Assembly: GCA_008632985.1 (NCBI GenBank) | Contig: QPGO01000063.1 | Coordinates: forward strand, 1-64,000 | Source: Psammoneis japonica | Lineage: Eukaryota | Length of the DNA: 64,000 bases | Reading direction: 5' to 3' | In this document: positions 1 to 64,000 of the stretch, piece after piece | Position numbering within the stretch: position 1 is the first letter of the stretch | Layout: each line of letters opens with the position of its first letter | Program-made: the position numbers and the translations under genes | The notes under the pieces: model-generated | The model's database searches: none | What the model saw: the letters and a program-made list of their open reading frames with translations, nothing else | What the model was told of the DNA's origin: nothing

Positions 1-448
1 TCTTGCCATCGCCACAAATGAGGACAATGGCCGCAGTTCATTGGCCACACATCCTCAGTTCCAAGGGGTTCACTCTGGTGGTGAGTTTTATGACATGTCT
101 TGCTGGTGTCTCCAGCAGGAGCAACAAGCTTGCTGGGTGGATGGTGCATGATGCATGGGCCAGCGCCACTTGCAAAACTAAAATGGAGCATGTGGTGGTG
201 GTCCAGATCATCATCATCACACCATCAGCACACATTGGTTTGAGTCACTGCCTGCACAACACGCACCCCAAATGCACTTAGCCTGCATTTGTTGAGTGGC
301 TTCTTGACCCAACTGTGGTGTCTTTGCACTCTTGATTTTGGAAGCTGCAAGCCTTGTCTTGGGCAGCAGCAGCAGCCCCTTGCACATGATTCCTCCACAC
401 AAGAAGATGCCCAGCTGCACACAAGGTGAGAAGGCAGTGCCCACCAGC

Positions 449-670
449 CAACCTGCAAAAACAACAAGGGAACCATCTGTGTGATGATGCAAGCACTCCA
501 TTGTCTTGGGATGGCTTTTGGCGGCTCAACCTGCAAGAAAGACAAGGGAGCCATCTGTGTGACAGTGCAAGCACTCCGTTGTCTTGGGATGGCTTTTGGT
601 GGCTCAACCTGCAAGCAGGACAAGGGAGCCATCTCTGTGACAGTGCAAGCACTCAGTTGTCTGGGGATGG
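449..670 (+). repeat. 78-bp imperfect tandem repeat, about 3 copies
   Basis: Units start CAACCTGCAA at 449, 527 and 605 and share CAAGGGARCCATCT.TGTGA...TGCAAGCACTC..TTGTCT.GGGATGG. Confidence 0.9.
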
Positions 671-1099
671 GCACAAGAGACTCTGTTGGGTCCAGGAGGA
701 GGCAGCAACAACAGTGGACTTTTGCCGATGCACAGCCCCTTTTCTTTCTGATGTGATTGGCTTGCTTTGGTGACCCAGCCACCCCACTTGCAGAGGCAAG
801 GCAGGGAGCTTTCTGTGTGACAGCACAAGTGCCCGGATGTCTTTTGCTGGCCATGGGTGATTCCATTGTGTCCCAGGAGAGCCAACACCAACCTTGGTTG
901 GGGAGCAAAGGCTTGTCTTGTGTCAATGATGTGGCCCCTTTTCTTTTTGACATGACTGGGGGCGGGCTTCTTTGGCCCAGCCAACACACCTGTGCAGAGA
1001 CATGGAGTGAAGCAAAAACACATTCACTGCAGAAATGACAAAACACAGAGCTGGCACAATCACATTGCAAGCAACACACAGCCAATGTACGAGCATCTC

Positions 1100-2100
1100 A
1101 ATGAGACAAATGAATGTTGCAGTTGTCAGAAATGCACAATGTTGCAGAGCAGTTGCAATTGCACCCTTGTCAAGAAGTTTCATTGACCATCATTTCCCAC
1201 TTGGAAGGTGGCATTGATTGTGAACGTGAACTGAATCATTTCAAAATGATTGTGGTCACAATCTTGTCAAGATCAAACAAAGAATTAGAGTCATTTTCAT
1301 TTGAGTGTTAAACCCCACTTGGAGTGTTGAAATGAACCTTAAAATTGCTTCATGCACAATTGATGAGCACTTGTTAAGAACACAGGATTCTTGACAAGCA
1401 AGTGCAAGTTCTGAACAAGAGCCACAACATTTTCTAGATGATGGCTCGTGAAAATGGCATTTGCTGTGCAATTGGTCCTGAGTCCATTTGAGGCCTTGAT
1501 CAGGAGTGTGGCCCATGCGGGAACACCTCAAAGTTGTGTGATGCGGGATGGCATTTGGTGTTGGAAGTGCAGTGCTGACAGCACCATGACTGGCTGCATT
1601 GTGGCAGCTGGCGACCATTGGCAGAAGTGGCGCCAGCTTGTCAGTTCTTGGAAATTGTCCAGGATTGAGCAAAAGTTGGTGGCAAAACAGACTTGGTCAT
1701 CCAATGTTGTGTGAAATGGTGCAACTCACATGAGCAGCACCAGATGCATGTGGCACAAACCATTGGCCAGGTTGATCTTAATGAGGTGGATTCAACCACA
1801 AGCCAGGTTGGCTGAAAGGATACGTCACAGCAGCCAACCAAGTGTCCGGCCAAATTGCATTGACTCTGCAAGTGCATTGGGATGTGTTGATGTGTTCATC
1901 ATGCCGCAAAAAGTGCAGTCAACAATTGGGCATGGTCTGTGCCCATGTTGTGGTGGTGCTTTGATCAGGCAAAAATGCAGCCCTGGGATGTCCTTGTTGC
2001 ATGGCAAGGTGGCACCACCCAGAAACCTTTGTTCACCACATCTGCCATGTCTTTTGCAAGAACTCAATGTGTTTGCATGCAGACTTGTGTGCCCCCCCTT
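1100..2100 (-). mobile_element. Degenerate DIRS/Ngaro-like (tyrosine-recombinase) retrotransposon reverse transcriptase relic
   Basis: Minus-strand PQHGHRPCPIVDCTFCG...AESMQFGRTLGWLL and IHLIKINLANGLCH resemble the recalled DIRS-type RT segment PQ.dRRPR.IVDYTFSG...EAMQFGRAL.RLL...VYL.KIDL.DGFY after undoing TA->TG/CA and CG->CA changes. Boundaries are approximate. Confidence 0.6.
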
Positions 2101-3334
2101 GTGATGCTGCCTTCAAGCTCAGCAGCATTGGACCACGGATGATCAGCCGCTGTGGCTGGCATGCCTTGGTGTTTGCAGCCAGTCAGTGTGCGGTGTGCTG
2201 TGTGTTGGGGTGCATGCTGGTCAGTGGCCCCCAATTCCCAGTTTGCCCCTGCCACTGTGCAGTTGCAACAAGCAATTGGGGCCTCTTCAGCAAGCAGATT
2301 GGCATCACAAACAACTCAGTCACCCAGTTTGCAAGCATGTGCTGATGCGGTGATGTCCTGACCCCACATGAAGTGGCAATGCTGCCTCTCTTTGATTCCA
2401 CTTGCGGGGGTTGTGGATGCACAGGTCTGGTCTGTGCAGAGTTGAATTGCACTGCAGCAAAGCATCCCTCTAAAAAGAATGTGTTGATTCAACTCGAGAA
2501 CAACCCAATCTTGAATGCTTGTTGGCATGAGGTGCATGCATGATTTTCTCTCTGCACTCTGTTTTTGTTTTCTTTGTCAAACTGCCACAAACACCGGCCT
2601 TTGGTCATGGCATGACCGATGGTTTTTGTGTTTGGTGCTTTCCTCCACCGACTGACGACGATGACGAAACGTGTGATTGTTGGAATTCCATCGAATCGCA
2701 TGACGGTGATGGCCTTGGTGTTGGGGATGATTCAAATGAAAACTGAGGGCTGCAACAAACGACCATGACGTTGTTTGTAGGAATCGCCGCAGTGATCCAT
2801 TGAGCTCGTTTGTGGGATTCATAAGTACGTCAGGTCACTTGACGTGGCCTGTTGGCATTGTGTTTGTTATGGCTACCCTTGCCGGCATTGTCGAGTTGGT
2901 GGCGTGTGCGTCGTTTCATTTGAGCGTGGGTGGTCAGTTTGGTATGATTGGTTTCTTCACATTGCCATGCTAGTGGCGCTCCTGGTGGCACCGTCTCCTG
3001 AAAAGGAAAGCAACGAACCGAAACCGAAGGACGCGTAGCTTAGAATACATTCCACAGTCATAACTGCTTGCACAGCCTCACATCAATTTATAATTTGCTA
3101 TTCAGTGTTCTCCTCCCAAGACAATTCATTCTAGAGTTATGTGTCTGGCGTTTTGATAGCGATAAATGACACTATTGTTCTTTAAGAATATACACAACTT
3201 GGAATGGAAGCATCTTGCATTTGCTCATCGCCCGTGGCATGCCTACACTCAAACAGAGCAGGACTCGAAAGCCCAGACCAGAGAAATCTCAATGAGAACA
3301 AAAGAGAACCTGGCAAGCGATCCGGGCTCGCGCA

Positions 3335-3844
3335 TTAGTTGTCCTGCTGTTCGTTTCCATTGCCTTGCGCGTAGTGTGCTCGGTTTCGAGTCATTTTTGT
3401 ACGTGCTCCTCCTCTTAGACGCATAACGTTAACGATCTGATCTCCGTGCCCAATTCCGTACGAACGAACTAGGCGTTCTCCCACCAGGTGTCGTCCACCA
3501 AAAATCAGGCGCTGTTGATCAGCTGGAGCACGCAAGCCCAATGGTTCATTGACTGTCAGGTGCTCCACTGTTGCCTTCAGATCATCTACCGTGTCGTTGT
3601 ACTTGACAAATGCTTGACAGGTGCGATGTGTTAGCGTGCGGATCTCGACGTTAAAACCCAACTGCGAGAGCTGCGCGTTTGCATCTCTGTTTTCTCGTTC
3701 TAGCTCTCTGTTTTCTCGTTCTAGCTCTCTGTTTTCTTGTTTGAGCTCTCTGTTTTCTTGTTCTAGCTTCTTATTCTCCTCAAGGGCTTCCAATATGGCT
3801 TTGTCGCGTATGGCAGCGGCAACAAAGCGGCCAAGATCCGTCAT
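3335..3844 (-). CDS. Coiled-coil plus ubiquitin-like domain protein with a 23-aa extension after LRGG
   Basis: 169-aa ORF with ENRELER heptads (21-bp repeats at about 3685-3770) and a Ub fold (DTVDDLK...PADQQRLIFGGRHL...YGI...MRLRGG). Confidence 0.8.
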   Translation of the reverse strand: MTDLGRFVAAAIRDKAILEALEENKKLEQENRELKQENRELERENRELERENRDANAQLSQLGFNVEIRTLTHRTCQAFVKYNDTVDDLKATVEHLTVNEPLGLRAPADQQRLIFGGRHLVGERLVRSYGIGHGDQIVNVMRLRGGARTKMTRNRAHYAQGNGNEQQDN

Positions 3845-4276
3845 GATTTCAACTTAAACTCTTTGCGTTTTATCTTTTGCGTTGTACGCCCACGCACCAC
3901 GCACGGCGAGTGGCGAGCAAGGGGCAAGCGTTGACGTTCTGCACGCGCGGAAACCTGCGGAAACGCGCACTGCTGGTCAATTTTCGCGCACAAATCAAAT
4001 CTTGCCCGAAGAATGATCGGGCGGACACATACTGTCTCTAATTATATGGACAAGCTGACAATTTCAAATGAGCCGAAGGCGACGCCGGCGCGAAAGCGAT
4101 CTTTTCAAACTTTTCGCAAGGGTTGACATCACCGACACATTGAACATCATCAGGCACAACATCATCCCGTTCTTGACAACATAGGGCCCTATTATCATCA
4201 TCCATCATCCTTGCTCAAATAAGTTACTGTACAAGTACTCCCCAACATCGCTATACGGGCTTACATATTAAAAACC

Positions 4277-5290
4277 ATGAAGCTTGTTATTGATTTGTCA
4301 TTTGTGCTGCTAGTCGTCGCATCGGTGGCAACGAGTGCGACTGCTTTTCAGGCTCCAACAACACGTGTCGCTCATGTTGGAATCCGCGTTCCTGCGGTGA
4401 CAAACAGTTATTTCCATCCCGGTAGCTCTGTCGTTGGTTGCAAAAGCGCAACTACTACTCGTCTCCAAATGGCAGCTAAAAACGACGACAAGAAAAAGAA
4501 TCGTATCGCGTTTGGGCATCAACTCTGTTCGTTTCTCTTTTTTGCAGTCACGGTGGGTATTTTTTACAACAAGCTCAACAGTCCTGGCGGCTGGGGTTTG
4601 CCGGTTTTTGCCGCATCGGGCCCGTACCTTGCCGCGGGGGTCTCGTCCATTTTATCCGATGCCGCCTCGGCGGATCGGTTAGAGTCGGACACGTACAAAC
4701 GTTTGGCCTTGTTTCAAACCGAATTCAATCTCTGTGGCATTTCCACCCTCATTCTAGCTTTGGGTGGGACGACACTCCGGGAGCAGCTCTTTTATGGCTT
4801 GTCGCTTGCCTCGTTTTTATCACTTTCTCCCACTCTGGCGGGATACAAGAAGGGTAAACCCAAGTTGTTTAGCGATATTGGAGGTGTCATCAAGGGGTTC
4901 TTCACGTGCAAGAATTTAAATGCATTCGTCTACTTGGTGGGCACGTGGTTTGTCGCATCCCTCAAGGTATTCAAGCTCGTCGACATGATCAATCTAGCCA
5001 GAGCTGGCAATCCCGCCAAGACCCTGGTCACTCGCGCCATTCGTTTTGGACGCTTGGCGCTCTTGACGGGTGTCATGCTTGTACTCAAGGATGCGGCAGA
5101 TCGTGATCGGTTGCAGGGAACCACCTTTATCGACCTCAACTACTTGGCAGCCATTACGTTTGGTGCCATGGCCTATTACCTCAAGACTGTCAAGGGTGCC
5201 AATGATCCGCTGGTTTGGGTTACGGCTGGTTATTCTGTTTTTACAGTGCTAAATGGGCGTATTGCCTCGGTGGAAAAGTCAAAAAAGTAA
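4277..5290 (+). CDS. Plastid-targeted multi-pass membrane protein of unknown function
   Basis: 337-aa ORF with a signal peptide, ATA-FQAP (ASAFAP-type) cleavage motif and Ser/Thr-rich transit peptide. Internal repeat LSDAASADRLESDTY / LKDAADRDRLQGTTF. Confidence 0.8.
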   Translation: MKLVIDLSFVLLVVASVATSATAFQAPTTRVAHVGIRVPAVTNSYFHPGSSVVGCKSATTTRLQMAAKNDDKKKNRIAFGHQLCSFLFFAVTVGIFYNKLNSPGGWGLPVFAASGPYLAAGVSSILSDAASADRLESDTYKRLALFQTEFNLCGISTLILALGGTTLREQLFYGLSLASFLSLSPTLAGYKKGKPKLFSDIGGVIKGFFTCKNLNAFVYLVGTWFVASLKVFKLVDMINLARAGNPAKTLVTRAIRFGRLALLTGVMLVLKDAADRDRLQGTTFIDLNYLAAITFGAMAYYLKTVKGANDPLVWVTAGYSVFTVLNGRIASVEKSKK

Positions 5291-5774
5291 GACCGTGATT
5301 GTATCTGTATGTTGAAAAGAAGAGGAAGCAAATGTTGGCTTGATTGACTCGAGATCTACCAGACAGGTGCGCTAGCTATGAATATTAACGTGTAGTAGGA
5401 AGTCGCGAATATGCGTTCGTTACAAACTTTTCTCGCGAATCGAGTAGCAAGTTACAACCGTACGCCAAGAAGAAATTACGTTGGCTTGATCGGCTTACGA
5501 TCCACCTAACGGGTACATGAGCTATCAATGAGAGTGAGAAAGTAGAAGTCGCCGGTATATGATGTTAGTTGCAAACATTCGTCTTTCGTATATCTCTAGT
5601 AGTCATGTCTTCAACTAAATCCTGCATGCAGAATGCTGCCACAACGACATAACCTACTAGTAGCTTGCATTTCAGAAAGTAAAATGGCAATTACGGTATG
5701 TAAAATTCCATATGCAAGATACTAAAATTCTAATGGGTCCAACGGCAGTGGCTTTCGTCCAATAGGCTATCGTA

Positions 5775-7536
5775 CTAAGCCATTTCAGCCTTTTCAAACG
5801 CCGAATCATCGTCAAAGTCATCCGCCGAAACCACCTGAGAAAATTGACCTCTTGGTGACACTGTACTTACACCAGCGTGAGAGCGACGCCTCTTGATGAT
5901 GAAAACGACAACAAGTACAATGGAAACTCCCACGGCGGCTGCAACCGCGGCAAATATGGTACTGGAGCTGCTGTCGTTGCTCTCGTCTTCATGGGGTGCG
6001 CCCAAGGACACCTCTGCTTTGACCTTTTCAGAAGATACCTCGGCATCGTCCGAAGAAGAAGAAGAAGACTCTTCCTCCTCGGTGGATGACGAAGGCCATT
6101 CTTCCTTTTCTTCCTCTTCAGCCGTGGTAGTCCCACTATCGTGAGTTGTTCCTCCTCCGTTGCACACAAGGTTGAAATTGCTGTAGCGTTCAATGATATT
6201 CTTGTTAGACCCAGATTCTTGATAGACACGTTTGCAGGTATCCGGTAGTTCCGACGCAGTCAGCTTGGGTGGTGCCACAATCGACACGGGAGGTTCAGGC
6301 TCCAAGGCGCATTTCTCCATAACTTCTACACACGAAAAAGAAGTCTTGTCGGCAGCCGGGAGGCACTTGTCGAGAGCAATCAGTTCATCTTCACACATGT
6401 CATCCAGTGCATGGCAACCAATTCCAAGCAAGCACGTTGCCTTTTTCAAAAGCGACAAGGGAAGCTTCAAACCACCCTTGGGGATCATATCTTCAAAGCC
6501 CTCTGGCACTTCTACATCATCGGGAAGCGGGACCTTGTATACGCAGGTAGGGAGTGCGTCACCAAAGTCAGACACGCACTTGCAAATCTTGTCGGGATTG
6601 TGGTAAACGCTGCGTAGCAAGTCTCCCACCGGATTGTCACCCAATATGTCATCCAAGCAATCGCTATAATCTTCCAAATTGACCTCTGACGCACCCATGG
6701 TGAGGGCCATGCCCGAGACAGCGTCTTGGGCTTCCTCACAATGTTCTCCAATCTTGGCAAGCACGTCGTCGTCCAAGTCGTCCGAGTTAAACCCTGAAAA
6801 TAGAAAAAAGTAGCGAATGGCGTAAGAGCGAGTTTCTGAACAAAGTCGAAACCCAGGGACCAACCCTAGAACGCCCCATCGTATCTATGCATTTCACCAA
6901 CTCACCAACACACGTATTGAAGGTATCAATGGCTTCCTTCACGTCCGCTTCTTGCTGCGGAGTACAATCCTCTTCATCATCTTCTTTGAGTCCCAACAAA
7001 ATATCACCCGGTGATGTGAACGCACCCATCATGGATGCAAAGTCGCCGTCTTCTTGTCCGTCTTCGGGAATACCACCGCCGCCACCCATCATGGCACCCA
7101 TCATGACTTGCATCATCATTTCTTCTAAATCGACATTACACTGTTCCATTTTCTCCGAAATGGCCGAATCAAACAAGCCGCCCATCATGTCTCCACCCAT
7201 CATATCTCCACCCATCATGTTGAAATCATCGTCATCGCCTCCCAGAAAATCAAACACCTCCTCCAGATTACGGTCCTGTTGAACAATAGCGCTTGACACT
7301 TCTGTCAAGACAGACAAGACGCGATGGCTGTTGGTGGGATCCTGCAAAACATCATGTGAACAAGATAGCCGAAGCGTGAAACATGAGAGCGGAATACGCG
7401 AGGGCAATTATTGAAAAATCTCATACACTGAAAAATGGCGTTTTCTCGGGTGTTTCTAGATTTTCAAACCACTGACCTTTTGCGCCTCATGAATCCAACC
7501 AAGGCCATGAACGAGAGCTTGTGAAAGAAAACGCAT
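5775..7536 (-). CDS. Three-exon Cys-rich single-pass membrane protein of unknown function
   Basis: Exons 7536-7477, 7341-6906 and 6793-5775 join in frame across GT-AG introns. C-terminal TM helix followed by KRRR. Confidence 0.7.
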
Positions 7537-8005
7537 ATCGTGTAATATTAGAAGTGAAGGAGAGTGTATCGTTTCGTTCTGTGTATTACAAATTGCCAGT
7601 CACAGCACCCACACCCACAGCAACGCGATACGCGATGCGGGGATTCGCTCCCGCGAACATCGCGCGAAGTTCGGGTTTACCGTAGGTTCTGGTATCTTTC
7701 TACGTGATGAGGCGTCGGGCAGTTCAGTCGTGTTGTCCAATGTACGAGAAAGTGAAGTACAAACCTACGTACGAGTTTCTTGCTCAAAAACGCGCGAACT
7801 CTGCACCCAAGCACACATCATGCATGATGGGGAGGATCATGTATCATGTCGTGCCTAATGCACCTACAAAATGTCATGGAGAGACCAACCAGAGCGGGAT
7901 AGCAAGACCGAAAGCCATAGTAGTCTTTACGGAGATAGGATTTTTCTTCAATTGGTTATACTATAAGTGTTCTATCTATTTAGCGGCGATTGCACGTCTG
8001 CGTTA

Positions 8006-9295
8006 TTAGCGGGTGCGCCATTTTCCTTTGCGCTGCACAGCCGCTGCTCCACCCTCTTGCGTCACTTGCAACGCGATTCCTCTACAATACATGTCGTCGT
8101 CGATACCAGAAGGTTGCGTCCAGGCACAAAAGCTACACCCAACGCCAATGTCAACGCGCCACACTTTCCCGTTCAAAATAGAATTGACTCCATTGCTTTG
8201 GACCGTGTGTCCAACCACAAGACGATCCGCGCCAAGTTCTTCCAGGACGGCGTCAACCTTGCCTTGGACGTCGTCACCCAACGGGCCCATGGAATAGTCA
8301 CGCATCCACAGTGGTCCAGGCGAGTCCAAACAGTCCGGACATGTGTCAGGCCCGACTTTTGAAGGATCAAGAATCCACTCCTTTGCAGCTTCATTCATGG
8401 CTTGAATGCCTCCAAAATGCCGCACATGGTCGACCGTCAGACCAGCATGCACCAAAACCGTCTTTCCCACCTTGACAGATACCTTGAGCTTGCTCAAAAA
8501 CGGTTTCGCCAACAAACCACCAGGACAAAGCGTGCGGAATCGAACGGGGCAGCTTGTCACGTCGGATTTTTCCCGCCATGTATTGCCGCCGTGTTGACTA
8601 TCCAGCAAATCTCCAAAGGTCTCTTCAAACGCAGTCTTGTCCGATAAGCAGTCAACAAAGCCACGCTCGGCATTCCAGGCTTCATGATTTCCCCAAAGAA
8701 CTACAACACTACCCCCGTGTTGTTGAGCTTGACGTCCTAGCTTGGCTAAAAGGCGGATACAATCTTCCTCACGATCGCCACGATCAAGCAAGTCGCCCAC
8801 TTGTACCAAAACAGTATTGCCGCCAATCCAATCCGTGGGATACTGCTCTTTATCATTGTTGGCATCACCAGTTTCGAGTGGCGGCGAAATAATGCCGCTC
8901 TCGGTAAGGCACGTGAGAAGGACATCGCATCGTCCGTGAATGTCACCAATAACAACGAGGCGTTGCTGTGGTTGCAGCGGAATGTAGTCGGGGGTTTCCG
9001 GGAGGACAAACTCTTTCTGTATTTCCGCTAGCTTCTCATCATGGGACTTTCCAATGCTTTTGCTCGTATCATCCGACGACGTGGTATTGTTTGCCGTGAT
9101 GTCGTCAGCCAGAACAACTTTGTTTGCTTCGAGTTTTTTCATCGTTATGGGTTGGATAGAACCGGACTTATCGTTATCGGGTGTGATATCGTCAGCCAGA
9201 ACAACTTCCATCCTTTTGGCTACAGTAGAATCATCAAGAGTAGTAGAAGCCGTCATCCCCAAACTCTTTTCGTCGGGTGTTCCACCCATTCCCAT
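8006..9295 (-). CDS. Shewanella-like protein phosphatase (calcineurin-like metallophosphoesterase)
   Basis: Motifs GDIHG, QVGDLLDRG, WGNHE, VHAG, GPLWMR and VVGHT. Confidence 0.85.
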   Translation of the reverse strand: MGMGGTPDEKSLGMTASTTLDDSTVAKRMEVVLADDITPDNDKSGSIQPITMKKLEANKVVLADDITANNTTSSDDTSKSIGKSHDEKLAEIQKEFVLPETPDYIPLQPQQRLVVIGDIHGRCDVLLTCLTESGIISPPLETGDANNDKEQYPTDWIGGNTVLVQVGDLLDRGDREEDCIRLLAKLGRQAQQHGGSVVVLWGNHEAWNAERGFVDCLSDKTAFEETFGDLLDSQHGGNTWREKSDVTSCPVRFRTLCPGGLLAKPFLSKLKVSVKVGKTVLVHAGLTVDHVRHFGGIQAMNEAAKEWILDPSKVGPDTCPDCLDSPGPLWMRDYSMGPLGDDVQGKVDAVLEELGADRLVVGHTVQSNGVNSILNGKVWRVDIGVGCSFCAWTQPSGIDDDMYCRGIALQVTQEGGAAAVQRKGKWRTR

Positions 9296-9910
9296 CGTTT
9301 CGCTATTGATACAGTCTGTCGATATGAACGTACAATCAACGAAAGGGATAATCAGCGTGTTAGGTCTCCTCCAAAATTTGTAGATAGCGAGGTTTTTGAC
9401 AGTTTGTGACAGACAAAGACACGTTTGAGAAACGGGGTCGATCAGTCAAGCACGAGCAATGATGATTCTCGCTCTCGACCCACTCCCCGTCTATTCCCGA
9501 CTGAATCTCCATCGTTCGTTCCACAATGCTTTCGACTTACCTTGTTGGTCAATGTATTCAGCACGGCTGCTGTTTCAAAGTTTTGGTTGATCCTGGAATA
9601 AATCCGTTTCCAGTTTTTGATTTTGCCTGCGGGCTCTCCGCTCGGGACTTTCGCGCGATGGGAACCTACATCGTCGGGCTCCATAAGTGCACAGGGCGCG
9701 TACTACCTCTCTAGAGGGCCCTACGGTACAGGACTACCTTCAGATCTTACTTCATCTGGCCGTCTACCGGCATCGCCTGTTACAGACGCAACAAAACTAC
9801 AGTACGATAGCAACGACCCAGACCAGCAAGCGACGGCAATAACTTGACCGACACCATTCCGCTAGCTAGAGAGAAGGCATACAATTGCTATTGTTAAGTT
9901 TGGGTCGATC

Positions 9911-11305
9911 ATGGCTGCAAGTGCAACTGCTCCGAATGCGATTTTGACGGAGCGGCGAGTTGCCGAGTTCTTGGTTGCCATTGGTGTGGACGACTCCGAT
10001 GCAGATTCTGCGGCCGCAGCTCTGTTGGCTGCCGGCTACAAGACGGAACCGTATTTGCTCTCCGCAAGATCAGATCACCTGGAGAAGATAAATATTCCTT
10101 TTCCAGTTATCGATGTCATCCTCGCACACCAAGAAAAGGTGAAGAACAAACAGCAGGCAACGGAGAATCACAAAACACACGAACCGCCACCGCAATTCTC
10201 GGAAACAGCCAAGGCTGGCCTGGAGCTCATGGCGGAGGATTATTTGACAAGAAAGAGAACAATTGTACTTTCAGATGCTACATATTCAGCAAAGACTGAC
10301 CTGATGGATATGCTGAATTTGCCAGAGAAAGGGGCCTCTTGGTCAAATAAACCTGCTGTGTCCCAGCACGTCAATGGATTTTCGTGGCTGAAAGGAGACG
10401 AAGATACTGTTGAAAACCGCACAGCATATATGGCTTATCTAGACAGTATATTGCGAATACCAGCACATTATGCTTTGGCGGATGCACAACCAAACAGGAA
10501 GCTGTTGACCGTACAACTGCTCAGAGAAATGCCGGAGAGTCGAAAAATAAGTGGAACTACGGATGTTGCAATCGCAAAATCAGAACACGTTCGCAATGCA
10601 GCGATTCGGAACAACATTGAGACTCTGCTTGAATTGAAGACGCCCACAAACATGCGAAAAAAGGATCACACCCCACAGACTATTTGTGAACACTTTGCGG
10701 CGTCTTATTTGAATCCCGACCACGCTGTTGTTTCCGTGTTGACAGATTTAAACCAAAAATGGACTTTTTTTTGGTTTGCAACTGGGGAGGGTGATTCAAG
10801 GATGGCTCTCTACAAGCTTTGCCTTGATGGTAGAGAAGCCACAGCGGATGCAAAATACCTCCTGGACAGCCTTTATGACAATTCAGCTGGAGACACCCTC
10901 CCAACCACTTTTGCCAGTCGGCAGCCATTTCAAGCCGTTTTGAATAGCGTCGTCAGGAAAAAGAGAGTGCGAAGGGAATCTGATCGTGATGATAGCGACT
11001 CACCGGACCAGGATTCAAAGCCTTCGCCATCCGACGGGACGAACCGGCATCTAAAATATGGAACTGATGCGAGCTCCTCGTCAAGAAGCAGTGGTACAGC
11101 ACACCAAAACAATCAAGGTACCGCTGGTGGTATGGGTGGAAGCGCTCCAATGAGCATGGCGGGTGCGTTGAGTCTATTCGCACCTCCCATGGACCGAGAC
11201 GTTGCTAATGAACTGGATCTGCTAGATATGGTGGACGACAGTGAAAAACATGAAATCGTTCGCACGTTTGCTTCAAAACACATTGTCCCTTATATGACGC
11301 AGTAG
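9911..11305 (+). CDS. Intronless Crinkler-like protein with a putative PD-(D/E)xK nuclease-like core
   Basis: 464-aa ORF. ISGTTDVAI...LLELKT...VLTDLNQKWTFFW resembles CRN REase-type C-terminal domains; short helical (SAM-like) N-terminus. Family call is by eye. Confidence 0.5.
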   Translation: MAASATAPNAILTERRVAEFLVAIGVDDSDADSAAAALLAAGYKTEPYLLSARSDHLEKINIPFPVIDVILAHQEKVKNKQQATENHKTHEPPPQFSETAKAGLELMAEDYLTRKRTIVLSDATYSAKTDLMDMLNLPEKGASWSNKPAVSQHVNGFSWLKGDEDTVENRTAYMAYLDSILRIPAHYALADAQPNRKLLTVQLLREMPESRKISGTTDVAIAKSEHVRNAAIRNNIETLLELKTPTNMRKKDHTPQTICEHFAASYLNPDHAVVSVLTDLNQKWTFFWFATGEGDSRMALYKLCLDGREATADAKYLLDSLYDNSAGDTLPTTFASRQPFQAVLNSVVRKKRVRRESDRDDSDSPDQDSKPSPSDGTNRHLKYGTDASSSSRSSGTAHQNNQGTAGGMGGSAPMSMAGALSLFAPPMDRDVANELDLLDMVDDSEKHEIVRTFASKHIVPYMTQ

Positions 11306-13985
11306 CCAAAACGTTGAATTCTGATGGGACTCCGGGCTCACTCCGCAAGGCCTGGATCGCCGCTTGAGGCTTTCTGATCCAGGGGATAGAAAAGGCTGTG
11401 AAGATAGAATGTCCCTTGGGCTGCGCTTTGAAGTTGAAAGGGCACGTGACCTGTTTGTCATCAGAGAACAAAATGCCATTCTTTGGTCTCTCACCACCAT
11501 GTGTGTGAAGTCTTGGAACCTTGCACACAACACCAAGCCTCGCAAAGTAACCAAACGACATACTAACTGCGTAATCCTAAACGAGTTCGCAAGAAGGAAG
11601 GATCTGTACTACACTGCCTTGGAACCGCTCTCTCTTCCCACTCTCTACTACTAGTCTGCTAGCTCTAGAGAGTAGAGAGATAGAAGCGCAAGTCTTCAAT
11701 GAAGCTCACTCGCCTAAACCATTGACCGATATGACGAAGAAAGAAGATAACACTCCGCGTTTGCTTGTAATGCCGCCCCCGTCCTGGAGAGTCAATGTTT
11801 CGAGATGTTCCTGCATAGCAGACTGTGCGAGTGCATGGTACTGTACATTTTGGCTTCGATTAGGTAGCTACTCTGATTCAATCGACTGTAAGATAATGCG
11901 CGTGAGATGACTCTGAACGTGAAACAAATCAAATATTGCTAGAAGGAAGCAGTAAGACATGATTCAAAATCTTCCATCTGGCCGTCTGTGCCGCATGCTG
12001 TCATCCAGCGGGTGCATGCCTTCGCTCTTTATTCTCTACAGGTGATCTAGCTGTCTAGAGTAGAGAGAGCTACTGCGTACTTAAAGCACCATAGCATTTT
12101 GTAGTTGCTTCGGCAACCAATTCAACCAACGTGCATCAGTTGAACACTGCGTCAGTTGGAAGTATAACTTGCATGCACCGACACAGGTCTTTAAAGAAAG
12201 AAATGTGGAGCTCGTCCGATGGACCAAGCGCGAGAAAAAGGAATCGTTCAAGCGCATCACAGACGCGATTGCAAAAGCGCCATCGGTTATCCTAAACCTG
12301 GTATTTCGCGTTTATTTACTTGGCTGGACCGCATTTTGGGTCCGAAATGCGTAGGATTCTACACGATCCTGGTACAACATTTTCAAATCTGGCCCTGCGC
12401 TCCTGTTGCGCTCGACAGACGATGCTTCAGACTGATCTTGGATAGATCTTGCGTGGACGGCCGAGATCTTTTGGGTGACACATAGTGGCACGATTGGGCG
12501 GCAACACCCTTGTGCTGGCAGGGGAGAACATGGTGATGTCATGGTTGCGTGGCAGTTTGCATCTCATTCATTGTGTTTTTGTGCGAGTTGGCCGGGGTGG
12601 GGCTGGTTGGTCGCGCACGTTTGGGTTCGATGCAGCCGTGCAACTGGCCACACCCTGCAGGAAGAGCTGTTGGTTGCGCATGAGCAGCAGAAGCAAGAAA
12701 GCAAAGAACACGGCGTGGGTCAAAACGTTGTAAAATGACGCAACAACAAGCAGCGAGAAGAAACCCAACTTGACCCATGAGTGCAGCGCGCGCATGTTGT
12801 CCAACCACTTCAACAGCATCTCGCATTCCCAGCTTGTAGATGAGGGGACGGCCAGTGGCACAGCCAGACCAAATCAACTGGGGGTGCTAACTGCCAGCGA
12901 AGCGAGCACACGCCCACACCATCGGTGCCGCAAAGCGGCGCCCTTCCCCCAAGAGTGGGGGACCGATGGGGTTGACAGCCTCGCTGGGGAATGAGGCGCC
13001 CGCAGAGCGGAAAAAATTGCACACAGACAACATTTTTGCTCATTTTTAGCGCGTTTTCACGACTTGAACTGCTTGCCTGCTGGAGTTAAAATAAGCCAAA
13101 ATTGCCGTGCCACTTCTTTGCCATTTCCTCCAAGTCTAGAGGGTCAGTTGACATCCATGCGGCAACCCAGAGCAAACAAAGAGACCGCCGACGACATGCC
13201 CGGAAAAATCAAAATTCGGAAAGAGGAGGTGGGTCACACCACCTGCAGCATGAATTGACGCGACTTCTGCACAAGTGTGACTGAGAAGTGACGTTCGTCG
13301 TATGATTTCACGTGGTTTCTACGCAGAAATGGTCTTTTGGCAATGTGGTGAGAGAGCGTGATGCAATGTGAAAGGTTTTTTAGAGCTCGTGCAGCTCGTG
13401 GACTGGCGAGTTTTCTCGAAGACTGGGGGTGCTGAGTGCCCTCTAGCACACCCCTGGCTGCGCCACTGGGGACGGCGTTCGCGTTTCTTGCCATGGTGTT
13501 GTTGTGCATTGTCGTGTTGTTTGCGTGCGAAGAACACGGGATCTGTTTGTCCGACGGTCACTGTGTTTTGGCGATGGTGGATGTTTTGCCATGTGCAATT
13601 TCAGGTCATTTTGAGAAGCGCTTCGCGACAACTCTGTTCACACCGTTAAATGGAATTTTTTTTTGTCTGGATTCCAGAGTTCTTTCGAGGTGTTCTGTGA
13701 GATTTTTGAATTGCGGCACACACATTTTAAAGACGAAAGAAATTTCAATGACATGCAAAAGCTTCGGAGATTAAGAACTTGTCTTCCATGTGGACCACGC
13801 AGATTGTGCACCGGCGGAAAATCCACTGCATGTCAACTCACTCAGCAGCACTTCTACATGTGTTCTACTTGCACCTCACACACGTGCACCCACACCTGCA
13901 CAGTCCAACAACCGCGCACTGCGTGCGCGAGACAAATGTCCTCACATTCATTCATGCATTTGCACACAAATGCCAACAGTGGCAG

Positions 13986-16555
13986 GAAAAATCCTGAACC
14001 ACATTCTCCCCCAAAACTCCAACCACCAAAAACCGAGGGGTCGGAAGTGCACTTTTGGGAGCTCTGTTTCTCCGCACAAAAAAATGCGTTTTGACAACTC
14101 GACCATGACGACCTCCCGTTCTTTGTCCCCTGCACCTTGCCACTCCTCCGTCCACACATGTGCCGAACCGCCTTCTTCTCCCGTTTCTGCTGACATGCGT
14201 GGCATGCTTCCTTCTAGCAGGATGCCTCAAATTTCGGGCAACCAACATGCTGCTGCTGCACAAGATGTTTGCACGGATGCTGCCGCTTCCAGCCAAATTG
14301 ACGGCACCTTTTCCAACGACGCTGCCGCCGCATCCATCTTGCGGGTCTCTCTTGATGTCTTCCAAAAGGCTCCGCATGCTTGGCAGAGCGACACATCGTG
14401 CCGTGTGCTTCAAACAGACCTGAATTCGGGTGTGCGGATTGCTGCGACACAGCAAAAAACAATGGAGACGTGTTCCAGCCGCACGTGAACCAAGTCGTGC
14501 ACAAAAACGACATTTGCGCGATTTTTGCGTGGTCCCCAACTTGCGATCGAACTTTCACCACCAGAAGTGTGGATTTGTCCAAATGTGAATGTTTTGCAAC
14601 ACTGACAAGACTCGTGTGAGTGTTGCAATGTCGTTGTTGTTGTGCTGTCTGTGTTTTTCATTGCGTTAAAAGATTCGCAACACAACGGATGATTTTTGGC
14701 GAAAACATTGCCGTCACTTGGATGTTGCCCAAATGTGTCTTTCTGCTGTGCTGCTTGGTGGATTTTCTACCTGCAAAGAAATCTCGGCATAAATCCACTG
14801 ACGTACAATCAGCATTGAGTCCACTGAGGAAGTTCATGATGCATGTCCCATGACGACTTGAACACCCCACAAAAAACTGTTCAAATGTTCATGCTCTAGA
14901 CGCCTGTGAAAGCCAATCCGCTCAAGTGTTTTACACAAAAATGCTTCACACACTCAAAGACACACAATTTGTGTTCAAAATCCATTGTTGTTTTGTGCGT
15001 CACCTGGGACTGGAACACGTCTGGAGTGCATGACATGACAGACACACAACTTGTGGCGCTGCCTCACAGTGGACCAGAAGTGACACACAGCACAACATGC
15101 CTGCCAGAGGCAGATTGGACACAAATGACAATGACAATGAAACAGAGTGCTTGAATTCGTGTGTGCGGATTGCTGCAAAATGGCCAAAGAACACACAATG
15201 ACAGAGACACACAACATTGTGCCATCTCACAGTCGACTAGAAAGAACATGCAGTGCAATGTGCAACACCTGCCGGAGATTGGACAGGGCCTGCAAATGAC
15301 AACGACTGCTTGAATTCTGGGTGTGTGGATTGCTGCAACATGCGACCTGGCAGAAAAAGAGCACATTGTGATGCGCACAAACTTGCCTCCTCACAGTCCC
15401 TCACAAGCATCACGCAGTGCCATGAGCCTGCCAGAGAACACTGCACACACAAACTGCAAGTCAAATCATGACAGATCCATTGTCTGTGGCCAACAGCACT
15501 GCAATCATTTTCTTTTCTTCCCCGTGTTTTTCTTTCGTCAACGCGCCTCTTGCACAAGTTTCCACATTTGAAACTTGGCTCGCACCGTGGGCTTGACATT
15601 GTCGCATCGTCAAACCATGATTCAATGAGAATGCCATTGCCCACCTGACAGCCAAAGGCATGCGGCGAGTTGTCCACCAAGACCGTCTTGTCCAAGTCAC
15701 GGCCCAAGACACTCAAGTCCTTGAGGCAATTGCCTTCCACGGCAAGACAGGATTCGCGAAACATGCGGTGTTGAGTGAACACTTGCCATCCAATGGGTGG
15801 GTTGGTGGGTGAGAAGTGCACTTCAATTCAAAAAACACACAACTGCAACATGCACTGCCACTCACCCGGATCAATTCGATTCAACAACTCATCGGCACAA
15901 ACTTGTTGAGATGCCGTAAAGACAATGACTTCATGCTTGCCATGAGTGCTTTGCAAAAACTCCTGCAAGTGCGGCCTCAGACGGATGTGGACTTGGGATT
16001 GAATTCCTCTTCCTCCTCCTCTTCTTCTTCATGCAAACAATTGTCCGTGGCTGCTTCTTCTACATGAAGATCTTCTTCTTCTTGGTCGTCCTCTTCATCT
16101 TGTGTCGTTTCCGTGGCAGCTGGTTTCGGAGCTGCGCCCCAGACCGTTTGAGAGACGGCTCATCAGAACCTTCCACAACACGACAATGCGAATGAGAGCC
16201 CAATTTCTCCGGGGACGCAATCACAGGAGCAGACCAATCCCGGCGCTGTGTTTGTGTTTCAGGCACAGGATCTGGCGAACAGAAGCCCAAATCCTCCGGA
16301 TGGCAAATCGGCTGTGTTTGGGTAACGATGGTGGGTGCAACGGTGCCGGCCAACACAGGAGGGGGCTGCCGCATCAGACATGGCAGGCGGGGATGCGTCA
16401 GGTGGTGTGGGGGACGAAGAACGGGAGGTTGTCATGGTCGAGTTGACGAAACGCGTGATGTTTTGGTGTGTGCGCAGTCTTCCAAAAAGTGCGCTTCCGC
16501 ACCCCTCGGTTTTTGGTGGTTAGAGTTTTAGGGGAGCTGTGGAACAGGAATTTTC
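13986..16555. mobile_element. Putative Pack-MULE-like element with about 150-bp inverted arms
   Basis: 13986-14135 is the reverse complement of about 16403-16555 (AACCACCAAAAACCGAGGGG...CAACTCGACCATGAC.ACCTCCCGTTCTT.GTCCCC). No clear TSD. Confidence 0.55.
15600..16060 (-). pseudogene. Captured fragment of a CTD small phosphatase (SCP/CTDSPL2-like, FCP1/NIF family) gene
   Basis: Reads EEEEEFNP / VHIRLRPHLQEFL...EVIVFTASQQVCADELLNRIDP | GTGAGT intron | [55 protein letters not shown]. The DLDET catalytic segment is missing. Confidence 0.85.
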
Positions 16556-16694
16556 ACTTGTGGAACATGCACATTCATGTGGATGTTAACATTGAAACTC
16601 AACGCACGGCGAAGCCGTGCGCGCACAACCACGAACACACACACAGCTCCCCCACCACAGGGGTGGATCGGCAATGTCAGTCGGCATCAGACTA

Positions 16695-19600
16695 CAGCTT
16701 TCCCTGCAACCAACCTAAACGCCGTAGAATTTGTGTGGGACATGCCAGATTTTTGTGACGTGTCCGCTTTGACGTCATCGCAGTGATCTTGAAGCACGAG
16801 AAAAAGCACGAGACAATGGCGCTGGTGGAATCGGCGTTTTTTGTGGTTTTTGCTGCTGAGTCCTCTCTGATCCCCTTGCACAGCTTGATGGTAAACACCC
16901 GTCAAAATGTCACAAGGCAATGCGATCAGAGCGTCTCGGTCGACACCGACTGGCATTGTCACTTCGCATTTCAGGGATGCGTGCAAGATGCCGAAGTTCC
17001 AACACAGATGGATCGAGGCGAACTGTTTTGTGCATGTGATGAAAGAGGCCTGCACAATTGACAAAGATTTGAACTTCAATGCCAAGAAGTTGAACAGTGC
17101 ATTGAGTAGAGAGTTGGATCTCCATTTCCAGACATTGACAAGGACACGTCTGAGAACGATGGCGGGGTTTTCCGAAAGCAGTTCCGACCGAAGGGAGAGC
17201 CGTCTGTTGTTGCGCACTGTGCCTGCAAAGAGCAAGAATTGCCAAGGTGTGTACCCTCAACAACCAATGATCTTAGGCGTGTGATGTTGACTGTTGAAGA
17301 GCACAACAAGAAAGTAGAAACTTGAGCCGGCTCCAGCAAGAGAACAGCAGGGTATGACGCAAACGAGTGCGCACAGACGTTGCAGGAAAACGAGCGAAAG
17401 AAAAAGAAAAGGAAAGAACTGCTAGAGTCCTCTGCAACAGAGGAGAAATCATCCAATGATGGTGGTGCTGATGAAGATGACACTCCTGAGAATGATGCCA
17501 CACCTGCTGATGATTTGACCGCTGTTTGTTGGCGCCTTCTGGGGATGACACGACCGTGCGGAACCTGTTCAATGCAGATGATGGAGAGGATGCAAAAAAG
17601 GCAATTGAGAAACAGATGGATAAATTGACTTCTGGATTTGCTTTTCATGATGGATGGAAAGAAGTGATCGAAGGAGGCGACCCTGACAACCTGTGCACAC
17701 CCAACGACGCTCATGTGATTCGATTGAGATGCCAGCATCTTGCGATCGCGCTTGACCATGCATTGAAGAAGCTGCCAAAAAGGAACACTGCATGGCTTGA
17801 CTGCTGTCAGCATGCAATCGATGACCTCAGCGGTGCAGGTGTTAACTTTGTAAAAAGTCGCCAAACCATAGCTGCTTGGTGTCGCATCTTTAGGAATCTC
17901 AGTTCCTTTCCTCATCCCCGACCAAAAGGAAAAGGAGACCCACCGACATTTGAAGCACATCCAAAGATGAAGAGGAAATTCATCAAGTTTGTGACAGCAA
18001 ACCTTTCTCGACTTTCTGCTGAGGTGGCCACAGACCACTTCCACGAAGTGCTTGTCCCGGAATTCTTAAAGAGAGAGAACAATGACCGTCGCAAGAACGG
18101 GGAAGACATCTTGGAGTCGGAACGGGAGTTCCTGAATCAGCATGGATTGCTCACCGGGGAAAACCAACTGTGCATTTCTTCCAATGCAGTTTCCAACTGG
18201 ATGAATCTATTTGGTTTCCGGTGTGGACCAAACAAAAAGATGTGTTGTGTTGACAATCATGAACGTCCCGACAATGTGAGGTGTCGGAATGCAATGGTCC
18301 GTTGATGCTTGATGATGGAAGAACGATGCCCACATTGGACACAACTTCCAAAAGCCACTGCCATGGACCTTGTCAAAGCTGAAGCTCTCCCAGCCAAAAT
18401 AGGGCATGAGTGCCAAGTCGATGGAGAAGATTTTATCGAGTGTCATGTCGACACTGTCATCGACCCGGAGCATCCAAGCCTTGCGCCCAAGCTGTCCGTG
18501 CAATTTGGAGGAAGTGAAAGTGTGAGAAAGGATCCGAATGTAAAGCCTGTCATGACATTTGGACAGGACGAGGCTGTTTTTAAGCAACACTTGCTAAGCA
18601 CAAGCAGCTGGTCGGGTCCTGAAGGTGAGCGGCCGCTGCTGCCCAAAGATGATGGAGAAGGCGTGATGCAGTCTGCATTTCAATGTCGAGAGGTCGGCCT
18701 CATTCGAGATGGAGACATTTCGGAAGAGCAACTCCAAGAGATGAATGAAACTCGAGCAGGCAAATGCTGCACTGATGAAGAAGCTGCAGAAACAGCATTC
18801 AGCAAGAAGCAGCATGAGCCGAAGTTGAAGAAAAGTCCGTTCATCCGCGAGTTCGAGCATGGAGCGAATGGCGACGGACACTGGAATTACAACCGCATGT
18901 TGGTGCAATTGGAGGATTGCGTGGATTGCTTGAAAGTGCTGCATCCTCAATTTGACTGTCATTTCCTTTTTGATCATTCTTGCGGGCACGACAAGCAGAG
19001 AGCAGACGGACTAATCTGCAACAAGCGCACGATGAACGCAGGAGTCGGCGGCAGTCAGAACAAGATGCATCCTGCTGAGATTCTTCAGGCAGAGGGCTTT
19101 CTAGGTCCTCATGCTGAAGCAGTTGGCATGCCATCTGCAGGACAAGTGCAAACAATGGCATTCAGTGAGGAAGACCAGGGACCATGCTGGATGACGCTGG
19201 AAGAACGAGAAGCTGAGAAATGTGACGCACCCATCGAGGGTCAAACTGAAACTCGGAAGTTCCTGCGTGATGAAATTTTTGACAAGCTTCTACAAAAGAA
19301 CATCAAGAATGTCAGGGGTGAGAAAAAGGATGAATTGATTGATGTGGCAAAGAGCAACAACATACCTGTCGAAGAAACCATTCAAAAGGTGAAGCACGGA
19401 TGGGTCAACAAGCCGAAAGGATTGAAGCAAATTTTGCATGAGCGAGGATGGATTGATCCCAACAACCCTGGAAAATACACTGTGGATGGTGCAAAGGGCA
19501 AAGATGGAGAGATCGACAAGTCAACATCTCTTCTTCACTTGATGGCTACTTGCGATGATTTCGTCAACGAAGAGACGTTGTTGCAAACCATGGGTCGCAA

Positions 19601-20145
19601 AATGGGTGTGGCCATTGATGGAACGCCAAAGTGTCACCCAGAAATGGCTGGGGAGGGCATTGAATGTTCTTGGGGACTCGCAAAGCAGTGTTGTCGTTTG
19701 CAACCTTTGTCAAGAAAGAGGGGAAAGCAAAACTTTAGAGAGTTGGTACGAGAATCAATGTCATCAAGCGCACTCACGACTGACAGGATGCAAAAGTTCT
19801 CGCGACGAGCACGACGACACATTTGTGCTTACATGGTTCTTTCACAACCTGATGTGTCTCAAGAGGTTCAGCATGAAGCCTTGTCTCTTGAGACCATTGA
19901 AAAGCTTGTCAAAGAGTTCAAAACGCACCGCAGTGCGATTGATTTTGACAAGGGTTTCATTGTGAGGACGCTTTTCGCGGGGTGAAAAGATATTTTTTGT
20001 AGGTAAATAAAAAACTCTAGAATATAGATAAGATTTATATATAACGCTGCTGGCGATTTTACTGTGGCTTTTTGTATGAAAAATAAATTTTCCTACCAGT
20101 AACGTAGGATTAATACGACGTTTAGGTTGGTTGCAGGGAAAGCTG
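16695..20145 (+). mobile_element. Full-length IS630/Tc1/mariner-type DNA transposon, 3451 bp
   Basis: TIR CAGCTTTCCCTGCAACCAACCTAAACG (27 bp perfect, 31 of 32 when extended) at 16695-16726 and 20114-20145. TA target-site duplication at 16693-16694 and 20146-20147. Confidence 0.92.
17526..19985 (+). pseudogene. DDE transposase, interrupted by one TGA at 18303-18305 and by Tyr->Cys/His changes
   Basis: ORFs 17526-18305 and 18309-19985 are in the same frame. Motifs GQDE, FLFDHSCGH, PKCHPEMAGEGIECSWG and VDNHERPD. The true start may lie further upstream. Confidence 0.85.
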
Positions 20146-20745
20146 TACGGTAGGGGGGCCCTAGGGCAGTACGAGCGCTTGCGAACGTTTCGGGTTATGG
20201 TCAATTGGAATGTCCTCTTCAATCCCGAGAATCCCCGCTGTCAAATTACGTTGATAGGGTCCATGCCGCGAGAACAAGCCAAAGAGATCCAACATGATAT
20301 GAAGGACACGGGAGGCAATGCAATCCTTGTGTTTGAGTAAAAATTTGTATCAGAAAGGACTAGTGGTTGTTAACGTTTCTCCTTGCGTCCCATCGTTTTG
20401 ATGGTCCTGTCACAGATTAACTTTTTTTATGGAATCTTACTTAGTCACACCGCTGCCTTTAATCATCCCAAACTGGGGTTTGCTAAAAGTCTCACTCCCT
20501 GCCCCCTAACATAAACCCTAACCCTGACCGTGCAAAACTGTTTTTTTCTAAATGTTGGGGTGTAGAAGTGGTGAAGCCGTGTATGTTGTTTTCGTCGTGG
20601 ATTCCTTTTTTTGGCTTAATCTGTGACAGGACCGACTTAATCTGGGGTATTTTTTCGCTTTAAGCTTGTTGGCTGACGAGATGATATGTAGCGAATGACT
20701 AGTTGACATAGATGCTACGGTGCCATGGTCCTGCACGTTCGTTTG

Positions 20746-23104
20746 TCAACACGATATCACCTGGTTGACATTGACGGCACCCATGGTTTGCTTCCGGGGG
20801 CGTTGCCATGTGAAATCTTCGTACGCACAGCCCTTCCCACGAAGCTGCAAGGACATTCCAGCGGGCGAGTTTGAACGCTCCTTTACACCAATATTAGTCG
20901 ACGTCATTCCTTTGGCAGCAGCGTCATTTGCAACAAAGGTTCCTTCATACGACAGAAACTGAAGGACAGTGTCAGAAGGACCTACCAAAGCAATACCGTG
21001 GCCTCCATTGTTGCCATTGAGAAAAGGCCCACCATTCACATGACAAAAAGACAAGCCATTCGTCACTGATACAGCCTTGCAGCTCGAGAGCGGCTCAGTT
21101 CGGTACGCTTTTCCATTCCCTCCTTTATAGAACTCGAGGCGATAAGTAGAAAGATCTAGTCCCGTGGTGAACGCAACTTCTACAAATTCATTGATGTCTG
21201 TTCCAGCATTGTCGTAATGGAATTCGTTGATAAATGCGACCTAGAAGAAACAGAAAGCCACAAAGAAAGCATTTTGAGTCTACAGATGGATGATGTGGCG
21301 GAATCAAAAAGAATTCCTGAACGTACCTCGTTTGCTGGTTGCATAGTTGGTGATGGAGAAGGCTTCGATGGTCGAGTTTTAGGCGGCGGCTCATCCCAAG
21401 TCGTTTCATTGATGAGGGGGCATCCACCGTCGTATTTTCCTCCACGTTCATCGATCTGAAATGTCACACTGTCGTCAGCAGGGTTTCTAATCACTGAAAC
21501 AATCACTGGCGGGGCATCCGCCGCATCATCGACGGACGCCTCGACTAGATAGTGAAGGTCATCGTCTGGACGAGTAATGCAGAAAAAGTGAGTATCCCCG
21601 TGCAGATGCAAGACTGGCAAGTATGGGTAGGATGCTTTCAAGAGCTTAATCAAGGGATCTCCAAAATGCTTTTTTCGTTCGTTCCCCATGCTCGCATGAC
21701 CAAAGATGACAACTGCCTTCATTTGCTTCGCCGCGTATATTTTTAGCTGATCCCTTACCCAATCAAAGTTTTGAGCAACCCTACTGGCCTATGAGACGAA
21801 AACGAATGCAATCAAGCTGAGCTCAATATCAACGAGAAAAGCCATACTTGGACTAACGATATGTTTACCTCATCACCCTGAGCTGAACCTCCAACGTTGT
21901 TCACGCCGACAAACAAGACAGAGTCTCGAAAGAACGCAAAGTTCTCCAATCGCTCAAAGTAATTCGATTCAAATTGTCGATACACCCCCTTTTGTCGATG
22001 TACTTCTACGCCTGAAGTGAGTTCTCCAAACTTGTATGGGTTGTCTGGACCAAAGTGTTTCATATAACGATGCCAAGCCTCATCAGGATCGGGACAGTCC
22101 ACCCATTCATTATCCCCGACAACCCAAAGCACGTCTCGAGGGTCGTAACGGAGACGGTTGACCTTGTTTGTAAAGATTTCGCCAATGTCATTGTAGGTTT
22201 CTTCGTTACAGGGCCGTTTCTTTTTACTCTTTCGAATGTCACCCAAATGAACGACAAAGGATGGAGAGTCCGGTGATGTAAGGTCAAGCTCTCGCAAGGC
22301 ATAATTGAGACAATACCGTTCCATGGTGGAGTAAGGAATGTCGCCCATGGCATAAAACTTGATGAGCGTTTGTGGAGTAACCGAGTCTGAAAAGGTTGGA
22401 ATATTGGAATGACGGCAGTACTTGGACGCAGGTAGTGGTGTTGGACGATGAGTGGGAGCTGGTGGTTGAGTAGGGGTGATTGGATCAGAGGATAATCCTT
22501 GGAATCGAACTTGGTCAATGTAAACCCGATCGTCGTTGCGGCTGCCGTCACATCGAAAGCGGATTCTTGCACGAGAGGTCAGTTCCAAGGTGATTTTTTC
22601 ACCAAAGTCTACCGATATAAAGGTGAAGCCTTGCTTGTATGGGAGGTCACTCTGAAAATCACGTCCGCTCACAAAGTGCTGCACCGTCGTCCAGCTAGAT
22701 CCGCTATCAGACGAATACTCAAGAAAGAAACCTTCTCCATCCTCCAAACCCCGAGCATTAAACCAGAATTCGATTCGGAGATTTGAATAGCTCGTCACAT
22801 CATGGTCCACCTTGAGCGCAGCGTTAGAAGATTCCTCTTCATTGTCCCGAATACGTAAAGCGTAAATGCCCTGGTGTGCAAATTTTGCCTCCCGAAAGGT
22901 CGATTGCGCCGCATCATTTCCAAAGGTTTCAAAGTTCCCCAAGTCCGATTCAAAGTCGTCATAGGTAACGTCAATCCAATTCTCTGGCTCAAGGTGGCGT
23001 TTTGCATTGTCTTTTTCGATTTGAATTCTGGCGGAAGGTACATTACTTGCTATCGAGACGGGAGCAAGAATTACAATGAGAGGAAGAATCACAAAGGACC
23101 TCAT
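20746..23104 (-). CDS. Secreted metallophosphoesterase with an N-terminal beta-sandwich domain and a C-terminal lamin-tail (LTD) domain; 3 exons
   Basis: Signal peptide; motifs MGDIPY, VHLGDI, VGDNEW, FGHA and HLHGDTH. Introns at about 21869-21789 and 21325-21241. Last exon VAFINEFHYDNAGTDINEFVEV...QFLSYEG. Confidence 0.75.
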
Positions 23105-23479
23105 CGTTCTGTCTTCACGAAACACAAGATGGTAATTGTTTGCATTTTGGAAAACGAACTCTTCGCCCCGGAATCACTTCTCGGTGACACAAACACGCAA
23201 AGATGATTTACATGTCATCATCATCATACTTCTATGAAGTACAGTACAACACACTCTTGCAGTGAACACAACAAAGCCTCTTTCGCAAAAGCCCCCTACC
23301 GGTATAATATTTGTAGAAGTACAGAAATTGCTTTTTGCCGATTTTGCTTCTCATTTTTCTTTTCGGTATTTTTGCCCCTTTCTCGAGCGTTTCTACCTCT
23401 TTTGCTGTTTTCGCGCATTATTGTGGAAACGCCGTGATTGCGTGCTTCCGCCACCAAAATCCTGCACGCACAAGACTCA

Positions 23480-26400
23480 AATTGCGTTAGACTCGCTGCA
23501 TGCTCGGGGCGGGAGAGAGTGCTTTTGCGTGGACAGCGGATGGCGTGGATGATGGCAATGAATGTCATTCTGCCGGCACCGGCATGTCCCATTTACAGTT
23601 TGGTGCACAGTCTCTCTCTTTCTCTCCTCTTGCTGCTGGCAAGCCTCCAGAGCTCAGCTGCAGCAGCGCAATGGCGGCAAACAAGGAATTGGAGATGACA
23701 GCTGACAATGTTGTTGAGCAGATGGCAAACAAAGTGGAGATCTTGGTTAGTTCAAAAACCTTTGCCAACCACTTTGATGTCAAAAAAAGTGCCTGCACTC
23801 TGACAAGAGATGAGCAGAATGCAAGAAGGGCTGGAATCAGGTGCCCATGACAAATTTGTTCAAACACACAGCGAATGTGTTCCCGACAATGCTCGCACAT
23901 TTCACTGCACCACAGTCAAGAAGCAATTGTGTCATCATCCATCTTTCCACCAGAGCACAGCATCAATCTCACTGCCACAAGTTGATGAAGCAAGTGCGAT
24001 GAAAGTGAAGCAAGCAACACCACAGCCCACCATTGAAAAATGGGAAGATTTCTCGGACCTCTTTGAACAGGAATTTGAAACAACAAGACTCTCAAAACAT
24101 GTTTCCGCACCGCTGTTAGAACCATGGAAAGTGACACAATGTCAACCAACAAAGCTGCAGAGCAAAGCTTCCTCAAGGAGTTTGTGGGCCTGTTTGAACC
24201 TTTTTCCAATGCTGGTCTCGTTTGTCTGCCCTTCCAAGCAGCAGACTGGGGGATCCAATCATTGGGAAGCCAGGTGAAAGCTGTTGTGTGAATTCAGTTG
24301 GGGACAGCCCCACCAGGCAATTGGCAGTTTTTGAAGTGAAAGCCTTGCATGATGTGTTGCTTCCAAACAACTTTGAGGCTTTGAAGAAGGACCACATGAG
24401 GCTGCAGCAGGCATCCCTGCCACAGCCACTGTTGACGCCACTTTCCTGTGTCTGCAGGCTGTCTGTGGTGACGCTGATCCCACAGAAGCGTGCATTGGAA
24501 AACGCAACTCCTGGAGTGCAAGACCTGCAACAGGCTGCAGGAGTTCCACATGACTGAGATCGGCGCGACTGGCCATCGTGCAAGTGACTCACCTTGCATG
24601 AAGGGTCTGCGCAGCATGCACGCAGTGCTGAGTGTGATTGATTCTGTGCAAAGACTCAAGCTCCGCATGTCTTGCTGTCACACATGCACGCACTCCATGG
24701 TGGGTAAAATGGTCTTACAATTTGTGCAAGACATGAATTGTCAACAGTTTGAGCACCTGTGCAGGAATTGGACAAGTGCTCAAACTGTTGACAGTTCATG
24801 TGTTGTGCAAATTGCAAGACTGTTTTACGCACCATGGAGTGTGTGCATGTGTGACAGCAAGATGTGCAGAGCTTGAGTCTTTGCACGGAATCAATCACAC
24901 TTGGCTCTGCACACATCCTGTGCAGACCCTTCATGCAAGGTGAGTCACTTGCACAATGGCCGCCAGTCACGCCGGTCTCAGTTGCATGGAAATTCTGCAG
25001 CCCACCCACCACAGCCACCATTGATGCTGCTGCAAGGTGGCTTTTGAGCACCAAAAGAAGGAAAAGAAAAACAATCAGGCAAAATGTTGGTCCCAAATCT
25101 GTCAACCTCTTGCACAGGAATTGTGCGCATGGCAGACAATGGTGTTTGATGCGGAGCTCTTTTCTGTGCTTCCAAAGCACACTTCAATGACCTTGAAGGA
25201 TGTGCCAGGCAAGTTGGAACAGTCAAAATCACACGTGCATTCTTTGCTGGTGAAAAGGACTTTCTTCAGAAATGTGCATGTGTGACTTGTCTGGTCAACT
25301 CAAATCCAGCCCCAATCAACGAGGTGACCGGCAGGGGTCAAAGCCTTGTTGTCAATTTGGGTGCAATTCCACACAGATGCATCACACAGGTGGAAACCAA
25401 ACACGTGACTTTGTCATTTGACAAAGACTTGCATGTTGGAAACTTCAATCAAGTGCAAATCCAGTCCCAATGCTTGTGTCTGTCCTGGCAATTCTCACAG
25501 CATGGCAGCAACATGCGGGACCTTGCAATGCCAAGCAAATCCCCCCCCCCCCCACTTGTCTGATGCAATGACAACACACCAACAACAATGACATTTGCTG
25601 GCCAGCACACTGGCTGCACCCAACTGGCATTTGTGCTTTGTCTGCACTCACACAAGCAGTCCACCTTGTGCATTGGGTGCAGCCAGTTTGTGATGAAATG
25701 GCACCAAAATGATGTGCAGCAAACAAAGTGCACATGTTGGCATGCAAAAGCCATGGGGAGCACCTCCACCTCTCACTGAACAATGGACAAGCACTTGATC
25801 ATTCCATCTGGGGTGGGTGCATCTCTTAAAAATGTGTGTGTTTCTCTCTGGAGTGTCACCAAATCATGTGTTCTCTGTGATCTTCAGCCAGAGTTGAGTG
25901 TGATGATGCATGCAACATTTGCAAAAGCCAGCCTCCCACCAACATTGTTGCTTGTGTGATTTTTGGGGTGCTTGTTTTGACTCATGATTTGCTTGATCAA
26001 GATGGTCAAGAATCTGAGCACTCTTTCTTTGTTTGGCAGGTGCCAGCATCAGTTGATGAGCCACAGCTCCACCAAAACAAAAACAAGAGCTCGGTCTTGT
26101 GTGACAGCATGATGCTCTCTCCTTTTGTTCAGCAGGATCCAGCGTCAATTAACAAGTGGGGCACTCACACACCAAACAAAATCAAAAGAGTCCTGCGATG
26201 AGCAAAAAACATTTGCAGCAGCAGCATGTCATCAAAAGGGCAACAATTCACAAAAATTATGGTGTCAGGTTGCACCAGCTTGGCTCATTTGCATGAGAGC
26301 CACTTGCCATCAGTGGAGACAACACAACTGCACATGCCATTGTCAATGCCATTGTTCATGCAGTTTTGGGATGCTTGTCTTGATTCAAAGGGGGGCACAG

Positions 26401-27820
26401 GGCATGCCACAGCAACATTGTGGTGCGATGAAAAAACCTGATTGTGCAGCAGAATGGGGACTTCTGTGTGTGAGTGATGAATGTGACCACAACAAAGAAA
26501 ATGAGTGAGATGATGAAACAAAAATGCAAAACAATTCAATCACAGCACAGAGTGAAAGTGAGTGCAGAATTGTTGCGCAGTTGCAAAACCCATTTTTTCA
26601 TCCAACAACTGGCCGGCTGACTTCAAACAAGCAACCTGCATTGATTCTACAAGTGCATGGCAGCAAAAACAAGCAGATGGTTGGAGCCACTCTGGCCAGT
26701 CCCACCTGACTTCATGATTTGGCTGCTTGCTTGCACTTCAGCACCCCTTGTGGTGTGTGCTGTGTGTGTTGTCAATGGCAGAGCAAGCAAAAGTCAAGGA
26801 GCACACAGGTCCAAGCAGATGGCAGATGATTTTGTGTTCAACAGAAAAAAATTCTGCACAATTTCTTGTGCAACCTCCAACCTCCAACTCTCCCCTGATT
26901 TCAGTGTGCTTTGTGCACAAATCAAGCCACATGTCAAAAAAAAAAACACCACACTTTCACCACTGCAACAGGGAGAATGGCAGCTGGATTGCAGAAAAGA
27001 TGGCACACCTGACACCAACAACAGCCATCACCGAGCCAGATGCACCCAAGCTTTCTGCATCCTTGAGTGAGAGCAGCAAAAATGCATTGCTTGGTGCAAA
27101 ATTTTGTTGAAAAGTGCAAACAGCACACACACACAGGCAGGGCGGCTGCTGCAAGCAACACGTTTTTTGAGAGATTCTCTTGGTCTTGTTGAGGATCATG
27201 AGAGCATTGTTTTTGAGGCCAAGCAAAGTGTTTTCCTTCATTGCAAATGCCCTCAACAGAGGAAAATGAATCAAAGTGATGCTGGCGGTCAATCCAGTGT
27301 GAGCACTGGCATGGATGGGGAGACATGTGGCTCTAAATTCTTTGAAGAGGGCAACTTGATCTCCATGGAATCGCCATCTTTTTCAACATCAGAAGGCATG
27401 TTTGGATTGAGAAGATCACATGTTGGGCCCTGCCAAGATTTCTGTTGTGGTTGTGATGATCACAAATCCAACAAAAATCATCGAGATGATGGCAACAATT
27501 TGAAACAGAAGAACTTGCCCCCTCCAGAAAAAAAACAAACTTTGCAGTGCACAGAGGTCCAACAGAAAAGCCAAAGCTGCTCATAACCTTTCAGGACATG
27601 GTGCCCCAGGTGCAACACTCCCAATCAAGACAGTCAGCAGCACACACTGTTTTTGTTGGCCTTTCTTCTTGCACAGCATTGTGCAAGTCGGAGCCAAGAG
27701 CTGATCTCCTCGTACGACACGCCATGTGCAATCGTCTGGCTCGTGTCGTCCGTGCTGTTGATCGGTTTTCAATTTTCAATTTTGCGACTTTTGTCTGGAG
27801 TGGGGCACACTGACTGGATC
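23480..27820. other. TpA- and CpG-depleted repeat block 3
   Basis: TA nearly absent and TG/CA in excess. Contains a foldback palindrome and possible gene remnants. Confidence 0.85.
24541..24994. repeat. About 450-bp foldback palindrome (MITE or foldback-like)
   Basis: 24541-24760 is the reverse complement of about 24771-24994 around a short spacer; ORFs 24490(+) and 24656(-) encode near-identical peptides. Confidence 0.9.
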
Positions 27821-30800
27821 ACCACCGTACCGGTAGACACGGATTGCTTCTCTTGCTCATTATAACAACATGAAATTAGAAATACCGATGGTGCAGGTGG
27901 CAGCAATGGAGAAAATATGGGTTTAACGTTTACGTGTGTACGGCATGGATGTGCCGGTCATGATGGGGTCAGTCAGGCGAGTCGTATCGTCGTGGAAGAT
28001 AGGAAGGATAGCAAAGTACGACGTAACAACATCGACTCTATGCTGTAAACTTGCAAAACATGCTGGCATCACTTCATCGCTGCACGGCAAAAGAATCAAA
28101 ATTCTGACATGGAAGAACTTTGAAAACCGGACCATTGCTCCTTCGCACTAGGGAAAGGAATAACCGAAACACTTCCATCTATTTCCGTTTGGAATGACAA
28201 TGACACTGCGAAAGAAAAGTCCAACGAAGATCTCGGGGAAACAGTGCTTGACCGTTGGTCTACCATTCCAGGGTAGAGAAAAGCTCGTCTCTGAGGAGCG
28301 CCATGGCTTCCCTTTGGTGGGGAAGGTGAAATCGCGACGCTTTCGTCCACAGAAGAGAAGTCGTAGGCTTGTACCGATTCCGCGGTATCCAATGAGCTCG
28401 AAAGCTCCGTGTCAGAAGAATGGGAATCATCCTTCCGCCCGTCATAAGCCAAACGGGAGCTCTCCGAGTGGTCGAGAGGCCCAACCAATGACAAAATGAC
28501 CGGTACCAGCATCAGTCCGTGCGCTACTCCCAGCACAGGAATTGCCAGGAATGTGTAGAAGAAGGTTCTCGCAATCTCCGACTGGGTAAGGAGGAGAGGA
28601 AGGACTCCGATGAATGTCGTGAAGCCTCCCAAGAGGATTGATGTACCCATTGTAGTAAGGCACTTGTATACACGCTCGTTGCGAGTCGTGCCATCCTTGA
28701 TTTCGTAGTAGGTGAGCACGACATGCATGTTGTAGTCAACAACAAGACCAACACTCATAATCAGTCCAATTGTTGAAACGCCATTGATATAAATCCCAGC
28801 GGCGTAAAGCACAGCCAAGATTTCAATGTAGATGGCTGCCACAACGGGAGTCAACAGGAACGCGCCGATTGGATGGGGGATGAAAAGCAAAGAGATTACA
28901 AACACTGCCAAGAGCCCAAGCGCAACGGTGAACAGAAGCTCTTCCACCAAAACAGAATACGTCTCCCACAAGGTAAACAAAGGGCCAAACGCAAAGAATT
29001 TCCAATCGCCCGTTCCCTGATTCACTGGCTGCGACCGTATCACCCTGCGTGCCGCCTCAAGTGAATCAATCTGGTTCTCAACATCATACAAGGATGATTT
29101 ATCAAACCTCACAAAGGTGCGGGATGCGATAATGTCGCCAGACTCATCACGCACGATGTGAGGAGAGTAAAGCGTTTTGGCGGGTTCGATATTCAGAAAA
29201 AGATCAATCCCTTCCTCAAACGTGTAGTTCGCAAAGGCGACCTCCTGTTGCAATCTCTTAATATCACGCAACCAAAACAATTCCGGTGGGTCGGATACGT
29301 ACGGGAGCGCCACCAACTCGTCGACAAAGTCAAGCATCTGCTGCTGAACTTCTTCGGATGATTGGTCCACACCACGAAAGTACACCCCGACGGGATACTG
29401 AGCCATTGTCTCTGGAACAGTGTAGGCGTCGAGGGCGGCAAAGTGTTTTCTCAGATACGAGTCTGCAGGAACGAGTTTTCGAAAGTCAAATTCTTGCTTT
29501 TGGTTCACGGCACCCAGTATTCCAAACACCAACAATGCTGTAAATGCAATGATTATGACAACCTTCGAAATCGGCTTGAGAAGAATTCTGGAATACGCCG
29601 CCATGAGCCTGGTCACGCAGTTAGACTTTTGCTTTGAGTGGCTCTGCTCATGAGGAGGTGGCGTTTTGGACTTGACACACACAAGACAATCGTAGCGACC
29701 CGCCTTCTTCCGTCGATCGTCGTATGCCAAAATTGCAATAAAAAAGGTAATCTGGTAGATGAAATCGATAAGGACGGTTGGCGCGGCGTAGTAACTAAAC
29801 CAGCGAACTCCGGGTAGGCTGGATGTGCATCCCAGAAAAAAGGCCGTCACGGTCGTCAGAGTCGAAGCTGTGATACTGACACCGACTTCTTCCATCACAT
29901 GAACCACTCGATCCGCAAAGGGCTTGGACGAGTCGGATCGCTGAAAGGCACCCGTCAGTATAAAGGTATCGTCCAGCCCGATTCCCACCATGACGTACGG
30001 GAACACTTGCGTGACGCTTGTGAATGGAACGCCAATCAGAAAGAGCAGCCCGTATCCGGTTGCAATGGATACGAGAATGGTCACAACGGCACCCACGCCC
30101 ACGAGACCTTGGCTTTGCACAGGTCTCCTGAAATTGGACAAGTAGAGCGAACAAAAGCACCCCATAATGATAAAGGCAAGCGCAATGTACGGAATGTCCT
30201 TCTTGAGTCCACGCTGAAATTCATCGTCAATGGACCGCTTGGTATTGATGCTGACAAAGCACGCAGACCCATCCTTCTTCCACCCGTCATTGACACCATG
30301 TATTTCATTCACTACATTAAACTCGTACTCGCCCGCATTGGAGAATTCAGCTTCTGGCTCTGCAATACGAATCATGAGCGCTTTTGCACTCGTCATGAGA
30401 AGCTCTTCTTCGGAAGCAGAAGAAGTGTTTTTTGGTAACTCTGGTTGAGATGTACCAAAGACAACGTCTCGAAACACTGGTTCCCCCGTTGGGTATTCCA
30501 ACTCGGACAAGATGCGTCTCAGCGCTACATCCTTCTCATCTTCTAGTGCCAGTCGCTCTTGCATTTCCGTTCGATCATGACGAAAGAATGCGGTTGCCGA
30601 GTGTACCTCGCACTCTCCATTTTGACCCCTAAAACACGCTTTTGCATACCCCGTTGTGTTTTGCATGACTTCCAAGACATCAAAGAGACAATCCATGCCC
30701 CGTCTGTTCAACACATTCTCTCCAGACATGTGCAGAATGGCATCCACAAAACGGGGTGGTGCGGGGAATCCGGCCTCTCCGGAAACGAGCCAGTTCAACT

Positions 30801-31625
30801 GTCTGTCGGAATAGGAATTTGTGGGTGTCCACAGCTCGTTTCGCTCTGTTTCGACAACAAAGTTGGTGGCAAAACCCGCACAAATGAACGTGGCGGCAAT
30901 GATTATCGAGATACATATAGTCACACCGGGAGAACGTGCTGCGGCACTTGCGATCCAAACAAGGCCTTTGACAAGTGGTCTTTTCACATAGCGTTCGGTA
31001 TACATGTCCCACTTTGCGAGACACTTATTGTTGTTTTTGTTGCTACTTATTGGAGCAGCAGCCGAGCGGCGGTGTGTCGAATCATTGTCATCGGAGGAAG
31101 TACCCCATGTTTCTGCGTCATCTTCCCACGATGAACTACGTCCCATGTCGTTTGATGATAATGATGAAACTTCCATCTTTTGTGAGTTGGGTCGTTTGTT
31201 GTTTACAAAATGCTTTATTCAAGTCGCGTTCTCTCTCGTTGTTAGTTTCGTGGGAAGTGGCAGCATGTTTTCACAGTTTTTTGTGTTTTGGGAACAACTA
31301 AATGAGAGTGAGAAAGTATCACAAGATTGGCAACGGATTTCAGTCTTGTTGTGGAGCCTTCCGATAGGTATAGAAATTCTATGCCATGATTACAACGCAT
31401 ACCCTTACAATTTCATACGTCACATATAGTTCATATGAGCGGACTAATGTTGTTATTAATATTCCGCCAAAATAAGACTGATAGAAAAATCTTTTTTTAA
31501 TTAGAATTAATGAATATACCAATAAAAATTTCTTGTAACGTAAATTCAGTTCATTCAAATTCAAAATTTCATCATCCTGCCCTAAACCTCACGGCGCCTT
31601 ATATTCTTTATTCAGATATTATACC
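26509..31625. repeat. Segmental duplication copy A (repeat flank, Patched/NPC1-like gene and promoter)
   Basis: Colinear with about 39485-43895 in direct orientation. Copy A has an extra about 670 bp (about 27025-27690). Confidence 0.9.
28096..31176 (-). CDS. Patched/Niemann-Pick C1-like sterol-sensing-domain RND membrane protein, copy A
   Basis: Intact 1026-aa ORF. SSD with GIGLDDTFIL and GVSITASTLT, second repeat GLVVDYNMH...HGLMLVPVILS. Confidence 0.9.
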   Translation of the reverse strand: MEVSSLSSNDMGRSSSWEDDAETWGTSSDDNDSTHRRSAAAPISSNKNNNKCLAKWDMYTERYVKRPLVKGLVWIASAAARSPGVTICISIIIAATFICAGFATNFVVETERNELWTPTNSYSDRQLNWLVSGEAGFPAPPRFVDAILHMSGENVLNRRGMDCLFDVLEVMQNTTGYAKACFRGQNGECEVHSATAFFRHDRTEMQERLALEDEKDVALRRILSELEYPTGEPVFRDVVFGTSQPELPKNTSSASEEELLMTSAKALMIRIAEPEAEFSNAGEYEFNVVNEIHGVNDGWKKDGSACFVSINTKRSIDDEFQRGLKKDIPYIALAFIIMGCFCSLYLSNFRRPVQSQGLVGVGAVVTILVSIATGYGLLFLIGVPFTSVTQVFPYVMVGIGLDDTFILTGAFQRSDSSKPFADRVVHVMEEVGVSITASTLTTVTAFFLGCTSSLPGVRWFSYYAAPTVLIDFIYQITFFIAILAYDDRRKKAGRYDCLVCVKSKTPPPHEQSHSKQKSNCVTRLMAAYSRILLKPISKVVIIIAFTALLVFGILGAVNQKQEFDFRKLVPADSYLRKHFAALDAYTVPETMAQYPVGVYFRGVDQSSEEVQQQMLDFVDELVALPYVSDPPELFWLRDIKRLQQEVAFANYTFEEGIDLFLNIEPAKTLYSPHIVRDESGDIIASRTFVRFDKSSLYDVENQIDSLEAARRVIRSQPVNQGTGDWKFFAFGPLFTLWETYSVLVEELLFTVALGLLAVFVISLLFIPHPIGAFLLTPVVAAIYIEILAVLYAAGIYINGVSTIGLIMSVGLVVDYNMHVVLTYYEIKDGTTRNERVYKCLTTMGTSILLGGFTTFIGVLPLLLTQSEIARTFFYTFLAIPVLGVAHGLMLVPVILSLVGPLDHSESSRLAYDGRKDDSHSSDTELSSSLDTAESVQAYDFSSVDESVAISPSPPKGSHGAPQRRAFLYPGMVDQRSSTVSPRSSLDFSFAVSLSFQTEIDGSVSVIPFPSAKEQWSGFQSSSMSEF

Positions 31626-32255
31626 AATTTACGAAAACGCTAGAGAACGCTTTTGTGACTGAAAATTCCAACGGAAGTTGTACATCTCAACATTCGGCTT
31701 TGAGAATGAGAAATACACAGCCGGCAAAAAAATGGAAGCAGTCTCACGCCCCGTGTGCAGAAAGCCACGCACAAGACGCGTGTCACGCTCATTTTCATTT
31801 TTCTGCTTTTATTTTCTGTGTTAGACCGACTCAGAGGGACAGTACACCCAATTCCTGAGGGACACGACACGCATACAAGTGCCATACACAGACACATAAT
31901 CAATCGCACACAACACGCACAATTTCCAAGGGACACGAAACCCTCACAAAGTTTTACCAAGTCAATTTGATTTGCACGCAGCAAACTGCAGCAGCACAAT
32001 GATGCGAGCCGCCGGTGTCCCACTTTACGGCGTGATATCTCAATGATACTTTCACCAATTTTCCCGTTGCTTATTTCATTCTTAACATAAATTGTACAAT
32101 ACATCCAATGACTTTGATTCCATTGTGTGTCATTGTGAATTGTGGATTTCTGTTTTGTTTGAAACCATGCAGCAATTTCAAATTTGGAGAAGCGCGCACT
32201 CTAGGGAAAGCGTGTACGAAGGATGCAGGTTGTGCAGCATTTCGATTCCCAATGG

Positions 32256-32497
32256 TCGATCCGAAACTATTGGTAGTGTCACACCATCGTATGTCGTGTG
32301 ACATGTGATAGAGCATGTGATGCAGCAGTTAAAATTAAGACTCCTACAATGAATGCCAGTGGTGCAAACAGCAAGCTAATCTGCCGTCGATCCGAAACTA
32401 CCAGTGGTGTCGCATGATAGAGCATGTTAGGTTGTTAAATTTGAGACTCTTACAATAAACACTAGTGATGCAAATAGCATGCTAATCTGCTGTCAAT
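32256..32497 (+). repeat. Imperfect tandem duplication, about 110-130-bp units
   Basis: GTCGATCCGAAACTA...GATAGAGCATGT...GCTAATCTGC occurs twice. Confidence 0.75.
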
Positions 32498-32510
32498 GTG
32501 ACTGGAGTTT

Positions 32511-33520
32511 TTAAGCCGCCGCCCTCTTGCCCTCTTTCTCAATCTTGTTCATCATCGTTTGCAGTTTTTTCCAATGCCGAAACAACAGCTCCCACTTTGT
32601 TTTCCAATTTGGATTTTCCATCAATAACCTTCCTCTCCTCACTTGTGCTAGCTTTGAAGCTGCGAGTTGATGCTGCCTTCTTTTCATCAACCAGCTTGTT
32701 GTACAAGGGCACGGCTTTGTTGTGCTGCTCAACCAAATTAAAATGTACTTGAGAGACACGGATTTCAATATCTTGCAAGCCCTGTCCCACCAAGCCATGT
32801 AGTTGTCATCATCCTTTGCTTGAGGACGATTGCTGCCATTGAGATACTCCTTCTCCTCACTTGTAAACAGCGTACGCAGGCCCTTGCTTTTAGAGATTTG
32901 TTGAGTTCGTCATGCTCGGATTTTTTGTAAAGTGCTCCATGCCCCAACTTCTTCTTGAGCACCATGTACACACCAGAATCATATTGTGCCTGCGACTTAG
33001 GCTTCCAATGAGTCCCCTTGCGAGCACCTTCGCGTTCAATCTTGTGCTCCATTGAGAAAGTGCAGAATTGCCTCATCAATTTGCTGCAGTTCGGCACAGT
33101 GAGAGTCTCTCCACGTAGATGCTTTCATTCCAACTGATGGACTGGTGGATGTCCTGTTTTTTTGGCAAAAACGTTAAATGCTGCGACCGCCGTCTTGTAG
33201 CCATCTTCGGTTCGGTCTGCTTTGTCTTGCATTTCTGCGCATGCTTGGAGCATCATGGATTCGTCTTCGCGCTCTTCTGCCTCATCCTCATTTGAATCTT
33301 CCAAAAAGGAGGCCTCAAGCTCAGTAGCAAGTCGATTGATGTGGTCCACCTCACTCGCTTTTGCCTCGTCGCTCGGCTCGTCGCTGGACTTGTCCTTCTT
33401 GTATGGATTGCTATGATGCGAGTAGAAGATTGTGCCTGCTGCAGTGGTTGCTGGTGGTTCCAACCCGTCCTGGGCCTGTGCAGTTGGAGCATCTTTTTCA
33501 TTGATGAGAGATGGCATTAT
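32511..33520 (-). pseudogene. Disrupted gene, possibly the N-terminal part of a Crypton-like tyrosine recombinase
   Basis: MPSLINEK...YKTAVAAFNVFAK..., TGA at 33125-33127, then KLMRQFCTFSM...SQAQYDSGVYMVLKKK. No catalytic R-H-R-Y residues are visible. Confidence 0.3.
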
Positions 33521-33819
33521 GGACAAATGATGCCAAACAGCGTATGCCATACAAGTCCAATCGCAACGAATCGCAACAATGGCAATGAAAACGGTAGACT
33601 GGGCAACGAGCGAGCGGCGGTAGTGCGGTGGTCGGACCGTCTGTCGTCCGTCGTAGGGTGACCGGTCTGGTCGCCGGCTCCACCCGTCGATTTCCGGCCG
33701 ATTTGCGAGGGACCCGAGGGACACCCTGTCCCTCGGTGGCGCGCTTCGCGCGTCCCTCCCGCTCCGCGGGACAAATGTCCCTCCAGGGACGCTCCGCGTC
33801 CCTCCAAAAAAAAATTTCT

Positions 33820-36800
33820 GGGGATTTTGCCAGCGGCCCATCCGCCCAAAATCAATCGTTGTCAGACAGTGCCCCGTGCTGTGGCTTCTGGCACTTTTCC
33901 AAGCAACGATGAGAGCACAAATTCGAAAATCACAAATGGTGAAAATGGTGCTCGTCTCTGCGAAGCTCATTTCGAAGACAATCGGGTCCACACCATGGAC
34001 AATCTCCATCCTGTGACTGATGCACATTTGCAATGATGTCATGGCAACAAAACTGATTGTGTTGAGTTGTGTTTGTGCAGCCACGACATGGTGCAGAATC
34101 GCGCTTTGGTGTTTTGGGGGGTGTTGCCTGCCCCCTTGTCTTGCACTCCAAGTCATTCATTTCACATCACAATGTCCTGGAGAGCAAGGTGTTGACACTC
34201 TGTCATTTGCAGTGCCGAGGCTTTGCAAGTGAAGTGGATTGAGTTGTCAACAATTGTGGGTGTGTCCTCAGCAACCACGCAGCAAAGCAGCAGCAGGAAG
34301 TTAGAGCAGCATGTCGATGGTGCATGGCTTGACTTGCTTGGACTCAACAAAACCACCTGGAGTGGCTTTCGTGTGACAAAATTGTGGTCTGTTGTCGTGC
34401 ATTTGAATCATTTGTGTGCGTGTGCTTGCAGTTGAACATGGTCAATCTTGCATCTCATTCTTTTTGTGGTCAGGCATGCTGGAGTGCCAGAACTGTGGGG
34501 AGACAATTGTTTGCAACAGCTCTGTGCATGGAGCTCAACAAAATGAATGATTGTGGTCTGTTGCGGCACATTTGAGTCATTTGTTTGTGCATCCTTGCAG
34601 TTGAGTGTGACCAATCTTGCATCTCATCCTTGTTGTTTGGTGCGCACTGGATGCCAGAACTGCGCCATGTCAATTGGGCATGACAGCCTGACTTGGATCT
34701 CAACAAACTGAGTTGGAATGACTTTTGTGTGATCTGTTTCTGTCCATGTGGTCTGGTGTAATTTGCTCCATGCCCATCATGAAAGCATGATCCACCAGAA
34801 GAACTTCTGTGTGATGATTTTGCACTGTTGCTCCACTTGGAACTCAACAACTGTTGGGATGGCTCTCATGGGTCAACTTGGCATTTTTTTCATGCTTGCT
34901 GGAGGAGCATGTTGGTTTTGTCTGGCCGCACTGATGTTTTTCTGGTCAAACTGGAGCTGTGATTTGAGATCAAAGCAAGTGGACAGGTCACCACACCATT
35001 GTTCAGTTGTCTTTGCATGCAATGACTTCAACATGCTGGCTGCAAAACCCTGCTGAGCTGTCACAACAATCATTGAAAGCACAGCTGTGGCTGGCGCTGC
35101 TGATTGAGTGGTGAATTCATGTCGAAAATTGGCACAAAGGGTCGCATTGCACCCCCACTTTGTGTGTGCTGCAGTGAGTGATGGTGCGTGGGGCAGGTGA
35201 AAAATCCCCAGAAAATTAAAAAAATGAGCTGTGATTTGAGATCAAAGCAAGTGGGTGGGTCACCACGCCATTGTTCAGTCATCTTTGCATGCAATGACTT
35301 CAAGGTTGCAAAACCCTGCTGAGCTGTCACAACAATCATTAAAGCACAGCTGTGGCATTGATTGAGTGGTGAGTTTGTGTTGAAATTTGGACATGAAGGG
35401 TTGCATCGTGCCCTCACTTTGTGCATGCAGTGCATGACGGTGCAAAGGGCTGGTGGTGAAAAATCCCCAGACAACAAACTCTGGAACTCCCACTGCTCAA
35501 GTGTGGGTGGGCCCAGCAAGCAATTCTAAAAACCATCAATGGTCATTGCCGCACAACCCAGCAGCATTTTGGTCCTCTGCATGTGAGGAATTTATGCAAA
35601 AATTGTGCATGCAGAAAAGTTGCGTGAAACCATGACAATGAAAGCAGGAGCAAACAAGTGTGGTGCAGCAGCATGACAAAAATGTCAGGAGGAAGATGAA
35701 CACAGACAGAGCAAACAATGAGGTGAGCACCACATGAGTGTCAATCGACAATGTCAAGCAAACTGCAGACAAGGTGGACACATGCCCATCAAGAGTCTTC
35801 TTGCTGGAGGAGTCAGAAAAGCACTGACATTGACACGCTGCACAGTGGCAGCAACAAGACCAAAAGTCATTGGAAGCAAGTGAGGCATGGGAAGACAAAA
35901 AGACAGACAGAGCAAACAATGAAGTGATTTCCACATGAATGTTGATTGACAACATCAAGCAAACTGTGCACAAGACAGACACGCGCCTGTCAAGAGACTT
36001 CTTGCAGGAGGATTCGGAGTGAAGGTGGGCATGGCAGCTGCTGCATTGGTGGGCATGACTGCTGCTGCATTGGTGGTGCTTGATGCACCTGCAGCTGCTG
36101 CGGTGGTTGGTGTAGTTGCTGCACAGGGTGAGGCTGTGGCAGATGCACTTTCTGTGGTGGACAAAGCTGAGGTGGCAGAATGGGGACAATGGAGTCAAGA
36201 GTGGCAACGGTGCAGACCCATGGACATCAATGTCACTGTCTGCAAGTCCCACACAGCAGGATGTGGGGCAAGGAGGTTCAAGGTGAGTGCCGCTGCAAAT
36301 GAGAACAGGAAAAATGAGACACAATTCCACGAGAATCACTCCAACCAATTCCAGAGCCGGGGCTTGCTCACATGGCACGACCCAATGGAGCACAACACCA
36401 GCAAGCAAGGTGGGGGTTGAGAGGCAGTGTGATTCCAGCCAAACAGTCAAAAAGCACCATTGTCAGAGTGAGCGACAGTTGTTGATCAGCCGCTCAGAAA
36501 AATTGTGAGCCATCAACTCACACTGCACACCATTTGAAGTTGCAAAAATTCTGCTGGCACAAAATCCACACATGCATGCATCAGCATAAAAAACTTTGGG
36601 AAGTCCACAAGTGGAGCTGTGCAGCCATCTTGCAGCCTGTGAAGATTCTGTCATTGAAATGTGCCAGCATGTGCTTTTCTGTGCAAAATGATTTGAATCA
36701 GTCCCACTGAGTTTTTCAAATTTTGATTGCAACAATGGCCCCAGGCAGCGAGATGAACACAGACACACAATTGAATTCAACATCACACTTGGCACTCTTG

Positions 36801-39800
36801 TCATTGAATGTTGCGCAACTCTGCCATTTGCCATCAAAATCTGACACCTTTGCTTGAGCAAACATGAGTGCAAAAGTGCTCTTTTTGCAGCACTTTGGTG
36901 CTTCAGTCTTGCACATGACTGCACTCCCCAAGTGGTTGTGGTCAAACTGCATGCACAAAATCCTCACAACAGGAGACCCTGTGTGCACTCCCTGTGCACT
37001 CAACGTGCCTCTGCACAACAAAAGAAATGACCCGCAGCTTGTGTGTGGCCTTCTTGTTGAGCCAGCCAGTTGGTCTCCATCTCATTGCTTGGACCCTTCT
37101 CATCTCCTCATTGGGCTCCACAAGTGCACAGTGCACAGGGCGTGCACCTGCAATGCAGATCTGTGTGCAAAATGTCAAAATGTGCATCACATTGTTTTAG
37201 AAAAAAGTTTTTTGTCATGCACCAAATTGCAACAAGTGAGACAGCAACTTGCCATCTGTGATGTTGTTGCCAATGACAGGCACCATTGCATTTGCAACTG
37301 TCATCCAGACTTGTGGGATCCTTCGTTTGGGAAATGTGGCACAGCATTTGCAAAGAAAAGTGTGAATTTGCATCCATATTCATTGGCTTGAAATTGGAGG
37401 TGTGTCAACAAATCGGCTGTCACCATCATTGACAAGCACTGCCTCACTCATTGTGTGCATTGGATCTGTGTTCTTTGTTTGCACAGAAAGTTGATGCATG
37501 TGCCCAAAATGCCTCCAAAGAAACAAAGCAAATGCACCAGTCATCCAAGTGAAGCAAAGAGATTTTGCAATGAAAACAAGAAGCAGCACAAGATGCTTCC
37601 AAGAAGCACAAGGCTTGGTCCACTTCTGATTGGATGAGCAAAACAGTCAGTGTCATGCCCATTCACATGGAAGAAGCAAAGTGCCAGAAGAACAAAAAGC
37701 AAGCACAAATCAACAGTCAAGTTTGCTCTTGATTCAAAACTGCCCTGCATGGCTTCAATGGTGCTGTGTGCTGCTGATGTGCCACATGTTTTCCATGTTG
37801 CAGTCACATCTGGCTGACGCTCCAGGCAGTGTGCACTTGATTGCCATTTTTCAAGATTTTCCAACACTCGCAAAAATCTTTGAAAGTGTCTTTGCCAAGT
37901 TCTTCAGGCCCAATCAACAACAATGTGACTGGATGACACAATCTTCAAGAGAATTTTTGCAAAGACTTTTCAGCTGATTGCTGTTGGTGGCAGGTTGTGT
38001 CCACCTGTGGCAATCAAGCAACAACAATCGGGACCACATCTCAACAATTGCAACATGTCCTTTGTGCAAACAATGGATCATTCACAACCACCCAAATCAA
38101 GAGTGTCATTTTTGCAATGTGCAACCACAGTGCATGGGTGGCAACATGAAAACAAACCAGATGTGGTGTGGATTGTCATTGTCACATGATTTGCAAGTGG
38201 AGCAAAAACTTTTGGAGCTCCCAAGCAGCCACAGAGCAATGGCCCACACTCCACAGAGAAACAAGGCCTTGCCACCATTCACCAATCTGAGGCTCTCCAT
38301 GATGTTTTGCTTTTCCAAGAAACTTTGTTGCCCCAGTGCCAAACCCAAGGCTTGTTCAGCCCCATTGCCATCAAGAGAGCATCTCAACACTGGTCATCTT
38401 GAATGACCAATTGTTTGAAGCAATTTGATCCAACCAACAAACAAGATCCTTTTGTGAGTGCTGATGAAGAAGCCAAGGGGAACAGTGACGTGCATGTTGG
38501 GTTTGAACAAACCTTGCTTTTGCATTTTTCTGTTGCTTTCTACATTCAGACTGAGCAGTTTCCCTCTCTGACTCCATCTCTCACACAGAGGAGAGGTGCA
38601 CAAGAAGGTGGACAATGCAGTTTTTCATCCAAATTGGATGGTTGCTCTTGGTGCATGATGTGGTTTCCAGTGCTTGTGGGACATCAGTTTTTTGGTGACA
38701 TCTCCATGCCGTCATCCTTGTGGCCCTCCTCTTGGCCAAAGATGGCTTCAATGACAATCCAAGTGCCTGCCATTCAGTCTGTGATCAGACAGAAGCCTGA
38801 CGTGTTTTGGTGGCAACATCCAGTCACAGTGCTGGGACAAGGTTGAAAATGATGCTGTGATGAAATGTGAAATGTTGTCATTTCAGCTGCACACAAGTGC
38901 CACACATCATCACAGCTTGAGAGCACAATTGGTCAACCCCAAAAGCACTTTTGCAATGTCGTGACAGCCATGACTCTCAATGAGCTTCTGAAGCTCTCAC
39001 AAAGACAAAAGGTTCTTCAAAAGGTTCTTGGGGTGTCTTGACACAAAAGAGAACATAATTTCAGAGAGTGGAACTTTGGTCACGATGAGAGGGCAGTCTC
39101 ACCGAGACATCAGATTGATTCTTCTTGTCATTTCTTGAGTCATGCCAGACCTCACAGCATTTTTGAGACATGGCCTCTCTTCCCGGACAGAGAAAACATC
39201 AATGACAATCCAGGAATGTTGTTTCTGATCATTGGAGAGAAGCCTGAGATGTTTCAGTGGCACAAAATCCAGTCACAGTGCAGGGACCAGGTAAAAACTG
39301 ATGACACAGTGAAATTTGGACAGCTGTTGTCATCATTTTCTTAGTCCAACACAAGTGCCACACATCACAATCACTTTAGAGTGTCGCTGGCCAACCCCAA
39401 AAGCAAACAAGATGCTTCAGAGCAAAGTGAAATGACAACAGGCTTCGGGTGACCCACGAGTTGCCGGGGATGGAACACTGGCTGGATGATGAAACAAAAG
39501 CATGTGGCTTGATGTGATCATGGCAGAGAGTGAAAGTGAGCACAGAATTGTCCTGCAGTTGCACGGCTCATTTTTGTGTCTTGACAACTGGCCGACTGCC
39601 TTCAAACAAGCAATTTGCACTGATTCTGCATGATGGCAAAGACCAGCAGATGGCTGGAGCCACTCCAATGAGTCAGACCCAACTTCATCTGGCTGCTTGC
39701 TTTAGCATCCCTTGTGGTGTGTGTGTGCATCGTCAATGGCAGAGCAGGCAAAAGGTTGGGAGCACAGAAGCCCAAGCAGATGCAGAAAATTTTGTGCTGT

Positions 39801-40110
39801 GCAGAATTTCTGCACAATTTCTTGTGCAGCAACCTCCAACCTCCACCCCCCCCAGATTTCAAGGTGCTTTTCACAAATCAAGCCACATTTAAAAAAATGC
39901 ACTTTCACCACCACAAGAGGGACAATGGCTGCTGGATTGCAAAAGAGGTGTCACAACTCACACACTGGCAACAGCCAAGAGCTGTTGTCCTCGTGCAACA
40001 CGCCACGTGCCATCGTCTGGCTCGTGTCGTCCGTGCTGTCAGTTGATCGGTTTTCAATTTTCAATTTTGCGACTTTCGTCCGGAGTGGGGCACACTGACT
40101 GGATCACCAC
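33820..40110. other. TpA- and CpG-depleted repeat block 4 with internal direct repeats
   Basis: About 17 TA in about 6 kb by manual count. Repeat pairs at about 34380/34550, 34955/35226, 35703/35903 and 38790/39238. Confidence 0.85.
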
Positions 40111-43100
40111 CGTCCGTGCCGGTAATCATGGATTGCTTCTCTTGCTCATCATGAAATTAGAAATACCGACGCAAATGGTGCAGGCGGCAACAATGGAGGA
40201 AATATGGGTTTAACGTTTACGCGTGTACGGTATGGATGAGAAGGTCATGATGCGGTCAGTCAGGCGAGTCGTATCGACGTAACAACATCGACTCTATGGT
40301 TTTAACTTGCAAAAGGTGCTGGCATCACTTCATCGCTGCACGGCAAAAGAATCAAAATTCTGACATGGCAGAACTTTGAAAACCGGACTATTGCTCCTTC
40401 GAAGTAGGGAAAGGAATAACCGAAACACTTCCGTCTCTTTCTGTTTGGAATGACAATGACACTGAGGAAGAAAAGTCCAATGAAGATCTCGGGGAAACAG
40501 TGCTTGACCGTTGGTCCACCATTCCAGGGTAAAGAAAAGCTCGTCTCTGAGGAGCGCCATTGTTTCCCTTTGGTGGGGAAGGTGAAATCGCGACGCTTTC
40601 GTCCACAGAAGAGAAGTCGTAGGCTTGTACCGATTCCGCGGTATCCAATGACGAGCTCGAAATCTCCGTGTCACAAGAATGGGAATCATCCTTCCGCCCG
40701 TCATAAGCCAAACGGGAGCTCTCCGATTGGCCGAGAGGCCCAACCAATGACAAAATGACCGGTACCAGCATCAGTCCGTGCGCTACTCCCAGCACAGGAA
40801 TTGCCAGGAATGTGTAGAAGAAGGTTCTCGCAATTTCCGACTTGGTGAGAAGAAGAGGAAGGACTCCGATGAATGTCGTGAAGCCTCCCAAGAGGATCGA
40901 TGTGCCCATTGTAGTAAGGCACTTGTATACACGATCGTTGCGAGTCGTGGCATCCTTGATTTCGTAGTACGTGAGCACGACATGCATGTTGTAGTCAACA
41001 ACAAGACCAACACTCATGATGAGTCCAATCGATGTAATGCCGTTGAGATATACACCAGCTGCGTAAAGAACCGCCAAGATTTCAACATAGATGGCCGCCA
41101 CAACGGGCGTCAACAGCAACGCGCCGATTGGATGAGGGATGAAAAGCAAAGAGATTACAAACACTGCCAAGAGCCCAAGCGCAACGGTGAATAGAAGCTC
41201 TTCCACTAAAACAGAATACGTCTCCCACAAAGTAAACAAAGGGCCAAAAGCAAAGAATTTCCAATCACCCGTCCCCTCATTCACCGGCTGCGATCGTATC
41301 ACCTTGCGTGCCGCCTCAAGCGAATCAATCTGGTTCTCAACATCATACAAGGATGATTTATCAAACCTTACAAAGGTGCGTGATGCGATAATGTCGCCAG
41401 ACTCATCACGCACGATGTGAGGAGAGTAAAGCGTTTTGGCGGGTTCGATATTCAGAAAAAGATCAATCCCTTCCTCAAACGTGTAGTTCGCAAAGGCGAC
41501 CTCCTGTTGCAATCTCTTAATATCACGCAACCAAAACAATTCCGGTGGGTCGGATATGTACGGGAGCGCCACCAACTCGTCCACAAAGTCAAGCATCTGC
41601 TGCTGAACTTCTTCGGATGATTGGTCCACACCACGAAAGTACACCCCGACGGGATACTGAGCCATAGTCTCTGGAACAGTGTAGGCGTCGAGAGCGGCAA
41701 AGTGTTTTCTCAGATATGAGTCTGCAGGAACGAGTTTTCGAAAGTCAAATTCTTGCTTTTGGTTCAAGGCACCCAGTATTCCAAACACCAACAATGCTGT
41801 AAATGCAATAATCACGACAACCTTTGAAATCGGCTTGAGAAGAATTCTGGAATACGCCGCCATGAGCCTGGTGACGCAGTTTGCCTTTTGCTTTGGGTCG
41901 CTCTGCTCTTGAGGAGGCGGCGTTTTGGCCTTGACACACACAAGACAATCGTAGCGACCGGCTTTCTTCCGTCGATCGTCGTATGCTAAAATGGCAATAA
42001 AAAAGGTAATCTGGTAGATGAAATCGATAAGGACGGTTGGCGCGGCGTAGTAACTAAACCAGCGAACTCCAGCAAAGCTCGATGTGCATCCCAGAAAAAA
42101 GGCCGTCACGGTCGTCAGAGTCGAAGCTGTAATACTGACACCGACTTCTTCCATGACTTGAACCACTCGATCCGCAAAGGGTTTGGACGAGTCGGATCGC
42201 TGAAAGGCACCCGTCAGTATAAAGGTATCGTCCAGTCCGATTCCCACCATGACATATGGGAACACTTGCGTGACGCTTGTAAATGGAACGCCAATAAGAA
42301 ACAGTAGACCGTATCCGGTTGCAATGGATACGAGAATGGTAACCACGGCGCCCACACCCACGAGACCTTGGCTTTGTACGGGTCTTCTGAAATTGGACAA
42401 GTAGAGCGAACAAAAGCACGCCATGATTATAAAGGCAAGCGCAATGTACGGAATGTCCTTCTTGAGTCCACGCTGAAATTCATCGTCAATGGATCGCCTG
42501 GTATTGACGCTGACAAAGCACGCAGACCCATGCTTCTTCCAACCGTCATTGACACGATGTATCTCATTCACAACATTAAACTCGTACTCGCCGGCATTGG
42601 ATAATTCTGCTTCTGGCTCAGTAATACGAATCATGAGCGCCTTGGCACTCGTCATGAGAAGTTCTTGTTCGGAAGCAGAAGAAGTGTTTTTTGGTAACTC
42701 CGGTTGAGATGTACCAAAGACAACGTCTCGAAACACTGGTTCCCCCGTTGGATATTCCAACTCGGACAAGATGCGTCTCAGCGCCAAGTTTTCATCGGAT
42801 CTTGTGCCAGTCGCTCTTGCATTTCCGTTCGATCATGACGAAAGAATGCGGTTGCCGAGTGTACCTCACACTCTCCATTTGGACCCCTCGAACACGCTTT
42901 TGCGTACCCCGTTGTGTTTTGCATGACTTCCAAGACATCAAAGAGACAATCCATGCCGTTTCTGGTCAACACATTATCTCCCGTCATGTGCAAAATCGCA
43001 TCGACAAAACGGGGTAGTGTGGGGAAGCCGGAATCACCGGAAATGAGCCAATTCCAATGCTTCTCGGAATAGGAATTGGTGGGTGTCCACAGCTCGGTAC

Positions 43101-43895
43101 GCTCGGTTTTGACGACAAAGTTGGTGGCAAAACCAGCGCATATGCAAGTGGCAGCAATCATGATGGAGATAAATATAGTCACGCCGGGAGAACGTGCCGC
43201 GGCGCCTGAGATCCATAAAGGCATTTGACAAGTGGCCTTTTCAAATAGCGTTCGGTATACATGTCCCACTTTGCGAGACACTTGTTTTGGCTGCTACTTA
43301 TTGGAGCAGCAGCCGAGCGTCGATGTGTCGAATCATTGTCATAAGAGGAATTATCCCACGTTTCTGCGTCATCTTCCCACGATGAACTACGTCCTATGTC
43401 ATCATCTAATGATGATGATGAAACCTCCATCTTTTGTTTGTGTATAATGATGAAATCTCACGGGTCGTTTGTTGTGTTTAAAATGCATTCATATTCAAGT
43501 CGCGTTCTCGTAGTTGGTTTCGTGGGTGGAGCATGCTGTTCACAGATTTGTTTCGTCTGAACGAGTGAGAAAGTATCACAAGATTGGCAACGGATTTCGG
43601 TCACCGGATGAGTCTTGTATACGGCATATTTAGATCTATAGATTTTAGAAATAGATTGAAATGCTTCTACACAGAATTTCGTACGTCACATTTATGTTCT
43701 TATGCAAAGACATATGCTATTATCGGAACACCCGCCAAAATACGACTGATAGAAAAATCTTATTGACAATACAAGAGCGTATAGAATACAAAAAATTTCC
43801 TGCAACGTCAAACCGGTTCATTCAAATTAAATATTTCGTCACATTGCCCTTCAACCTCAAGGGGCCTCACCCTTTTTTAAAATTATAATATAACT
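39485..43895. repeat. Segmental duplication copy B
   Basis: Colinear with 26509-31625. Confidence 0.9.
40388..43430 (-). CDS. Patched/NPC1-like protein, copy B, with two 1-bp frameshifts (about 43220 and 42790; error or pseudogene)
   Basis: ORFs 43430, 43281 and 42787 align piecewise with copy A at high identity. Confidence 0.8.
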
Positions 43896-44232
43896 AGTAT
43901 TTAATAAAACATGTGCAGTTGTACATTCTGAACATGTGTGGCTTTAAATATCATACTGTACTGTACATACTGTAGGCAGACATCAAGACGCGGGCTCAGC
44001 AGGGCGGGCGGCCCGGCTCGGCCGATCGGGTCGCGGGCGGGCGGTCCGGGTCCGTCCGTCTGACCATCTATCGCGAAGTCTCGCGATTCGCGCGATTCAC
44101 TCGTTTCTTTTTGCGCCGACCGCGACAGCACAGTTTGTTGATGCGTTGTGCGTTGTTGTTTGTTTTGTTCATTAGACAAGAGGCAAGTTCCGCATTATTG
44201 GCTTCATATTACTAACATTATAATACATTATC

Positions 44233-44742
44233 ATGGCCACACCAGAAGCACTCGAATCCTTGCGTCAAACCGCAAAATCTCTCAAGGAAATTCAAACAAA
44301 CTTGCGACCCTTTCTCAAGTTACTGCAAAAGGACGAAAATGACGACGAGCAGCCTCGTGCACAAGCAATGGCAGCGGTAGCCTTGACGATTGGAACGTTG
44401 CGATACATGGGTGCACGATTGCGTGGATTGGATCAAGGACGAAAAAATGATGCGCTTCGACAAGAATTGAATCAAATGAGAAAAGTGCTCGTGGCGGTGC
44501 AAGCCAAGGAAAAAACGAAAAAAGACGACGACGACACGGAAAAGCAAAAAGACGAGTCTGAGTCGAAACAGGACGACACGAAAGAGAAAAAGGAGGACGA
44601 CACGGATAAAGATAAGAAAACGGATTCGGCAGAGAACAAGAGCGAAACGAAGGCAACGTCAGAAGAAGCAGCAACAACGAAAAAGAGGAAATCGCCCGAA
44701 AAAACGAAAAGGAAAGAAAAAAAGAGGCGCACGACGAGATAA
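44233..44742 (+). CDS. Sas10/Utp3/C1D-family nuclear protein
   Basis: RAQAMAAVALTIGTLRYMGARLRG...ALRQELNQMRKVL followed by a Lys-rich tail. Confidence 0.65.
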   Translation: MATPEALESLRQTAKSLKEIQTNLRPFLKLLQKDENDDEQPRAQAMAAVALTIGTLRYMGARLRGLDQGRKNDALRQELNQMRKVLVAVQAKEKTKKDDDDTEKQKDESESKQDDTKEKKEDDTDKDKKTDSAENKSETKATSEEAATTKKRKSPEKTKRKEKKRRTTR

Positions 44743-44773
44743 CCTCCAAAGCACGCATTAAGAGTTTTCATCC

Positions 44774-45827
44774 CTACAAAAGCTTCTTTTTCCTTGCAAC
44801 TGCTGGTGGCTTTTCGTCTTCTATACTTTCATCGTCGCTCCTGATATCTTTCACATGGTCCTCTCGAAATTGATGGATTGCGGCTCGTACAATCAGAAAT
44901 AGCCAAAATTTCATGAGGAGAATCAACACTACCAAAAAGAACTTTAGCACGTAGGTTTCAGCCGTATTATTCTCAAAGACCACAATGGCGTGCCACGCCA
45001 CTACGGTAAAGGCAATGTTTCGTGTCAGTACAAACATCACGGCAAATAGCTCAAAGAGACGGTCGGCACAAAATTGAAACCAATCGAGCAAATGTCGTGA
45101 TGCATACTTGAAAGCCTTGGCCAAAAGCAACGGAGGATCAGCCCAATCCAAGAACAACATGAGAACTCCACCGAATCGAAAGTATCCCGTGGCGGCAGAA
45201 CCGAGAACCAACAAAATAGTGGCAGCATGGTGAATGGCATAGGCAAATGTGTCCTAGAAAAAAGAAATGGGGTGAGTTAGATAAAGGAGCAAACGGTTGA
45301 TGTAAACTCGCATCAACAAGAAAGTTCAATGGAACAACGAAAAACAACTTACGGATCGCTTGTGCTCATATCGCAATGATACAAGATCCGACATGTATCT
45401 CGCAGCATAGAGCAGGTAATAAAATTTGAAATCAGGCTCAATTATTGTGTTGCTCGTTTGTTTCTCCCATTCGTCTTGTTCCCAGAGCCACGGTTTGTCG
45501 TGTAAAACTTGGTAGGCAAAACAACCCGACAAGACATGAAACAAGGTCGCCACGAGCGCTTGAGAGAATTTTTCGACACGCTTCTTGGTGGCACGCTTGT
45601 CCATGAGCCATTTTGCAAACGGGTCCAACACGAGCCATCGTGTCCACCAACTAATCGCATGACAAATAAAATTGAAGGAAAAGGACTGGATAAATAAACG
45701 AAAATCAACAACAGCACGCAACATACAGCATGAGAGAGATAATATTGTACAGCACAAGGTTACAGGTAAGTCCGAAGAAGAGAACACCCACCGATCCAGT
45801 CTGATCCAGCACAGGGATGCGTATCAT
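44774..45827 (-). CDS. TLC-domain (LAG1-type) ceramide synthase-like protein; 3 exons
   Basis: KFSQA, FKFYYLLYAARY, KRSD...HHAATILLV and LDWADPPL motifs. Introns at about 45726-45652 and 45352-45254. Confidence 0.8.
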
Positions 45828-46417
45828 TCTGCAATTTCAAAAAGAATTGCGTGTTGCAAGATTCGCTACTATTGAAGCAGGAGGTTTTCTCGATCCACCA
45901 CCCACAATAATTATTGAAGAGAGAAACGACGAGCCAAGAGATTTGAACGAGTCATAACCAGTACGAACTCGATGATGATTCATGTGGGTCTTTTGTTGAT
46001 GATTTCGTTATAAAGAGACGGCGGGCTTCAAACTCTCTGGGGTCGTTTTGGCGTCGAATCTATCTGTCGGCGTCATCGTGGATTTCATTGATGGGTGGAT
46101 CTTTTCGTTCATTCCCGCGTGAACGACATGACGTCACAGACAGACGGCAAAAATTTCAAAAGTTGAAAGTACGGCAGCAAGTGGCGGTGAGATGCAGCAG
46201 ATAGGTGGTGTGAACGACGCGACTTCGATCATTGAGCATCGAGAAAGTTGCTTTGCTCAACAGAGGATCATCGTGGAGACCCAAGCGCGGTGAAGAGAGT
46301 GAGGAGGGCCTGCCACAGAGCTCCAGAGAAGACCAGCAAGTGCGCCACACATTGCACATCATCAAGACAGCCCAGCGGTTTCAGTTTTTCACCTGTGCCA
46401 GGAAATGCAAACTCAGA

Positions 46418-48262
46418 ATGATGGGTGCAAATGCAAGTGCAGGCGCTGACAATGTTGATCGTGAAGAAGGCGAGGAAGCAGCGGTTTTGGGCGAGGCGAT
46501 GGTGTGAGCTCAGAAGAAGTCGTCGTTCCGTCCACAACCGCGGCGCGGCGGAACGCAGTGACCCGGATGATGACAGCGAAGATGACGACCCTGATGGAAC
46601 ACACAGCAAGAGCAGCAAGACTGATCCTGTGAATTGCAAAGACGAGGAAGTTGTTGGAAGGGACGATGAGGGCCCAGCCAAAAAAGCGCAGTCGTTCCAT
46701 CCATGGCGCCACTGGCGGGATGCAGCGACACTGCTGAAGGTGAGGATACTGTCAGAAGAGACTGTAAAAGCTCTGGCATAAATGTTTGCTGCAAAGTTCT
46801 GCGCTGTTTCTCCAGGTTTGGTGGGCTGATTCTTCGGCCCCTTTGCTGCATCGATGAGACACAATTCGTTGAGGATCATCCGTTTTGGTCTGGTGTACTT
46901 GGCGGTGTAGTGGCTTTCGCCATCTTTACTGGAACTGGATTTCTCATCAAGCAAATTGCAAAAACCCCTGCTCCTTCACCACCGACTCAGCCTCCAAGCC
47001 CTTTCCCATCACTCATTCCTTCCTTATCTCCTTCGGGACAGCCTTCTCCCCTTCCATCGATGCAGCCTTCGGCAACTCCCATATGGCAGCTGCTAGGCGG
47101 TCGGATATCCGGGGAGGATACAGGAGACTTTTTCGGTGAATCTGCTGCTTTATCCATGGACGGATCTCTTCTTGCCATCGGTGCTGGATCTCATGATGGC
47201 CCCAATGGAATTGACTCTGGTCAAGTGCGCATATATAAAAAAGAAGATATGGCTGACTGGAGCCTGCTCGGTGCTCTTGATGGGTCAATATCGTTTTCTG
47301 GGGATGGCATGCGGTTGGCAATCGGCGCTCCTCGCCACAATGGCGCCAATGGCGTATCAACTGGCCATGTCCGAGTGTTTGAGCTCCAGGCATCTAATAA
47401 TTGGGTTAGTGTTGGCGTCATTGACTGGGCGGAAGCTTTTGATGAGGCAGGATATTCGTTATCTCTTTCCCTCAATGGGACTCGCATTGCCATTGGAGCC
47501 CCATATGCAGACATCCCTGAATCTTTTGATGTTGCAGGCCTCCAAAACGTCGGTGAAGTGCGAGTTTTCGAGCAAGATGATGGTCTCGATTGGAATCAGA
47601 TTTTCGCTTTGAAGGGTGAAGCTCCAAATGCAAGAATGAGCTCGTCTGTTTCTCTCACTTCTGATGGAACTCGCCTTGTAGCCGCGGCTCGAAACTGTAT
47701 CGATGGGTACGTGCGGTCTGTTCATGTTAACATGTATGAAGAAAAAAAGGTACTTGGGAATCCAATGGGTATGTACGCATGCGGCCACGTGAACAATGCC
47801 TTTCGGTGTCGATGTCCTTGGATGGCGCACGCGGATTGCAATAGGTCTGAATGCAGAGATTTATGGGTCTGGTGGATATGTTCGTGTGTATGAGTATTCA
47901 CCCCTTTTCACACAAACCCTTGGGCGCTCATGGGCCAAGAAATCTTCGATCCAGGCGAGCAATGGAGACGATTTGGATACTCCGTATCACTTTCAGCAGA
48001 TGGAACTCGTCTGGTAGGCGGAGCATCTGATGTGGGTATCGTTGATGGTGTACGTCTTTTTGAGGTCTCTGGTAGCAGTTACCGGGATGGTGAATGGAGG
48101 CGTCTTGGTAATGATGACGAGATACGTCAAAGTGAAATGTCTGGAAGTGATTATGGCTTTTCTACTGCGCTATCATCGGATGGGACACGGGTGGCTCTAG
48201 GATCTCCATATCACGATGAGAAAAGAGGCCGCGCCCAGTTGTACGAACTGCGTCCGGCATAA
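46418..48262 (+). CDS. Single-pass membrane protein with a Pro/Ser stalk and FG-GAP-like beta-propeller repeats (frameshifted; 5' end uncertain)
   Basis: Repeated G.S.(A)LS.DG.RLAIGAP...G.VR(V/I)(Y/F)E units; TM helix near 46890-46950. Confidence 0.65.
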
Positions 48263-48652
48263 CGGTGGTGAATGAGCACAGACACAACGGGTGAACGCTT
48301 GTCTTGCGAACACAACTTGAAAAGAGATGTGAACAGGAATTGGATAGAGGTGTTGATTATGGTGTTTTGAAGAGTTGGGCTTCTAACTCTCTGGTGGGTG
48401 GAGCAACTCTCTATCGCAACGTTGTCATTTGTGAATCTTTCCGCCACCGAATCGATAACAGATCGCACCGTATACAGTAAAGTGTGTCACACTGATAAGC
48501 GAAAAGCTCTACAATTCTCTTTCTCTCTACCCTAGTAGACGACACAATCAGCTTTTCATTGAATTGCGACCTTGCATGTCGTTGCTATAGTATATCTTAT
48601 CCAACCTAAACCCCTACTGCGTGTTGTGCAAAACTACACGCTTCATTGCTTT

Positions 48653-49954
48653 CTAAACTTGCGACTCGGCCAATTGCTCGGCAAGCTCCTCCACTTCCTC
48701 TTCCCCAGCTTCTTCCAACTCGGCATCGACGTCTTCCGAGGCATCGTTTTCCTCCATGGGCTGGAGCTTGTCTCCAAAGTGCGCTTCCAACATGGCCACA
48801 TCGTCGGGCAAAAAGGCATTTTCGTCCAGGAAAATCGTTTCCAACTGCGGCAATTCCGCCTCGCACAACGCCACGGCACCAATGTGGCCGCACTCGTTTT
48901 CATTCAAGACAACTTTGCGGAGTTTGGGCGATTCGCTCAGGGCTTGAGCAAGGGTACGGATACCGATACTGGTAAACTGATTAAAGTCGGCGCTAAACAC
49001 TTGAAGAGTGTTCTTGACCTGGCGAATCAAGTTCGCCACAACCACGGCACCCTCGGGTTCCGCTTCATTATCGGATACATCCATTTCTTCCAAAGGCGCG
49101 CCGGCCTCGATCAAGGCTTGCGTCACAAGTTCCAGGCCTTCGGCTTGTAATCCAAAGTCACGAAACAGGGCGCGTTTCAAATTAGACGCTTCGGTCAGCG
49201 CTTGCGACAAGAGGTGAACACCGTGGTTTTCATCCTCGCCATTCCCAAAATGCGACCCCTCCAGGTTGAGCGTCTCCAAGTGCGAAATATCCATAGCATT
49301 CAATCCCCGCGCCAGCGAGAGACTCCCTGCCGACAAGGCGCGGTTTCCGGAATACACCAGAGTCTTCAATCGACGGCATTCTCGTAAGATACGTTCAAAC
49401 TCGGGAGCTCCTTCGTTGCCAATCATGTTGTTGTACACGTGCAACACCTCCAGTTGATGACAGGCACACGTATTGGTTTCAACGTCGACTTGTAGGAGAA
49501 TATCGGCAATTTCTTGCAACGTTTCGGCGGCAAGACCATTGTTGGCCAGATAGAGTTCCTTGAGCGACTTTGTCTGGGCATTCAGGAGAGACGAGCACGC
49601 TTGAATACCCTTGGAGCCGAGCGCATTCTCACTCACATCCACGCGTTCCAACTCGCAGTCGACAAACACGTCACAGATACATTTCAGGGAGGCCAATGCT
49701 TCGTCTTCGGGCAAACCGGCAATAAAATCACCGACATTGACCGATTTCACATGGGCGACATGGGGACGCAAAAAGTCGGCAAGGACTTGAGCAGCCTCGA
49801 TTTTGTACGCCTTACCGGCAAAACTCACCGACGTTACCAAGACGCCTTTTACCTTTGGAGTCCATTCGGCAATAAACTCCAAGGCACGGGCCTTATCGAC
49901 CGTCTCGCGATCATTGCTGAGCGGGGGTTCGAGCGATACTTCTTTCATGGTCAT
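48653..49954 (-). CDS. RANGAP1: Ran GTPase-activating protein 1 (LRR)
   Basis: DFIAGLPEDEAL, DVSENALGSKG, LYLANNGL, YNNMIGNEGA and an acidic C-terminal tail. Start taken at MTMKEV. Confidence 0.85.
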   Translation of the reverse strand: MTMKEVSLEPPLSNDRETVDKARALEFIAEWTPKVKGVLVTSVSFAGKAYKIEAAQVLADFLRPHVAHVKSVNVGDFIAGLPEDEALASLKCICDVFVDCELERVDVSENALGSKGIQACSSLLNAQTKSLKELYLANNGLAAETLQEIADILLQVDVETNTCACHQLEVLHVYNNMIGNEGAPEFERILRECRRLKTLVYSGNRALSAGSLSLARGLNAMDISHLETLNLEGSHFGNGEDENHGVHLLSQALTEASNLKRALFRDFGLQAEGLELVTQALIEAGAPLEEMDVSDNEAEPEGAVVVANLIRQVKNTLQVFSADFNQFTSIGIRTLAQALSESPKLRKVVLNENECGHIGAVALCEAELPQLETIFLDENAFLPDDVAMLEAHFGDKLQPMEENDASEDVDAELEEAGEEEVEELAEQLAESQV

Positions 49955-50450
49955 GGTTGTTGCTGCTGTGTGTTTCAAAACAAAAAAATCTATCATCTGT
50001 TGGCTGTGTTGTGTGCGCGTTGTTCGTGAATGGTTTTCGAGCAATGACGAAAACCGCCGAAAGCCGATAGATAACGGAAAAGGGAATCCGGAATTTTGGT
50101 GATGCCTGTGGAAAAGCCAGCCACGCACGACTCAATTTCGACGACTCGGGACTGAAAAGACGTGATGTCACCTCGGATGATGTCAAAGTTCCCTCCGAGG
50201 CAATACCGTACGGCCGACGTACGACGTGTCAGGAAAATAACGGCTTTCTAATTTATTAGCATACAATATCCTAGAGTGCAAATTGAGAAAGATGACTTAC
50301 GTCGACTCCTCACAAAACGAGAAAGCAAAAACTCAAAAACTTGCGACAACACGAGAACAAATCTCGGCCGTCACACAAATCTTGTTGTCAACGTCAATCT
50401 TTTTCTCTCGAGAGAAACAGAAACACACAAAAGTGGCTTGAGACTGAACC

Positions 50451-52341
50451 ATGAAGATTGTTTCTCTCGCCTTGTTGGCGATCGCTCCCGCCGCTTCCGC
50501 CTTTACCGTTGGTGGTGGTGTCCATCACAAGAAATCTCTATCATCATCTACTGCCTTGAACAATGGCATGGCGGCCTATGATGCTCAAATGAGAGCACTG
50601 GCTTCGGGTCAACCGCCCGTTCATCAGCAACACCAACAAGAACCGGCACTTGACAATGTCAAGTTGAGTCAACGTTGGCGAAAAAAGACAAAGCAGCTCG
50701 CCACGCTGGGACCCGCTTCGTCGTCGTTTGAAATGATTGAAAAGCTCTTTGTTGCGGGTGCCGACGTGTTTCGTCTCAACTTTTCTCACGGCGAACACGC
50801 TCAAAAAAAGGAATTGGTCGATATCATTCGTCAAGTCGAAGCCAAATACGAACATCCCATTGCCATTTTGGGAGATTTGCAAGGTCCCAAACTGCGTGTC
50901 GGCCAATTTGCCAATCCCGAGGAGAAATGTTGCAAAGAGGACAAGCCTTTCGATTCGATTTGGACGATAGTTTGGGAACAAACCAACGTGTGCAGCTGCC
51001 TCATCCCGAAATTATCGAGGCCTCTCAAGTCGGTCATGTCTTGCTTGTGGACGATGGAAAGTACAAATGAGAGTCACCGGGACGGGTCCTGGTTTTATTG
51101 ATTGTGTCGTGGAAGTTCCCGGACGCATCAAGGATAAAAAGGTGAGATTGTTTAGATCATTTCAGTGCATGGCGAGTTTTCTTCTATGCTCTTTTATGCT
51201 CACCACTCGTTTTTCTGGTCACACTATAATCTTGCGCACAGGGCGTCAACACACCCGACTCTGTTCTTGAAATTAGTCCCCTCACACCCAAAGATCGCGC
51301 CGATCTCGAATACATGCTTACCATTGGCGTGGATTGGGTCGCTCTTTCCTTTGTCCAGCGACCCCAAGACATTGTCGAGATTTCTCGTTTAATCATGAGT
51401 CATCTCCCCCAGCACACGGTTCGCCCACACATTATGGCCAAGATTGAAAAGCCCAGTTGCTTTGAAGGAGACTCGTTGGCTCAAATTGTCGAGCTTTGTG
51501 ACGGCATTATGGTGGCTCGTGGAGATTTGGGCGTGGAGTGTGCGCCCGAGGATGTGCCCATTTTGCAAAAGCAAATCATTGACGAATGCCGTGAACAGGG
51601 AAAGCCCGTCGTGGTGGCGACGCAAATGTTGGAAAGCATGATTGAATCTCCAACACCCACACGCGCCGAAGCCAGTGATGTGGCTACAGCAATTTATGAC
51701 GGAGCGGACGCAATCATGCTGAGTGCGGAGAGTGCAGCTGGAGAGGTAAGTTCATGTCATTTCGTGCTACGTGATTCTTTTTTCGGTTGCAACAGCCAGC
51801 TTACCACTCTTGCTTTCTCATGTGTCGCCAGTATCCCGAAGAGTCTGTATACATGCAGCAGCGCATTATCAATCGCGTCGAAAGCGACCCCCACTATGAT
51901 CAATATCTTCAGTCCTTCAATCCGTTGCCGGATAGTACTTCCGCTTCTGCCATTATCCTTGCGGCCAAGCAGATTGCAAGGACTGTGAATGCCAAAGCGA
52001 TTGTAAGCTTTACCGTTGGAGGTACCACGGCTCTTCGCGCCTCCAAAAAGCGCCCCGATGTTCCAATCTTGGCAATCTCACCCCTCAAGGAAACGGCGCG
52101 GCAGCTTGCTCTGAGCTGGGGTGTGTATCCTGAATTTTCAAGTCCGGACGCCTACGATACCGACAATTTCCGAGATATGCTTCGCAGCGCGTGCGAAATT
52201 GCTTTGCAAAAAGGTCTTGTCTTTGACAAGAACGACCTCCTTGTTGTGACTGCTGGATTCCCTTTTGGTACTCCAGGAGCGGCAAATATCATTCGTGTCA
52301 TCCCAGCCGCTGGTCCTTCTCACTGGGATGCCTCTCTATAG
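50451..52341 (+). CDS. PK: Plastid-targeted pyruvate kinase (2 introns; two apparent 1-bp frameshifts)
   Basis: ASA-F motif; [42 protein letters not shown] and PTRAEASDV. Introns at about 51142-51241 and 51746-51830. Confidence 0.95.
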
Positions 52342-53011
52342 ATCTGAGAGACGAATAGACAGGCGACCAAAACAATTACGTATAATAGCCAGCTGCACCT
52401 ACTAGAGAATACTGAATGTCAGTACGAGTAGCTCATGTGAATGTAAAAGACCATTGTGTTTCTTCTGAGGATTAAAGAAGAGCCTATAAACATTGGCGAG
52501 GCCACGCAAGGCACAACAAGCGGGCATCACTGCAAGTCCATTTTGCTTACATTTACCGGAGTGGCATCATAGTTTTCAAACATTGAAGTCTGTTCTAGCA
52601 AAAGACAACCTCTGTCATTTTTGAGACACCGAAGAATGGCCTAACCTGGCAAAGCTTCACCGTTTGTGCTGCTGCAAGCATCTTTGGGATTGTGAGAAAG
52701 ATTAAATCATTCTAACCTTTTGTGGCGCGGCTCTACTCTAGTAGCTAGTAATAGAAGGACCTCTACTTGTAGGCACACCGGTAGGACCAGTCCATGCGTG
52801 GAGAAAGGCGGAAAGGATCGGATTAGTCGTGCGTGGATGAGGAGTCGTGTTTTCGAAAATTTGGAATTCTGCGCCTCGCGCGGTCGGATGGTCGTTGGTC
52901 GTTGGTCGTCGGCGTAAGGGCTAAGTCGCTTTATTGGAAGTAAGCCCTATCGGTAGCGGCGCCCACCTGCAACCTTGGTAGAAGTGTTTGCGATCAACAG
53001 CAGTATTGAGT

Positions 53012-54325
53012 ATGTCCCTCAAGAATTACTTTGAAGCCAATCTACTATTGGGTGTCGACGACAAGACCCGCCACTGGACGTACTTTGGCGCAAAACGAAC
53101 AGCTTCGATACACACGTCGGATCATTCGGGCGGGACGGTGACCTGTCAGGTTCGAATTCACAATGGTCGAGGCAGCCCACATCTCAAGCTCGACGACTCT
53201 TCGTTTGAGCTAGTGAACTGTCCCACAGCTCTATCGACTGAGGACTTTTATGCCTGCAAAATGGATACCACAAGCTCAAGGACAAATACTACGAGGAAGT
53301 TGAGAACCTGGTCAAGAAGAAGCTCGGATGCGACGACGTCAAAATCATGCATCATCTAGTACGGAACGAAGATAGGGTGAATGAACATGGAATCGAAGGC
53401 TATGCCAACAGTGTCCCCATACAGATTCGTCGCCTGTTTCTGCCGATGAGCTTGCCGTACACCTGCTGAATGGAGACACGAGCGAGTACAGTCGGTATCT
53501 GTACCTCAACTTGTGGCGGAACATTTCCGACGTGTCTCCCATTCAAAATGACCACTTGGCCATGTTGGATGAAAGAACCACAGTCAAGCCCGATGATTAC
53601 ATCACTAAGGATCTATTTGGAGAAGGCTATTCGGTGGTTCAATACTCTCTCAGTGCGCGACATGCCGATCGCCACAAGTGGTACTACTTTCCTCAAATGA
53701 CCAAGGACGAAGGCATTCTCTTTAAGCAAATGGACAGTGACTACACAAAGTCTGGCCGCATATGCTTTCATACAAGTGCTCACGACGATTCGGTAACGGA
53801 CCATGCTACTCGAGAATCCATTGAACTTCGCATGATGTGCTACTGGAAAAAGAGCAATAACCCCAATCAAGTCAACTCCATGCCCGCGGAAGCAAACATC
53901 AACGTGGCCATGATCAAGGATCCTTTGCAAGTAGCCCTTGACATGAGCACTTCTTCCTTTACCCTCAATTCATTCACCTTGTTGAAGCGATTCGTCATGT
54001 ACATCTTTTCTGGCCTTTTCAATAAGGGATACGAAGCAGCTCCTTACACTGGAAATCCAAAAGACTACGAGGATCGCTTTCTTAATGGCATCCAATACGT
54101 TCTTTCTGGCCCAAGAATGGCAAAACGTGGGCCAAGGGCGTCATGGACAGGCATGAAACTCCAGAGCAAGGAATTGCCGAAATTACAACGGTATTGGTGG
54201 ATGACGTGATGAATTACAACAAGACAAAACATTTTGATAAAGCGAACAAGAAGGAAATTGTGGATTATTTATTGCAGAGTACCAAATACATGGAGGTTGC
54301 AGAAAAGGCGCTGACACGGTTGTAG
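53012..54325 (+). CDS. CmcJ/NvfI/AsaB-like oxidoreductase (apparent frameshifts)
   Basis: PHTD, NLWRNI...DHLAMLD, HKWYYFPQMTKDEGILFKQMDS and FHTSA...RESIELR. Confidence 0.75.
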
Positions 54326-54411
54326 GGAATGGTACTTAATTTCTAAGCCCTACAGGATGCTTCGCGCGAGAGAACAAAGTACAAAAGAGAAGTTACACAA
54401 TTTTATGAGAT

Positions 54412-55184
54412 CTACTTGCTGGTACGATTTAACCGTAAAAAGTTTCTAGTGCCACTTTGACAAGCCTTCGGTATCGGATCCAATCCCTTGGCCTTGAGAT
54501 TCTTGCAGATCACATCCTTGGTTTCCGTGGCATCGTCGATTGGGCTGCCGTCGATCACCACAAAAGGAACCCCGGGGTGTTCGGGGGTCTGCTTGGCATT
54601 TCGTATTTCTAATTTCCTTCCCTGCACATTGAAGCATTCTTGTACCGTCTCAACATCAAAGTTGGGAATGACTTTTGCTCCGCAGGCAGTCATCAACTCT
54701 TTGGCATCCATAGATTTGTCGTCCATCTTGGGTCCTTCGGCACAATACGTAAACTTGACAGCCATGTCCAAGCCAAATACTGTCTTGATACAAGACTCGT
54801 AAATATCCATTTGACCCTCCTTTTCTCCGTGCTGATAGACGGCTTTTCCACTCTCAAAACATGCTTTTTCGTCGTCGGACTGCGTAATGATACAGTGCTG
54901 ATACCAACACGGCATTCTTGGGAATTGTAGGGTCCCACACCACAGAATTCAGTCGCAAAGTACGCATTACCCCAGGGAATGAAATCGTAATCAATGTACT
55001 GACGTAGTTCGAGATCATCCCAGATGGGTTGCCAGACTTGGGTGACAAACATGCGGCAAAAGGGGCACAGAGCTTCTCCGTAAAACCGCACAGTCACCTT
55101 GTCCGCATCTTGTTCGTTTGCGTGATGATTATTCGCGGTTGACAAAGCGATGAAGAGTAGGAGTAGGAATGCAACAATTTTCAT
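54412..55184 (-). CDS. GILT (gamma-interferon-inducible lysosomal thiol reductase)-like protein (frameshift at about 54915)
   Basis: Signal peptide, FYGEALCPFC, FIPWGNA, QHGEKE and HPGVPFVVIDG. Confidence 0.8.
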
Positions 55185-55429
55185 GGTATAAAGGGGTTGC
55201 TAGTGGCTGATAAGACAGCACGTTGACAACGAACTTGCAGTCGGATCTTGTGAGATGCGAGATGCGATGAGAGATCTTCGCGATCCGCGAGCACGTCGCG
55301 AGGAGGAGAGTCGCGAAAGATCCACCATTTCGAGTCCGTTGAGTCGACCTGTGTTTCTGGGTCCGTGAATTTGGCCATGCCGCGAAACGTTTGGAATCTA
55401 GACAGAGCTCCAGCTAGAGAGATGCTTTT

Positions 55430-57040
55430 GCCAAGTTGAGGCAATGCCACTGATCAAATGGAAAACCATTTCAAGAGTGAACTTGATGGGAAAGCAGACT
55501 CATGCGGGTCTTGCCGACAGGGCAAAGGGTGATCAAGTCTTCTGCTGAACAACAGCAAGACCAGCCACCACCAGAGTGAGCCAAAAAGGGCCAGTGCAGT
55601 TCACAAAAGCATGCTCTAGAAGTTGTGAGAGGTTCAAGCTAGTCTCTGAACCAAGAAGTGATTGAAATCAGTTGGACAGCATGGAGTGCAGGATTGCTTC
55701 CTTGAAAATCGTCCCTTCTTCGCGAGAGACAGCTCAGGCACTGTGTGCTGCCACAGCTGACGACTCATCATTGCACATTGCAACATCAGCCATGAGAGTC
55801 TGACAGCAACTGTGCCAACATTGGCTCCCATCACCCCCTTGAATTGAGTGGGTTAATGTGAGGTGAAATCAGGAGGTCATGTGAGAAGGGAGATGTGCCA
55901 AAGGGCACAGACGATCACAGCCCAGATCTTCTCCGCGACTTGAGTTTTTGTGAGGACATCGGCGAGTTGACTGTCTGCCAGGATCCAGCCAAGGACATGA
56001 TGACCGCACCAATGATCTTCTCAAACATGTTAAAATGTCCTTTGATGTGCTTTGTGCACTTTGTCTGCTGATTGTTGATGCTCATTTGAGCAGGGGCCTT
56101 GTTGTCCAGAACAAGAACAGCAGGAGGAGTGGCAGTGAGATGTTGGGATTCCAGCACAGAGAATTTCTTGGTGCCAAGTCAGTCAAAGTTGCAGGCTGGC
56201 ATGCAAAGGTGAGACACAGCTGCAGCTCTGGCACAGGTGCCCATCCATTCAGATTTTGCAGAGGACATTGTGGCAGGAGTTGGGGCAGTCGAGTTGGCAC
56301 AAACAATTGCCCCATTGAAGCACATCATAAATCCTCCAATGGTTGATCTCATCATGTCAGGGCAGTCCTGCCAGCTTGCATTTGCAAAAACAATGAAATC
56401 ACAGTGACTGGCATTGTGAACCTCACAAATTGCAAACACTTGGCTCTTGGAGGGATCTGATCAGAGCTTGATTGCAAGGTCCTGGTTCTTCTGGAATGTC
56501 CAAACAGATGAACCAGAGCATCTAAGTCCTTCGCATCAGGTGCAGTGCAGTTGTTGAGAGCAGCCATCCGGCCTCTTTGCTTTGTCTGAGAGCCCCTTTT
56601 GGGCTTTACCATGGTTTTCTTTCTTTTGTTTTGATTGCAGTGGTGCTTTGGTTGTCTGCTGATGACACACACCATGAGTGTTCAGACGTGCACGTGGCAG
56701 CCAGAGGGCCACAAGAAGCTGCTCTCCCCAGCGAGTGAGAAGGAGCAGCACCAGCCAGCACAAAGCTCTGGCACCCATTGGAGCTCAGAGTGATCAGACA
56801 CGCATTAAAATCTATGCTCATGTTGAGAGGCAAAAATCACAATGTGATTTCTAGAGGGGAACCACTTTCTTGGGTGTCCTTGCACTGATCATTCATGTGC
56901 CGCCTTCTCTCTAACTGCGCTGCTGCAGACGGCAAAAATTGAGGTGAACCCCTGACCAGGACAGAACAGTCACTGCAACGCTACTTGAGGCTGTTCAGGG
57001 GGGGAACCCGTCTCGATTGTGATGGCAAAAAGACTTCACC
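55430..57040 (-). mobile_element. Ty1/Copia retrotransposon 3' remnant (RT end, RNase H, PPT and 3' LTR), TpA-depleted
   Basis: VFANASWQDCPDMMRSTIGG...MSSAKSEW and LDNKAPAQMS...TKHIK. Minus-strand AAGGGGG (55840-55834) is followed by TG at 55833. Confidence 0.75.
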
Positions 57041-57141
57041 TTGAACCTACTTCTCTAGACTACTTAGACCTTATCACCGAGGCACTCATTTCGTGTGGGT
57101 CGAAGTCAGAGTAGCCTAGTGTCATTGATAAAGATTTGACG

Positions 57142-60100
57142 ATGGACGCGAGTCATCACCACCTCGATGACCACCACAAGGAGGCTTCAGAACGATGCAA
57201 AAACGAAAAGGACGACGACGATTCGGTCTTGTGCCTTGCTTTGGTGCGCGAGAACGGTGCGGACGTGGTGGTGTTTGATGCCACTGGCACGCCTCGTTCC
57301 TTTTCCTACAAAGGCGATACCACGTCAAAAAAGCTCTGCTTCTCAAGCCACGGTCAGGGTGAAGTGGCGGATAGCTTGCTGACTCCGTGCTTTGATGAAG
57401 ACGGCATACACGGTGCACCTGAAGAGAGTTGCTTTTGCGGTGTCGATACGCCTCATTTGCATGCTCACGTGCACAATCCCGCAAAGTGCACGGAAAAATC
57501 CAAGACGGACGAAGATTTGTCCTATCTAGCACAACTCACGCTTCATCCGACCCATGACGATGAGGACTTTTTCGAAGAAGACGAGTCGCAGGAAATCAAG
57601 ATGCGTCGCTCCGAGATTGCGCCGCTCGTGCACTTGCCCGTCTCCGATCAATTGCCCAAGCAATGCAATTCCAAGGAGGTGAATGACCATATGAGTCAGA
57701 ACGGCATGTGTCGTAGATCTGTCCGCCATCGCAGAATGCACAAGGTTCAGGTATGTTGAGCTGTACCTATGATATGATACCTTTTTGACTTGTGACTTTG
57801 ACTCGATTCGCTGTGCATTCGTCGCACTCATAATTTCTTCTTTTTCTTCTTCCATAGCACGATGATCACGTCGATTACTTGGTACACCATAAAGAGACAG
57901 GAAGTCTGCGTTTGGAGCATCCCTGCGGTGGTTGTGGTAGTGACGACGTGCACGGAAACTTCGACTTGGTGGGAAAGCGAGGATTGTCCGGATCCAAAAG
58001 TGCCGAACTTCATTTCTTTGAGATCAAGTCCTCTCCCTTTCACCTTTTGGATTATCTCAAGGATACCTTTAATCCCAACACGGAACGTGTCATGGCAGCA
58101 AAGCCCTGTTGTGCCGACAAGACGTGCAGTGCTGCAGAAGTCAAGCCTTGTTGCGCAGACAAGACGTGCAGTGCTGCAAACAAGGATTTTGTCCGTCAGG
58201 TCAAGCCGTGTTGTGCCAACAAGATTTGTAGCTCGATGGAAACCGAGGAAGAGATGCCCCCTCCTTCGAATACTGTCATGTCTCAGTTTGTTTGTACCAA
58301 ACTTTGTTGCTCCTCTGAAGTTCCCATGCTTCATGACGTGCTAGACCCAATCGATGGGGTTCACGCGGTTCGTGTAAATGTTCCCGTCAAGACTGTATAC
58401 GTGGACCACAACCCGTCGATTGTTACTGCAGCTGATATTCAAAAGGTGTTAAACAAGAACAATTTTGGGGCTTCTATCGAGAATGATGGATGTGCCGCGG
58501 CTGGCAGCATTGGTCGTTCTCAGTTTTTCGTGGCAAAAATTTGTTGCGCAAGCGAGATTCCGGCCATCAAACATATTGTGGAGCCCTTGCCGGGTGTGAC
58601 AAATGTGGCCGTGAATACCACGAGCAAAATGGTCTATGTGGACCATGACGTGAATTTAATTTCGGCAGAGGATATCTGTTGTGCGCTCAACAAGGACCAC
58701 TTTGGTGCGAGCATCAAAAAGGCAGCTTCCAGTCAATCGTCGTCTTTATCAGTGTTTGTCGAGTCGATTTTTGCCTTGGAGAAGCTGCAAGATAGTAAGG
58801 ATCTTGATTCTTTCTTTGCAAATTATGGGCCGTCCCAAGTGGAATCGTTTGATTTGGATGCTTCGTGCAAGATAAAGAACCTCGCCGTGAAGCATAATCC
58901 CTACTTATTACACGCAGAGGCAATTTCTGATGCTCTTGTTCGCGATCTGGGAGTCGAGAGTTCCATTTTGGTAAACGGGGTGGATGACTTTGTTCAAGAA
59001 GTTCAGGATGATTTCGGCGAAGATGGCGAAGAAGAAATAACACAAGATCACAGAATCCTGCACGGGCTCACTTGGCCAGTGATTCTCTCCGGTTTCTTTT
59101 GGGCGTTATCCATGCTGTATCATATTGGTGGAAACTGGAAGTACCTTGAGTATTTGTCTCTACTCTCTGTCGCGTTTGGACTCCCATCCATTGCACTCAA
59201 AGCTTGGGGGACTTTGAGACGCTTCATGTTTGACGCAAATTGCATGATGCTTTTTGCGGCGCTAGGCGCTATTGGTCTTCAAGAGTTTACAGAAGCTGGT
59301 TTAATTACATTCTTGTTTAGTATTTCGGAATGGTTAGAGGTTCAGGCGACGACTAGAGCTCGCAATGCGCTTTCGTCAATTGTCAAGCTGCGCCCCGATC
59401 GAGCCAACTTGATCCATCCCGTCACGAAAGAAGTGGTTTTGGTAAAGGCCGTTAATGTGCCTGTTGGTGCTCTCGTTTCGGTGAAATTCGGTGACAAAAT
59501 TCCTTGTGACGGCGTTGTGGTCGAGGGTCAGTCAACTGTTGACGAGTCATCCCTCACTGGCGAGTCGATGCCGGTTCGCAAGGGCGTTGGTGATCTTGTT
59601 TCAGGCGGAACCATCAATAACGGGTACACGCATCTTATAATCCGCACCACTTCCACTGTAGACAATTCTGCGGTTGCACGATTGATTCGTCTCGTGGAAG
59701 AAGCTCAAGCCAACCGCTCACCCACGGAGAAGCTAGTTGACGAGTTTGCCAAGCGCTACACACCGGTGATTATGCTTGCCGCTCTATGTATGATTTCCAT
59801 CCCATGGGCTTTTGGAAATGAGACTGGACGTGAATGGACGGAGAATGGTTTGGTTCTCATTGTGATTGCTTGTCCCTGCGCTCTTATCATCAGCACACCT
59901 GTTGTTTACTTTGCCGGTCTTGCAGCCACGGCACAGAGGGGTATCTTGATCAAAGGTGGTGCACACTTAGAGGCTCTTGGCTTGGTGAAAAAGATTGCGT
60001 TCGACAAGACTGGTACGCTTACGGAAGGCTGCTTTTCGCTCCTTCACCTCGATATTATCGACAATCGTCGCACGAGGGATGTAGTGTTGCAGTACTTAGC

Positions 60101-61037
60101 CTTGATGGAGGAGAACGCCGCACATCCTCTCTCCCAAGCCCTTGTCGCTGCCGCCAGGAACGAGAATGTGACTGTCCCGAAAGAATGGTCTCTTAGTAAT
60201 CATACCCACCTTGCTGGTGAAGGTGTATCGGGCGTTGTGAATGATTTGGAAGTCTACGTCGGCAATGATAGGTTGATGCGTCGTCTTGATCTGCTGGAAT
60301 CTTTGCCTGCCGCGGACAAAGAGATGGCTGACGAATGGATTAAGAATGGATGCACTGTTGGCTATATGAGCATAGAAGGCGAAGGCATTGTGTGTGCCTA
60401 CTGCGTTGCCGATGCTGTGAGACCCGAATCCGCTGAAGTCGTTTCCCGTTTACAGGGTCTAGGCGTAGAATTGACAATGCTAACGGGAGATAATCACAAC
60501 GCAGCGACTGCCATTGGGCGACAAGTCGGATTGGACGAAGGCGGCATTCGCAGCGAGCTGTTGCCTGAAGATAAGCTAACTATTATCGCCAACATGAAGG
60601 AATCCAGTACTGGTGGTCGGTCCGTGTTATCGGATCTATGCAGCAAACGTCGTCTTGTTCTTATGTGCGGGGATGGTGTCAATGACTCGCCTGCGCTTGC
60701 GACTGCCGATGTTGGGGTCGCCATGGGATCAGGTGCCGCGTTGGCGATGGAGACTAGTGATGTAACTCTTCTGGACTCTCACTTGGCCAAGCTGGTGTAT
60801 TGTCTCCGCATGGGCCGAAGCGTCAGTAGGAAGATCAAGGAGAACGTTACTTTCAGTCTGGTGACTAAGGCCATCGTGGCTGCTTTTGCATTTGCTGGTA
60901 AAGCTGCGTTGTGGGCAGCAATTATCTCGGACGTCGGTGCAATGCTTCTTGTTACCTTAAATGGTATGTTGTTGCTTCCTCGTCGTAAACAGGGGGACAA
61001 GAATGCTTATGATATCAACGCCGCTGAGACGGCCTGA
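57142..61037 (+). CDS. HMA: P1B-type heavy-metal (Zn/Cd-type) ATPase with a His/Cys-rich N-terminal extension
   Basis: Intron 57751-57857 joins in frame. Two HMA domains with CCxxE, plus TGES, CPC, DKTGT, HP and GDGVND motifs. Confidence 0.93.
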
Positions 61038-61549
61038 TTCTGTTTCATAAACTATTTCGCTACCGTAATGAAACGCTTCTTTCAAACAGTTGCGCAATGT
61101 AGTTAAACAAGAAGTTCTGTAATCTGCAATTAATTTCATCTGCTTAGCTTGGTCAAGACTGTGTAAACTGTCAAACAAATGGCAGGGAGCGAAGAGATTT
61201 GAAGGAATGAAGGGAAGTCCGAAGTCCTACCCGCGTGCGACCGTATATACTGTAAGTCGTCACGGCACTTCCCTTTCTAATTGTTAGACCATTGTCATCA
61301 TCACAATATTTTGTATTTTTTTCTCAAGAGGTGATGGCCGTCATACGGTATTTTACATCTATCTGCTGCCGCGATCGAAGTCAGTCGTAATTGTTGGCCG
61401 GCGCAAGCATATAAATGCTACATAGTCAGATACTTTTGAACCTAAATTAACTGCCACGAATCAAGTACGATTTGAGCACGACTTGGAGATCCGGAAAGAT
61501 CTTTTGCCTCCCTCACTTTTGTTTATTCTCATCTTTCCCTGTTTCAACA

Positions 61550-62574
61550 ATGGAGCACCGCACCGAGACTCCGCCGGTCAAGAACCATAACGATGACATG
61601 TGTGGAAGACGAGGTGGATATAAGACCCAAAAAGAAAGCTATGCCGATGTGGAAGAACAAGAAGCTAGAATTCGGCAACAAATGTTGACTTCAACTCAGC
61701 TTCTTAATCCACCTACGAGAACGAGTTCACTTCACCAACGTGGTTATAATGAAGAGGACAACTCAATTGATCCAGCAACGCTCACTGGTGCTTTTGCTGT
61801 TAACAATGGACAAACGGTTCGACGTGGTGGCGACGACAGCATCACACTGCCGCTTCCGCGTGGGAGAGTGTTCGTTCGGACCCTCAGATGCCGCCACTGC
61901 CACCACCAACCCAAGACTACAACACTATCCTTGTTGAGGCTGAACTCGCTCAGCCGACGGCAGATGTAGGCAATTTACAAGAAGAAAACGCTCGTCTTCG
62001 AGAGGAAAACAATCGTCTTCACCAACAGTCGGCACCGCTCGCCCATGCTGAGGTGGCGCAAGCTGTTGTGTCCAACGAAGAGACTGACGACGCCCCCATC
62101 GATCTCGATCCAAAGAGGAAACGGCGCTGTTTGATTGGCTTGGGCATTTTGCTTCTGTTGGTTGTGCTTGTTTCAGCAATTGCCATTGCGGTGTCATCGT
62201 CCAGGGGGAGCAGTAGTGACAGTGGCAAGAATGCAAACAGCAACAGCAGCAAGGAAGATAACGTCACTGCAACACCAAGTCCCACCTTATTTGCAACAAC
62301 TACCCCTACGCCATTTTTGGCATCAAGAAGTCCCACATCACTTCCTACTTCAAATCCGACGCCATTTCCGACAAGGAATCCAACTCCACCTCCCACAAGA
62401 AATCCGACGCCATTTCCGACGAGAAATCCCACAAGAAATCCGACACCAGGTCCCACAAGAGAAGCGGCCTATCCCAACGGAGAACCAGAGAAACCCTATC
62501 CTTCCGGAACACCGCGTCCTACGAGAGCACCGAATCCAGTGTTCCAGGGACGCCGTCAGGTCCTGGAAGCTTAG
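61550..62574 (+). CDS. Single-pass membrane protein with PT(RN)-rich repeats (frameshift at about 61860)
   Basis: GAFAV motif, coiled coil, KRKRR followed by a TM helix, and PTRNPT repeats. Confidence 0.6.
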
Positions 62575-62740
62575 TCATCGTCAAAGAACGTGTATTTGTC
62601 AATGTAAAGAATTTGAAGAAAGGAAAACTGTTGCTTGTCAGGTAGCATCGATCCGCAGTGAATGTCTCCCTCGCTATGGAGGTACTTGCTTGGATACTTC
62701 AACTAGAATATGTTCTATAAACGATACTCGTTCGCCTCTG

Positions 62741-64000
62741 TCAGTAGTCAACCTTCTTGTGTCTACCAGTTTTGTCGCGCTTGTATTTTTCCGAGTACGC
62801 CCAGACTGCAAAGAACGTCCCAATGATGACCGGGAGAAACCACAAACTCAAGGCCCAGCTCTCATAGTTATTATCATCTAATACATCTCTTGCGAGGAGA
62901 TCTCGCCGATATGCTTCAGAAGTGGCGTCATGCGGCCTGTTGAGGGTGGACGTGATGAGAATGAATTCCGTACCACCACACTCTGGAATCAAGAGAGACA
63001 AAGACTTACCAGTATTCTAACCTAAGAAACTTATACACCATTTCCTCATCCCAGGATTCATCAGCTCGCCAACAATGTGGACATTGGCTTCTCGACGGAA
63101 ACATGGCATCAATTTCATCCTGATGAGTTACCTCTTTATTTGCTTTCTCTGCTCTTTCCTTCATCAGCCGAACATTGACGCTGTTGTGGACTTCCCATAG
63201 CCAAAGCGGCAACTGTCGCCATTCAATGTGAGTCGTTCCATTTGTAGAAGATGGCAATCTGACACATCGGTCATGACTACACGAGTCGTACATGGCAATA
63301 AAGTTCAACCGGCACACTTCACATCCAAAAAAGTTCTCCACGTAGTTTCGAATCAAGTCCGAAGCATCGCTGAGTGGCCACTTGGAATAGTCATCATCAC
63401 CGGCAAATGAATTCCATTCTACAACCCCAATTGTCACTAGATGAAATAGTTCCCATAGCCCGCATGTATATCCTGCAAAGTGGTCACCGTGCGTGCACGC
63501 AAAGCTCCACCCTTTTTCTTCCGGTGGATACTTGTCGACGGCACGAATCAAATCTGTTTCGGAAAGAACCACCGTATCCAGATTGTCTCTTACTGACTCT
63601 ACAGCCTTGTGAACTTGCAACGAAGGTGGGATCGCACAGTACAACAAATCAATCCAACCCGTGAATACCTCCTTGGTTTCGTCGTTCATTTCCCCCTTGA
63701 ATGTGTAAATGCTATTCTTCATGGCAAAATCAAACGAATTAGAGATATCACGATAAAGCGCCTTCTTGTCTCGAATTCGTGGCATTGTTGTTTTTGTGTC
63801 AGTCTCTTGTCCTCGTGTGCGGACCTTTTTCTGCGCCAGTGACGGCTGCGTAGGAACCATTTCCTCCCCGTATTCAACTCCAGGGTCGATTGGAAATCCC
63901 AAAGCGTCCATGACAACAAAAGGGTGAACATCGGAAGCATGAAATATTGTCGCATTGATGCTCCCGGCTTTATAGACCCTGATTCTCGGATAAGCTGAAA
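62741..64000 (-). CDS. QSOX: Quiescin/Erv-ALR sulfhydryl oxidase, 3' part (5' end outside the window)
   Basis: GYTCGLWELFH, FFGCEVC, LWLWEVHNSVN and FPSRSQCPHC. Intron at about 63009-62936 leads to a C-terminal TM exon. Confidence 0.88.

Follow-up and report, generated by a model that had tools for sequence, protein, structure and literature searches.

The window analysed here is a stretch of 64,000 nucleotides from Psammoneis japonica (positions 1 to 64,000 of contig QPGO01000063.1), over which mutated blocks were called with a three-state HMM (normal, intermediate, heavy). Six mutated blocks were obtained, with sharp state changes at their edges. The heavy block at 1..2646 continues past the left end of the window and has nearly lost both TA and CG (12 TA, 27 CG and 640 TG+CA in 2647 bp). 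Further heavy blocks lie at 23596..27684 (11 TA, of which five are YTAR, six mixed and none RTAY; 46 CG; 966 TG+CA), at 33989..39986 (17 TA: nine YTAR, seven mixed, one RTAY) and at 55423..56799 (seven TA: five YTAR, two mixed). A large intermediate block at 12486..19963 retains 62 TA (27 YTAR, 7 RTAY), that is 8.3 per kb, with CG largely kept at 46 per kb, and a small one at 46074..46894 retains five TA, none of them YTAR. TA loss is local to the blocks and genes are spared: gene copies in the window diverge ordinarily, with only 29 of their 263 differences being of the TA type, and a 3-kb gene duplication of about 93% identity has been left untouched by the mutator. Simple duplication is therefore not the trigger here.

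The intermediate block at 12486..19963 carries an element present in very many copies, whose transposase-like gene (17514..19985, plus strand) is a single frame with one in-frame TGA at 18303. Its region, 12000-20500, is matched at 80% likeness or more by 2583 contigs of run X1. The ORF has 202 homologues, the named ones being hypothetical proteins of Fragilaria and Nitzschia, and neither it nor its intact homologues gave a Pfam family, except for a SAP domain in one homologue; the label 'transposase-like' reflects the copy number and the fact that one source names one homologue 'transposase'. For four of the six blocks the ORF-wise scan found no mobile-element protein, and the ORFs of 1..2646 gave no protein family in the same Pfam scan. 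Among 100 ORFs of at least 90 aa from the mutated blocks, Pfam detected no reverse transcriptase, integrase or Copia-type domain, and only a NIF phosphatase fragment. The first-pass annotation had spoken of a Copia block with about 8 of 12 surviving TAs in the YTAR context; we could not match it to any block, the nearest being 23596-27684 with its 11 TA and five YTAR. The long ORFs at 228-1097 and 35539-36462 (heavy) and at 13775-14485 (intermediate) read as Cys/His-rich non-coding translations.

Direct listing of the region 1-2770 gives exactly 12 TA dinucleotides, nine of which are YTAR: CTAA at 179 and 2471, CTAG at 1435, TTAG at 279 and 1286, and TTAA at 1309, 1340, 1375 and 1779. The other three are TTAT at 89 and the RTAY sites GTAC at 1088 and ATAC at 1821. 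The count of 9 of 12 made from the letters by the first-pass annotation is thus exact, as is its 'about 9 of 17' for a 'block 4', which coincides with 33989-39986. Its expectation of about 25% YTAR does not hold as a figure, real backgrounds being 16-20%, but it was conservative and the conclusion of a bias stands: for 9 of 12, the binomial p is 4e-4 against 25% and 8e-6 to 5e-5 against the measured backgrounds of 15.6-19.6%.

The same shift is observed across the whole window. YTAR accounts for 243 of the 1557 TAs in normal DNA (15.6%); intermediate blocks retain 67 TAs, 27 of them YTAR, and heavy blocks 47, with 28 YTAR. The RTAY share meanwhile falls from 508/1557 (32.6%) to 9/67 (13%) and 3/47 (6%); the chi2 p for the YTAR and RTAY counts is 1.3e-18. 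Survival follows the order YTAR > sites with one TAY > RTAY in both independent block classes, and five of the six mutated blocks have the YTAR bias, the exception being 46074-46894. By the base at +1, survival in intermediate and heavy blocks, respectively, is 0.325 and 0.108 for G, 0.189 and 0.038 for C, and 0.078 and 0.033 for T. YTAR sites are themselves depleted, by about 44% and 66%, relative to the proxy, which in these large tests takes the place of the true ancestor and consists either of the window's own normal DNA or of one element's distant relatives; the flank preference is therefore quantitative, not absolute. Survivors also have an excess of A at +2 (46.5% versus 27-29%), which lies outside the reach of a simple rule.

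The use of proxies in place of true ancestors invites a reading without any flank preference, in which the YTAR excess would reflect the ancestral make-up of the repeats or TAs newly made after the mutator stopped. YTAR frequency does vary within normal DNA, from 155/790 (19.6%) outside long ORFs to 88/767 (11.5%) inside them, where stop codons account for its rarity, and the product test restricted to the transposase-like ORF, described below, is not significant. We nevertheless regard this reading as quite improbable. As a control, we collected 277 kb of metagenome DNA at 80 loci encoding relatives of the transposase-like protein; all 80 are unmutated (TA odds 0.44-0.84) and serve as a control only, not as a replicate in a second species. 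Their 14355 TAs are 18.6% YTAR and 30.6% RTAY, and the survivors differ from them with p = 6e-16. YTAR makes up 55 of the 114 survivors (48%), above every background tried (15.6, 18.6, 19.6, 21.4 and 25%), and RTAY is depleted as well, at 12/114 against 30.6% (p = 3e-7). Regeneration of TA from TG/CA by ordinary transitions predicts about 21% YTAR, and the observed excess over this has a binomial p of 2e-10. The flanks of all 114 surviving TAs are unique, so the sites are independent, and since the mutator makes transitions only, the process itself could not have altered the purine/pyrimidine class of a flank. Two further results speak against the absence of a preference, namely an independent product asymmetry that agrees with it and a common rate ratio in two block classes of different age.

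The products bear on both the direction and the chemistry of the change. From normal to intermediate to heavy DNA, TA drops from 37.4 to 8.1 and 3.3 per kb, with AA not lost (79.9, 78.3 and 81.8 per kb), AG at 56.2, 56.5 and 60.9, and A/T runs not reduced (16.1, 18.6 and 20.1), which bears out the earlier remark that A-runs survive. These figures weigh heavily against the second candidate of the first-pass annotation, a polymerase resembling Pol eta that would introduce A-to-G changes at WA motifs during error-prone repair. TA is such a motif, but the WA signature comprises changes at AA as well as TA, and here AA and A-runs persist and AG is barely raised, which argues against polymerase errors of the WA type. 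Moreover, we know of no description of a 3' pyrimidine rule for WA hotspots, and a polymerase of this kind seems to us a very unlikely source of the footprint.

In intermediate blocks, a gain of 43 TG+CA per kb matches the loss of 29.3 TA plus 10.8 CG. TG is about equal to CA in each block, without strand runs, indicating that both strands are affected; a test for strand-coordinated clusters was negative in these saturated blocks (z between -1.1 and +0.5). One block class has lost TA yet retains most of its CG, which makes CpG loss a separate, slower decay. The ratio of YTGY+RCAR to YCAY+RTGR is 1705:1566 in normal DNA, 468:349 in intermediate and 1059:725 in heavy blocks (odds ratio 1.31, p = 5e-7). 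It is 1.38-1.66 in five blocks, including 1.66 at 23596-27684, 1.44 at 55423-56799 and 1.38 at 33989-39986, against 0.98-1.17 in six normal segments, and only 1.07 at 46074-46894, the sole block without bias. As YTGY and RCAR outgrow YCAY and RTGR, the changed A is the one with a pyrimidine 3' of it; the asymmetry favours this over a purine 5' of T on the same strand. The excess of TG in intermediate blocks, sorted by the next base, is 11.0 per kb for C, 7.0 for T, 2.2 for A and 1.4 for G. At sites with one TAY, the TAY strand receives a share of 0.69-0.94 of the conversions, the bootstrap difference exceeding zero in at least 99.5% of resamples. A two-strand Poisson model gives TAY/TAR rates of 1.27/0.31 in intermediate blocks (likelihood-ratio p = 1e-7) and of 2.19/0.55 in heavy ones (p = 8e-13). 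The TAY:TAR ratio is thus approximately fourfold in two block classes of different age, and the model predicts the RTAY counts.

Polarity is provided by the transposase-like ORF at 17514-19985, to which an earlier claim on tyrosine codons refers, rather than to 1-2770. The 24 columns with conserved Tyr now read 8 His, 10 Cys, 3 Tyr and 3 Phe; Cys or His thus occupies 18 of them, compared with 0-3 in each of 49 homologues. These changes fix the polarity: TA was lost, not gained. The first-pass annotation had noted that presumed Tyr-to-His changes mostly follow a purine, with Tyr-to-Cys also following pyrimidines. The counts agree (7 His, 7 Cys and 1 Tyr after a purine; 1 His, 3 Cys and 2 Tyr after a pyrimidine; hence 7 of 8 His, and Cys 7 and 3) and lie in the predicted direction, but they are not significant by themselves (Fisher p = 0.59 and 0.18). 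In a very small test at first codon positions, codons with A-then-pyrimidine after T now have G in four of four interpretable cases and those with A-then-A in one of two, one further column, now TTT, having been left out as not interpretable. When the ORF alone is compared with 53 family-matched ORFs, YTAY sites fit the rule (YTGY +7.6 per kb, YCAY +0.3) and RTAR sites do not (RCAR -0.3, RTGR +3.6), and the product asymmetry (1.16 against 1.12) does not reach significance (p = 0.79). The X1 contigs differ from 12000-20500 by 210 A>G, 265 G>A, 226 C>T and 220 T>C changes, with 22-38 of each transversion; within 40 of the 1173 variable places, sites with one TAY show three single TA-type differences, all of them as predicted. 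Internal repeats within the mutated blocks show only four TA-versus-TG/CA differences and 32 TG-versus-CA double differences, and carry no direction since the ancestor is either TA or CG.

Taken together, graded survival, product asymmetry and the small polarised codon counts in the predicted direction uphold the proposal that 5'-TAY-3' changes to TGY on either strand and YTAR survives. We consider it probable that the YTAR excess is the footprint of the flank preference of a TpA-erasing mutator acting on repeat DNA, its agent being a DNA adenine deaminase. What the data show is the rule and its direction: at TpA steps A:T is replaced by G:C, turning TA into TG, or into CA as read on the other strand. 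The mutator requires T immediately 5' of the target A and acts about four times faster with a pyrimidine 3' of it (5'-T-A-Y-3', in the order T >= C > G > A), and it attacks the two DNA strands independently. RTAY, offering two good targets, would then be the first to vanish; YTAY and RTAR, with one good target each, would change mainly on that strand; and YTAR, with none, would last longest. The agent is most likely an enzyme that would deaminate DNA adenine to inosine, copied as G, and that may be aimed at repeat or silent chromatin.

The context rule proposed in the first-pass annotation is borne out, but its step to a deaminase-like enzyme is still inferential, as the sequence also fits modification of T. 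Read on the complementary strand, T-A-Y becomes R-T-A, and this ambiguity means that an enzyme of the TET/JBP type hydroxylating T in 5'-R-T-A-3' of repeats, with the modified or further oxidised base miscopied as C, would yield the same footprint and flank rule. We know, however, of no near-exclusive T-to-C changes arising from 5-hydroxymethyluracil, which pairs with A. According to parts of PMC11572971, 5-hydroxymethyluracil on dinoflagellate repeats silences transposons, and T in TA and TC dinucleotides is cited there as preferentially replaced, yet TC-context loss is not seen in the window. In addition, a preprint on Bigelowiella, where the TpA changes have the same spectrum, puts forward an adenine deaminase, and we hold the thymine route to be improbable, if less so than the other alternatives.

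That preprint (Mettrop et al., bioRxiv 10.64898/2026.01.13.699255) describes how viral DNA integrated in the unrelated alga Bigelowiella natans is hypermutated at TpA only, and is the only earlier report of a TpA-erasing mutator in mobile DNA. The likeness is close: A:T changes to G:C only at TpA, giving TpG and CpA, the changes are local to foreign or repeat-like DNA, and TA-poor, TG/CA-rich windows are clustered. TpA-confined loss, TpG/CpA products and locality to repeat-like DNA were all found here. The systems differ in that the Bigelowiella host is a chlorarachniophyte with changes live in mutation-accumulation lines, some of which gain them de novo at a very high rate, whereas here the host is diatom-like and the footprint is an old one in the DNA of transposons and other repeats. 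No flank rule or flank analysis appears in the main text of the preprint, from which the words 'context', 'flanking', 'trinucleotide' and 'tetranucleotide' are absent (supplementary Table S2 of mutated sites, with roughly 230 de novo TpA mutations, lies outside this statement). Our literature search found no description of a TpA-erasing mutator in diatoms.

Other dinucleotide-specific or deaminase-based systems share some of these features. APOBEC3/AID enzymes likewise hypermutate mobile DNA by deamination at a short motif readable from survivors and products, but their target is C, turned into T within TC, CC or WRC motifs, whereas here the A:T pair changes. Repeat-induced point mutation (RIP) creates TpA, through transitions from C:G to T:A that fall mainly on CpA. 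As a transition mutator of one dinucleotide, aimed at repeats, killing transposons and leaving a flank preference with a compositional footprint, RIP of ascomycete fungi (as treated in part of PMC2621366) resembles the present system; here, however, TpA is destroyed and CpA/TpG gained, and the CpA-to-TpA signature of RIP is not found.

Editing of repeat double-stranded RNA by an ADAR-like enzyme, fixed in DNA via reverse transcription, would also leave edited A read as G. Yet ADARs accept A at -1 and AA is untouched here; the two DNA strands are hit to the same extent, and the targets include non-coding DNA and an element resembling a DNA transposon. The preference of ADARs for a U preceding the edited A (Table 1 of PMC10661471; also the discussion of the Bigelowiella preprint) agrees with the footprint, but the listed hotspot is 5'UAG (PMC10661471), with a 3' G preference that is not seen here, where TAG is among the protected contexts. 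We thus give ADAR-like editing hardly any credence.

A closer parallel is offered by TadA/ADAT2-ADAT3, with T (U) directly 5' of the target A, as here only TpA is lost. The tRNA target A34 is preceded by U33, giving a U-A-C context; evolved TadA acts on DNA, and early adenine base editors reportedly prefer YAC. In tRNA, A34 is followed by C (5'ACG; Table 1 of PMC10661471). The analogy drawn in the first-pass annotation fits T at -1 and C at +1, although in the window a T at +1 serves no worse than C; chromosomal DNA, with both strands targeted, is a further difference. Survivors with C at +1 have G at +2 in 21% of cases versus 16% in controls, so neither extra TACG loss nor a requirement for G at +2 is seen. 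A scan of 18 ORFs from the window, made up of 17 of the 29 that have at least 200 aa and a trimmed version of another, turned up no deaminase family and no candidate gene. Strict T at -1, the approximately fourfold effect of a +1 pyrimidine and action on both strands provide a substrate signature for a bolder and rather doubtful proposal: a natural, chromatin-aimed DNA adenine deaminase of TadA/ADAT2 ancestry might act as the anti-transposon 'adenine base editor' of diatoms and, if shared with the chlorarachniophyte system, might hence be widespread in SAR algae.

With a measured substrate rule, a footprint so far without explanation becomes a biochemical prediction that can be tested. The rule speaks against routes of the ADAR or Pol eta kind. 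Candidate enzymes can be assayed directly by comparing TAC and TAT oligos with TAA and TAG ones, and whether Bigelowiella and the diatom share one system can be checked quickly. In genomes of this kind, ORFs derived from transposable elements will have Tyr replaced by Cys or His and will have lost TAA/TAG stops, which matters for annotation. If the agent is indeed a natural DNA adenine deaminase, it would matter both for genome defence and for base-editing tools.

The 64-kb window consists of ordinary gene-bearing DNA interleaved with blocks that are nearly devoid of TA and often of CG, and in which a 1-kb profile shows TG+CA close to doubled. Using a three-state HMM over dinucleotide classes, we divided it into normal, intermediate and heavily mutated DNA. 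The heavy blocks (1–2646, 23596–27684, 33989–39986 and 55423–56799; 14.1 kb in total) retain 47 TA and about 11 CG per kb, and the intermediate blocks (12486–19963 and 46074–46894; 8.3 kb in total) 67 TA and about 48 CG per kb. The rest of the window is normal DNA (41.6 kb, 1557 TA), with genes for a metallophosphatase, two Patched/sterol-sensing paralogues, a P-type ATPase and Erv1. Because TA in the intermediate blocks is down by about 78% but CG by only about 19%, loss of CG is shown to be a process separate from TA erasure. TA erasure, moreover, seems to be faster or earlier than CpG decay, since intermediate blocks are TA-poor but CG-retaining (8.3 TA and 46 CG per kb in 12486–19963), whereas in the heavy ones both dinucleotides have been lost. 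The larger intermediate block also holds, on the reverse strand at 15240–15827, a fragment of an NLI-interacting-factor-like phosphatase (NIF, Pfam) domain (E = 7e−17), which is probably a piece of a host gene or a pseudogene trapped in the mutated tract. Two heavy blocks contain repeats: at 449–670 a unit of about 78 bp occurs three times in tandem (82–90% alike), and a stretch of 470 bp at 24533–25002 (block 23596–27684) is similar to its own reverse complement (84%).

TAs were classified by whether a purine (R) or a pyrimidine (Y) stands on either side. YTAR accounts for 243/1557 TAs (15.6%) in normal DNA, 27/67 (40%) in intermediate and 28/47 (60%) in heavy blocks, while RTAY falls from 508/1557 (32.6%) to 9/67 (13%) and 3/47 (6%), respectively (pooled chi-square p = 1.3e−18). 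The YTAR bias thus holds window-wide and is graded across DNA classes. Counts per block are 9/12, 27/62, 5/11, 9/17, 0/5 and 5/7, compared with fractions of 0.10–0.19 in six normal segments; the lone exception (0/5) is the small block 46074–46894. The first-pass annotation had reported nine YTAR among 12 TAs in 1–2770 and about nine among 17 in its 'block 4', and both counts are exact, the second for 33989–39986. In 1–2770 the nine are TTAA, TTAG, CTAA or CTAG and the other three TTAT, GTAC and ATAC, giving a binomial p of 4e−4 against the 25% expected in that annotation and of 8e−6 to 5e−5 against measured backgrounds of 15.6–19.6%. Its third count, 8 of 12 in a 'Copia block', could not be assigned to a block, the nearest having 5/11, and 100 block ORFs of at least 90 aa yielded no hit to a reverse transcriptase or integrase family. 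All 114 surviving TAs have unique flanks. Even YTAR is depleted relative to normal DNA as a proxy, by about 44% (intermediate) and 66% (heavy); therefore, the flank preference is a matter of rate and not an absolute rule. Across the mutated blocks, A is also over-represented at position +2 of survivors (46.5% versus 27–29% in controls), even when conditioned on the +1 base, TAAA, TAGA and TACA being typical; this enrichment falls outside the simple flank rule.

Within normal DNA, YTAR makes up 19.6% of TAs outside long ORFs and 11.5% inside them, as expected from stop-codon avoidance. As a family-matched control, we took from a metagenome scan 80 loci (277 kb) whose products are related to the transposase-like protein of the intermediate block. 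All 80 are unmutated (TA odds 0.44–0.84), and among their 14355 TAs YTAR constitutes 18.6% and RTAY 30.6%, from which the mutated blocks differ (p = 6e−16). Three of these loci (L041, L056 and L063) combine CpG odds of 0.02–0.26 and TG/CA odds of 1.5–1.6 with TA odds of 0.44–0.48, at the low end of the 80-locus range but far higher than in the mutated blocks of the window (0.05–0.13), a profile suggesting that in other organisms CpG has decayed with no accompanying TA erasure. If the survivors were TAs remade from TG or CA by ordinary transitions, 21% YTAR would be predicted by arithmetic from the block contexts of TG and CA; the observed 55/114 rejects this (p = 2e−10). The R/Y categories are robust because only transitions are involved, so that the process itself cannot alter the purine or pyrimidine class of a flank.

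Survivors alone cannot separate a preference for Y after the A from one for R before the T of the same strand, but the products distinguish them. Where a single strand is the target (YTAY and RTAR), the former predicts YTGY and RCAR, the latter YCAY and RTGR. The ratio of the two product sets is 1705:1566 (normal DNA), 468:349 (intermediate blocks) and 1059:725 (heavy blocks), with an odds ratio of 1.31 (mutated against normal, p = 5e−7), ranging by segment over 1.38–1.66 in the five larger blocks and 0.98–1.17 in the six normal segments. In the intermediate blocks, which retain most of their CG, the TG excess by next base is 11.0 (C), 7.0 (T), 2.2 (A) and 1.4 (G) per kb. If both strands are assumed to contribute equally to CG decay, the TAY strand receives a fraction of 0.91 and 0.94 of the conversions when the window serves as control, and of 0.69 and 0.77 when the relatives do; at least 99.5% of 1000 bootstrap resamples give a positive difference. 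We then fitted a Poisson model in which the 3′ neighbour sets the hit rate of A on each strand and a hit on either strand removes the site, normal DNA serving as proxy for ancestral densities. This proxy is reasonable because the TG+CA gain in intermediate blocks (43 per kb) agrees with the summed loss of TA and CG (40 per kb). TAY/TAR rates of 1.27/0.31 (intermediate blocks) and 2.19/0.55 (heavy blocks) both amount to a difference of about 4-fold, and two rates are preferred over one (likelihood-ratio p = 1e−7 and 8e−13). Giving each of the four bases its own rate improves the fit modestly (p = 0.01 each) and ranks them T ≥ C > G > A. The rule put forward in the first-pass annotation, that YTAR survives and TAY is preferred, is real and now has a magnitude.

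The transposase-like ORF (17514–19985, forward strand) is a single frame interrupted by a lone TGA at 18303. Its protein belongs to no Pfam family and has 202 database relatives, with identity of up to 47% over the greater part of the sequence; named homologues come from Fragilaria and Nitzschia, in keeping with a diatom host, one source labelling one member 'transposase'. Among the conserved stretches are FLFDHSxGH and HxELAGEGIE; a SAP domain occurs in one relative. It is a large, multi-copy diatom family without a Pfam model. The element at 12000–20500 is highly repeated: 2583 contigs from X1, a run that includes the intermediate block, match it at 80% likeness or more, with 1173 variable places among them and 921 transition versus 246 transversion places. 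In an alignment with 49 relatives, 24 columns have Tyr in at least half of the relatives; the window copy has Cys in ten of them, His in eight, and Tyr and Phe in three each. On this alignment the polarity of change is fixed as TA→TG/CA, because conserved Tyr is now Cys or His in the window copy, compared with 0–3 such replacements per relative. Codons following a purine (RTAY, two target strands) yielded seven His, seven Cys and one Tyr, and those following a pyrimidine (YTAY, one target strand) one His, three Cys and two Tyr. The direction agrees with the flank rule and is as first described, with Tyr→His mostly after purines and Tyr→Cys also after pyrimidines, but it is not significant at this small sample size (Fisher p = 0.18 and 0.59); first codon positions agree in direction, with even fewer sites. 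Compared with the ORFs of 53 intact relatives, YTAY products follow the prediction (YTGY +7.6, YCAY +0.3 per kb) and RTAR products do not (RCAR −0.3, RTGR +3.6 per kb), the asymmetry within this ORF alone not being significant. In the same comparison the coding strand has gained about 23 TG and 8 CA per kb, which could hint at a strand bias linked to transcription or at families differing in composition; a strand bias finds no support in the Tyr columns, with 10 Cys and 8 His.

The change is confined to TpA. For the first-pass annotation, AA→AG as frequent as TA→TG would have refuted the rule; densities in normal, intermediate and heavy DNA are flat for AA (79.9, 78.3 and 81.8 per kb) and AG (56.2, 56.5 and 60.9), and A/T runs of four are not reduced (16.1, 18.6 and 20.1), so AA→AG is not occurring. 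TG and CA are nearly equal in each block (336/304, 732/701, 454/512, 718/724, 75/71 and 143/154), and when sites were labelled TGY or RCA and tested for runs, no strand-coordinated tracts emerged (z = −1.1 to +0.5). Therefore, the process hits both DNA strands and is not limited to one RNA strand. The Patched-like genes lie in a segmental duplication (27692–31599 and 39973–43867, 89–93% identical) whose 263 aligned differences include 29 TA-type, 46 CG-type and 134 transversions. Given this ordinary divergence, the mutator does not target a 3-kb duplication of about 93% identity. On their left, both copies are flanked by heavily mutated DNA (26509–27015 and 39485–39963, 75% alike).

Taken together, these results show a TpA-specific A:T→G:C process that acts on both strands in defined blocks and prefers, about 4-fold, an A with a pyrimidine as its 3′ neighbour. 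The agent is probably an enzyme deaminating adenine in DNA, aimed at repeat chromatin, and the resulting inosine would be copied as G. Of the earlier proposal of a deaminase-like enzyme, the TAY bias and the survival of A-runs were borne out; the enzyme itself we infer. In the target of tRNA deaminases U33 precedes A34, and this U-A-C context resembles the TAY motif. Table 1 of PMC10661471 gives 5′ACG as the context of tRNA A34 deaminases and 5′UAG as the hotspot of ADAR, the latter unlike the motif found here. The main rival, modification of thymine in R-T-A, is plausible because dinoflagellates place 5-hydroxymethyluracil on repeats, preferentially at TA and TC (PMC11572971); sequence alone does not separate the adenine and thymine routes. 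For Bigelowiella natans, a preprint (bioRxiv 10.64898/2026.01.13.699255) describes TpA-only hypermutation of integrated viral DNA and puts forward an ADAT2-like candidate enzyme; its main text does not use the words 'context', 'flanking', 'trinucleotide' or 'tetranucleotide'. A full-text literature search for TpA-only hypermutation, in diatoms or elsewhere, returned nothing beyond this preprint. We class the TpA hypermutation in P. japonica with that in B. natans, and its flank rule is newly measured here.

Follow-up and report, generated by a model that had tools for sequence, protein, structure and literature searches.

Introduction

One case of TpA hypermutation has been published, and it leaves the targeting cue open. 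In Bigelowiella natans, TpA-specific hypermutation strikes DNA of NCLDVs and virophages that has integrated into the genome (Mettrop et al., bioRxiv 10.64898/2026.01.13.699255); in the part of that preprint on which we draw, the targets are silent and foreign, the TpA rate is about 1000-fold over background, and only some lines show the activity. According to the same part, the mutations fall mainly on a region of single-copy, silent viral DNA, so homology is not required in B. natans either. RIP in Neurospora, as given in the excerpt of PMC3318451 used here, converts CpA to TpA; what triggers it is a linked duplication of more than about 400 bp and more than 80% identity. Phaeodactylum tricornutum, according to the consulted sections of PMC9998398, has its DNMT5 CG methylation in regions that are rich in transposons and bear repressive marks, and leaves most genes unmethylated. 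A literature search over titles and the beginnings of abstracts found no publication on TpA loss in diatoms.

Here we analyse a 64-kb stretch of DNA (the window) from a diatom-like stramenopile, a different supergroup from the rhizarian B. natans. The pattern matches TpA hypermutation as in B. natans, and here appears to be bounded by position. Common to both, on the available part of the preprint, are changes of TpA to TpG or CpA only, a regional distribution, and TpA-poor, CpA/TpG-rich clusters linked to transposon domains. In contrast, erasure is near complete here (observed/expected TA 0.08, against 0.45 in the B. natans NCLDV region), erased DNA alternates with genes on a kilobase scale, a slower CG loss runs alongside, and the borders are sharp; the same part of the B. 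natans study does not address the sparing of duplicated host genes. The locus contains its own negative control, a linked duplication of considerable age and of the kind that RIP would hit. It also has a positive control, located in the same window, and a border that two paralogues allow us to place to about 100 bp. Taken together, these argue for targeting by position or chromatin rather than homology: we give a probability of roughly 70% to a positional, chromatin-linked erasure of TpA and CG with a cis border beside the gene, untriggered by the duplication, a reading drawn from the DNA sequence.

An old linked duplication

Two genuine copies (A and B) of a Patched/NPC1-like gene lie 12.3 kb apart in the window, each with its 3' flank. 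Copy A (28096–31176, minus strand) encodes a Patched/NPC1-like sterol-sensing membrane protein in a 1026-aa ORF with Pfam Sterol-sensing, Patched and MMPL matches; the only named close homologue is from a diatom. Copy B (40388–43430, minus strand) has its stop 12 codons before that of A. Single-base gaps near 42800 and near 43217 break its frame in the assembly, and the differences listed for public run X1 include an additional base behind 42798. The duplication comprises 26509–27027 plus 27693–31600 in A and 39485–43868 in B, with 88.6% identity over 3.9 kb aligned. The gene copies, which an earlier note on this DNA had called near-identical, are in fact 93.4% identical in their CDS, with dS 0.186, dN 0.036, dN/dS 0.19 and identical runs of up to 175 bp; judged by sequence divergence, the gene duplication is old. 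Polarised changes are alike in the two copies, with 27 non-synonymous and 44 synonymous in A and 26 and 41 in B.

Flank and gene go back to a single duplication event, since their transversion divergence is equal (30/485 in the flank versus 37/484 at four-fold sites, p=0.38); transitions other than reciprocal TG/CA doublets agree as well (34/457 versus 38/484, p=0.90). We also considered whether a repeat had inserted next to each gene separately, and rejected this: the flank is composite, its parts are arranged alike in both copies, and it shares the gene's transversion age. Only A carries a 665-bp segment (27028–27692), which is bounded by a 5-bp direct repeat and erased (2 TA, 7 CG); it has one short match elsewhere, and may reflect an insertion or a deletion.

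The earlier note also allowed that A and B might be mis-assembled haplotypes of one locus. The assembly is in 597 contigs, a high-copy repeat lies between the copies, and none of the public-run pieces reaches across both. The public-run comparison draws on X1; X2, with 16 of 30 bins covered, was left aside. However, dS between the copies is 0.19, whereas window and X1 differ by 0/1832 to about 1%, and X1 has its own contig with its own neighbour for each flank (25500–27689; 37500–40071, into the gene-side edge), as well as one for the upstream end of B (43569–45400). The X1 contig depths are 49.6, 61.8 and 56.8, against 93.9 where the CDS copies collapse, a weak argument in that depth does not equal copy number and X1 may be the source sample. 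Mis-assembly is extremely improbable.

Erased domains and their borders

Five TA-low segments (0.3–0.8 TA per 100 bp) alternate in the window with five normal ones (3.6–4.6). The erased DNA makes up 22.8 of 64 kb, with observed/expected ratios of 0.08 for TA, 1.72 for CA and 1.77 for TG, and repeats and transposon-like DNA abound in its domains. Two-state segmentation places flank A in a domain at 23420–27827 (14 TA in 4408 bp; CG-poor core 23581–27688) and flank B in one at 33655–40122 (17 TA in 6468 bp; CG-poor core 33984–39991). The flanks themselves are 81% identical and erased of both dinucleotides—flank A (26509–27027) holds 1 TA and 2 CG in 519 bp, flank B (39485–39977) 2 TA and 3 CG in 493 bp.

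Between flank and gene lies an edge zone that retains CG and is depleted of TA. In A (27693–27827), CG is retained from 27689/27711, with 1 TA and 10 CG in 27711–27827; in B (39978–40122), it is retained from 39992, with 0 TA and 14 CG in 39992–40122. The first shared CG, 27711 in A, is the base homologous to 39992 in B, although next to it the two copies differ by 665 bp of DNA; as mapped here, the border is identical in both copies. At six of seven edges TA loss extends 131–329 bp past CG loss, and at 12484–19990 TA is lost while CG is near normal. In both copies, the protected stretch begins some 270 bp beyond the stop codon and runs through the gene and its upstream region. Spared 3' non-coding DNA holds 17 TA in 268 bp in A (27828–28095) and 12 in 265 bp in B (40123–40387); on the 5' side there are 31 TA in 424 bp in A (31177–31600), which is 78% identical to its counterpart in B (43431–43868, 30 TA in 438 bp).

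Five differences between the copies had been quoted in the earlier note as examples from the shared repeat flank, and all are where it placed them. They comprise two TG/CA pairs (gagTGcag 26560 / gagCAcag 39538; ccTGac 26705 / ccCAac 39678) and three TA-versus-TG examples. Two of the latter (cgTAcgac 27711 / cgTGcaac 39992; cgTAcc 27826 / cgTGcc 40115) lie outside the erased flank, in the 120–130-bp edge zone beside the gene, and the third (ttcTAca 26645 / ttcTGca 39624) adjoins a 6-bp indel, where the alignment is uncertain.

Mutation after, and probably before, the duplication

Flank A is made up of two parts, a short dispersed repeat and a segment whose homologue on C175/C191 is unmutated; the dispersed family to which some of the flank belongs has 13 matches. 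Reciprocal doublets, TG in one copy and CA in the other, occur at 14 of 97 TG/CA sites in the flank versus 1 of 382 in the CDS (p=1e-9), and make up 14 of the 21 double transitions in the flank (p=1e-8 against one class in eight). Had mutation ended with the duplication, one would expect 0.6 doublets in the flank and about 15 TA/CG sites formed anew; because 14 and 3 are observed, mutation went on after the duplication, as previously claimed.

With the homologue on C175, whose TA is normal, as reference, 36 of 54 TA and 33 of 46 CG read TG or CA in the window, TA is absent from the common outcomes listed at the sites polarised by this comparison, and 17 of 167 TG/CA sites are flipped. Within the 170 bp that has an unmutated homologue, 10 of 12 resolved TA sites show the same outcome in A and B, and 2 are reciprocal. 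The earlier claim of independently mutated flanks therefore goes too far. Most of the TA loss in the flank probably predates the duplication, and the changes after it were probably CG loss, loss of a minority of the TAs and re-erasure of newly arisen TA/CG; the evidence for this order comes from 170 bp and from a homologue with 69% identity, with p=0.04 for 10 versus 2 and p=0.18 for TA plus CG versus TG/CA sites.

Some reciprocal doublets derive from CG, not TA. The idea that all 14 are ancestral TAs resolved twice was rejected: ordinary transitions recreating TA or CG at about 100 TG/CA sites, followed by re-erasure, could yield about as many, 17 of 167 such sites being flipped between the window and C175. 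The doublets thus establish activity after the duplication, not the state at duplication. Among 23 of the 25 differences between X1 and the window, at least 3 of the 6 TAs surviving in 25500–27689 differ; this suggests that TA erasure is still active.

Sparing of the duplicated genes

That the genes keep normal TA, CG and Tyr was correctly noted before: the CDS of A and B hold 98 and 107 TA and 189 and 196 CG, and Tyr accounts for 36 of 1026 aa in A and 35 in the 1020-aa frame of a third paralogue. Synonymously mutable TAs are retained at 39/52 and 38/58. Polarised with the C23 paralogue, an outgroup only 75% identical that leaves 41 differences unpolarisable, TA shows 7 losses versus 8 gains and CG 12 versus 13. 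Because synonymous TA losses are balanced by gains, protein-level selection is an unlikely cause of the sparing. Synonymous TA sites do show a mild excess of change over other A/T sites (7/30 versus 14/168, p=0.02). CG sites in the CDS change at 12/90 versus 4/122 (p=0.008), and a weak, about 3-fold leak of TA/CG mutation into the genes is compatible with such figures.

It had been offered as an alternative that a homology-triggered process hit the genes and that damaged alleles were then purged by selection. Purifying selection does act on both copies (dN/dS 0.19), synonymous changes would be lost together with harmful ones if hits were clustered, and the excess at synonymous TA points the same way; yet synonymous and non-coding TAs alike are held at equilibrium, and in a second spared duplicate (C191/C175, 4.6 kb, 212 versus 218 TA) the hits are scattered singles, with 7 of 10 core substitutions being TA<->TG/CA, six of these as losses in one copy. 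The positive control, a dead NIF-phosphatase-bearing segment (15022–16265, minus strand) with a second copy on C67, is erased in both copies: they differ by 107 transitions, 6 transversions and 33 TG/CA doublets in 1227 bp, keep 3 and 5 TAs, and are roughly 15-fold younger than the gene duplication. As this pair was stripped of TA at only 6 transversions, there was time enough to erase the genes, and at its speed neutral TAs would have been erased many times over. A hand estimate from its 33 doublets, 6 transversions and 18 other transitions in 1227 bp would put the TpA rate at a minimum of some 200–600-fold over background. Removal by selection is very improbable.

Homology alone is no trigger, as the earlier note held: an old linked duplication is spared in genes and adjoining non-coding DNA. 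RIP is premeiotic and RID-dependent, and RIP fungi are largely unable to keep duplicated genes; here, in contrast, a 3.9-kb, 89–93% identical linked duplication with copies 12.3 kb apart is spared. Nor is RIP a suitable yardstick, since it makes TA from CpA in fungi, whereas here TA is destroyed and the gene's only named close homologue is a diatom's. The direction rules it out, with TA going to TG/CA at 36/54 polarised sites and TA at 0.08 of expectation in erased DNA. The likeness to RIP lies in dinucleotide-specific transitions in repeat DNA on both strands and in a probable role in genome defence (PMC3318451, in the excerpt used). If the positional reading is true, this lineage can heavily mutate mobile DNA while retaining duplicated genes.

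Targeting and chemistry of the erasure

Under positional erasure, a segmental duplication would have taken in the gene, the border beside it and about 0.5 kb of the mutation-prone domain on the other side of that border, with the flank largely TA-erased already. In such domains, one process, fast and TpA-specific, would turn TA into TG or CA through A-to-G changes on either strand; another, slower one would turn CG into TG or CA. Both would act by position, not through pairing of copies. The gene itself may set the border in cis, most likely where its transcribed open chromatin ends.

Erasure can be followed in a young 2.0-kb dispersed repeat between A and B (31811–33818), where it is under way among the copies. 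Across ten copies, 73 of 115 TA positions vary by transition, against 12/316 for AA and 5/261 for GA, so the transitions are specific to TpA; CG varies at 41/207. The left third keeps TA in 9/10 copies, including 2 of the 3 having an erased left neighbour, and element-intrinsic features therefore matter too. One copy, L036, has lost 30 of about 34 left-third TAs retained in its sisters.

Targeting could instead be guided by repeats above a threshold, for example through small RNAs made from repeats that are transcribed or present in many copies; two or three copies of a gene would be too few, and no gene protection would be needed. This would suit the repeat- and transposon-rich erased domains, the flank's partial membership of a dispersed family and the uneven hits along the 2-kb repeat in all copies, and RNA guidance is raised by the B. 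natans authors in the part of bioRxiv 10.64898/2026.01.13.699255 consulted. However, the low-copy 665-bp segment is erased as fully (absence of matches being no proof of rarity), a flank segment erased here is normal on C175/C191, and L036 lost TAs that its sisters kept; we consider repeat guidance unlikely. Erased targets include repeats as well as a dead host-gene fragment.

Within positional erasure, CG loss would be the decay of 5-methylcytosine in silenced chromatin. DNMT5 methylation, as the consulted sections on P. tricornutum present it, would together with such decay explain CG to TG/CA in transposon-rich DNA (33/46 polarised CG; 41/207 repeat CG positions), but offers no route to TA loss. 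TA loss might be a by-product of error-prone repair synthesis around deaminated methyl-CG, by a polymerase-eta-like enzyme changing A to G after A or T. TA and CG loss do share domains, and TA loss reaches one to two nucleosome lengths further at six of seven edges; but polymerase eta mutates AA too, and AA is hardly raised over GA in the 2-kb repeat, while 12484–19990 has lost TA yet is near normal in CG. We judge this explanation rather improbable; it disputes the chemistry (an adenine deaminase), not positional targeting.

TA loss would most likely be adenine deamination, carried out by a TadA/ADAT-like enzyme that can reach only silenced chromatin. A genome search for deaminase domains gave 5 matches, none tied to the TpA process, and one for C5-methylase domains 27, likewise none tied to it; to our knowledge, deaminase domains are present in nearly all genomes. 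Tentatively, we propose a chromatin-gated adenine editor: standing and active, it would strike every TpA in silenced DNA at hundreds-fold background, be blind to homology, reach one to two nucleosomes past the methylated core and stop at a cis border carried by the gene. Such an editor would be a mutational defence without cost to gene duplication, unlike RIP. Dating of repeats by transition-based divergence would be misleading in this genome.

The duplication as a control on the trigger

The observation is real, and the duplication gives a clean control for what triggers a mutation process that has hardly been described, the erasure of TA (and CG) to TG or CA; we put the probability that the trigger is position rather than homology at about 0.7. 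The window lies at the beginning of contig C65 in a 91.4-Mb genome of 597 contigs, and two-state segmentation divides it into five TA-poor segments (22.8 kb in all) alternating with five normal ones. Observed/expected ratios in the TA-poor segments are 0.08 for TA, 0.44 for CG, 1.72 for CA, and 1.77 for TG, at 49% GC; normal segments have 0.55 for TA and 1.01 for CG.

The duplicated gene encodes a sterol-sensing, Patched/NPC1-like protein of 1026 aa. The one species-named entry among 33 homologues listed (43% identical) is from the diatom Seminavis robusta, so the host label "diatom-like" is fair but loose. By self-comparison of the window, 27692-31599 matches 39973-43867 at 88.6% identity, and 26509-27015 matches 39485-39963 at 75%; a 665-bp segment (27028-27692), with a 5-bp direct repeat at its bounds, is found in copy A only. 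The coding sequences (A, 28096-31176; B, 40388-43430; both on the reverse strand) are 93.4% identical over 1017 codons, with dS 0.186 and dN 0.036, and a third paralogue on contig C23 is 82% identical in protein (600 aa searched) and 75% in DNA. Two single-base gaps interrupt copy B in the assembly, at 42798 and about 43217; a public sequencing run compared with the window as contigs, X1, has one more base at the first of them, which suggests that the gaps are assembly errors. Since non-synonymous and synonymous changes are about as many in A (27 and 44) as in B (26 and 41), copy B has evolved under selection for the greater part of its existence, a statement about its past rather than its present state.

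A and B are very unlikely to be haplotypes of one locus: in X1 each flank has its own contig (flank A, 25500-27689; flank B into the gene-side edge, 37500-40071), as does the upstream end of B together with the next gene (43569-45400), and the letter differences from the window (25, 18, and 0, respectively) are far below the dS of 0.19. Contig depths of 49.6, 61.8, and 56.8, with 93.9 where the coding copies collapse, are weak evidence, and X1 may be the source sample. Owing to the high-copy repeat between the two copies, no X1 contig spans both. Relative to the window, X1 has 0/1832 differences in genic 43569-45400 and 43/4762, transversions included, in erased 25500-27689 plus 37500-40071.

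Mutation of the flank after duplication

The flank (26509-27027 in A, 39485-39977 in B) bears out the earlier note's claim that mutation went on after the duplication. The two flanks align over 485 bases and differ there by 21 double transitions, 14 of them doublets, with TG in one copy and CA in the other; the coding sequence has 1 in 3071 bases (per TG/CA site, 14/97 versus 1/382, p=1e-9). The flank and the four-fold sites of the gene agree in transversions (30/485 versus 37/484, p=0.38) and in transitions outside the doublets (34/457 versus 38/484, p=0.90); flank and gene are therefore equally old, and the doublets are the entire excess. A model without continued erasure expects 0.6 doublets and about 15 new TA/CG sites, where 14 and 3 are observed.

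On contigs C175 and C191, a homologue of part of the flank retains normal TA and CG, which fixes the direction of erasure: in an alignment of 1061 bases (69% identity), the window shows TG or CA at 36 of the homologue's 54 TA and at 33 of its 46 CG. The gagTGcag/gagCAcag site is TA in the homologue. The proposal that the flanks mutated independently holds for the later activity, but probably not throughout. In the 170 bp common to all three, the homologue has 14 TA sites, of which 10 have the same outcome in both copies (2 are reciprocal, 2 otherwise changed), and 6 CG sites, of which 2 do (3 reciprocal, 1 other). Independent post-duplication erasure predicts half reciprocal, and the TA sites deviate towards agreement (p=0.04); on these small numbers and a distant homologue, the flank was probably mostly TA-erased yet CG-bearing when copied.

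Sparing of the genes and the border of erasure

Synonymously mutable TAs are mostly kept in the other copy (39/52 for A, 38/58 for B). The earlier note's refuting condition, equal enrichment of synonymous differences for TA to TG/CA, does not hold in the genes: changes polarised with C23 comprise 7 TA losses versus 8 gains and 12 CG losses versus 13 gains (41 differences are unpolarised). Synonymous change per site exceeds controls at TA (7/30 versus 14/168, p=0.02) and at CG (12/90 versus 4/122, p=0.008); a weak leak of the process into genes is possible, though TA/CG flux is balanced. Duplicated non-coding DNA is also spared, with 17 (A) and 12 (B) TAs kept in ~265 bp downstream, and 31 and 30 in ~430 bp upstream. 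This supports the earlier note's reading that homology alone is not the trigger.

In the two copies, CG retention starts at one and the same homologous position (27711 = 39992), ~390 bp beyond the stop, even though the adjoining outer DNA differs by the 665-bp segment. TA depletion goes 131-139 bp further in than CG loss here; window-wide, TA loss outreaches CG loss by 131-329 bp at six of seven shared edges, and at the seventh the order is the opposite, by 95 bp. Two of the TA-versus-TG examples first offered for the shared flank belong to this edge zone; each has TA in copy A and TG in copy B. The gene would set the border in cis, and the border would creep little.

Other duplicates

A dead segment (15022-16265) that carries a NIF-phosphatase fragment, with a second copy on contig C67, provides a time control. 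Over 1227 bp the two copies differ by 107 transitions and 6 transversions; the pair has 33 TG/CA doublets, shares 31/37 CG, and retains 3 and 5 TAs. It is ~15-fold younger than the NPC1 pair by transversions and 4-5-fold by other transitions. It would have had ~66 TAs at the split, and the rate would be at least 200-600 times background. The fragment lies in a block (12484-19990) where TA is lost and CG is near normal, together with Tyr-poor transposase-like ORFs (17616-19985) and an inverted repeat pair (13986-14136/16404-16555).

A second spared duplicate, known from the assembly alone, is a 4.6-kb gene island on C191 (stretch L023:2753-7337) and C175 (L024:2967-7543), with 212 versus 218 TA. 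Changes between TA and TG/CA make up 7 of 10 substitutions in the 4.3-kb core, a count that omits two differences beside an indel; six are C191 losses, four of them near its edge. The core is almost identical, neighbours differ on both sides, and TA and CG losses in the C191 copy begin at its edge.

Comparison with known systems

RIP, in the available text of PMC3318451, is C-to-T change at CpA in linked duplications of >400 bp and >80% identity; the earlier note borrowed it as a yardstick, and both its direction and its hitting of duplications fail here. The match is TpA hypermutation in Bigelowiella natans—the same change, regional in both, on a single-copy silent target there, with an A-deaminase proposed, not shown, in the accessible part of the preprint (bioRxiv 10.64898/2026.01.13.699255). 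Titles and abstract starts of the literature searched gave no report of such TpA loss in diatoms. DNMT5 methylation of transposons, as described for diatoms in the available part of PMC9998398, would account for the CG loss. The enzyme and the chromatin mark are inferred, as is any part played by transcription. The C5 DNA-methylase domain has 27 matches in the genome (L044-L051), several of which contain stops and lie in clusters on C297, C10, and C301; this exceeds the few DNMTs of P. tricornutum in that same part (PMC9998398).

Ongoing activity and the 2-kb repeat

Judged from sequence comparison, the process is still active and TpA-specific. The window has 6 TA and 13 CG in 25500-27689, where X1 has TG/CA at 3 of the TAs and 3 of the CGs, 2 new CGs, and 3 TG/CA doublets; these counts rest on 23 of 25 differences, and X1 may be another allele, strain, or the source sample. 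In a young dispersed 2.0-kb repeat (31811-33818; L030-L038) with 13 near-full-length copies at 92-98%, sites varying by transition among the 10 copies compared are 73/115 for TA, 41/207 for CG, 12/316 for AA, and 5/261 for GA.

The repeat has a short ATTTTC-like direct repeat at its bounds, and its longest ORF has no Pfam match. In 8/10 copies the repeat separates TA-normal from TA-poor DNA; left-third TAs are kept in 9/10, and the middle is under erasure. Two X1 contigs join across the repeat (31799/31812 to 33815) with a short side of 24-26 letters, so X1 may be without the insertion, or the joining contigs may come from other loci. A 190-bp part (31972-32200) forms head-to-tail arrays with a period of ~189 bp on contigs C7, C90, C100, and C32.
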